Shown piece by piece: positions 1-42,943 of a DNA stretch of 42,943 nt. Source of the DNA: Nemertoderma westbladi (lineage: Eukaryota > Animalia > Xenacoelomorpha); the NCBI GenBank assembly GCA_032718475.1, contig JAUCBJ010002541.1, positions 1 to 42,943 on the forward strand, in the 5' to 3' direction. The notes beneath the pieces are model-generated. The model saw nothing but the letters and a program-made list of their open reading frames with translations. It was not told where the DNA came from and made no database searches. Both the position numbers and the translations under genes were made by a program. Numbering within the stretch: position 1 is the stretch's first letter; each line of letters starts with the position of its first letter.

Positions 1-819
1 AGACATTATCCTCATCCGAATCCGAGTCGAACATTGCTACATACAACACAGTAAAATAGTATACTAAGATTTACGAACTGAAACTAAATATTTACCTACA
101 GTATGTTGTTTAGATATCAAATTATTACAGTATTTTATAGTACAGTATTGTCAGACCAAGGCATACATTTGTAAAGGCCATGAAGTCTTGTACACTGAAG
201 GCCGGTATGTATGAAATTTATAAAAAAATTATTAGGACTTCATAGTATTGTTATACATAGCATAGAATTGCGCATCGTCGTCTAACGAGTCGGTGAGTAA
301 TCATACCCGGTACATTGTAGATACTATATGAGCAGTAGAACACAATCATGTTAAAATAATGTAAAAATATGTGTTCTAGAATGATAGTTATTGGTTTGTT
401 CGCTTTTTCGCTATTTTTAAAATTATAATAATTTACTGTACATAATTATAATTATTTACCGTACAGTATACCGGTAGTATAGTGTAAGATATCAATCAAC
501 TAAGCATATAACCGACTGGTAGCAAGCTTATCAGTCTCAACGCGACTGATAAGAATTGGATATTTTTTACCAGGTAAAGTTCCACCAGTCCCATGAACTG
601 GTAGTCTTTGTGCAACAGTCACTGATAATACCAGCGAATTTACTGGTAAAATTGCTGGTTTTACCAGTGGTGGATACCAGTGATTGCTGATGACTTTATT
701 GCAACAAGTTTAGCTGGTAACTGGTAGCTGGTGGAACTGGTAGCTGGTAACCAGTGCTTGTTGCAACAGGGCCCAGGGGCCCAAATGCCCCCAATCACAA
801 TCAGTTCTGGCTGATCGAC

Positions 820-1094
820 TGCTACTATAATTGGCCTGCTGCATTGAAACTGCATATTGAGATGCTATGCCAGCTTAACAAAAATATTTTGTATTTAGTA
901 TGCAGTCAACAATTGGCAAGCCCAATGCAGCATGCATTAAGAATGATATGCAGGCTTATCATCAAAGTTGTACCACCACAACTCCCTATCCCTCAAAACT
1001 TTCGCGAGATTATCCGCATCTTCAAGACCAGTGTCCTTTTGGAGGCATCTCACGAAAGTCATGGGCTGTCCACCATTATTTCCTCTATGGACCT
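820..1094 (-). mobile_element. Old, diverged 3' fragment of an RTE-like LINE (left half, split by the LTR element)
   Basis: Reverse complement aligns by eye with the 3' end of the RTE copy at about 37730-37927 (e.g. ccgcatcttcaagaccagtgtcc, aaagtcatgggctgtccacca); the match resumes after 12991. Confidence 0.8.
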
Positions 1095-2819
1095 TGTTGC
1101 CATTATCCCAACACCAGGGGGGAAAAACGCCGATGCTGGAGACGTGACTTTACAGACCACCGAGCCCCGGCCAGTCACCGGATATTGATTGTGGAGAAGG
1201 AATGTTTTCTGAGATGCAAGTTTGCGGTTGATAAAAAGCTGCATTAGTTGGATATACTCTTTAATGTAACTTCCTATAGTTGAAACCTGTTCAACATCAT
1301 TGAAACCTGAAACCTGATTAAGAATAATTTTGGGCTTCCCCAAATCAATATACACCAAATATTCACAATAATTATACACGATAATATAAATCCCTACGGT
1401 ATATTATTTAATTACCCACTGTTCGCTTCAGATTTTAGCCTACCTAATGTTCCCCAGATTTTCCCTCGGTCCTAGTCTTAGTGCCGTAGTGTCGGTGTCG
1501 GTCGACCCTGTCGCGTGTCCATTCCACCCCTCACGAACCCCGAAGGGTTCGATCATTGAGAACCAGAACGGCTTGGCTAGGGGTCCGTCGGTTCATCGCA
1601 GAAACCCAACCACCTAGGCTTTCCGAGTCCCTTTCAGGCTCGTAGTCGCTTCGGCAGCCGAGAAACTGCTCCGAACAGTCGGTAGGCCAGTAGAGTCTAG
1701 TCCTTTGTCTTTCGACCCCGTCGCGTGTCCGTTCCACCCCTCACGAACCCCGAAGGGAACGATCATCGAGAACCAGTACGGCTTGGCTAAGGGGTCTGTC
1801 GTCGGTTCCCGTCGCAGATCCCGGTACAAGCAGTCAGCGTTCCGAGTTCTTTTCAGTCTCGTAATAGCTGCCGTTGACCAGAGACCGCTAAGGGCAGTCC
1901 TCGTCAAACCCATCCTGTGGCCAGCCCTTTCGCATGTCCGTCCCACCCCTCGCGAACCCCGAAGGGATCGGTCATCGAGAACCAGTACGGCTTAGCTCAG
2001 GGGGCAGTCGTTAGTTGGCCACCCGTTCGCGTGTCCGCTCCACCCCTCACGAACCCCGAAGGGTTCGATCATCGAGAACCAGAATGGCTTGGCTACTAAG
2101 GGGCCGTCGTTTCCCGTCGCAAATCCCTGACACAAGCAGTCAGCGTTCCGAGTTCTTTTCAGTCTCGTAATAACTGCCGTTGACCAGAGACCGCTAAGGG
2201 CAGTCCTCGTCAAACCCGTCCTGTGGCCAGTCCTTTCGCATGTCCGTCCCACCCCTCGCGAACCCCGAAGGGATCGGTCATCGAGAACCAGTACGGCTTA
2301 GCTCAGGGGGCAGTCGTTAGTTGGCCACCCGTTCGCGTGTCCGCTCCACCCCTCACGAACCCCGAAGGGTTCGATCATCGAGAACCAGAACGGCTTGGCT
2401 ACTAAGGGGCCGTCGTTTCCCGTCGCAGATCCCTGACACAAGCAGTCAGCGTTCCGAGTTCTTTTCAGTCTCGTAATAACTGCTGTTGGCCAGGGACCGC
2501 TAAGGGCAGTCCTTGTCCTTTAGGCCTGGCGCATTACCAAATCCACCCCTACAGGCAGCAGGAAGTTGGCCAGGGCCTAATAGTACTCAGGCTAACCTGA
2601 ATACTGCTTGCATTTTCCATCCCCCCCTGGCCCTTATAACTATGAAATTATTCCCGTACCCTGTAAGTTCCCCCAAAGTTCGCCCATAAATCGCCCCCAG
2701 TTTATTGAATGTGCCCAAAACCCATGGTCCCGCACCCAGTAGTAATATCGGAATAATCAATTTTAATAAAATACAAAAATATTCAACTCGCGTTATGGAA
2801 AGTTGAAATACCGCGAACA
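1095..2819 (-). repeat. 3' LTR (1725 bp)
   Basis: Starts tgttgcc and ends ccgcgaaca; matches 11264..12986 except about 10 substitutions and one 2-bp indel; preceded on the minus strand by the PPT. Confidence 0.96.
1503..2520 (-). ncRNA. Tandem array of structured RNA motifs in LTR U3: 6 K-turn/UUCG hairpins and 4 loop-E/GAAA hairpins, partly in a 306-bp higher-order repeat
   Basis: Motif B cores at about 1524, 1734, 1943, 2040, 2249 and 2346 read on the minus strand UUCUC-GAU-GA-Y-CGAACCC-UUCG-GGGUUCG-Y-GA-GGGG. Motif A at 1621, 1837, 2143 and 2449 reads UA-CGAG-nCU-GAAA-nGnA-CUCG-GAA, mostly inside long stems. The repeat is seen directly; RNA function is inferred from tetraloops and covariation. 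Confidence 0.7.
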
Positions 2820-2828
2820 GTCCCCCCC
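2820..2828 (-). other. Polypurine tract (PPT)
   Basis: Minus strand reads GGGGGGGAC directly before the TGTT start of the 3' LTR. Confidence 0.8.
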
Positions 2829-3211
2829 AATGACCTTCGTGAAGTCTGTCGGTCGATTGAGTTTGCGTAGGTCATTCCCAATATAAAAAACCCAAATTTA
2901 ATATTGCATAGTTTTAATTAATTTGGCCTAGAGTTTGTATAAAAATAAATGTTCGATAAATGTTCCTGGAATATCCCGATCCACTATTTCTTTCTCTGAT
3001 ACGCCTTTCGTCTCTTCGCCCGTCGACTCTCATCGATCGCTATAGCTGGTAGAGGAGCGTCCACATCCATCGTGAGTAGCGCTTCGGCTTGTCTCCTGGC
3101 GGCTCTTCCTTTCGATGGCATAGGGATCATGTCGGTTCGTCTTTCCAACTCAGACTTGCGTGCCTCTAGGAACCACTCTCCGTCACCGAACTCCTCTTTA
3201 TACGAGTATAA

Positions 3212-5584
3212 TCATCTAATGACTTCAAATGGACCGAATAATCCGGCGCTCAGTAGCAGATCCACGTAATGGAAAGGTAGCGTGGCCGACGTGTGGAGGC
3301 GTTCCGGGAAGGAGAAATACCCGCACGCCATCTCCTGCGCGATATTCCGAGCGTTTCTCCGAACCTTGGTCTTTAAGTGGCTGTTTGCGTATGTTTCAAA
3401 CATGACCATATTTCCCATAGTGGTTACGTCCTTGGTTGGACATTTGATATAGCAGCGGGGGCTAGAGGAATGTCCACGGAAACCGCACGTGGTGCAGAGG
3501 TTATAAAGGATCGGACAGACGGAAACGTCGTGGCCCGATGTCGCGCAGTATGGGCAATAGAGTATCCCGAGGAGCTGGAGGCATGAATCGGTAACCCGAT
3601 TCCTTCTGCCGCGTGGGCACTGCTCCGAACCACAGTCGCCGCATACCTCCAACTGCATCTCTCGACCAGGAAATATTGGAATCGGGACGCCGATGTGATA
3701 CTCGAGTCGTCGGTCGCTCTTCGGAATATTCGCGGTGGTCGGTAGCCCGCGGAATGCTAGGCTTTTGCGTAGTAGGTTCTCGCTCCGATAACCTTCTTTG
3801 TGTCCCGCTGGTCTCAATTCGGACGACCATTTCTGGCGGTGGATCCATTCAGTTTGCTCGGCGTACCAACGGGTTAGTCGCATAGGGTCCTGAGGAACGG
3901 CGGGTGTAGTAGCCACCGCTGGTCGGCGAAGGGGTGCCGGGGTTTTAGACGGAGGGATACCGAGGAGATCGTCGGGTGTCGGCGCATCGCTGGGGCCCTC
4001 CTCGACCAGTATCGCTGAGCGGGTCCGTTGGTGGCTGGTACTCGGAATCTCCGACGACCAATCTTCGCCACCCGGGAAAGGATACGGGGATAACCGTTGG
4101 CATATGTCGCCGAAGTCGCTCAATGCAGCTGTAGTGGCTACCTCCCTCGCGGGGCTACCGGAGCCGCGTGGGGTGTAAACGCCTGCTCTCTTCATCGGTT
4201 CGGCCGAGGCAACCCGTTTGGCGGCCGGTCCATACGCGGCCTCCGGCTCGAGTTGTCGCTTTGGGGTGGAGAGTAGAACACCCTCGTTTAGCCATATCTC
4301 TTCCCCTTCCGAAGAGATCAGAGGCTCCTCCGCACCGAGAAGTTCGGTAATTGTAGGGATGTCGTAAGGCCCGCTCTCGTCCCAGGAATCGATAACGGCG
4401 AGCGTTTTAGTCTCTCCCGGTGCGATGTTCTCGACCGCTTTGAACGCGTGGTGTATGACCTCGTTCCAGTCGTAGTCGACAAAGGAAAGCGGGATCGCCG
4501 TAATAAGGTTATCGAGAGTTTTACAGATAAACTTAGCGACGGTGTAGCATTCCATAACGACGTAAACGTAGTTCCGTCGATCGGGATTCTCCCACCTTTG
4601 GTGTATCGTCCATTTCCGATCAACGTCCTTCCATCGACCCTCTCGCTCGCTCTTTATTTCTAATCCCGGGTATCCACCATATATTTTATTATAGTCCCGG
4701 AATTTCTGGGGTTTGAAGTCGATACCGCCGTTTAGCACAGCGAGGTAGCCGATCCCGGATTTCGTCGGTCTCACCTCTTGGAATCCTCGCATGAACTCGG
4801 CGAATCGTAACCAGGCTAGTAGCGTTTGAGTGTCGATGCAATGGCTAAGGGCGTTGAGGTCGTCTCGTCGGTTTCTTCCTGCAGGGGCGTTCGCGTAGTC
4901 GTTCCGGACGTCCGCCTTGATATCTGACCCGATTTTAATGACGTCGAAGTCGAAGAGGATCTTTTGGATTTCCGGAGGCAGCAACCAGATCGCTCCGGCT
5001 GCCTGCACTTCCTGTCTGGGTGTCGGGAATATTCGGCACACCAGTACCAAACCGTCCAGGGTTCCGAGGACGACGACTAAGGATCGACCGTATTCTTTCT
5101 CCCCGTACTTTTCCTGGTAGTCGTCTCGGTTCTGGATAATCGATACGCGTTCCTCTCGAAGCGTCGCCGTACACTCCGACAGGTTTCCCCAGTGGGCGAG
5201 GTACGTACTCTTGTCGTCGACGAAACTTTGACATCTCGCCAACGTAATCGCTTTCGAGGTGGGCATCGCGTTTCCCTCGTTGTCGTAGATCAAACATCGG
5301 GATCTGTAGACGCTCTGCCGGAACGTTTCCCAAAACGACGAATCGTCCCCTCCGGTTGCCTTTGCGTTCCGAGTTCTTTTCAGTCTCGTACTAGCATCGG
5401 CTAACCGGAGGGCTCGTAGATTCTTAGAATCCGGTCCCTCTCGCCCGGTGAATTTAATGACTCGCACGTTCTCATTTAGCAGGGTGCTCCAATTTGTATC
5501 AAAGTCAGGGGATCCGGGTTGCGAATATTCCAGTAGATCTATCGTGCTACGTAATTCGCCGATAATTTGGCGATTTGGGTCCAT
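3212..5584 (-). CDS. 790-aa accessory ORF: N-terminal DEDDy (WRN/EXD/Mut-7/Egalitarian-like) 3'-5' exonuclease-fold domain, Pro-rich linker, C-terminal Cys/His Zn-knuckle cluster
   Basis: Uninterrupted ORF, same sense as gag. Exo I-like LIYD101NE103G; LPPEIQKILFDFDVIKIGSDIKAD225 (WRN-type LPxxLxxLLxxxxIxKVGxxIxxD); CIDTQ; SGIGYLA; Exo III-like W..P....Y341VVME345CY. C-terminal CGDC, CPYCATSGHDVSVC, CTTCGFRGHSSSPRC. The ORF is near certain; the domain call is by eye. Confidence 0.75.
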   Translation of the reverse strand: MDPNRQIIGELRSTIDLLEYSQPGSPDFDTNWSTLLNENVRVIKFTGREGPDSKNLRALRLADASTRLKRTRNAKATGGDDSSFWETFRQSVYRSRCLIYDNEGNAMPTSKAITLARCQSFVDDKSTYLAHWGNLSECTATLREERVSIIQNRDDYQEKYGEKEYGRSLVVVLGTLDGLVLVCRIFPTPRQEVQAAGAIWLLPPEIQKILFDFDVIKIGSDIKADVRNDYANAPAGRNRRDDLNALSHCIDTQTLLAWLRFAEFMRGFQEVRPTKSGIGYLAVLNGGIDFKPQKFRDYNKIYGGYPGLEIKSEREGRWKDVDRKWTIHQRWENPDRRNYVYVVMECYTVAKFICKTLDNLITAIPLSFVDYDWNEVIHHAFKAVENIAPGETKTLAVIDSWDESGPYDIPTITELLGAEEPLISSEGEEIWLNEGVLLSTPKRQLEPEAAYGPAAKRVASAEPMKRAGVYTPRGSGSPAREVATTAALSDFGDICQRLSPYPFPGGEDWSSEIPSTSHQRTRSAILVEEGPSDAPTPDDLLGIPPSKTPAPLRRPAVATTPAVPQDPMRLTRWYAEQTEWIHRQKWSSELRPAGHKEGYRSENLLRKSLAFRGLPTTANIPKSDRRLEYHIGVPIPIFPGREMQLEVCGDCGSEQCPRGRRNRVTDSCLQLLGILYCPYCATSGHDVSVCPILYNLCTTCGFRGHSSSPRCYIKCPTKDVTTMGNMVMFETYANSHLKTKVRRNARNIAQEMACGYFSFPERLHTSATLPFHYVDLLLSAGLFGPFEVIR

Positions 5585-6154
5585 ATTTACGATTATATCC
5601 GTTACAAATTAGATCAGTTAATTATAAGTCCAGAAAGTCTGAAACTATAGCGATAGCAGAATAATTCAGTTTTTTTTATTTAATTCAGTTTATTAAATAA
5701 TATTGCTATATAGACATCTATCATCTTATTGCTAATACTTTCAGCATTTACAGTTACTATAGCTATACATTAATATCCAACCAGTTTTTTATGACTTTTT
5801 TGTCCTTTTCTTTTTTCCAATTCTTTTCTTTAGACTTTTTTTTACCTTTTTTTTTGTCTTTTTTCATTTCATTATTATTTCATCTCATTTCATTTATTTC
5901 CACATATATTTCAACACATTTAGTTCCACCATTTATTTCATATTTATTTATTTCCACATCATCATTGGGTTTATAGCCCCCCGGCTATCATCATTTGTTA
6001 TAAGCGCAGCACCAGGGTGCGCATCATTATATTTTCATCAGCATACGCGTCATCATTCAGGTTTATAGTAGAGTTGTCTGATCCTTTTCATCGTTTCCAA
6101 CTATATTCAATCATTTTCTTTGGTTAATCTTTGTCGTGGAAGGGGTGTTACTCG

Positions 6155-6556
6155 GCAATCTGGGATCTACAGCTGGACTCGTTACACCGCCTACGCCCCA
6201 AACTGCGCACGTAACGTACAATGAAGACGCTGGGAGTGAAGTCACGTGGATGCACCATGGACCCACCAGAATAACACTCCCAACAACATAAAGCTCAGTC
6301 GACGAAGTCATGTGGGATGGGATTACGCAACATTCTGGGATCTACAGCTGGACTCGTTACACCGCCTACGCCCCAAAATCCACGCAACGGTCCCACCAGA
6401 ATAACGCGACTGAGACACAAAACCCTCTATCGTCGAAGTCATGTGGATGCACCATGGACCCACCAGAATAACGGGATAGAAGGGGAGTTGCGCGGCAATC
6501 CGGGATCTACAGCTGGACTCGTTACACCGCCTATGCCCCGAACTGCGCACGCAACG
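6155..6556 (-). repeat. Intergenic repeats: three copies of a ~60-nt pseudoknot-forming unit and two to three copies of a 38-nt bulged hairpin
   Basis: gggatctacagctggactcgttacaccgccta(c/t)gcccc lies within 6155-6216, 6332-6389 and 6495-6556; gaagtca(c/t)gtggatgcaccatggacccaccagaataac at 6238-6275 and 6435-6472, with a split copy at about 6304-6405. Confidence 0.85.
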
Positions 6557-6834
6557 GACAACATAACATACTGCAATGAATACAATGAATTCCACTTCAA
6601 ATCTTTTCCATTTCCAATAATCCAATATCGTAGGTCCTGATGACCAAAATCAGGGTAAACAAAACATAAACGACCCTGCATCAGTCGAAACATCTGCAGG
6701 GTGACGCTGGACTCCACATAACACACGAGGAAACACAAATACCATGGCGTGGTTACAGTTGGTTTAAGGGGGGTCCATAATTCGTTGTCGATAAATCACA
6801 GTTAAAAAGAGTTTGTCAACATGATGAGAAGGGT

Positions 6835-7310
6835 TTAAACGTATTTGTAATTGTCACCAATGTCCGCAGCAGGATCTTGAGTAGGGAACTTATCACCTCT
6901 CGTAGAGTCACCGCTATCATTGCCTTCAAGAAGGCACAGCCTCTGGATAGGGCGTTGGTAGTGGCCCGATTTCGTTCGTATCGTCACAGTCCTCGCAAGT
7001 CCGTCTTTGCTTGGGTGTATGGTCACGACCCGCGCCACAGGCCAGTGAACGCGGTCTTTGAGATCTTCTTTAACTAGTACCATGTCGCCAACTGCGACGT
7101 TCCGGTAGGTGTTGTTCCATTTCCTACTGGTCCGGAGGGTTATGAGGTACTCCTGGGCCCAGATTCTCCACCAATGCGCTGCCAACGCTTGGGCCTTCTT
7201 CCAGTTTGTATGTCTCGCGATCTCGTTGGGATCCGGGAACATGGTCTCCGGGAGAACGTGGGTTTTGGGTCTCCCCAGTAGGTGGTTAGGAGTGAGGGAC
7301 TCAACTGAGG
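6835..7310 (-). pseudogene. Bel/Pao integrase C-terminal remnant (DUF5641-like)
   Basis: LTPNHLLGRP...WKKAQALAAHWWRIWAQEYL...VGDMVLVKE...WPVARV...SKDGLARTVTIRT....YQRPIQRLCLLE; no DDE core upstream; out of frame with gag-PR. Confidence 0.9.
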
Positions 7311-7327
7311 CGTTCGCCATCCGGGTA

Positions 7328-10300
7328 TTACGGCAGATTAGTCCGTGCTCTCCCATTAATGGTGTCAATGTTATCAACATCATTATTATCATCAACAACC
7401 TTATTAGCCACCAAAGCATGGGCACGCGCCAATGTCGGGTCTTTGAACGTGGCCTGAACAAAAATGTTGGTACAATATTGATCTTCCTCGGACGGATTCT
7501 CGTCCTTCTCGGCAAACTCTCGGGTCTCCACATTAAAGCATCCGGTCATCTCCCGCTGGGTTCTCTCGGTTTCGAGAAATAAATCCTCATTGAGGTCTGT
7601 AGCTGAGCAATATCCCACGGATGTTACATTTTCTTTATTCTGACATTTAGGAAGATATGTATAGGTGTCAGTAGTTTCTTCCTTGATGCCGCAGAGGGTC
7701 CATCCCATTATGGTTCGTTCAGCGTAAAAGCCGTCATCTTTCTTTATGGATCGGGCGACATCTCCGGTAGGTATGTGTAATTCCGGTGTATCAAGTCCGA
7801 TCAGTAGGGTGATGCGGTTTACGTCCAACTGCGGACACCTCAGATCTACATCGTCTCGGTCCAATTGTATGAGGGGGGTGTACTCGGCTGATTGTCGGAA
7901 CCGCACTCGGAGGTCTGTGTGTACCAAGGCGTTCTTGATGGTTAGCTTGACCGTCTCGTAGCCCTTCATTACTCCTTCCATTTGGAGTTGCACCTCCCCA
8001 GACTCTACCTCTCTGTTATCGGTGATGGTTTGTATGGGCCGTTTACAAGGTTCATATTCTAGGCCGAGTTGCTCGAGGAAATCCCGGTCGATGATGGTTC
8101 CGTCAGACCCGTTATCAAGGAACGCGAGCGTCGTCAGGGATTTGCCGACTCCCTGAATCCTTACCGGGATTACCTTTGCGAAGACCATGTAGCGGCGATT
8201 TATAAGATTAATCGTGGCTGAAATGTTGGTTACTTGTGGTTTATCGGTGGAGATTTTAAACGGATTGGTTTCTCTCCGTTGGGTAATCCGGGTTCCTTTG
8301 GAAACGTGGTTCGTTTCTCCTCTTCGCTTGGCTTCGATCCGAAAGGGGAGGGTAGTGAAGTCGAAGTTCGCGGGGATGTGGAGGAGCGTGTGATGACGTA
8401 GGTCGTTACAAACTGCACAACACGACCTTTGGTCGCAATCCCGAACGTAGTGACCTGTTCCAAGACACCGGAAGCATCCTCGGTGTTTCATCATCGCCTC
8501 GAAGCGTGGGACAAGTTCAGCAAACTGGAACTTTCCGCAGAATTCCAACTTATGTTTCTCTCCGCAGAAGAGACATATAGGGGAGGCTGTGGTGCCTTCC
8601 CTTTCGGGTGCCCAATTCGCTAGGTAGCATGCCCATTCTTCTGCTAAGGTCGGTTCCTCGTAATCCTCGTCATCCGAGTCCTCAGCCATACTGATGGCCA
8701 TCGCACTCACAGGAGTAGGGTGGAATCTTGGGTTTGGAGTGGGTGCCCTGCTCTGATAATTGCTCTCCATTGCGTCCAACTTGGCGAGACTCTGTTTCGA
8801 GAACATCGAGTCATTCATGGCTTCGGAGATATCGTCCAGGAATGCCGACATTTCGAGGAAGCTGGGATCTCGATCTGGATGTCTGTGCCGGAGATCTACG
8901 CATTTATAGGCCCACTTACTTTGCAGCCATCCGGGGAACTTCCGGGCAATCTGTCGGAGGTTTAGAATGTTGTTCACCTGGTCCTCCTTATTTAAGGGTT
9001 TCAGAGTGTAGTAGGCATCCTTCATGGAATCTGAAAATTCCTGGAGGTTCTGTGGGTCCCCTAGTGATCCCGCGTCTTGTATCAGTTTCTCTAGAGTTTT
9101 ATTAATTATAGTCCCGGTATTTCCGTATCTTTTGTCTAGAGTTTTCCATGCGTCGTAGTATGCTTCATGAGAACCTCCCTCAAAACAAGCGATGATTCGG
9201 CGTGGTTTGTCACCCAGGTATTGCGATAAATATACCAGTTTCTGTGCATCGGCTATGTCCGTTGATCCAATCTGCGCAAAGAACCGTTTCTTGAATCTGA
9301 GGTAATCGACGGGATCTCCTTCGAAGGTGCGGATCTCCATCTTGGGCATGGAGAGGCGGTTTTCCAATGCCCGGATAATGCCGATGTTGTCCGAACTGGA
9401 GTGGTTTGGAGGGTTATAGTTATTGGCACTCTCTCCCATACTCGATGGATCAATGGTAGGTGGAGTTTTAATGATGACGCGACTACGGGTTTGTGGTGTG
9501 GATGTAAACGGGTTGTTGGATCGAGGAGTGGCGTCCCGTTCCGAGTCCCTTTCAGGCTCGTACTTGGGAACACTCGCTGTCGTGGTGTTGGATGGGAAAT
9601 AAGGTTCCTCATTCTTTAGCGTAGCCGGTGGTGGATGGAACACCGGTGCTTGTGCCGATAGCGTAGACTGTTTGGTAGGCGGGATCTCGGGTTTCGGAAG
9701 TTTCGCCGCTGTCGGTATGAATGACTTTTCTAATTCCGGTACCGGGATTGGTTCATATTCCTGATCTATATCCCTTTCCCAGTCCTCGTAGAGTTGAATA
9801 TCTCGTTCTATAAGTGCGGCTTCGTATTCCGCGAGTTTTACAATATCCGCATTCTTTTTGTGGATGAGAATTGCTTGGGCCTCGGCGTGTTGTTTACGCA
9901 TTTCTGCTTCCCATTTACGTTGTTCGATCTCTCGTCCGCGTTGTTCGGCCTCCTGTTTGCGTTGTTCGGCCTCTCGTTTGCGTTGTTCGGCCTGCCGTTC
10001 GTCCTCTCGTCTATGTTGTTCGGCCTCTCGTTTATGTTGTTCTGCCTGCCGTTCGTCCTCTCGTTTGCGTTGTTCGGCCTGCCGTTCGTCCTCTCGTCTA
10101 TGTTGTTCGGCCTCTCGTCTATGTTGTTCGGCCTCCTGTTCGCGTTGTTCGGCCTGTCGTTCGGCTGCTTGTTTGGCCTCTCGCTTTTGTGTTTCGGCGG
10201 CTAATACATCTTGCTCGGCTTGCAGTTGAATATACTCATCTTCCATCCGAGCTTTGAGGGCTAATGCCTTCCGTTCTCGCAGTTGGTCTCGGAGTGGCGG

Positions 10301-10825
10301 CGCCCCTTGAGAACTGCGCGCTGAGCCGGATATCTCGCTCCTAGCGCTGGAGTGCTGATTTCTAGCGGACCCCGTTCTCTTTCGATGTACTGCTGTCCTG
10401 ATGCTGGAGGATCGTACTGATTCCGCGTCTGTTCTTTCAGCCCTCTTGTAATACTGTTCTTCATAGCCTCTCACAAGGCTGAGGGTCCTCCGGTGTTGTT
10501 TGCGGAACCCATCTAGATGTACAACGTGTTCTTCCAACTTGGGGTAGTTTTCCTGATCGGTGGGGGGAACGAGCTCTTGGTACGCCTGTATCATTCTTTC
10601 GTACCGCTGTAGGATATTTCGGATACTTTGAAGCTGAGTTTGTACCTCATTGAGGGGGGTTTTGACTCCCTTGAGTTGTTTCTCCATCCGTTGATACGCT
10701 CGGGTTACTCCGCCTTTGAGAGCCCCTAGCCGACGGGTCATGTTCTTGACGTTCGGTACCTCGTCGGCTTCCGAGTCTGTGTGGTGATCCATCTCGTCGA
10801 TATCGGATACGTTATTTGTCGTCAT
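7328..10825 (-). CDS. gag: Bel/Pao Gag-protease polyprotein (1165 aa), truncated before RT
   Basis: Coiled-coil N-terminus; DUF1759-like capsid region (FEGDPVDYLRFKKRF...KLVYLSQYL...AWKTLDKRYG); knuckles CLFCGEKHKLEFC, CFRCLGTGHYVRDC, CAVCNDLRHHTLLH; protease AFLDNGSDGTII...LLIGLD...TIMGWTLCG. Confidence 0.95.
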   Translation of the reverse strand: MTTNNVSDIDEMDHHTDSEADEVPNVKNMTRRLGALKGGVTRAYQRMEKQLKGVKTPLNEVQTQLQSIRNILQRYERMIQAYQELVPPTDQENYPKLEEHVVHLDGFRKQHRRTLSLVRGYEEQYYKRAERTDAESVRSSSIRTAVHRKRTGSARNQHSSARSEISGSARSSQGAPPLRDQLRERKALALKARMEDEYIQLQAEQDVLAAETQKREAKQAAERQAEQREQEAEQHRREAEQHRREDERQAEQRKREDERQAEQHKREAEQHRREDERQAEQRKREAEQRKQEAEQRGREIEQRKWEAEMRKQHAEAQAILIHKKNADIVKLAEYEAALIERDIQLYEDWERDIDQEYEPIPVPELEKSFIPTAAKLPKPEIPPTKQSTLSAQAPVFHPPPATLKNEEPYFPSNTTTASVPKYEPERDSERDATPRSNNPFTSTPQTRSRVIIKTPPTIDPSSMGESANNYNPPNHSSSDNIGIIRALENRLSMPKMEIRTFEGDPVDYLRFKKRFFAQIGSTDIADAQKLVYLSQYLGDKPRRIIACFEGGSHEAYYDAWKTLDKRYGNTGTIINKTLEKLIQDAGSLGDPQNLQEFSDSMKDAYYTLKPLNKEDQVNNILNLRQIARKFPGWLQSKWAYKCVDLRHRHPDRDPSFLEMSAFLDDISEAMNDSMFSKQSLAKLDAMESNYQSRAPTPNPRFHPTPVSAMAISMAEDSDDEDYEEPTLAEEWACYLANWAPEREGTTASPICLFCGEKHKLEFCGKFQFAELVPRFEAMMKHRGCFRCLGTGHYVRDCDQRSCCAVCNDLRHHTLLHIPANFDFTTLPFRIEAKRRGETNHVSKGTRITQRRETNPFKISTDKPQVTNISATINLINRRYMVFAKVIPVRIQGVGKSLTTLAFLDNGSDGTIIDRDFLEQLGLEYEPCKRPIQTITDNREVESGEVQLQMEGVMKGYETVKLTIKNALVHTDLRVRFRQSAEYTPLIQLDRDDVDLRCPQLDVNRITLLIGLDTPELHIPTGDVARSIKKDDGFYAERTIMGWTLCGIKEETTDTYTYLPKCQNKENVTSVGYCSATDLNEDLFLETERTQREMTGCFNVETREFAEKDENPSEEDQYCTNIFVQATFKDPTLARAHALVANKVVDDNNDVDNIDTINGRARTNLP
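9935..10165 (-). repeat. Coding tandem repeat in gag (REAEQHR/REDERQAEQRK units) extending the coiled coil
   Basis: Repeated tgttcggcct...tcgt units of 21 and 33 bp, all in frame. Confidence 0.9.
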
Positions 10826-11013
10826 TGTAACGCCTCGTCAATAGCTAGATACGCGATGTCATAAAACAGTTCCTCGTAGGTATTGTACTCAGCTTGGACC
10901 ACCCGAACGGTAATCCTGAATCGTCCGACGTTCGTTCCTTGCACTTCAACTTCGACGTGCCAGATTCCTGGCTCAACTTGGATTATATCAATGGGTGTGA
11001 TCGATACTTCCAT
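10822..11013 (-). CDS. 63-aa upstream ORF whose stop overlaps the gag start (ATGA)
   Basis: True ATG in strong context (GGAATGG); its TGA overlaps the gag ATG; the sequence alternates hydrophobic residues like beta strands and ends in an acidic helix-like segment. No homolog recognised. Confidence 0.45.
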   Translation of the reverse strand: MEVSITPIDIIQVEPGIWHVEVEVQGTNVGRFRITVRVVQAEYNTYEELFYDIAYLAIDEALQ

Positions 11014-11205
11014 TCCCTGTTAACAACTCTCCAAATATGTGATCTGCCGACTACGAGTTGGTTAGATCGAGTTTGTTGATTAATTAAACCACGACTTCGT
11101 CTCAACTCAAATACCAGAGTTTCCTCGTAGTGGGTGCTGGCAAGCACGTAGAGAGTTTTGAAGAGTATTGAAGGATTCTGAACTTCCACCAGTTGAAGTT
11201 GACCG

Positions 11206-11263
11206 TAATTATTCTTAATTTTGACACCCTGTCAAAATTAACCGCATTAATTATTCTTAATTT
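11206..11263 (-). other. PBS position: no tRNA-type TGG; 18-bp direct repeat, 12-bp-stem hairpin and a 13-mer complementary to the LTR
   Basis: taattattcttaattttg at 11206-11223 and 11248-11265; ttaattttgaca-ccc-tgtcaaaattaa at 11215-11241; 11249-11261 is the reverse complement of LTR 11486-11498. Confidence 0.55.
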
Positions 11264-12986
11264 TGTTGCCGTTATCCCAACACCAGGGGGGAAAAACGCC
11301 GATGCTGGAGACGTGACTTTACAGACCACCGAGCCCCGGCCAGTCACCGGATATTGATTGTGGAGAAGGAATGTTTTCTGAGATGCAAGTTTGCAGTTGA
11401 TAAAAAGCTGCATTAGTTGGATATACTCTTTAATGTAACTTCCTATAGTTGAAACCTGTTCAACATCATTGAAACCTGAAACCTGATTAAGAATAATTTT
11501 GGGCTTCCCCAAATCAATATACACCAAATATTCACAATAATTATACACGATAATATAAATCCCTACGGTATATTATTTAATTACCCACTGTTCGCTTCAG
11601 ATTTTAGCCTACCTAATGTTCCCCAGATTTTCCCTCGGTCCTAGTCTTAGTGCCGTAGTGTCGGTGTCGGTCGACCCTGTCGCGTGTCCGTTCCACCCCT
11701 CACGAACCCCGAAGGGTTCGATCATCGAGAACCAGAACGGCTTGGCTAGGGGTCCGTCGGTTCATCGCAGAAACCCAACCACCTAGGCTTTCCGAGTCCC
11801 TTTCAGGCTCGTAGTCGCTTCGGCAGCCGAGAAACTGCTCCGAACAGTCGGTAGGCCAGTAGAGTCTAGTCCTTTGTCTTTCGACCCCGTCGCGTGTCCG
11901 TTCCACCCCTCACGAACCCCGAAGGGAACGATCATCGAGAACCAGTACGGCTTGGCTAAGGGGTCTGTCGTCGGTTCCCGTCGCAGATCCCGGTACAAGC
12001 AGTCAGCGTTCCGAGTTCTTTTCAGTCTCGTAATAGCTGCTGTTGACCAGAGACCGCTAAGGGCAGTCCTCGTCAAACCCGTCCTGTGGCCAGCCCTTTC
12101 GCATGTCCGTCCCACCCCTCGCGAACCCCGAAGGGATCGGTCATCGAGAACCAGTACGGCTTAGCTCAGGGGGCAGTCGTTAGTTGGCCACCCGTTCGCG
12201 TGTCCGCTCCACCCCTCACGAACCCCGAAGGGTTCGATCATCGAGAACCAGAACGGCTTGGCTACTAAGGGGCCGTCGTTTCCCGTCGCAAATCCCTGAC
12301 ACAAGCAGTCAGCGTTCCGAGTTCTTTTCAGTCTCGTAATAACTGCCGTTGACCAGAGACCGCTAAGGGCAGTCCTCGTCAAACCCGTCCTGTGGCCAGC
12401 CCTTTCGCATGTCCGTCCCACCCCTCGCGAACCCCGAAGGGATCGGTCATCGAGAACCAGTACGGCTTAGCTCAGGGGGAAGTCGTTAGTTGGCCACCCG
12501 TTCGCGTGTCCGCTCCACCCCTCACGAACCCCGAAGGGTTCGATCATCGAGAACAAGAACGGCTTGGCTACTAAGGGGCCGTCGTTTCCCGTCGCAGATC
12601 CCTGACACAAGCAGTCAGTTCCGAGTTCTTTTCAGTCTCGTAATAACTGCTGTTGGCCAGGGACCGCTAAGGGCAGTCCTTGTCCTTTAGGCCTGGCGCA
12701 TTACCAAATCCACCCCTACAGGCAGCAGGAAGTTGGCCAGGGCCTAATAGTACTCAGGCTAACCTGAATACTGCTTGCATTTTCCATCCCCCCCTGGCCC
12801 TTATAACTATGAAATTATTCCCGTACCCTGTAAGTTCCCCCAAAGTTCGCCCATAAATCGCCCCCAGTTTATTGAATGTGCCCAAAACCCATGGTCCCGC
12901 ACCCAGTAGTAATATCGGAATAATCAATTTTAATAAAATACAAAAATATTCAACTCGCGTTATGGAAAGTTGAAATACCGCGAACA
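11264..12986 (-). repeat. 5' LTR (1723 bp), containing the same motif array (about 11672..12688)
   Basis: Direct repeat of 1095..2819; followed on the plus strand by TSD GACCT. Confidence 0.96.
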
Positions 12987-13060
12987 GACCTGCCAAAGAA
13001 CAAGAATGTGCACAGGATGGTCCTCACGGTGAAAACAATGACCGGCAAAGCGGAGGCTGA
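12987..13060 (-). mobile_element. Right half of the old RTE-like fragment split by the LTR element
   Basis: gccaaagaacaagaatgtgcacaggatggtcctcacggtgaaaacaatgaccggcaaagcggaggc aligns to the reverse complement of about 37665-37732. Confidence 0.8.
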
Positions 13061-13868
13061 TCAGGAGACTACAAATACAAAGAACTGATAAATCATAAAA
13101 CACAGATGAAGTCATATTAGAGACCTGTCACCCAGTTAGACCATGTGTTGCCTAAAAGATATGGGAAAAGAAGTCATGCTGAAACATTCGAACCTTGCTC
13201 CCACTGATTCTTACTGCAGTGCATAAAAATAGTGATTAACATTAGTAACACGACATCAATCCTTAGAAACGTAATGTGGGGCCACCAACGAAGTGAGCGA
13301 AGCCTTAGCATGTGGGTGCCATTAACGACTTGTCTGTCATCGTCATCTGTCGTCGTCATCGTTGTAAATTTTTGATCGCTAATAACTCGGTGATGAAATT
13401 AAATGAAACTTGGCACGTATGTAGTCCGTCAAAAGTTGAGAAAGAAACTGAATATTGATAAAAAAAAAACGAACGAACGCAACGAGGCAAATGAAGGAGA
13501 CGAGTATTGTGTTGAAGACTTCTGACTAACAACAGAGAACTCAGTAATGGGGCCACTATATGCTAAGGCTCGGTTTGCTCACTTTGTGCTGCGCGAAGAC
13601 CCCACGAACGTGTATTATGATGAATGGGCTTTGTATGTGCATTGATTGATTAATTACAAGAGATTGGGAACTATTAGCGAGTTATAATAAATTTATTAAT
13701 TTTATTTAATATTGTCTACACCATATTTGGAATATAAGTGGAATTGATTGGTTGGTTGGTTGATTGAACTGGTTGTGAAAATGAGCAGCTGCCTAATTTT
13801 AAAATTGACTTTCCTTTCAAATTTAAATAGGGCCTTGGCTATATAACATAATTTGCAAAATTTAATTA

Positions 13869-14128
13869 CTACTAGGATCGGCATGCTACATTGCAGCTGC
13901 ATTTTTAAGAATGATGTGCCGGCTTGTTGACAAAATTGCGTCGCCACAACTCTATCACCCAAGACATTTGCTAGATCATCCGCATCTTCAAGGCCAGTGT
14001 CCTTTAAGATGCGTCTCAATAAAGTCAAGGGCTGTCCACCATGCTTATTCATTCCGGCATGAGGCTGCTAAAGTACAAGATTATGCATTGGCTGGTCCTC
14101 ACGGCGAAAGCAATGTCCTGCAAAGCGG
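13869..14128 (-). mobile_element. 5'-truncated RTE-like LINE copy (about 260 bp)
   Basis: Close reverse-complement match to 37670-37927; flanked by aaaatttaatta at 13857-13868 and 14129-14140 (TSD). Confidence 0.9.
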
Positions 14129-15824
14129 AAAATTTAATTAATAAATCCTTGAGAGTCAAATATTATAAGTATCAAATTTGTTTTTGTTTTCTTTAGAGCC
14201 AATGTAATATCATAAGTATACATCGGTATATGAGAGCTGAGTTTAAGGATGACTCTGGTTCCAAGATCACCTGCTATGAAGCTCAAGAAACTCAAGGTTG
14301 CGAAGGAAAATGTACATCTTTCAAGGGGCCCATATTCAAGTATAAAAACATGGATATGTCACTCCGACAGGTTAGGCTTGCTTTTAATGGGTGGTATGCT
14401 TGAAGTATGAAATTGTAGAAAATTGTAAATTATTTTTATGATTAAAAACACTTAGCAATTTTATATTAAGTTTCATATTCACTAACATTGCACATTCGCA
14501 TAAATGAATATTCTCACTTGAGTCCAGGTGAAACGCGGTGCTACATTATTTATATAGAATACAATAGAGTCAATATTTAGGTAATTATTTTTCAAACTCG
14601 TTTTTTGTTATTTACACTGCGTTATTTTCACTTTGTAAACACCCAGGCCTACGATAAATGATGCTGATATCCGGACAATTATTCTGAAATAATTATATAA
14701 TTTATAGGAATGTTATTATTGTAAAGAAATCCAAACGAAACCAAAGAGGTTAATGTTCACTAACTGTCTTGACATGGATAACAACGCAGTAACAGGACCA
14801 TTTTCAACCGTCATTCATGAAGCATCAAAATGTGGTTGTAAACATTGCATTGGGAAGTAAACGCTTTACTGAATATTTTACTTACTTTTTCAAGTTGCAC
14901 ATATCTGAACTAAACTAAATACAGTAACTACAATTGTACACCTAAGCTTACACTAATATTAGAAGTTATTATAAGAAGGTAATAATATATTAAACAATTT
15001 TCGCTCCCTTTTGTTTCTGATATTACCGAGAGTGATGTAATAAAGTTAGGCATGTTTCAATTTTCGACCTCTCAAAATATCGCCCACTTTTGAAAGCTAT
15101 CCCGCTCCACACTACATTCTTCGCCAAATAGTAGGACACAGAGGGAGGTATGGAAGTTATGCTGGATTTGCAACCTCTTACGGCACTCATACATACACCT
15201 GATCCAACCGGTTGTTTTCACTAACTACGCTCCCACTCAAATGTGTAGGTGATTAATTATATAGTTCTTGGAACGAGCCGAAAATAATGCCTATATTATA
15301 TCCTGTAAAATAAATAATTATTATTCACTTTAGCCTTTAATCACACAAGCAATCAAATATACAACAAACAAGTTGGTGAAATGTTTGTATGCAGTAAGTC
15401 AGTCAGTTAGTTAGGCGTACCCTTATTTCTACTATGTTTAAATCATGTGTTCAGCAATAAGAGCCATTATGTGTGCAATGTGAGTTTATTAAAAACTTCA
15501 AATTAGCTTGTAAAATATTAATGACACATAATTTGTTATTTAATATTTCATCAATTAGTATACATTAACGTTAGTGTCTTTGATTGACCTCCCACTCATT
15601 CGGATCTGTGTCCATCAACTTATCAATCTAATGTATATATATATATACATTCATACATACACCATAATATGTACTTCTCGTGAGGTGGTGGTTGTTCCCT
15701 ATAATGGTATTTAATGGTCAATAATAATCCTACTACACTTACTACTAGGTCGAGCGAGCACAGTCATCATATTTTATTATGATGTCCATATTTTATATAT
15801 AAACCATTTCTTGGAGCAACTCCT

Positions 15825-15880
15825 ACAAGCGTCTTCTCGGTCGTCTGCCATCAATGGCAGACGACCGAGAAGACGCTTGT
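15825..15880. repeat. Perfect inverted repeat, 27-bp arms, 2-nt spacer
   Basis: acaagcgtcttctcggtcgtctgccat-ca-atggcagacgaccgagaagacgcttgt. Confidence 0.95.
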
Positions 15881-16096
15881 CGGATAACTTGCTACCGGTA
15901 CATAAGCAGTTGTATTTGGATTCAGCTGCCGCCCTTGCATTTCTCGCATCATAGCAGCATCCTCATACCGTTCTGACCTAATGTCTACAGTGTTTTAAAT
16001 GGGTCATGGTTCTATACACAATTCCAGCTGTAATCGGGGCTCCTTTACTAAGTGTTGCTGTAAGTGTCAACTTATGCAGGGGATTAGTTCGTTAGT

Positions 16097-16813
16097 CAGA
16101 AAGACCAAAATTTTGACAGTTAACTTTGAAAGTCCTCAGCAAGTCTCTGATCGGAGGAACATAAGCTCAAAATATGGTATGCTTGAGCATGTGGATGACT
16201 TCTGTTACCTGGGATCATGGATCCGGAAGTCAGGTGAGGACCTTCGAATACGTAATAATAGGGAAAGGCATGGGCAGCCTTGAATAGGCTTTCCAGGATT
16301 TGGAAGTCACCGGTAATTTATCCGACACTTAAGGTCCGATTATTTAGAGCAGCAGTAGTTCCAGTACTCCTCTATGGGAGTCCATGCTGGGCTCTAACTG
16401 CTGAGGACACCAAATCTCTGGATGGCACATTCACAAGAATGCTACGCCGGGTTCATTGTGTCAAGTACAATGCACACATCTCCAACCAGACACTATATAA
16501 CATTGGAGGTGTCTCATTGGTTCCCCCAAGCTTGACACTAGAACAAAATCGCCTCCGCTTTGCAGGACATTGCTTTCGCCGTGAGGACCAGCCAGTGCAT
16601 AATCTTGTACTTTGGCAGCCTCATGGAGTGAATAAGCATGGTGGACAGCCCATGACTTTCTTGAGACGCATCTTAAAGGACACTGGCCTTGAAGATGCTG
16701 ATGATCTAGCAAATGTCATGGGTGATAGGGAGTTGTGGCGGTGCAATTTTGTCGATAAGCCGGCACAGCATTCTTAAAAATGCAGCTGTAATGCAGCATG
16801 CCGATCCTAGTAG
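16097..16813 (+). mobile_element. 5'-truncated RTE-like LINE copy (RT C-terminal region, frameshifted)
   Basis: Near-identical to about 37219-37927; (TAG)n tail; TSD tagttcgttagt at 16085-16096 and 16814-16825. Confidence 0.92.
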
Positions 16814-17090
16814 TAGTTCGTTAGTGGATACATTGTCTTTATAAGCAGTATCAGTTAGGACCAATAAAACAAGAGTTAATAATGCTTAGCTGTATATTTT
16901 AATTTACAGTAGTTGCAATATTGAAAGATAAACCGTGAAAAATAAACTGGTAAGAAATAGTAGCCACTTTGAGGAGTGGTACTTGCTGGGGAACTAAATA
17001 ATATACTGTTAGCCCTAAAATCATCTACAACAATTATGTTATATATACTCAGCCTTAAATACTGGTAAACCAATAATGAATCCAATTTAA

Positions 17091-18364
17091 CCCTATTACC
17101 ACTGGGGGGGGGGGGGGGGGGGGGGGGTGGGGCGAATCGGCCCCTTCCTAGTTTTTAGTTGCTGTAACTATACAACCACATTACGTACCGGCCCAACTTT
17201 TATTGAGAATTAGCCAAATTTAATGCCGCATCTTTTGCAAAAAACGACGTTGCAATTGGATTTCTACTTTTCGATGTGGGTGCCACCTCAAAATTTGGTC
17301 TCCAGCACCAAATTTTTTGAAATTTTCGAATTTTACAAAGTCATTCGTGATTTAGTAATTATTTATGTTTGGGCTATTTTTATTTATTTTTATTGGTTTG
17401 GATCACTCTAATGTTCTATACAAGTATGTAAGTGTAGTGGTACGTCATTTTTGGAGAACCAAAATTAGGGTGTGGCACTGCTTTAAAATTTCAAAATTAC
17501 TTTATTCGGAAAATTTACTAAAGTTTTGATTTCGAAGCATTTTTATTGGCTTTCTGGAGCGCTGAATCGATTGAAAGTGATATAGAAGCCTGAAGACTTA
17601 GTGGTTCGCCATTTTTGGTGCACCAAAATTAGGGCGTGGCACTTCAAATTTTGAAAAATACGAGATTCGGAAAATACACTAAAGTTTTGATTTGCAAAGC
17701 ATTTTTATAGGTTTTCTGGAGCGCTGAATCGATTGAAAGTAATATAGAAGCCTGAAGACTTAGTGGTTCGCCATTTTTGGCGCACCAAAATTAGGGCGTG
17801 GCACTTCAAATTTTGAAAAATTAGAGATTCGGAAAATACACTAAAGTTTGGATTTCAAAGCATTTTTATAGGTTTTCTGGAGCGCTGAATCGATTGAAAG
17901 TAATATAGCAGCCTGAAAACTTAGTGGCTCGCCATTTTTGGTGCACCAAAAATAGGGCGTGGCACGTCAAATTTTGAAAAATGCGAGATTCGGAAAATAC
18001 ACTAAAGTTTTGATTTCAAAGCATTTTTATAGGTTTTCTGGAGCGCTGAATCGATTGAAAGTAATATAGAAGCCACAAATCCTTGGTGTACGTAATTTTC
18101 GGTGCACCAAAATTAGGGTGTGGCACTTCAAATTTTCAAAATTACTTTATTCGGAAAAAACACTAAAGTTTTGATTTCAAAAAATGGCTAACCTCTAAGT
18201 CTTCAGGCTTCTATATTACTTTCAATCGATTCAGCGGTCTAGAAAACATATATAAATATGCGTTAAAATTTTAATTTTGGTTTATTTTCCGAATCTCGTA
18301 TTTTTCAAAATTTGAAGTTTCCCCCCCCCCCCCTGATGGTCAAAACATCCCAGTGGTAATAGGG
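17091..18364. mobile_element. piggyBac-like non-autonomous DNA transposon
   Basis: TTAA on both sides (17087-17090, 18365-18368); perfect 16-bp TIRs CCCTATTACCACTGGG / CCCAGTGGTAATAGGG; no transposase ORF. Confidence 0.9.
17440..18318. repeat. About 161-bp tandem repeat (about 4.5 copies) plus one inverted partial copy inside the piggyBac-like element
   Basis: ggg(c/t)gtggcac recurs at about 17468, 17632, 17794, 17955 and 18115; 18180-18318 is the reverse complement of the unit. Confidence 0.9.
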
Positions 18365-18769
18365 TTAAGCATTTAACCAATCACAATTAACAGATAAAGT
18401 AAAGTAAAGGGAAGTAAAGATAAGTAAAGGGCCATTAAGGTGGTTCTTAAATTCAATGCGCCTCAAATTTCCTTATTATGAATAGAAATTGATAATTCAA
18501 CAAACGGATTCGTGTACAGTCTCCTAATTTTTTAATGAAAATACAAAAAATTATACACTAAATAAATTTGGAGAAAAAAAATATAATAATTCTGTTACGA
18601 ATGATATGCACTATGCAAAATACTTGGAACATACATACAGACCTTGCGGTGAAAATACTTTCAGTTTAATATATATACGTATATAGATACAAATACATCT
18701 ACTACATAGATAGATAGGCACACTGCAGATAATAAAAATACTTAAATCAATTTTACTTCCAATAAACAT

Positions 18770-19761
18770 TGTTCCATCAAAATAAACTATATTTTATGTT
18801 TAAATATTGTGTATAACTTTCCACATTCGACTAATACTACTAATATAAATATACAAAAAACAACACACCGCTTGGTCTGGCGTTGTAAGATAAGTAAGAT
18901 TTAAATAATTGTTCAAATTAAACGACACAAAAGTAAGGGGTAGATTGCCAGTCCACCTTATTTAAACAATATATATTTTACTGTGCGCATACAGAATTAC
19001 ACTGTGATGGATATTATTTTCAATATATTATTTTTATTAATTATTATATTTTTTGGATACAAATAAATTAGCCAAAAATAAAACACCACCGTGTATTATA
19101 CCTAACAGGAATTTTTTTAAAACCCCAGATTATGATTATTTAATGATTATATAATTATTTAATCGGAAGGGGAAATAGACCGGCCCGTCGCCATTGATTA
19201 CTCGACGCGATGTTGGCTCCACAAACAAACTTCCTGCGAGGGAAGGGACAGGCGACATCAAAATCTATCAGATGTCACACAACCATCGGTGATCCAGAGT
19301 ATAGACTTCGTCAGCGCCGCGCAGACACGCACAACTGGGAAAGCAGAATCGCAAGATTCGACCAAAATCGCTTAAGGTGATGCTCGGCTCGGCGCACCTA
19401 CCAAACTCACCTGTCAACGGAACTAACTTTCGGACAACCTAATACTGTTATTTACTATCAGATTTACATGTTATACTTACCAACCTCTTTTACTCGATTA
19501 GGCAATAACACCATATTTGGTAGATTAAATGCCCACAAATCGATTCCATGCAATATCTATAATAACTAACCTGTATTTAAATAATAAAGGTGGAGGCTAT
19601 TAAATTGATAATAGACGCTCTGCCACTTTCCGTCCTAAGACTATATGCTATTCAAATTAACCTAATAATTATTTATGTGAGACTTCAAATCAAGTAATGA
19701 TTTGTACCAGTTTTATTTTACTTTTTATTATGTAAGTACCAACATTAATTTAACTCGAACA
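18770..19761 (-). repeat. Putative 3' LTR of the second Bel/Pao element (left boundary uncertain)
   Basis: Minus strand reads GGGGACTGGGGA-taaa-TGTTCGAG just after the integrase C-terminus, the same PPT-TGTTCG layout as element 1; no partner LTR found in the window. Confidence 0.45.
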
Positions 19762-19849
19762 TTTATCCCCAGTCCCCAGTTAAATTAATTAAACGTCAAA
19801 GCAGTCTTACATTGAGTTTGTTGTAATTGGAAAAACTCTAGACTTTCGC

Positions 19850-22800
19850 CTCATCGAGAGCCATTTCTAAGAGACATATCTTCTGAATAGGTCGACATGG
19901 ATAGAAATTAATATCTTCCATTTCTTAGTACGAGGACATTTAATGGCTGTTGCTGTCCTCACATGTACAGTTCGTACTAACCATTTCTTAGTACGAGGAC
20001 ATTTAATGGCTGTTTCTTACTAAACTATCAGTACTATGTAAAACTTCAGAGATATGAGCAACTTTTCAGTTGAATCGCTTTGAGTTAGAGTCAGTGGGCA
20101 TTACTAAATCACCAACAGCGAAATTTCTGTGAGGGCGGAGCCATTTCTGTCGAGTCATCAAGTTCTTGAGATATGTTCGTCACCAGATAGTCCAATATTG
20201 GTTGGCCAAGAACTGTGCTTTCCTCCACATGGTCTTATAATTAAGCTCATTGCCGTCATACAGCTCATGCAGAAGTCTGTTAAGAGTCTGGTAAAACGGT
20301 ACTACGTCAGAGTAATAAATGATTCGGCGTCAGTATTTCATTTGATGTCACATCGTCATTTAGAGGGCAAAGAGGTCTATCGTTGATTAGATACTGGACT
20401 TTGGCCAAAGTTGTACGAAGTACTTCTTCAGAAACGAGTCGATGTTGAACTTTGACGCTTTTCCATGAGTGCCAGCAAGGTGTGTTTAGTAGTTCGGATA
20501 AGCCGTTCCCAAACACCGCCATGATGACTTGCTGTTGGTGTCTGGAAGTACCAGGAAATCTTACCGACAATCTCATCAGGGATACCTATATCCTTGGCCT
20601 CAGCCATCAGTTCGGCCAATTCGGTTTCACTTCCTCCGAAATGAATTCCCTGATCAGAATATATATTCTCCACTTTAGCATGGTTGCAGATAAATCGACG
20701 TAGAACACAAATTAGTGAGTCAGCGCTGTAGTCCATTGACAAGTCCAATGCCACCGCTCTGGAACTCATACATGTTAACAAAACTCCATAACGTTTATCC
20801 GACCCACGTCCCCTAATAACATATAAAGGGCCAAATAAATCAACACCTACGTTGGTAAAAACAGGAATGTAGCCGATGGTGCGAACCATAGGTATGGGAG
20901 CCATCATTTGTTTTCCAGGTTGAGCGAAACGTTTGTGACAGAAGATACAGTTATGGATGATGGCCTTTACAACTTTCCGGAGAGCATTCACCCAGTATAA
21001 GCGTCATACTTTGGCGATGGTGTAATCAATACCCAGGTGGCCCGCACGAGTAATGAATGTCCCTAATGATGACTGTAGTGAAATTGTGCTTTGTTGGTAA
21101 TATAATTGGATGTGTGATCTCATAACTGTAAGTTTGTATCAAACCCATTCGCGAGCCCATACGTAGAATTCCATCATCAGCAATAATTGGGTTGAGTATG
21201 GTGATAGATCTCGGAATAGATTTGGGTTTACTATTTCTAATAGCATCAATTACGCCAGAAAATTCAGCCTGTTGAATAAGCTGAATTACTTTCAGTTTAG
21301 CTTTTGCTAAACACTGTGTATGTAAATTGTCATTATCTATGTTAGTGAAAATTTCACCTCGCTGAAGATTTAAATTCTGGCGATTATGGTGAAACTTCAT
21401 TAGAAACCTCATCACTACTACTCGCGTCAGGAGTTGGAAGGAACTAAATTGCGTCAACAATTTTGAAAGTGTTGAAAATGGTTGAGCGTCTATGGTCGCA
21501 ACTACCTTGGATTTCGAATGTTTTGCCAGTGTATCTTTCCTTAAACTAGCCTCAGGGGGAATTTATGCATCCTTCATCAGATTGGTTTGAGTTAGAGAAG
21601 AGTCCCACTGTGATTCAGACTGTCTTAAAAATTGTGGGCCGCCGTACCAACAATCCTGGTATTTGGTAACAAAGTCTAATGGCTCAGCCCCACGGCTGGC
21701 AATGTCTGCTGGATTCTTCGTACCAGGAATATGACGCCATTGAGAGGGAGCTGTGTAGTGTCGAATTTCTTCAATTCGGTTGGCTTCATATGTTTCGAAT
21801 CTCTGAGACTCATTAGCGATCTGACACAAAACGCTTGTGCTGTTACTCCAACATATTATATTGTTAGAATGAATCTGCAGGGTGATGCTCGCAGTGAACT
21901 GTCTATGACTACGTACGAGTAAAACGGCTGACTACAATTCCAGTCTTGGAATGGAAACCTTCTTTAGAGGTGCAGTATGTGTCTTTGCATACACTATGGA
22001 ACAAGTTATGTGGCCTGAGGGTGACACTACATATGTATGATAAACAACCATATCCGGTTAAACTGGCATCGCAAAAGTGATGTAATTGTAACACATCAGT
22101 ATCAGTCGAAATGGTATTGGCAAAATAATGGCGTGGGATCTGAAGATTTTCAAGCTGATCTGGTTGATTGTACCACTGTAGCCATTCAGATGCTAATGAT
22201 TGTTCTAGAACATCGTCCCAGTTCAATTTTAGTCCCCATAGTTTCTGAAGGAACTGTTTTCCCTGAAGAATAATGAGAGCCACCAGACCTAATGGATCGT
22301 ATATAGACGCTACGCAAACATGACAGCCATGTTTGGTCAAGGCATGGGATTTTAGTGATGGTTTAAATAGGAAGCAGTCTCGCAGGGCACCACACTATAC
22401 CGAGAGCTCGCGAAATGGGAAGTTCATCGAAGTTCAAGTCGAGCTCAGCCTCAACACGTTTGGACTGTGGAATGTATTTAAGAAATTCCTTCGAAGATGA
22501 CATGAATTTTGTTAATGTGAATCCTCCAAATCGCAAGCACTCGATTAATCCTAGAGCCAGTCGGACAGCCTCCATAACACTCTCACTCAGCACCCGACAT
22601 TCCGTTGTCAACATAAAAGTGATTGTTGATCGCTTCAATAACATTGGGTGGAAATTTGTCCTTGTGATCCTCAGTTGATTGTTGGAGAGCGTATGTTGCC
22701 GCACACGGAGAATCTTTTTTACCAAACATATGAACCAACATCTGATAAATAATATAATCTGTTGGATTATTAGGTTCAACATCACCCTCCCACCAGATAA

Positions 22801-24301
22801 TATTCTGTGACTCAGAATCGCAGTCGTAAGTGCGCACTTAATGAAACATCTGTTCAATGTCACAAGCAAAAACTACCCTGTGCTGCCGAAATTGAAACAA
22901 TACCTCTATAATGGAGTTGTAAAAATTGGGTCCCTCCATTAATTCTGAATTGAGACTCATTCATTTATATTGTGCCGCCACGTTATTTACCACCCTCAAC
23001 TTACCAGGTTTGTTGGGGTTCCAGACGGAATGTGTTGGCACATAGTACTAACGTGGACCATCAGGTAACAATTTTTCAGCTTCTGTAAGTCGTCGGGCGT
23101 ACCCTTTCACTTCATATTCATCAAATGTGGCTAGATATTTTTTATGATCATCCGGAATTTTAAGTCATTTACGCTTGATCCATCTCAGCCAAGTCAAAGC
23201 TAATTGTTTAATATTTATTAGGGGTTTATCTTTGTTTAACCACAACATTCCTATGTAGTAATGACCGTCTATGAACTTTGTTGTCTCTCTTAGAATTTTC
23301 TCAGATTGTATGTCTTGTACAGATTTGTTTTGCAGTCGGGTAGGACAATAATATGCTTCAGAATCCCAAAATTCCATCAGTAAGTCATGGATAACTTCAT
23401 CTGATGGGCTAATATCATTCCACAAAGGGCAACATTCTATATGATTTACTGATACTTGAGCTTTCGAATATTTTAAGTCATCAGGATTTTCGTCAGTAAC
23501 GTCATCAGTTATGTCATCATATACATCATTCAAACGCCACCTGCAAGGTTGTGGTACACATTCCATCTGCTCAACAAAGTCATAATTTTCACTTTCAGCC
23601 TTACACGTATGGACCTCCAAATCTGCGTGACTGGCGTCATGGTTACTGCTGACATCACTTGCTACTTGTACTGACGGCAAACGCCGTCCATCACATAATG
23701 GGCCTACCAAAGTCCATCCAAATGGCGTTTTAATTGCGTGGGGGTTATTAATCTCATCATGGGAAGTGGGTCCCCATACGGATTTTAGAACTTTGTGAGC
23801 CTGGGGGTTATTCATTCCAATTATCATTGAAATACTATCAATATCTACAGTAGGATAAGTAATGTTTACATTCTTAAGGTAAGTCAGCTGGTCTAATGAC
23901 CACCTACTAGGTCTAACGTAATTTACGTGAAGATTAGGTATTAACATTACATCTCTTAGGGATAATGTGAAGTGACAGTCCTTTTGAATAGATCTAACAA
24001 CACAAGCTCGCTGTTCCACTGTCTTGCCTTCACGTGTTAGTATGGTGTTAAGTGATACATCTACAGGTTCTGTATCCATGTCTAGTAGCTCACCTACAGT
24101 CTTGTCTATTAGCGTCCCTGTGGAACCATCATCTAACAAAGCAAACGTAGTTATTAGGAGTCCCGTTTCAGTATTCTTAACTGAGAGTAGTACTACACCA
24201 AGGAATACAGCCTTTATGTCTAACCCCTTTGGATTCAAATCATGATTTAATGCCATTGCAGCTACGCTTTTGTATGCGGGAGAGAACTGACTAAACTTCA
24301 T
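19850..24301 (-). pseudogene. pol: Decayed Bel/Pao pol (protease-RT-RNase H-integrase) with many frameshifts and stops
   Basis: ALLDDGSTGTLI (protease); VHMFGKKDSPCAA...HFYVDN (RT); SIYDPLGL...HHFCDAS and ANRIEEI...WRHIPGTKNPADIASRG (RNase H region); HPIILP, CIFC, VGVDLFGP, YSDQG, HHGGVWERLI, LTPNHLL, RPIQKICLLE (integrase). Confidence 0.93.
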
Positions 24302-24319
24302 AGATGTAGTGTTAGCCGC

Positions 24320-27270
24320 ACTATCACGTTGTATAGCATAAAGGTTTCTGAAAAGTCTGTCTCTTCATCTGTCTTTCATGGTTCGGGATGCAAAACCCTA
24401 GCGTGTCGTTTTCAACATCCACTTGCTGTGCAACGATATTTAGATCTGCACTTTTTCCGCCAATGCCCTTTCCAGAGACATAACGTACATAACTTATGTT
24501 CAGCCACGAAATCATAACACGCGCGGCGCGGCTACCAATATCCTGTAGTTGAGTGCACTGAGCAGTAAAGTGAATTTTTTGGCAAAATAAACATGGCGAC
24601 ATTTCTGCCCCTTTTGTATTTACATTAATGTCTGTGTCATCGACTAAGTAACCATAGTCACCAACAAGTGGGTTCTTCATAATTTGTCTCCATTCCAGTC
24701 CATTCGTCAGTCGCATGGAAACTTGACATTGTACTCGTCACCTTAGCTTCCGTGGGCATTCTAGAAGGTTTTTGTATATCTAATACTTCCCAGCCTGGTG
24801 TAAAACCTTTAAATCTGTCACCCAATGCCTGAGGACCATATAGTGGACATGTAGCTACATTTGCTTCCTCGGCTAGGAAAACCCTCAACTCATCCATTCC
24901 GGGGTCACGGCCATACCTAATCCTAAATTTATTTACCTGCCTAGCCCAATGTACTCGTAATGGATTTGCTAAATTTGCCGCTATATTCTGAATAAATTCA
25001 GGATTATTTAAATAGTAATGACACTGTAGGGTCTGTAAAATATCCACTGTGCGTCTTACATCATCATGAAAGTACTTAAGTAGTTCTTTAGGGGAAGCTA
25101 CGGGATATCTACATCGAGTGACGTCGGCAACAACTGCTTTCATTACCAATGCTGGTTGTCCATATCGTCTTTCTAATGTGTTCCATGCCATGCATACCCA
25201 TCAGTCATGCCTTCAAAGTGTTCGATTAAATCTAGAGGTTTTCCTCTAACATATGTTATTAAATATCGAAGTTTTACCTCATCTGCATCCTCCTTAGCAT
25301 CAACCTGCGTAAGAAACCTGATTTTAAATCCTAAAAATTTATTTGGGTCTCTGGCAAAAGATGTTGGATCTAATTTTGGGGCCTCTAATGAAAGAGCTAA
25401 TTTTTCGAACAAGGCATGCTGTTGGTTTGCTGTAGTATGGTTACATTTTTGTAGTGGTCGTCGACATTTGGTAGACTTCGATGAACTATTTTTTACGGAA
25501 CTATGAATACACTTTAAGTCATCACTACTATTGTCAGAAGAATTATCATTGTCATCTGTATGTCTATCATGGTATGGGTCCGGGTTGGGGTCACCATGAG
25601 GTATGACATGTCAGTACGGGGCTAAAACAACATCTGGGCCAGAGTTTCCTATGCATTCCGGGTTGTCGGTGACTATACCTCCATATGCATCCTACAGTAC
25701 ACATGTATTCTCAGTAGTATGTCGCCTGGAGTTAGATTTTCTGGACTTACCCCGATTAGGCTGATCTACTGATTGTGGGTGCTTACTTATTGAGCCGACA
25801 GTACACGATTGTGCATAAAATGCTTCACCTCGTGGTCCTGGTGGCACTTTAAATTGTTCAGGGGGTCGTGATGGAGTAGTAGGTTGAATTTCAAACTGTG
25901 TGTATGGTCTGTCGTGAAGTCTATACACACTGGCCACACAAGGCCTATTGTATGTCGCTCCACTGTCTTTAGGGATTGATACATCATGTTTCTTATTAAC
26001 AGGTAACTATTGGGGACTGGGCTGTGGTGACGTCCTTGAATCATCAATCCGTAACGTCATTGTGCTTCCAGGTTTAGGATGGCTGTGAGGTGGATGAGAA
26101 ACACTTGTAAATTGTTTATGTTCGAGCGGCTGCTGGGTTGCCATCATGGGTGTCATCATATTCTGAGCTAATTTGTTAATAGATTGCATCACATGTGATA
26201 CAACCTCCTCTAGTTGCTGATGAGTCACAAGGCGGTTCTCTGGAATAGTAGACAAATTACACTTTTGGGAGTCTGTTCTGTATATCCCTTTTCCTTTATG
26301 GAAAATTTTTGTCTTTTGTGGGTCCGCAATACGTGGTGGAAGTTGTTTAACACCTTCATCTGCCGACTTCTCTGACAGCTCATCATCATTATCTTCCTCT
26401 GTATCAGTTCTAATCATATGAGGCACTGAGTTAAAGGTTAACTTATTACGATTAGTAATGATTCTGTACGTGTGGTGTTCGGTGTTGTAATTGTTGTCAT
26501 TGTCGAAGTCGGGGGTACTACAACTTCTACTGGGTCTGGTACTTCTATATGGTCTGGTACTTCTACAGGGTCTGCTACATCTGTGACTTCTGTGATAGCT
26601 GTAACAGGTCCATTGGTGAATGGTCTGTGGGCATCACGCCAGAATATGGATTCAGTAGAAGTGGATTGCATAGAAGGTAAAGCCAGGGACGCTATATCCA
26701 CAACAGTGTCAGTCTCGATGGCTTGCTCTACTTGCTGCCTATATTCTTCTAACTGGCGCTGGTGTCGAGCATGTTGGAGATCCTTTTGGTCTTCAAAATG
26801 TGTTATATGCTGGAAAATATCATTTTTCTTTTGCATTTCTTTAATCCTATCACATTCAGCTTGCTCTATCTGCAATGACTTACGATGAGCTTCATCCACC
26901 TGCCTCTTGGCTGCCGCGAGGCTTCTTCCATCTGTCGCCTTGCTGCTTTTTGGCTTCTTCTACCTGCCTCTTGGCTGCTTCCATTCAAGCACTAGCTTGC
27001 GCAGTTGCAAGTTTATTCTCGACCAGAACCCGTTCCCGTTCAATCTGTTAATCCATCATCATGTCCTCCTCGTCAAGTCGCTTAGATAAAACAAAGAGGT
27101 TAGCCTCGGCTATGCGTCTCATTCGAGATGACACTGTGGATCCAGCATCAGATTCCCCTGACCCTACTATAGAACACCTACCTACACTATTGGGCCTAAT
27201 TGGTAAATTTTATGTAGGTCTGTCTAGGACTGGGCTGGCTACAATTGGCGTAAGTGTGCGATTCATGTGC
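24320..27270 (-). pseudogene. gag: Decayed Bel/Pao gag of the second element
   Basis: FARDPNKFLGFKIRF...KLRYLITYV, AWNTLERRYG, CLFCQKIHFTAQC and coiled-coil fragments upstream; the 5' limit is approximate. Confidence 0.8.
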
Positions 27271-27746
27271 TGACTAGAATCTGTTGCAAACGGAATAGGG
27301 TAACTGTCCCAGGCTAAAGAAGCAATGGGTGTTGTTTTGGTACTTATTCGGGTTGTAATTGGTTCCAACTTAGTGCTTACCCATTCTAAAAACTATAGTA
27401 TATTTATCCTTACACTGTACATACCTTTTCTGAGCTTATTTTTTATTTTATTTATTTATTTTTTTATTTATACATTATGTAAAAACAATAACAAATACAC
27501 CAAACAATGTACCGGTATAAAGGTATTGTCCAACATAACATATAGGATTACCCCTAAAGCTTTGCAGCTTATTTCCAAGGGGGTCCTTTATGTTACTTGG
27601 TTACAAATACAATATTACACTACGCTAACCTAAAACCAATATAAACGTAATTACACTATGTACATGTACAACTTTACCGAGAGCGTGACAATGTCCGACT
27701 CAATGATAAAGATGTAATGTACAGAACAATTTAATATAAAACGTAA

Positions 27747-29964
27747 TCTATATATAAATATCCTCTGTCTGTCTGTGAGTCTGTGAGTCTGTCCAAGCTA
27801 TACGCTCCGACACACATGCACCAATCTGAGCAAATGATACATCGATCGAAAGCTCTCGTCCTGAGCACGTAAACTATCGCAATCTCGAGGCTAATTTTAC
27901 GCGTTTGCTTGCGTGAATGCGTATTTTGTGTTCGTTCGGGCGAAATTTATCGTATTATTTCGGTTCTTCTATCGGTAATTAATGATTTAGAGGGCTAACA
28001 TTTATCCCACCTGGTATAAAATTAACATGGGTAGATTCGCCGTGTCCCATTCTCACAAAGTATTTATTTTATTCGAGTGTTTAATATAAATATGTATGAT
28101 TATTTATTGATTAAAAATCAAATAGTGTATAAATATGTCATATTCGCCATGCACGATCGAATTGGCCTATTCTTAGTGCTGTAGTGAATAGGGAAGGATT
28201 GTTTTCTGTATCATAGCAACGTTAAGGTAATTATTGAAATCGCAGCTAGCTGGCTGGGCACAGATAAGGAGCAAGCAGGCTGGAGTGTTGATTGGGGTGG
28301 GTTTGGGTTGTCTGTTGCGAATTGCTCAAGAGTAATTCTGCTTTCTCAATCATTGGCTGCATGGAAGGAGAGGTTTATAACATTTTTGTTTTACTGTTAT
28401 GAATATTAAAAGTAAAATAATTATTTCTGTAGGCCTATACTTACTGTATTATTATTTTATCTAATATTATACATTTAATCTCGATGAAATCTCGCTTACT
28501 ATAGCTCGTTAGATAGGTCTCGCCCTAACTCGTTGCAACGTAATACTCAGAGCCGTCTGAAGTTCCCCCATCTGCCGCTAGAGGGCGAATTGTCCGATAG
28601 TGAAAACCTGATCTCATTGGGTTGTTTTTAATGCTTTTGAGCTGAAACTTGGTAGCTATATACTGCAGCATAGGCTGTATATTTCCGGAGTCACTGAGTT
28701 GTCCACAGTTCCTCAGTCTACCGTTAGAGGGCTAAATGTCTGAGAGTTAACATCTTCTCCAACTTTGTTATTTATAATCCATTTAGACTGAACTTGGTAG
28801 GCATCTACTACAGCATAGGCTATATCTTTACTGAGTCGCGCAGAGTTGTCTACATTACCCGCGTCTGCCGCTAGAGGGCGAAATGTATGAAAGTTAACAT
28901 CTCCTCCAACTTTGTTATTTACAATCCTTTTAGACTGAAACTTGGTAGGCATCTACTACAGCATAGGCTGTATCTTTGCGGAGTAGTAGAGTCGTCTACA
29001 GTTCCACAGTCAGCCGCTAGAGGGCGAATTGTCTGAAAGTTAACATCTTCTCCAACTTTGTTATTTACTAACGGTTTAGACTGAAACTTGGTAGGCATCT
29101 ACTACAGCATAGGCTGTACCTTTACGGAGTTACAGAGTTGTATACAGTCCCCCCATCTGCCGCTAGAGGGCGACATATCTGATAGTGAACACCTCATCCC
29201 ATTTGGTTCTTTTTAATCATTTTGAGCTGAAACTTGGTTGGTATCTACTACATCATAGGCTGTATCTTTACGGGGTTGCAGAATCCTATTCACTTCCCCA
29301 GTCTACCGCTAGAGGGTGAAATGTCTGAAAGTTAACATCTTCTCCAACTTTGTTATTTACTAACGGTTTAGACTGAAACTTGGTAGGCATCTACTACAGC
29401 ATAGGCTGTACCTTTACGGAGTCACAGAGTTGTATACAGTCCCCCCATCTGCCGCTAGAGGGCGACATATCTGATAGTGAACACCTCATCCCATTTGGTT
29501 CTTTTTAATCCTATTGAGCTGGAACTTGGCAGGAATCTACTACAGCATATTCTGTATCTTTACGGAGTCCCAGAGTCGTCCACAGTTCTTCAGTCTACCG
29601 CTAGAGGGTGAAATGTCTGAATGTGAACATCTATATCAATTTTGTTATTTACAATCTGTTTAAGCTGAAACTTGAAAGGCAGGCATTTTACTTCACCATA
29701 AACCCCATCTTTACCAAACTGCAGCGCCGTCTGCATTTCACCAGTCCGCAGGTAGAGGGTGGATCTGAAAGTGATCATTTTCTGGAAATTTTGTTATTTA
29801 CAATCTGCCTAAAGTTGAAACTTGACTTTATCTCTTATGGGGGTGGTGTTTTATTTAATGATGGTGTCTGTTCCGTATGCAGTTCTCAAATCTCCCACAC
29901 ATATTCATATATCATCTGCACGTGCACTAGAAAGCTGTGGCCCGAAGGGCCACAGGCTTTCTAG
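27747..29964 (+). mobile_element. Non-autonomous Helitron
   Basis: A|TC 5' end (tctatatataaa) followed by a ctgt-type microsatellite; 3' GC-rich hairpin tgtggccc-gaa-gggccaca then CTAG|T; no TSD. Confidence 0.8.
28530..29825 (+). repeat. 146-bp tandem repeat (8 copies plus one degenerate), each with a CCGCTAGAGGGYG-type core
   Basis: Cores at 28575, 28721, 28868, 29014, 29160, 29306, 29452 and 29598; 29014-29305 and 29306-29597 form a 292-bp dimer repeat. Confidence 0.93.
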
Positions 29965-30134
29965 TTACAGTATAAATAGTAAATAATTAATAAACTAATA
30001 ACTTACTGTAGGACTATTGTACCTATTTTTACATTGCACACGGAGGTGAGATTTAACTGCAGATTTAAAAGAATGTTGATTATTTAGGTTTTTAATTTCA
30101 TTAGGTAGAGCGTTCCAATTTTTAATGCTGTTAA

Positions 30135-30842
30135 GGGGGGGGTACACCATTTTCGGACAACTCTTCGATTTATCACTCTCAGCGTTTCAAAATTGTTTGA
30201 TTTTGGCTAAAATTTGGCATATAGGTGCCTAAGATGCTATTCTACATGACAGAAAATTTTTTTTTTTCGCTATTTAATATTAGTTAATACTAGTTAACAA
30301 CAAAAAAAACTTGGTTGCGCTTAAAACCCTAAGGCTTTTACAGTTTTGAACCTAATCACATGAAAGTTTTTTTATATGGTAAATCAAAGATGGGGCAACA
30401 TAACTATCAGGCGAAATTTTGTTAAAATAATTCTGCTCCGCTAGGTGGCGCTGCAAATTTATGCAAATTTTTAGGTTTTTTATAAATAGTATTAAATTTT
30501 ATTAACAAAAAATTTCGAAAAGTTGCCTGATACTTTTATGCAGGGTGGCTATCTAGACACCCACAGGAAGTTTCAGACTAATTACTCAAAAATTGTAGAA
30601 GTAGTAGGGTTTTGAAGTTGACAATTTCATGAAAAAAATATTTGGAGATAATCGACCTTTCATTATACATAGTAATAGTAATTTCAATAGGATTCCGTAA
30701 ATGGAAATTTACATAACTTGAAAACTAAAAGAGCTATTAAATAGCGGTTTTCAGATTTGGAAACACCATTCAATGGTGCATTACAATATTCCATAAAAAA
30801 AAATTTCGACATATTTTGGACCAAAATGGTGTACCCCCCCCC
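30135..30842. mobile_element. Kolobok-like non-autonomous DNA transposon inserted in the LINE RT C-terminus
   Basis: TTAA at 30131-30134 and 30843-30846; TIRs GGGGGGGGTACACCATTTT / AAAATGGTGTACCCCCCCC (RR...YY termini with TTAA are typical of Kolobok); removing it rejoins SDTFFF-NSIKNWNALP. Confidence 0.85.
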
Positions 30843-31416
30843 TTAAAAAAGAAAGTATCAGATTCAAAGGATTTACAATTCGGGAGGTAGAAGTTTGAAG
30901 CACTAGCTCTGGTACTGTAAGAGTGTGTATCGCGTACTCTGTTGAATTGTTGTTTTAGGTAATAGGGACATTTACCATTATACACTTTATGCACATGGTT
31001 AAGGCGTAGCTGCTTAACTCTAATATCTAAGTTAAGTAGTCCAGATTCAGAAAAGTCATCTGGAGTTAGGTGGTGCCTAGGTTTGTAGTCTTTAATCAAT
31101 CATACTACTTTATTCTGAGCTACTTGTAATTTACATTTAAGCTGTTTGGTTAAGCCTTCATACCAAGAAGGGCACGCATAGTCCATGTGACACTGTATTA
31201 AAGAAGAGCAAAGTAACTTGCGAGAGTCAGTGTTTAAACTATTTTTATTTCTGTATAGAAACCTAAGTCTACTGTTAACTTTCGAGAAAATATTTTTCAC
31301 TGTGCTTTCTCCTGATAAGCAGTTATCCAATATGGCGCCTAAATATTTAACTTCCTTTTTATTTTCAATCTTATGTCCATTACTAGTGACTTCAAACTTA
31401 GTTACCTTCTTTAACT

Positions 31417-31608
31417 TTCTTTTGGAAACTAACAAAATACTTTCAGTCTTACCGTAGTGAATGGATAGCTTATTATCAACCAACAACTCATTACAGGATT
31501 CTAGAACTGCACTTCTTTTGGAAACTAACAAAATACTTTCAGTCTTACCGTAGTGAATGGATAGCTTATTATCAACCAACAACTCATTACAGGATTCTAG
31601 AACTGCAC
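31417..31608. repeat. Exact in-frame 96-bp tandem duplication in the LINE RT
   Basis: [32 protein letters not shown] occurs twice. Confidence 0.95.
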
Positions 31609-33982
31609 TTAACTTTTGGGAAATTTGGATAGGATCTTTATGAGAGAAAATAAGAGCACTATCGTCGGCATATAAAATGAGTTTAAAATCGGGATCTATA
31701 CTACTTATCATATCATTTACATAGCATACAAAAACCAGAGGACCTAATATACTACCTTGCGGTACACCACAGGTAATCTCTTGTACAGTAGACTGCGATT
31801 TGCTAATGACTACAGTTTGACCTCTGTCTGACAGGTAGGACTTGAACCAGTCTATAGAACCTACACCCATCAGGCCTAACTTACCAAGCAGAATTTCGTG
31901 ATCTACAGTATCGAAAGCGTTTTGTAGGTCCAACATTACCATACCAGTATATAAACCCTTTGCGTTATTACATCTAATTGTATCAGTTAAGTTAATAAGG
32001 CAGGTGTCTGTAGAATATGATTTACGAAAACCGGACTGAAGTTCATAGATCAGATTTAGCCTACTAAGATGTGCTTCCAGCTGTAGAAAAACAGAACGTT
32101 CTAGAATTTTAGATACAATACTTAAGATACTAACAGGTCTGTAATTACAGGGTTCTACTTTACTATTCTTTTTATACAGAGGAACAACCTTAGCTAATTC
32201 CAGTTCGTCTGGTACTACATTATCTACGAAAGAGTAATTAATAATAAAAGTAATAGGCACTTTAAGTACTTCAGCACCATCCTTAAGAAAACTGGCAGGT
32301 ATTAGGTCTAGACCGGTACTTTTTGAGGCTGATAGGTAGAGAGGTAGAGAGGTAGATTTTTAAAAACGAAATCCTCAGAAACGGGTTTTAAAAATAACTT
32401 TTCTGAATTTTGTAACTTTTCTAAATAAAAATTATTTAGAGTTTCGGACCCTATACTATATTTATTACTTGATAACGGTAACTTCTTAACTAAATTAGAG
32501 GCAACATTAGTAAAATAATTATTAAATAAATTACTAACTAGAGTATGATCATGAATCAGCTCACCCTTATCTTGCAGAACAAAATTCGATTTAGATTTAA
32601 GGTTTTTATAACCTAAAGATTTTAGGGTAGACCATAGACTTTTAGGATTATCTTTATTCTCACTTATTTTGTTGTACAAATATTCAGATTTCGCTTTTTT
32701 TATTTCCCGTTGGACAAGGTTTCGATATTTGCAGTAATTATTATAATCAGCTAAAACACGGTATTTCCTAAATTTATACAAATAGTTATCTCTTTCTCTG
32801 ATATTACTAATATTACCCGAGGTCATCCAGGGCTCAGTGCGTTGTTTAAGACTAATTTCTTTAATTGGTGCTACAGTATTAAGTGCCTTTAGAAATATAT
32901 CTTTAAAAACAGTGTACGCCAGGTTAATGTCAGCGGCCTTAAAACAGGGTTCCCAGTCAGAATTAACTAACAAACTTAAAAAGCGTTCCTTGCTGTAATT
33001 TTTCATAGACCTAACTCTAACTGTTTTATGATCCCCGAAAAAAGATTTTTTTGTCTTTCTTGTGCAAAAAACTATAAAATGATCGCTTAGACCTATAGGT
33101 AAAACCCCAGATTGAGAAATAATACCGGTATTATTACAAAGGATATGATCTAGTAAAGTAGAAGTTTTATTGGTAATTCTGGTAGAATCTCGAATAATTT
33201 GTTTTAAACCAAACAAATTTAAAATACTTTGGTACCGTTTACAGATGGGGGATGCTTTGTGATGGTAACAGATATATTTCACAGTCTCACCTAAGATTAC
33301 ATAAAATTGTATTTTCAAAATTTTGCAAAAAATCTGATTGTTTAGGGGGCCGATATAAGGTACCGATTAAAATAGGTTTAGTTTTAGGAAGTAAAAGTTC
33401 CACCAGTAAAACTTCGTCACAAGTCTCTAAATCTTCCCTACGATTAAAAGCTAAATCACATCGAATGTAAGTACAGACACCACCACCGTGTCTGTCCCTA
33501 TCCTTACGTGAAACTACGTAATTATCAATATAAATTTCTACATCAGAAATGCTATCATAGAGCCAAGTTTTAGAGATTGTTAAAACTGCTGGGTTGGATT
33601 TATTGATTAAAATACGAATTTCGGAAAGTTTGTGAAGCAGAGATCGTGCATTTAAATGCAAAAAATGCAGACCTTTTTTCTTAAAAAATTTAAAAGTTTC
33701 ACTCTCAGCATCACTTGGAGTTTGCAGAGGCGATGTGAGGAATGAATCGTCGGTTTCTGATTCTAAAATAGTATCATGAAAGGGAAGTTCGGTAAAAATA
33801 CAGCTATTGCAGAGAAAACTTGGCTCAAGATTGTTTCTGGTGGAGAATAAATTACTGCTTTTCCTACGGTAACATTTTAAATGTACAAATATGTCACAAC
33901 TCTCGCATTGGACGATCTTACTCCGAGAGTTTGTTCCTCGTTGACAGACGGGACAGTTGATCTTCGGTGCCCGCGTCCTGCT

Positions 33983-34009
33983 GGGTCCTGGGTTGGTCTC
34001 AATATCCCC
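33983..34009 (-). other. 2A-like ribosome-skipping motif (LLSLAGDIETNPGP)
   Basis: Minus strand ggg gat att gag acc aac cca gga ccc, in frame with the PHD and APE domains; not in the supplied ORF track. Confidence 0.9.
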
Positions 34010-35795
34010 AGCCAGAGACAGGAGACAGAGTTTGGCGCCTCTAGTTCATGGAGAGGAGACCCAAGATCTTCTTCCCCGACGAGAGCAGTAGAGGCTAAAT
34101 CCACTCATCGACCATATCTCTGTCGATTCGGCGCAGGCAGTTCGAAACGGTAGTGACAGGGTGTTCCGCAAACCAGTCCAATACATGCATTAGGTGCGTT
34201 GCAGGGTTACCCCGCGGATCGGATGGTTCTGCCACAACGAAACGGCCCAGGACAATGAAAACTGTGGAGATTAAGAACGGTGACATTGTGCTGTCTGGCT
34301 GTAGTCTGACTCAAAGGATAAAAACTGTATAGGCCTAGTACCGGTATCTTTCTTGGTCTTATTGTCGGCAGGCCTACAGCTAACCGGTGCATCAACGCAA
34401 GTGGAGAGCTCGTTGATATTCATCGACAGAGCCACCCTGGGTCTCAAAATACTGAGACTGATGGCGGTATTGATCTACAATCTGAATCCACCTGCTGGCA
34501 AGCTTATTGACTTTTCACCTCATATCTACAGTACACTGACCTTGTTGAGTTGTCATAGCGACTGATTCCAGCTCCGATATACCAGCTTCCATATTGTGGT
34601 ATAGTTGGCCCAGTCCATGATTGATAGTCAGGATGTCGACCTTGCTTGCTGGGACGACATCAGATTGGCGTTGGTGGTATGATTTCCTTCGTTCACCGCT
34701 GGCATTCGCACCATGGTCGGCATTCTCTCAACGTAGTGAGTGCTGCGAGGAGTGTCCCTGACTCAAAGCGACCCTTGAACCAGACTTCTCGCTTCCGTGA
34801 GAAAGTTGGTTGTTGTCTAAGGTTATGGTGGTTAACAGTGGTGGTTCAATATCAGCTGTAGTCACTATCGTCGTGGTGGTGTCGACGTTGGTTGTCTCCT
34901 CTCTAGCAACCACTGAATCAGGGGGGCTATGAATAGTGGACATTATTTGTTAGCGATTAGAAATATTTCATAGGTCTGCCAAAATCAATTAATTTAATTA
35001 AATTTTTCAGATTTTTACACGGATTTTTTTTTAAGTATTTATTTGTATAAACTTAAGTTACCCACTTGACTGGCAATCTGAAAAAATAACTTAAGTAAAT
35101 ATTAAATTTAATTAAATGTAATAAATTTGTCAGTGATACACCACAAATGCATATCACTTATGTTATCAATAGGGGGATTAGAGACAATATTTAGATAATA
35201 AATTGTCTGGCTAGCTAAACCTGAACGTTGCCTAGACTTAGCTATACAATGTGTGTAATATTAGAAACGGAAATATAGCATTAGCTTTAAAACTAATCTA
35301 TTGTTGTCGGTGGTGCCTCCTACAATAGAAAAAGAGTCAGAATATAAATTATGTACCTAACTTCCAAAAAGAAAATTAAGATCAGAAAAAGTTGCAAATT
35401 ATACTTTAAGGGATTCAGACCTGACCCCAGTCCTAAAAAGGGCTTGGTTTACTAGTAAACACGTAGTAAATCAGGATAATCGTAGTGGTACCTTCTTACC
35501 CTCCGGTAATCGCGTGGAATGTAATATCCTCTTGCAGACCAATCTGGCCCAAAAGTAGTCCTAGCCCAATCAGATCTCCGGTCCCCAAGACCGGTTCGTA
35601 GTGATTTGGGACCACCGAACAAGGAAGGAGAAGGTAGGAATAAATGCTTGAGAGGCTAGGAAAATGAAGCAAAAATCCAGCCAACAGTACCGATTGCACC
35701 ACAATCAATAGCATAAGGTGATACTTAGCCAGTTTCCTTTTCATCTCAGTTTGTAGATGACTTTCGAAACAGAACGAGTTTGAGGAAGAGTTAAG

Positions 35796-36297
35796 CGTTG
35801 AGAAACAGCATTGAGAAACAGCGTTGAGAAACAGCAATGAGAAACAGCGATGAAAAACGCGATGAGAAACAGCGTTGAGAAACAGAGTTGAGAAACAGCG
35901 TTAAGAAACAGCGTTGAGAAACAGCATTGAGAAACAGTGTTGAGAAACAGCGTGAGAAACAGCATTGAGAAACAGCGTTGAGAAACAGTGTTGAGAAACT
36001 GCGTTGAGAAACAGCGTTGAGAAACAGCATTGAGAAACAGCATTGAGAAACAGCGTTGAGAAACAGCATTGAGAAACAGCGTTGAGAAACACTGTTGAGA
36101 ACCAGCGATGAGAAACAGCGATGAGAAACAGCGATGAGAAACAGCATTGAGAAACAGCATTGAGAAACAGCGTTGAGAAACAGCGATGAGAAACAGCAAT
36201 GAGAAACAGCATTAAGAAACAGCATTGAGAAACAGCAATGAGAAACAGTGATGAGAAACAGCGTTGAGAAACAGCATTGAGAAACAGCGCTGAGAAA
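35796..36297. repeat. 13-bp minisatellite (GCRWTGAGAAACA, about 38 copies)
   Basis: Direct reading: gcgttgagaaaca / gcattgagaaaca / gcgatgagaaaca units. Confidence 0.97.
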
Positions 36298-36415
36298 ATT
36301 GAACACTTATCCGCATTCAACTATTTCTTACTATACACAATTCCGGGTGTAATCCAGGCTCCTTTACTAAGTGTTGCCAACAACAGTAAGCTGACATTGT
36401 AGTTAACTGTTCATT

Positions 36416-37891
36416 ATGAAGCCTAACATTGAGAAACAACCTGAGTGTTTAAAGCTCATCTATCCCATCATAGTAGACATGTACCGAACAACAAGAGTCC
36501 CACAAGAAATGAAAACAAATATGTTGGTGCCAGTTCCTAAGAAGGGCAACCTAACACTCTATGGTTCTTTTCGGGGAATCTCATTGATCTCGATTGCTGC
36601 AAAGCTATACAATAGGATTCTATTAAATCGCATCAGGGATCCCATTGAGAGACTGCTCCGTGGAAATCAGAATGGGTTCCGTAAAGGTCGTGGGACCATG
36701 GAGCCCATTTTGGCACTTAGAAGGATAATTGAAGAGTTATCAAAAAAGAAAGACAGGCATCTGGCTGTTATCTTTGTTGACTTCTTCAAGGCCTTTGATT
36801 CAGTCTCTCGCTCACGTATGTTCAGCATACTTTCATTATATGGGATTCCTGATGAAATTATTGCAGCAATCAGATCAGTATACGATGGTTCGACAACATT
36901 TGTGTCTACTGTTGACGGTGACACAGAACCATTTGAAGTGTTATGGGGCGTCCTCCAAGGAGACACACTTGCACCATTCTTGTTCATTATTGTGGTTGAC
37001 TATGTTCTACGCATGTCCTTAGATCATTATAATGATGATGGGGTGATGATAACTCCACCTACTGGCTCCAGAAATCGAGGAAATCCTGCCAAGTACCTAA
37101 CTGATCTAGACTTTGCTGATGACTTAGGAGTACTCTCAGAATCATTAGAGGGAGCCCAACAGCTCCTCAGCTCATTAGAACATGCTGCTTCTAGTGTTGG
37201 TCTTTTTATTAACTCCAAAAAGACCAAAATTCTGACAGTTAACTTTGAAAGTCCTCAGCAAGTCTCTGATCGGATGAGCATAAGCTCAAAGGATGGTATG
37301 CTTGAGCATGTGGACGACTTCTGTTACCTGGGATCATGGATCCGGAAGTCAGGTGAGGACCTTCGAATACGTAAGGGAAAGGCATGGGCAGCCTTGAATA
37401 GGCTTTCCAGGATTTGGAAGTCACCGAGAATTAAACGGAAACTTAAGGTCCGATTATTTAGAGCAGCAGTAGTTCCAGTACTCCTCTATGGGAGTCCATG
37501 CTGGGCTCTAACTGCTGAGGACACCAAATCTCTGGATGGCACATTCACAAGAATGCTACGCCGGGTTCATTGTGTCAAGTACAATGCACACATCTCCAAC
37601 CAGACACTATATAACATTGGAGGTGTCTCATTGGTTCCCCCAAGCTTGACACTAGAACAAAATCGCCTCCGCTTTGCAGGACATTGCTTTCGCCGTGAGG
37701 ACCAGCCAGTGCATAATCTTGTACTTTGGCAGCCTCATGGAGTGAATAAGCATGGTGGACAGCCCATGACTTTCTTGAGACGCATCTTAAAGGACACTGG
37801 CCTTGAAGATGCGGATGATCTAGCAAATGTCATGGGTGATAGGGAGTTGTGGCGGTGCAATTTTGTTGACAAACCGGCACAGCATTCTTAA
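36416..37891 (+). CDS. RTE/RTEX-type reverse transcriptase ORF (491 aa), endonuclease missing
   Basis: PVPKKG..FRGISL, QNGFRKGR, FVDFFKAFDSV, GVLQGDTLAPFLF, LDFADD, FCYLGS, LLYGSPCW, RLRFAGH; the ATG lies within the TSD, so it is host-derived. Confidence 0.9.
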   Translation: MKPNIEKQPECLKLIYPIIVDMYRTTRVPQEMKTNMLVPVPKKGNLTLYGSFRGISLISIAAKLYNRILLNRIRDPIERLLRGNQNGFRKGRGTMEPILALRRIIEELSKKKDRHLAVIFVDFFKAFDSVSRSRMFSILSLYGIPDEIIAAIRSVYDGSTTFVSTVDGDTEPFEVLWGVLQGDTLAPFLFIIVVDYVLRMSLDHYNDDGVMITPPTGSRNRGNPAKYLTDLDFADDLGVLSESLEGAQQLLSSLEHAASSVGLFINSKKTKILTVNFESPQQVSDRMSISSKDGMLEHVDDFCYLGSWIRKSGEDLRIRKGKAWAALNRLSRIWKSPRIKRKLKVRLFRAAVVPVLLYGSPCWALTAEDTKSLDGTFTRMLRRVHCVKYNAHISNQTLYNIGGVSLVPPSLTLEQNRLRFAGHCFRREDQPVHNLVLWQPHGVNKHGGQPMTFLRRILKDTGLEDADDLANVMGDRELWRCNFVDKPAQHS

Positions 37892-37927
37892 AAATGCAGC
37901 TGCAATGCAGCATGCCGATCCTAGTAG
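36429..37927 (+). mobile_element. 5'-truncated RTE-like LINE copy
   Basis: TSD tatgaagcctaaca at 36415-36428 and 37928-37941; (TAG)n tail. Confidence 0.93.
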
Positions 37928-40900
37928 TATGAAGCCTAACACAGATAAAACGGTAGCCATGGTTACCGTTCAGTGTATAATTAAAGGGCCATTAAGGTGG
38001 TTCTTAAATTCAATTCGCCGCAAATTTCCCTATTATGAATCGAAATTGATAATTCCACAACTGGATTCGTGTACAGTGGTGATCGTACAGTGGTACAGTT
38101 CGTGATCTATGGTATCTGTGAATCATAATGCACATTATTTTCTGTGGGATACTGTATTCTTCCCTATATGTTTTCAGGATTGGATTTGGAGTCTGGTACA
38201 CCCCTCCTGAAATGGGCTGTTGTGATGTAAAAAAAAGTCCCAGTCTACAGTTTCGACAGTGCACCCCAGGGTGGTGCTTTCCCTGATATTGCTTTCTACT
38301 CTTATCTGAAATGTTTTACTGACCTTCTGCTTACCCTCAGAGGCAGTCTGTCGTCTGTGTACTTTAAAGAATTTGGGGATACATTATTATTATTAAAATT
38401 TTTATTATTTTGTTCATACCAGTCATATGTTTATTGTTGTATCATGTACAGTATAGTCTTATTATTTTTATTAATTTTACTATTGATTATAGTTATAGTT
38501 GATTTTTCTCTTTTGCTTTAAATAGAGTTTGCTCGACTGAAGGTCAATCCGATTTCTGCTTACTCCATACAGCATTTTTGTTCTGCTTGGGCATTTTTAA
38601 GGGCTAAGGTAGTAGTAGTAGGGGCTGGTGCATTTTGTTACGTTCAGCTTCACGCTGTTCTTTTGACACACATTCGGACACCTCTCGCGCTTACATTTGC
38701 CTTCATGCCGTTCCTTTTCCTCGCATTCGGCTTCATGCTGTTCCTTTTCCTCACGTTCGGCTGCGTTCTTGAGCTCGCATTCGTTACTTGCCTCGAGTTC
38801 CCTTAGGATCTCGGCCTCCTCTACTTATATTTTATTCATCTCGCACCTCGTGCTTGTATTGGTGTTGATGACATCATGGCTCTTATAAAGCTGGCGCTAC
38901 ACACATCCAAAGCCTGGAAAAATGCTACTGATGACAACAGAAATATTGGGTATTATTTCCTCCGGATTCATGACATTGACTGTTCCTTCCCTAATTTGCC
39001 TATTGTCCTGTTGCGCTTACTAAATATGCCCCCACACAATTAGATTTTCAGCACAAAGTTAAAAATCTTGATACATTCTGCGAAATTGTTGACCAGTTCC
39101 ATCACTTTATTGTTTTGCCAAAAATGGTTGAAGTGTTCAAAATTCATTCGACAAGTATAGATTGTTTAATATATTAGGATTAATATTACCCATTTCATTA
39201 GCTAGCTTCGCCTCCCTGGGTCTGAATGTTCGACGATAACTCCTTGCGAGTCAATCTACATCAGGGAGAGTCTGCTCGGCAGTTGGTCTCATCGTTAGAG
39301 AATGGTATATATATAAGGTATAGGCTATAAGGTATAGACTCCGTTTGTAACCTATCCACAATTCTTGTTATTTTCGGCTTTCAGAAATGTTCCATAAACC
39401 AGAAAATATGCTACCACCTTTCATGTATACCAAAAGGAGATGTGGTACAGGAGTCCTTCAGGTGCATTTAAATATATGGAGACTATAGTTTGAATGGGTG
39501 AGAGACCTTTCTGTTAGATCCTCCAACCTATAACGAAGGATATCATGAATCGTGATCTTCTCGTCATCATTAAGTTTTGTATCAAGGTCATTGTCCTTTG
39601 GCAGGTTGGGCATTGTTGGCCGCTCATCCCTATAGTTTAGGAATAACAGCCCATGATGCCAGAACATCTGGTTTTAAAGGTTTATACGGTGTATCATTCT
39701 GCGCAATATCAAATCCACTGGGTTGTCATCGGTGGGGCAGTGATACAACATTTCAAGATTAATGTTTGCTCAGATCTTACGCACTCTGTTCGCCATAAAA
39801 TTGGGGAGCGTTTGTCCTCATTATGGAGTTATCCAAAGATGACGGTTGAATCCATCTAGCAATGTATCTGCTTTATTTCCTGAATGGTATCCACTATAAA
39901 GATATAAGCTCGAACAGCGGCGGCAGGGGATGCGGCCTAGCCTGCGTTCTCGGGGAAGTTCGGAGGCGGCTGCAGTTCGCGCTCCTCCGCTCAAACTCCC
40001 TTTGTCTGCGTGGTGGCCGGCTACTGTGGAGGGCGCTGGGCTTTGGGGATGGTGCGGGTCTGAGGGGCAATGACCTCGCAAACCGATATTAATCCCCAAT
40101 GCAGCATTTTTAATTGTATTGTTTATATTTTAAATTGTATTATTCTGATAGATGGGGGGAATTTGGTGCAGTTTTATATTTGTTTGATTAATTAATTATT
40201 ATATATTATCATCCGTTTCAGTATATTAATTGGCTAACTGGTAAAATTGTTTTTCAGTCACAATTGCACCTCTATAATGTGAATGTGAGTGGTTCCTTAG
40301 TATAACTTACAAAACTGAACGCATACAAAAAATCAGCAATCAGCATCCATCGCATTGGATTGGGCTCTACTTTAGAATTAATTCTGAAGAAATTATATGT
40401 CCCGTATGCATACTGCGACATATGAGTAAAATACTTCATTAGAATTCGACTTGAGAATTATATAGATTGAAGTTTTTAATTCCATATTAATTATTAAACT
40501 CTTTATAAATCTTTCACTGGTTTTTTTCTTAGATTTTATAACTTTTTAAATTACGAAGTGCAGTGGACGGAGTGAATTAATATTCCTTACAGTTCCAACA
40601 TAATAGAAACAAAGCGGACAAATGGCTACAAAACCATTAAAAACTGAACTTTCTCTAACATGGAGAGGCTTACTTGCTAAATTAATTATAATCTGATGAA
40701 TATCAGAACTATATGTCACCGGATTTGTTCACGGCCTGTCTGTCCGCCTACCTGCACGCACACGACTTTGCTTCTTCCACCTCCTTTAAATTTGGATAAA
40801 ATCTAATCATATTGAACCAAACCAGCATTAGGTACAGGTTTTATAGTTTATGCTGGAAAAGGGTAGTTCAAAATCAACTCTTCTATATAATGTATTTTTC

Positions 40901-42943
40901 TAGCCTGTGATTAGTCAACAGATTGTGCATTGCGTCAATGCATTTGAGCTTTTAGTTCATGAACAAGCTCATAGCTAGCTACTTATTTTTCTATTGTTTT
41001 TCAATAACAAAAAAGGACTTCACTAGCAAGAGCTATCATCAGCTGTGGTAATATTAATATGTGAGTAATTGAATCATCAGCTAAGTATGAATAGGATATA
41101 GTGACTGAAAAAACACAACTTTACTAAACTTCACAGTAAGTATCTATGTAAGGGTTGAGCGACTGGGAAATGTTTCCAAATGTTAACAGATTTTAATTAC
41201 CATATTTCTAGAAGAATTAACCTACATAAATGCTCAAATTCATTCAGCAGAACGGCACAGTAGGTAAATTAAAACTAATTTACTCTGGGTTGACTGAATC
41301 ATGTATTTAATGTTTGCCAAAATTAAGTCATTAACCTCCTTCTCCTGAAAGGTTGTTAATTACAACAATTTTGGTTCCCGATACTCAACAGAAGTACTCT
41401 TTGTAACTAAAATTCATTCAGCTGTCCTGCCACTTACATAGCCCACAGTGAACCTTGTAGATATTCCCATTGGATTCACTGGGAAGAGCTATCAGCTGTG
41501 GTAATCATTGACTGGGATATAATGACTGAAAAAACACAACTTTACTAAACTTGGCAAGTAATGTACTTCTCTGCGGTTTGGTCCTATTCCATTAAATAGC
41601 ATTCATTACTAGGCCCTCACTAATATTTTTTCATGAGCACACCAGTTGTTGTTTCTATTATTGAGTTTACTTGCAATTTTCGTGTTATGGGGCTATTTTT
41701 CGAAATAAAACAAGTTGAGATGTTTCAATTTAAACCGCTAATTCCGTACCCTTATAGAAATATATTTTCTATGATTCGTGCAAAATTTCATCAAAATCGT
41801 TAGAGCCGTTTTTGCTCTAGGTCAGTAGCATTTTTTTCTTACAGTAATCAAGTCTTGCTAATTACCTCGGGATCTCGACTTATTACCTCGTAATCCCGAC
41901 TTAGTAGTATCTCGGGATCCCAACTTATGTAGAGAACAAAATTGGCTAGATGTCCCTTTAGGGGCTCCGTAACAATCCGAATAGGAAATGAAGTCCAGAT
42001 TGAATACATCGACCCGTTGGTTGTTGCAGACTATAACAAACCCGATTACCTCAATGCGCTAATGAACTTAATACTGACTGACATTCAATCAATCAAACGA
42101 AGATTTTTATATTATCCATTTCTTCCAAATGAACTGAACTTTTAGGTTATATGAGTCTCTCATGTTATTTAACTACGTTATTTGTAGCCTTTCAATAGTA
42201 TTAATTAATTAAATTATTTATAATTTTTTGTAATTTTATATTAATTTAAACATATGAATAAATTATGTTCGCGCTTTTAGACCTTTAGCAGTTTAACCCG
42301 CTAATTTTAGGTGTCTTCTAGTTTATAAATCGACTTTAGCCTATAACAAGTATTTGTTGCATATAAGATATAAAGTTACATTAGCCAAAGCCAGCCTATG
42401 CGCGACCATTCACCCACGGTTAAGGGAGACTGGATTCGGAGGCTCTGGCCTTATTGCGGTGTAGACTTACTGTATTATTCGATTGCTCGTTACTATAATA
42501 TCTCTGACAAATATTATTTACTTTCGGGAAATATTAACAGTTCCTTTAGGACGTGGCGCTCTAAGTATGTAAACAGAGTTATGACTTACACTAAACACAA
42601 CGGGATGGCTAATGATTTTCGTATAAAGCGCATTCTTTAGGAAATGCTTTGTTATCTGTCACACTCATGCACACTACCGCACACTGCTGCACACTGATCT
42701 GCCGACCTTCACTAAATTTGATCATATATAAGGAGAATAACAACCGACACATGTAGGGATTATGAAATAGCATTCAATTCACTCCAAAACCGCTATAATG
42801 TAAGTCGCAGTTGCTACAGGTAACCGGTCTCTCTAACCTTCAGTATATCAAGAAGATTGGGGTTTTATGATTATTTATCGATATTCTCCAAATATAACAA
42901 CATATCCATCAACTTCTAACAATTAATAACCGACAGTAAATAG

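Follow-up and report, generated by a model that had tools for sequence, protein, structure and literature searches.

An RT-less Bel/Pao-derived LTR retrotransposon family with a predicted RNase D-type ORF3 and arrays of candidate RNA folds

The window, a stretch of DNA of 42,943 nucleotides, contains on its minus strand a copy of a Bel/Pao-derived LTR retrotransposon that spans positions 1095-12986. Its ends, priming elements and reading frames are as follows.

1090..1094 and 12987-12991, no strand: target-site duplication GACCT (5 bp), on both element flanks
11264..12986, minus: 5' LTR, 1723 nt, TG...CA ends
1095..2819, minus: 3' LTR, 1725 nt, TG...CA ends
2821..2828, minus: polypurine tract adjoining the 3' LTR
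11429..11434, minus: candidate poly(A) signal of R, an ATTAAA hexamer that is partly base-paired within a predicted hairpin
11249..11261, minus: primer-site position, 2 nt past the 5' LTR, perfect 13-nt complement of 11486-11498, without TGG
11486..11498, minus: candidate self-primer in the LTR (copy in the 3' LTR at 1317-1329)
10822..11013, minus: upstream ORF (uORF), 63 aa, its stop overlapping the gag start (AUGA)
7328..10825, minus: gag-protease ORF, 1165 aa, with DUF1759, two CCHC knuckles (zf-CCHC) and an LDNGS aspartyl protease motif
6835..7320, minus: 161-aa ORF corresponding to the Bel/Pao integrase C-terminal region (DUF5641), its ATG 7 nt past the gag-protease stop
5585..6130, minus: A-rich spacer containing 26 ATGs; a candidate splice acceptor (AG, 5640-5639) precedes the ORF3 start by 54 nt
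3212..5584, minus: ORF3, 790 aa, with an exonuclease fold at residues ~50-400, a low-complexity linker and Cys/His knuckles at ~635-780
2984..3211, minus: continuation of the ORF3 frame past the stop, 75 codons with a basic tail at the end

The element is a young copy, as an earlier note on this DNA had stated: the two 1.7-kb LTRs are 99.4% alike (1713 identities, 10 mismatches and one 2-nt indel), and empty insertion sites are present among the contigs of the DNA runs as joints from 1076 to 12990/12992. The TG...CA ends, polypurine tract and target duplication of a Bel/Pao-type LTR element were all found. The gag-protease frame was rightly called intact, being open throughout and closed by its own stop, and in the uORF the family differences listed are all synonymous (3/3). 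Searches by tblastn with 12 Bel/Pao-type proteins gave matches confined to gag-protease and the integrase C-terminal tail; no match to RT, RNase H or the integrase core was obtained in the element, and residues ~860-1810 of the full-length Bel/Pao proteins had no match at E<=0.001. The earlier claim that this core is missing thus stands, with the amendment that the C-terminal part of the integrase survives as the 161-aa ORF. Since gag and protease of Bel/Pao type are present and RT, RNase H and integrase core are missing, we filed the element as a non-autonomous Bel/Pao-derived family. The window also holds a second, decayed Bel/Pao element, which shares 23-33% protein likeness with the element described here and no DNA match.

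The family to which the element belongs is large, abundant and diverse. In each of three DNA runs from organism A (X1, X3 and X4, from three studies, one of which is possibly the source) all 30 bins of the element were covered, with 14,360 contig pieces of the family in X1 and 6,646 in X3, and the organism A DNA runs revealed 1,009 variable places along the element. The RT-less junction also occurs outside this copy, since a contig that is ~89% alike spans the gag-protease stop together with the beginning of DUF5641 (7267-7423). Run X5 (organism B; RNA by guess only) had low depth and 16 of the 30 bins covered, and was not taken as a sign of expression. The length of the motif array described below differs between copies (contig joints; X5 record 25). 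No helper element was found.

The site at which reverse transcription would be primed departs from the tRNA type. A published rule for self-priming is a stretch of at least 10 nt that is complementary to the LTR and located 0-5 nt past it (PMC6317226), and the element has 13 nt with a spacer of 2, the absence of a tRNA site being judged from the missing TGG alone. A complement of at least 13 nt to the primer site arose in only 2 of 20,000 shuffles, and an identical second copy of the primer-site 13-mer is located at 11207-11219. A stretch starting with TGG ~70 nt into the leader was set aside by eye as a tRNA site, being too far from the LTR. Among the family variants none reaches 4% in 11249-11263; the primer segment has a 5% variant at 11489, for which no partner change occurs among the variants listed for the primer site. 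An LTR subfamily whose primer segment is variant shows up as loose ends at 11498/11499. In folding, the self-priming duplex is lost when the RNA start is placed at or upstream of 11600. Its location upstream of the candidate poly(A) hexamer would place the self-primer 13-mer at both ends of the RNA.

ORF3 had been described in the earlier note as an intact 790-aa frame, and this we could not uphold: in three organism A runs all contig depth has another letter at the ORF3 stop (3212-3214), so the stop is private to this copy, ORF3 is not intact, and the family frame runs 75 codons further, to 2984. Upstream, the acceptor at 5640-5639 may serve ORF3. The exonuclease fold and zinc knuckles proposed for the protein, on the other hand, were recovered by structure searches and in the predicted fold. 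An Atlas structure search with ORF3 gave PF01612 clusters for 24 of 30 matches (best score 0.92; 50% of members carry the family), and the top matches among those listed by Foldseek in the PDB were DEDD nucleases or their relatives, with zero matches at E<=0.001. Comparison by VIA with diDNase, RICE1 and Nibbler yielded Z 10.7-10.2, rmsd 4.2-5.1 and 168-190 aligned (best case Z 10.7, rmsd 5.1, 184 aligned). The AlphaFold model itself is weak (mean pLDDT 41, from 10 sequences), and a single-sequence fold of the N-terminal half had pLDDT 36. The knuckles are akin to those of Lin28 and nucleocapsid; an Atlas search with the knuckle domain gave scores no higher than 0.85. Pfam has no family for ORF3 (one match, E 0.2) and returned weak matches for the ORF3 homologues, of which a HMMER search supplied eight, all distant. 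As queries in word-index searches for homologues, ORF3 and alignment A1 gave nothing, and single-protein scans identified no loci of homologues P0007 and P0008 among metagenome contigs and none for ORF3, P0001, P0003 and P0009 among viral contigs.

From these matches the N-terminal part of ORF3 is predicted to adopt a DnaQ-like fold of the DEDDy/RNase D type. The active-site residues D101, E103, D225 and Y341 are kept, E345 replaces the final D (DEDE), and an insertion of ~60 residues follows ExoI; these assignments come from a 7-sequence alignment, not from superposition. The ExoI D-x-E, ExoII D and ExoIII Y-x3-E align in four of the six homologues with an exonuclease domain. A reading of ORF3 as a catalytically dead nuclease was dropped once ExoI had been placed at residues 100-103. 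The earlier note had named neutral evolution of ORF3 as a result that would count against it; in a small and biased sample, 10 of 16 differences were synonymous against 29% expected (p=0.006), which favours purifying selection on ORF3.

Besides the reading frames, the element carries several families of repeated hairpins.

1500..2414, minus: motif A, six predicted K-turn hairpins in U3 of the 3' LTR (1500-1590, 1710-1800, 1919-2009, 2016-2108, 2225-2315, 2322-2414)
11669..12583, minus: motif A, six copies in the 5' LTR
1621-1644, 1840-1863, 2146-2169 and 2452-2475, minus: motif B cores in U3 of the 3' LTR
11790-12642, minus: motif B cores in the 5' LTR
5367..5390, minus: motif B core within ORF3 (codons 65-73)
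9539..9562, minus: motif B core within gag (codons 422-429; reading frame differs from that of the ORF3 copy)
6158..6534, minus: motif C, three copies (cores 6158-6194, 6333-6369, 6498-6534), a long stem with invariant internal loops
6228..6482, minus: motif E, three copies (6228-6285; 6292-6420, which encloses a motif C copy; 6418-6482)

In total there are 12 motif A K-turn hairpins, 10 motif B loop-E/GAAA hairpins and three copies each of motifs C and E, all as predicted folds. That repeated hairpins read on the sense strand was confirmed: this strand folds better than the antisense strand in nine of nine pairs, and stem-closed GNRA/UNCG loops in 1480-2620 number 14 on the sense strand against 0 on the antisense strand (the copies not being independent). 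Pseudoknots had been suggested as an alternative to hairpins; the hairpin families hold, and no pseudoknot was shown by the folding used, which is not pseudoknot-aware. Covariation, claimed for all, is clear for motif B, can be seen in the outer stems of motifs C and E, and fails for the Watson-Crick pairs of A, where a double-sided change occurs in 0 of 24 pairs, co-variation being found at non-canonical positions only and representing one event in one sub-lineage. For motif B, 96.7% of cells are paired, a value reached by 0 of 500 shuffles, with slid controls at 18-47%, and the copies in gag and ORF3 share one core with closing stems that differ in sequence yet still pair. In motif E one pair of internal loops recurs in all three copies, with three different closing stems, and motif C has an invariant 37-nt core inside variable stems.

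The K-turn array of the earlier note is sustained as a predicted motif, since a 3-nt bulge and tandem G.A between two helices occur in all 12 motif A copies, with U.U at 3b.3n in eight copies and C.C in four. The box C/D consensus is RUGAUGA/CUGA, in which the U.U of stem II is followed by G-C; motif A, which carries C-G there, departs from the box C/D snoRNP motif. Compared with the 11-nt GAAA tetraloop receptor (C1-G11, C2-G10, U3.A8, A4-A5 platform, G6.U7; numbering from PMC10243134 except for position 9), 8 of 11 positions agree in four copies and 6 of 11 in eight copies, in which receptor position U3 is C. Rfam, including its self-cleaving ribozymes, gave a best E of 1.7 with all scores far below gathering, covariance models of A and B were significant only at the 12 and 10 known copies and nowhere outside the element, and the motif B core has zero exact matches in viral contigs. 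From the sequence comparisons, both the RNA motifs and ORF3 look selected.

The explanation we favour, though only tentatively, is that of an RT-less Bel/Pao-derived family that is copied by a helper, primes itself and combines an RNA-fold platform with an RNA exonuclease, the two cooperating and not fitting as lock and key. The copying enzymes would be borrowed from a helper element and copying would be primed by the element's own RNA, while the repeated folds would form a protein-bound platform for packaging and export. K-turns are known ligands of L7Ae-family proteins (PMC4382518) and point to a host protein rather than to ORF3, so motif A may bind a host protein of the 15.5K/Snu13 type. 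Together with the loop-E/GAAA hairpins, the K-turns could compact the 3' end of the RNA, which would favour element RNA over helper RNA in export and particle assembly and would protect it from 3' decay, including decay by the element's own nuclease. ORF3, expressed from a spliced or internally started RNA, would be an active RNase D-type 3'-5' trimming enzyme acting on RNA 3' ends, its knuckles gripping single-stranded RNA, and would cooperate with the motifs without specific pairing. It seems likely that the predicted folds help the element RNA to be packaged and to survive. Retroviral packaging signals are usually close to the 5' end, however, and the location of the motifs mostly in U3 argues against a packaging role. 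A bolder version strikes us as rather improbable: the helper-dependent lineage would possess an entire RNA-control system, in which the active exonuclease with its zinc knuckles would read a self-marking motif in U3 and both ORFs, spare or mature the marked RNA (perhaps even producing the primer) and destroy unmarked competitor or silencing RNAs, while a six-fold K-turn/tetraloop-receptor array would shape the 3' end as a scaffold of riboswitch scale that co-opts host 15.5K.

ORF3 might instead bind one motif specifically, most plausibly B, as a Rev- or Egalitarian-like adaptor for export or transport or as a feedback regulator of its own RNA. The presence of motif B in ORF3, gag and U3, which would mark full-length and any subgenomic RNA, is in line with such a cognate pair, as are Egalitarian among the fold and profile matches, the basic tail of the family frame and the Lin28- and nucleocapsid-like knuckles. 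EXD1 and Maelstrom are dead nucleases (PMC5408684), whereas ORF3 and four of six homologues retain their acidic residues, and the host ligands of standard K-turns are already known, which makes the pairing unlikely in our view. We give about the same low credence to a counter-silencing role, in which ORF3 would act in trans to degrade or mis-trim small RNAs of the host or the precursors of these, while the folded array at the 3' end would label the RNA of the element itself as resistant. Nibbler, RICE1, EXD1 and RNase D are among the fold neighbours, the family is large and the copy young, and a trans-acting product would permit the recent insertion of a copy with a broken ORF3; the DEDD fold, however, spans many unrelated functions.

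Very unlikely, by our estimate, is that ORF3 makes the primer. The 3' RNA copy of the 13-mer, available because the 13-mer would occur at both RNA ends, would pair with the primer site and ORF3 would trim the tail back to the duplex, where 3' exonucleases for single strands halt; Tf1-type priming, however, needs no trimming enzyme. A role of the repeats as duplicated enhancers at the DNA level, or as mere passengers, with RNA folding as a by-product, has a slightly smaller chance still: tandem duplications are common in U3, the 306-nt unit is a near-exact, recent duplication and the array length varies between copies, but the strand bias (folding pairs and tetraloops alike), the pairing of closing stems that differ in sequence and the retention of motif B in two ORFs speak against it. 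It is also very unlikely that one of the motif families is a self-cleaving ribozyme of a kind not yet described, comparable to those of retrozymes and Penelope-like elements: motif C lies immediately before the ORF3 spacer, at a place where cleavage could release a subgenomic RNA, but Rfam returned no significant match, and cuts at B in the ORFs or at 12 U3 sites would ruin the genome RNA.

In this family a protein under apparent selection is found beside small, well-defined candidate RNA targets, which bears on what nuclease ORF3s do in LTR elements, a question standing since these were described in rotifers. If the motifs fold and bind protein as modelled, they would be cis-acting retroelement RNAs of a new class and may account for an RT-less family outcompeting its helper.

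The element shares with Bel/Pao elements (Belpaoviridae) the DUF1759 gag, CCHC knuckles, protease, DUF5641 tail, TG...CA LTRs and 5-bp duplication, with 21-28% and 24-39% identity to full-length relatives. It differs from them in the stop after the protease, the integrase tail as an ORF of its own, the lack of an RT/RNase H/integrase core, the uORF over the gag start, the 1.7-kb LTR with its motif array and the lack of a tRNA-type primer site. A literature search found no paper on a DEDD-nuclease ORF in Bel/Pao elements and none on arrays of K-turn/loop-E modules in an LTR. The Cer (Bel/Pao) elements of C. elegans reportedly have an exonuclease-like ORF, which the literature search did not confirm; if true, ORF3 would be less new still.

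In Tf1/sushi, plant Tcn1 and TAR lineages an LTR complement replaces the tRNA site, as in the element (PMC6317226); the element, whose transcript start and priming cleavage are putative, differs from these in being of Bel/Pao type. Motif A resembles the standard K-turns found in U4 snRNA and in box C/D RNAs, which are bound by 15.5K/L7Ae, in its 3-nt bulge ending in U, its tandem G.A and the U.U at 3b.3n in 8 of 12 copies (PMC4382518), and is unlike them in occurring six times per LTR, inside longer hairpins with further internal loops. The DEDDy fold is common to ORF3, Trypanosoma brucei RNase D (which, like ORF3, has a CCHC module), Nibbler, RICE1, EXD1 and Egalitarian (Foldseek, VIA; identity 9-19%), and such a shared fold shows no function. 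The earlier note knew of no Bel/Pao element with a DEDD nuclease ORF and a K-turn array; a lack of DEDD ORFs does not hold for LTR elements in general, since DEDDy exonuclease ORF3s are described in the bdelloid rotifer LTR elements Juno and Vesta and also in Athena/Terminon (PMC5408684). By that description the rotifer ORF3s are, like that of the element, RNase D-like and DEDDy, in env position, with one acidic D replaced by E and with no function assigned, and some have a Cys-His motif; no significant departure from neutrality is reported for them there. In contrast to the rotifer elements, the element is Bel/Pao-derived, lacks RT and carries RNA motif arrays, and its ORF, at 790-866 aa, has the knuckles in a domain of their own and ends in a basic tail. 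The RNA motif array is the new part of this family, DEDDy ORF3s having already been published for rotifer LTR elements.

The element, a Bel/Pao-derived LTR retrotransposon on the minus strand (1095-12986), has LTRs that end in TG...CA, GACCT on both flanks and a G-rich tract just 5' of the 3' LTR (sense); alignment of 12986-11264 with 2819-1095 gave 1713 identities, 10 mismatches and one 2-nt indel between the two LTRs. Its interior reads, in sense order:

Leader, minus strand: 250 nt, the first interior part
10822-11013, minus strand: uORF, 63 aa, stop overlapping the gag start (AUGA stop-start)
Gag-protease (gag-PR) ORF, minus strand: 1165 aa, with Pfam DUF1759 (E 8e-15), zf-CCHC and an aspartyl protease
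6835-7320, minus strand: stand-alone DUF5641 ORF, 161 aa, own ATG 7 nt past the gag-PR stop (DUF5641 E 5e-29)
Between the DUF5641 ORF and ORF3, minus strand: a structured spacer, then an A-rich spacer with 26 ATGs
5584-3212, minus strand: ORF3, the last ORF

Twelve Bel/Pao-type proteins, themselves found with gag-PR, matched only gag-PR and the integrase tail when used as queries; the element thus lacks RT, RNase H and the integrase core. The DUF5641 ORF is that tail (the C-terminal region of Bel/Pao integrase according to Pfam) and has been kept open; it may serve as a functional tether, or as a decoy for the helper integrase. The uORF has a weak match to DUF1883. In the A-rich spacer, 6036-6098 (minus strand) has a Box C-like / D' / C' / D layout with a weak Rfam match to sR3 (E 6.7), and two further ATGATGA motifs lie at 5994 and 5965; these may be additional K-turn/K-loop sites or the remnant of something snoRNA-like.

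There is no TGG after the 5' LTR. Instead, 13 nt at 11261-11249, behind a 2-nt spacer, can pair without a mismatch to 11498-11486 in the LTR and recur at 11219-11207; of 20,000 shuffles, 2 gave a complement of 13 nt or more. This layout fits the self-primer rule (at least 10 nt of LTR complement, 0-5 nt after the 5' LTR) as given in PMC6317226. The predicted duplex forms in folding for RNA starts at 11498-11545 (probability 0.4-0.9, summed over both sites); it does not form for starts at 11600 or beyond. The primer site carries no variant at or above 4%, with neighbouring positions variable, and the primer segment one 5% variant with no partner change among those listed.

The element also carries a set of repeated, predicted RNA folds. 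Motif B (a loop-E-like internal loop, a 4-bp stem that is the same in all copies and a tip capped by GAAA) occurs four times per LTR, once in gag and once in ORF3, the latter two in different frames. The helix that closes it varies in sequence among four contexts with the pairing kept: 96.7% of 60 cells pair, against 18-47% in slid controls and with none of 500 shuffles as high, in a test on six related sequences from which the structure itself was derived. Motifs C and E (6158-6534, three copies each) have invariant internal loops in different stems, one copy of C being nested inside one of E. Motif A is a UUCG-capped hairpin, six per LTR, with a standard K-turn in all 12 copies (3b.3n pair U.U in eight, C.C in four). 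The internal loop below the K-turn resembles the 11-nt GAAA receptor at 8 of 11 positions in four copies and at 6 of 11, with the core U changed, in the other eight; a UA/GA loop is also found below the K-turn. Among the 24 Watson-Crick pairs of motif A none had changed on both sides, and the non-canonical co-variation amounts to one event. Known binders of K-turns are proteins of the L7Ae family, 15.5K among them (PMC4382518), and the analysis therefore points to a host protein of this family as the partner of motif A.

For ORF3 (790 codons as read here) Pfam has no family, and HMMER against 1.84 billion representatives gave eight homologues (E 6e-14 to 7e-4), six with a similar N-terminal domain and all with the knuckle domain, in which an alignment of 10 sequences has 19 invariant columns. 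Among the Atlas matches (clusters with Pfam labels) of the N-terminal part, 24 of 30 were PF01612 clusters (best score 0.92, the family being assigned to 50% of members). Using an AlphaFold model that is weak (10-row alignment, mean pLDDT 41), the top PDB matches listed by Foldseek were DEDD nucleases or relatives, none at E<=0.001, and VIA listed diDNase, RICE1 and Nibbler among its top matches (Z 10.7-10.2). Alignment places the active site at D101/E103 (ExoI), D225 (ExoII) and Y341/E345 (ExoIII); as this pattern, with D or E last, is kept in four of the six homologues, the nuclease is probably active.

Contrary to the earlier note, ORF3 is not intact in this copy: the stop at 3212-3214 is private, a different letter standing there in all X1, X3 and X4 depth, and the frame beyond (X at the break) stays open for 75 further codons into a basic tail, so that ORF3 is truncated. 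Selection was assessed on a small, non-random sample, the 40 best-supported of 1,009 variable places (34 inside ORFs), with 29% silent expected; in this sample ORF3 had 10 silent differences, 5 replacements and 1 at the stop (p=0.006), the uORF 3/3 silent (p=0.024), gag-PR 6/13 (p=0.14) and the DUF5641 ORF 1/2. Together with the AUGA overlap, the silent uORF differences suggest termination-reinitiation.

The family was surveyed in public contigs of three DNA runs of organism A (X1, X3, X4) from three studies, one run perhaps being that from which the window came. Coverage of the element reached all 30 bins in each; 14,360 (X1) and 6,646 (X3) contig pieces aligned, a depth that is not a copy number, and the 1,009 positions varied at 10% or more. 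A 169-nt contig, about 89% alike, spans the gag-PR stop and the DUF5641 start, which makes the RT-less junction a feature common to diverged members; parts of ORF3 are covered by contigs 81-84% alike (X4). Beyond the contigs listed, pol-complete relatives may exist. Many empty-site joints in the runs show the element inserted into another repeat, and this host repeat, at 937-1076 and 12990-13054 around the insertion site, has a further copy at 13905-14129. Depth at 5848-7059 (DUF5641 and the motif C/E region) lies far above that of gag in X4, which hints that other families, perhaps a helper, share this region. Loose ends at 11498-11540 in all three runs mark a second LTR subfamily with the same U3 end and a variant primer segment, a natural test of self-priming.

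The window also holds a decayed second Bel/Pao element (20400-27000, minus strand; pol remnants, 23-33% protein identity) with no DNA or motifs in common with the element. Two copies of one non-LTR element (36407-37891 and 16097-16777, plus strand), which looks RTE-like by eye, are 96-98% alike, and one of them has an RT frame of 494 aa; a broken non-LTR element (31100-34045, minus strand), CR1/L2-like by eye, carries a 96-nt stretch duplicated exactly in tandem at 31417-31608. There are a 64-nt near-perfect palindrome (15821-15884; 31-nt arms, 97% complementary) and tandem arrays at 35794-36370 (unit 13 nt), 28547-29812 (about 146 nt) and 17399-18177 (about 161 nt).

Beyond anatomy and sequence pattern we infer, tentatively and at somewhat less than even odds, a helper-dependent family in which two layers cooperate. 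The element would make its own particle and need a helper; its RNA folds would form a scaffold, the motif A K-turns being bound by a host L7Ae-family protein such as 15.5K; and ORF3, translated from a subgenomic RNA (with a splice acceptor candidate at 5640-5639), would work with this scaffold as an RNase D-type trimming enzyme. Motif B, because it is present in both coding regions, is the best candidate target for an element-encoded protein. It is unlikely that ORF3 and a motif form a cognate pair; that ORF3 is a counter-silencing nuclease is equally doubtful. At the system level the earlier note's putative protein with cognate RNA is plausible. We give little credence to primer trimming by ORF3, and slightly less to the motifs being DNA-level repeats: folding was better for sense than antisense in 9/9 pairs, and the U3 has 14 stem-closed GNRA/UNCG loops in sense and 0 in antisense (rest of the window about 2 per kb and strand). 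A new ribozyme is very improbable; Rfam has no family for motifs A, B, C or E. The original observation was mostly right, with corrections to the intactness of ORF3 and to the pseudoknots, none of which was demonstrated.

A literature search by titles and abstract openings, with few subscription papers, turned up no paper that describes a DEDD ORF in Bel/Pao, Bel/Pao self-priming or K-turn arrays in LTRs, nor, by title, an RT-less Bel/Pao family. The extra ORFs of Bel/Pao named in the available part of PMC13524379 are env-like. DEDDy ORF3s are known from the bdelloid LTR elements Juno and Vesta and from Terminons (PMC5408684, where they have no assigned function), and PMC6338049 cites DEDDy ORF3 as a known accessory domain. 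What is unusual about the element is its set of RNA motifs, chiefly the K-turn array and motif B with its copies inside two reading frames.

What the first reader, a model, noticed from the sequence alone, without database searches (positions are those of the whole stretch)
5348..5412. The same loop-E/sarcin-ricin-like hairpin apex sits in the LTR array and inside both protein-coding ORFs, on unrelated stems
The 27-mer at 5364-5390 (extra ORF) is identical to LTR 1837-1863, 2143-2169 and 2449-2475. The 24-mer at 9539-9562 (gag) is identical to LTR 1621-1644. The flanks differ in sequence yet pair: ccctccggtt/aaccggaggg (5348-5357/5403-5412), gagtg..tccc/ggga.cactc (9526-9575), AGCAGUUA/UGACUGCU in the LTR. 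The ORF copies read AGUA-CGAG...CUCG-GAAC, the AGUA/GAA bulged-G motif. The copy in the extra ORF equals the rRNA sarcin-ricin loop AGUACGAGAGGAAC with a 13-nt insert. The two coding copies encode different peptides (TRLKRTRN and YEPERDSE), so the constraint is at the nucleic-acid level. This suggests a recognition tag placed on every part of the element RNA.
Basis: partly seen in the sequence, partly recalled or inferred. Interest (0 to 1): 0.82.

Follow-up and report, generated by a model that had tools for sequence, protein, structure and literature searches.

The report
Repeated RNA hairpin tag in retrotransposon
A recently inserted Bel/Pao-type jumping gene carries the same 24-27-letter hairpin tip eight times in its terminal repeats and once inside each of two protein-coding genes on otherwise unrelated stems, which likely makes it a repeated protein-docking tag on the element's RNA, possibly read by the element's own extra nuclease-like protein.

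Summary
The window has a young Bel/Pao LTR retrotransposon (minus strand, 1095-12986; LTRs 99.3% identical; RT/RNase H absent) with gag-protease and an extra ORF encoding a DEDD-exonuclease-like domain plus a zinc cluster. One hairpin tip occurs 10 times (8 in LTRs, 1 in gag, 1 in the extra ORF; 0.01 expected). Outside the identical tract the coding copies differ, yet both rebuild a stem closing a 5x4 loop with the AGUA/GAA sarcin-ricin (loop E) pattern, which 2 of 2320 and 7 of 3445 ORF positions would give, real sites included. So the coding copies are probably selected RNA structures, not passive insertions. Corrections: LTR copies have a bulged U or C, not G; the match to the ribosomal sarcin-ricin loop is in letters, not predicted geometry; and there are only two copies outside the LTRs. 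The LTR array also holds a K-turn-like UUCG hairpin. No relative carrying the motif was found, so conservation across families is untested, and neither transcription nor any binding partner is shown. Best reading: a multivalent export/localisation/stability tag, kept identical by template switching. New variant of a known kind.

The parts
5348..5412 (-). Hairpin inside ORF3 (codons 58-79): 10-bp basal stem, two short stems, 5x4 AGUA/GAA loop, CGAG/CUCG stem, GAAA tetraloop
   Evidence: most stable 65-nt window of the internal region (-33.3 kcal/mol)
5364..5390 (-). 27-nt tract identical to LTR apex variant 1
9526..9575 (-). Hairpin inside gag (codons 417-434, low-complexity linker) with the same 5x4 AGUA/GAA loop; 24-nt tract 9539-9562 identical to LTR apex variant 2
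1621..1644 (-). LTR apex, variant 2 (bulged C); twin at 11790-11813
1840..1863 (-). LTR apex, variant 1 (bulged U); twin at 12009-12032
2146..2169 (-). LTR apex, variant 1; twin at 12315-12338
2452..2475 (-). LTR apex, variant 1; twin at 12619-12642 lacks 2 nt just below the loop
1490..2540 (-). GC-rich (59%) hairpin array in the 3' LTR: six ~97-nt K-turn-like/cUUCGg hairpins interleaved with four apex hairpins; twin at about 11660-12700
1095..2819 (-). 3' LTR (TG...CA); TATA-like at 2638-2634 and ATTAAA at 1412-1407 would put the array in the transcribed R region (inferred)
11264..12986 (-). 5' LTR; 10 substitutions and one 2-nt gap against the 3' LTR; 5-bp target duplication GACCT at 1090-1094 and 12987-12991
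2821..2828 (-). Polypurine tract
3212..5584 (-). ORF3, 790 aa: DEDD-exonuclease-like domain (about aa 140-385; ExoI acidic residues not evident) and C-terminal Cys/His cluster (aa 648-705)
7328..10825 (-). gag-protease ORF, 1165 aa (DUF1759, zinc knuckle, aspartyl protease): Bel/Pao type
6835..7545 (-). Integrase C-terminal remnant (DUF5641); RT, RNase H and most of integrase are absent from this copy

Best explanation
A young, pol-deficient Bel/Pao retrotransposon repeats one hairpin tip in its LTRs, gag and extra ORF, and this tip likely folds in the RNA as a loop E (sarcin-ricin-type) motif under a GAAA cap that would serve as a multivalent protein-docking tag for export, localisation or protection of the element's transcripts. 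Shown: the element anatomy, the 10 copies, two tip variants each shared by an LTR copy and a coding copy, and unrelated stems closing the same 5x4 loop. Inferred (about 0.75): the coding copies are under selection for RNA shape, placed in protein linkers that tolerate it. Inferred (about 0.6): reverse-transcriptase template switching between co-packaged copies keeps the tips letter-identical, and the shared tract stops at the loop because homology stops there. Inferred (about 0.5): the job is post-transcriptional licensing rather than selective packaging, because the tag would lie at both RNA ends and in ORF3 and so would mark genomic and subgenomic RNA alike.
For: 10 copies vs 0.01 expected, all on the sense strand. 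Different peptides and frames. ORF3 flanks pair at -26.8 kcal/mol, better than all 2218 other ORF3 windows (22-nt flanks); gag flanks are beaten by 14 of 3360 (15-nt) or 32 of 3346 (22-nt) windows. 'AG before the core' plus a 3-bp helix closing a 5x4 loop occurs at 2 of 2320 ORF3 and 7 of 3445 gag positions, real sites included. In 7 aligned copies 3 of 4 pairs of the helix under the loop change on both sides and 90.8% of cells pair. The A.A, U.A and A.G positions are invariant, while the bulged base (G/U/C) and lower pair (U.C, A.C, G.A) vary, the places where natural motifs vary (PMC8450098). The two tip variants differ by U-A to U.G and A.A to C-G, both compatible with the stem. GAAA and cUUCGg caps lie on the sense strand (4 vs 0 and 6 vs 1). 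Contigs of other samples span both coding hairpins, including ~84% and ~91% identical copies (records 19, 20, 22). ORF3 resembles DEDD nucleases by features (0.92 to PF01612 clusters) and weakly by fold (Nibbler Z 6.7, rmsd 4.4, 168 aligned; EXD1 5.1; Egalitarian 4.5).
Against: No relative carrying the motif was found: 0 matches in viral, metagenome and prokaryote collections and no convincing model hit in 10 of 10 distant loci (best 7.2 bits), so the flank statistics rest on two sites in one element and the structure was chosen by me from these same related sequences. With 15-nt flanks the ORF3 site is unremarkable (378 of 2232). LTR copies lack the bulged G, which PMC8450098 reports as ~5.5 kcal/mol destabilising for A or C. 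The 12619 copy has lost 2 nt under the loop. The K-turn-like units show no two-sided change (0 pairs) and ViennaRNA prefers a slipped register. ORF3 models are low confidence (mean pLDDT 42.5 and 56.1) with no Foldseek hit at E<=0.001. In Egalitarian the exonuclease-like domain binds RNA only together with LOTUS-like domains (PMC13186709 passages), which were not detected in ORF3.
Confidence: 0.5

Rival explanations
1. The hairpins are dispersed packaging or RNA-assembly signals read by the element's Gag zinc knuckles, or RNA-RNA contacts (GAAA loops docking into partners) that compact or dimerise the genome.
For: This copy keeps an open gag-protease while lacking RT, so efficient packaging matters; GNRA caps are common tertiary-contact loops (own knowledge); cis signals for Ty1 packaging and dimerisation are hairpins (search listing).
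Against: A tag in the inferred R region and in ORF3 would not separate genomic from subgenomic RNA; no self-complementary loop; no receptor was searched for.
Confidence: 0.22
2. The coding copies are neutral template-switch insertions of LTR sequence into tolerant linkers, and the stems are accidents or by-products of polymerase pausing at pre-existing hairpins.
For: Letter-perfect identity to specific LTR variants; tract lengths 27 and 24 nt are multiples of three; both sites lie outside conserved protein domains.
Against: Both coding copies have A-G just outside the shared tract and a helix in exactly the 5x4 register, a better motif than their LTR twins; two independent events share the same module borders.
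Confidence: 0.15
3. The tip was captured from, or mimics, the ribosomal sarcin-ricin loop or 5S loop E arm and binds translation factors or ribosomal-RNA-binding proteins.
For: The ORF3 copy matches the rat SRL letters on both sides of a 13-nt insert; LTR elements that captured 5S or tRNA sequence exist (PMC10886601 abstract).
Against: Predicted geometry differs from the SRL, where one C-G pair separates motif and GAGA loop; beyond the motif itself only GAG(A) is shared; no Rfam rRNA hit at E<=5.
Confidence: 0.08
4. It is a DNA-level site (enhancer or factor-binding site), the inverted flanks being incidental.
For: Identity is at sequence level; both strands fold equally well; LTR arrays often act as enhancers (own knowledge).
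Against: Non-canonical RNA motifs (AGUA/GAA, GAAA, cUUCGg, K-turn-like) read on the sense strand; a DNA site would not need new stems.
Confidence: 0.04
5. Assembly artefact joining LTR reads into the ORFs.
For: High-copy family with near-identical repeats.
Against: Both ORFs stay open through the tracts; contigs from another sample cross both sites with hundreds of flanking letters (records 19, 20, 22).
Confidence: 0.01

Closest known systems
Sarcin-ricin / loop E / bulged-G RNA motif (PMC8450098 section 14 and passages; PMC4227780 passages)
   Same: 5x4 internal loop, AGUA/GAA core, lower pair U.C or A.C, bulged base G with U/C variants.
   Different: A recurrent module, not the rRNA loop: six to seven predicted pairs and a GAAA cap above it instead of one pair and GAGA; repeated ten times in a retroelement.
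Retroviral and retrotransposon RNA transport elements (RRE, CTE, RTE, MusD element, MLV PTE; PMC4588558 abstract)
   Same: Structured cis elements on retroelement RNA; the MLV PTE overlaps coding sequence and is bipartite.
   Different: Known elements are single or bipartite regions; here one letter-identical tip is repeated across LTR, gag and an accessory ORF. No sequence or Rfam similarity; function untested.
DEDDy ORF3 of bdelloid Juno/Vesta LTR retrotransposons (PMC5408684 passages)
   Same: LTR element with an extra same-strand ORF of DEDD-exonuclease type after pol, with Cys/His residues.
   Different: The element here is Bel/Pao by Pfam; ExoI acidic residues are not evident; that paper has 0 occurrences of 'hairpin'.
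Egalitarian and its stem-loop localisation signals, including the I-factor signal (PMC13186709 passages)
   Same: An exonuclease-homology domain contacts RNA stem-loops without using its catalytic residues; two stem-loops are needed, so copy number matters.
   Different: Egl is a host protein using LOTUS-like domains and reads bent A-form helices, not loop E motifs; ORF3 similarity is weak (Z 4.5, rmsd 6.0, 155 aligned).
Cassandra / Ajax / Helenus TRIMs (PMC10886601 abstract)
   Same: Non-autonomous LTR elements with RNA-gene-like modules in their LTRs.
   Different: Those carry 5S or tRNA sequence as Pol III promoters; no 5S or tRNA match here.

Membership tests
Bel/Pao LTR retrotransposon | TG...CA LTRs, 5-bp target duplication, polypurine tract | tested here: met
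Bel/Pao LTR retrotransposon | Pao-type gag/protease and integrase C-terminal families (DUF1759, DUF5641; their tie to Bel/Pao is own knowledge) | tested here: met
   E 8.4e-15 and 4.9e-29
Bel/Pao LTR retrotransposon (autonomous) | RT and RNase H | tested here: not met
   no such Pfam hit, no room or motif between protease and integrase remnant: non-autonomous copy
Sarcin-ricin / loop E motif (coding copies) | 5x4 internal loop with AGUA/GAA and an allowed lower pair | tested here: met
   (sequence and predicted secondary structure only)
Sarcin-ricin / loop E motif | S-turn and base triple in 3D | not testable with these tools
   needs probing or structure
Ribosomal sarcin-ricin loop itself | one C-G pair between motif and a GAGA tetraloop | tested here: not met
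   no Rfam rRNA hit
K-turn (LTR UUCG hairpins) | C stem, 3-nt bulge, tandem G.A/A.G, NC stem | tested here: inconclusive
   pattern in 5 of 6 units per LTR but a slipped Watson-Crick register competes, no covariation, and the same scan gave 10 hits in 30.6 kb of unrelated loci
Retroelement RNA export/localisation element | orientation-dependent effect on export or localisation and a bound factor | not testable with these tools
   no assay; no RNA holder listed
DEDDy exonuclease (ORF3) | DnaQ-like fold | tested here: inconclusive
   all top matches are DEDD nucleases but Z <= 6.7 and E >= 0.008; feature score 0.92; no Pfam hit
DEDDy exonuclease (ORF3) | ExoI D-x-E catalytic residues | tested here: inconclusive
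   four of seven homologous rows have D-x-E; ORF3 reads IIQNRDD there in alignment A1 and the region aligns differently in A6
Cassandra/Ajax/Helenus TRIM | 5S- or tRNA-derived sequence in LTR, no coding capacity | tested here: not met

The most novel reading that the evidence does not exclude
A Bel/Pao retrotransposon runs its own Rev/RRE-like circuit: its extra ORF encodes a dead DEDD nuclease with a zinc cluster that reads loop E hairpins stamped on the LTRs, gag and its own message, licensing element RNA for export or germline transport, while template switching keeps reader sites synchronised.
Probability: 0.2. Interest if true: 0.85.

Novelty: new variant of a known kind. Interest (0 to 1): 0.58.

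Why it matters
Cis-acting RNA signals of Bel/Pao elements, and the role of DEDD-type extra ORFs in LTR elements (left open in PMC5408684), are poorly understood. A short, precisely bounded RNA module repeated in LTRs and inside two reading frames gives a direct handle: it can be probed, put in reporters and used as bait. It is also a clean case of concerted evolution of an RNA motif between coding and non-coding parts of one element.

Tried and rejected
No whole genome is held, so family-wide variation could not be computed from an assembly. Contig lay-out of 3200-9900 shows only 40 of 911 variant rows; none of the 40 falls in either hairpin, which is too few to count as evidence. Per-site variation at the hairpin therefore stays open. 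No RNA holder was listed; run X5 (RNA is a guess, organism B, depth about 3) is not evidence of expression. Rfam at E<=5 over 1000-13100: two chance hits. No tRNA gene in the window. Apex pattern: 0 matches in viral contigs, metagenome contigs, genome contigs; UUCG-hairpin pattern: 0 in viral contigs; these collections are mostly non-animal. Word-index protein searches found nothing; PDB sequence search nothing. The full HMMER search gave 8 distant proteins of 32-39% identity; 10 loci were fetched through three of them, of which 3 (L001, L002, L007) match ORF3 by tblastx; none shows an LTR pair, hairpin array or apex, but they are 1.1-5.2 kb fragments and very distant. The weak model hit at 3847-3931 (11.7 bits, E 0.35; sequence) lacks the core and was rejected. 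The second, decayed Pao-like element at 20428-26959 has no copy (best 7.5 bits). Earlier scan notes: nothing relevant. Ten literature searches (listings read, not all papers) showed no report of loop E or K-turn arrays in LTRs or of such a shared tip; the library lacks most subscription papers and Repbase, and no supplements were read.

Full report
Setting. The finding lies in one LTR retrotransposon on the minus strand, 1095-12986. Its LTRs (1095-2819 and 11264-12986) are 99.3% identical (10 substitutions and one 2-nt gap), end in TG...CA and are flanked by a GACCT duplication at 1090-1094 and 12987-12991 (read; my slices were off by one). A polypurine tract precedes the 3' LTR. The first ORF (1165 aa) carries DUF1759, a zinc knuckle and an aspartyl protease, and a second frame carries DUF5641, which I know as Bel/Pao gag and integrase-end families. 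RT, RNase H and most of integrase are absent, so this copy is non-autonomous. Thousands of contigs of varied identity lay on the internal region in two runs (7188 and 3643), so the family is abundant.

The observation. Every identity quoted is exact and maximal. Other LTR-to-internal matches reach 12-13 nt, as do matches to unrelated stretches. The core pattern occurs 10 times, all on the element's sense strand, against 0.01 by chance; a covariance model built from seven of these copies recovers these 10 and nothing else above 11.7 bits in the window and 10 loci. There are two tip variants: one in three copies per LTR and in ORF3, the other in one copy per LTR and in gag. Contigs of another sample cross both coding sites (records 19, 20, 22), which argues against an assembly artefact. 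Record 20, about 84% identical, aligns through the ORF3 hairpin and stops 10 nt beyond it with 126 letters left over, a weak hint that the hairpin is better kept than the sequence upstream.

What the tip is. In the minimum-energy folds of the ORF3, gag, 1621, 1840 and 2452 copies a 5x4 internal loop sits under a CGAG/CUCG stem and a GAAA cap; the 2146 copy, and the centroid of the 2452 copy, fold in another register. The 5x4 loop is the standard size of the sarcin-ricin (loop E) motif (PMC8450098 section 14). The positions for A.A, U.A and A.G are invariant in all copies; the bulged base is G in the two coding copies, U in 6 and C in 2 LTR copies; the lower pair is U.C, A.C or G.A. That paper lists UC and AC among natural lower pairs and bulged C, U or A as rarer and less stable variants. 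The letters match the rat sarcin-ricin loop with an insert (PMC4227780 passage), but there a single C-G pair separates motif and GAGA loop, whereas here GAG is paired; Rfam finds no rRNA. So it is the recurrent motif, not the ribosomal loop.

Are the coding copies selected? They encode different peptides in different frames and sit outside conserved domains. Their flanks are unrelated to the LTR flanks, yet pair. For ORF3 the 22-nt flanks give -26.8 kcal/mol, better than all 2218 other windows of that ORF, and the hairpin is the most stable 65-nt window of the internal region; with 15-nt flanks the site is ordinary (378 of 2232). For gag, 14 of 3360 and 32 of 3346 windows do as well, and the hairpin ranks only tenth among 50-nt windows. 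The joint feature 'AG just outside the shared tract and a 3-bp helix in the 5x4 register' is met at 2 of 2320 and 7 of 3445 positions, real sites included. Three of four pairs under the loop change on both sides across seven copies, with the caveat that the rows are related and I chose the structure. A passive insertion would not be expected to land twice with a better motif than its donor. The likeliest history is a set of functional hairpins whose shared tips are homogenised by template switching; tract lengths of 27 and 24 nt keep a neutral in-frame insertion possible.

The rest of the LTR array. Between the apex hairpins lie six ~97-nt units per LTR capped by cUUCGg. Five of six per LTR fit a K-turn pattern with U.U or C.C next to the G.A pairs; K-turns bind L7Ae-family proteins (PMC5579392 passages). 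Two units (A4, A6) also have AGUA/GAA at their base. This reading is unproven: a slipped Watson-Crick register competes, there is no covariation, and the scan gives 10 hits in 30.6 kb of unrelated loci. A TATA-like box at 2638 and ATTAAA at 1412 would place the array in the R region at both ends of the RNA; this is inferred only.

ORF3. It has no Pfam hit. Eight distant relatives share a C-terminal Cys/His cluster and most also an N-terminal domain. Language-model features point to 3'-5' exonucleases, and low-confidence models match Nibbler, EXD1, EXD2 and Egalitarian weakly but consistently. Several relatives keep the ExoI D-x-E; ORF3 seems not to. DEDDy extra ORFs are known from rotifer LTR elements, with function unresolved (PMC5408684 passages). 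Egalitarian's exonuclease-like domain contacts localisation stem-loops without its catalytic residues and two stem-loops are needed for transport (PMC13186709 passages). This is an analogy that makes ORF3 a candidate reader; nothing here shows binding.

Mechanism. I commit to a multivalent RNA tag for export, localisation or protection (0.5 overall), ahead of a Gag-read packaging or RNA-assembly signal (0.22), neutral insertion (0.15), ribosomal mimicry (0.08), a DNA site (0.04) and artefact (0.01). Retroelement transport elements, one of them within coding sequence, are the closest working analogues (PMC4588558 abstract).

Limits. No host genome was available; no relative with the motif was found; per-site variation across the family remains unmeasured; no RNA data. 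Ten literature searches (listings) showed no prior description, within an open-access library. Verdict: real, unusual and testable; a new variant of structured cis elements in retroelements; interest 0.58.

Noticed in passing
window 1490-2540 and about 11660-12700, minus strand: Six cUUCGg-capped ~97-nt hairpins per LTR with a K-turn-like bulge, two of them with a second AGUA/GAA loop at the base; arguably as striking as the finding itself.
   Followed up: partly
window 6139-6565, minus strand: Three diverged repeats between the integrase remnant and ORF3 each fold as long sense-strand hairpins with the same 10-nt loop (z -1.3 to -3.1; opposite strand about 0); one is the second most stable 65-nt window of the internal region. 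A second short repeat family is interleaved.
   Followed up: partly
window 11200-11263: No obvious tRNA primer-binding site directly after the 5' LTR; instead an AT-rich direct repeat and a ~13-bp hairpin.
   Followed up: no
window 7232-7679: Contig depth drops and loose ends cluster at 7298-7439, near the place where pol is missing, so other family members carry different sequence there.
   Followed up: no
window 923-1094 and 12987-14129; 16097-16777; 36407-37891: The element is inserted into a decayed LINE-like reverse-transcriptase remnant with relatives elsewhere in the window.
   Followed up: no
window 20428-26959, minus strand: A second, fragmented Pao-like element (weak integrase hit) without the hairpin.
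   Followed up: partly
L001 79-2025; L002 3-3488: Distant relatives of ORF3: L001 has two copies of the Cys/His cluster; L002 has an exonuclease-like region with D-x-E and the cluster at the end of a 1161-aa frame, pointing to a wider unnamed protein family.
   Followed up: partly
window 17435-18327; 28548-29681; 35794-36297: Unrelated tandem arrays of 161, 146 and 13 nt period.
   Followed up: no
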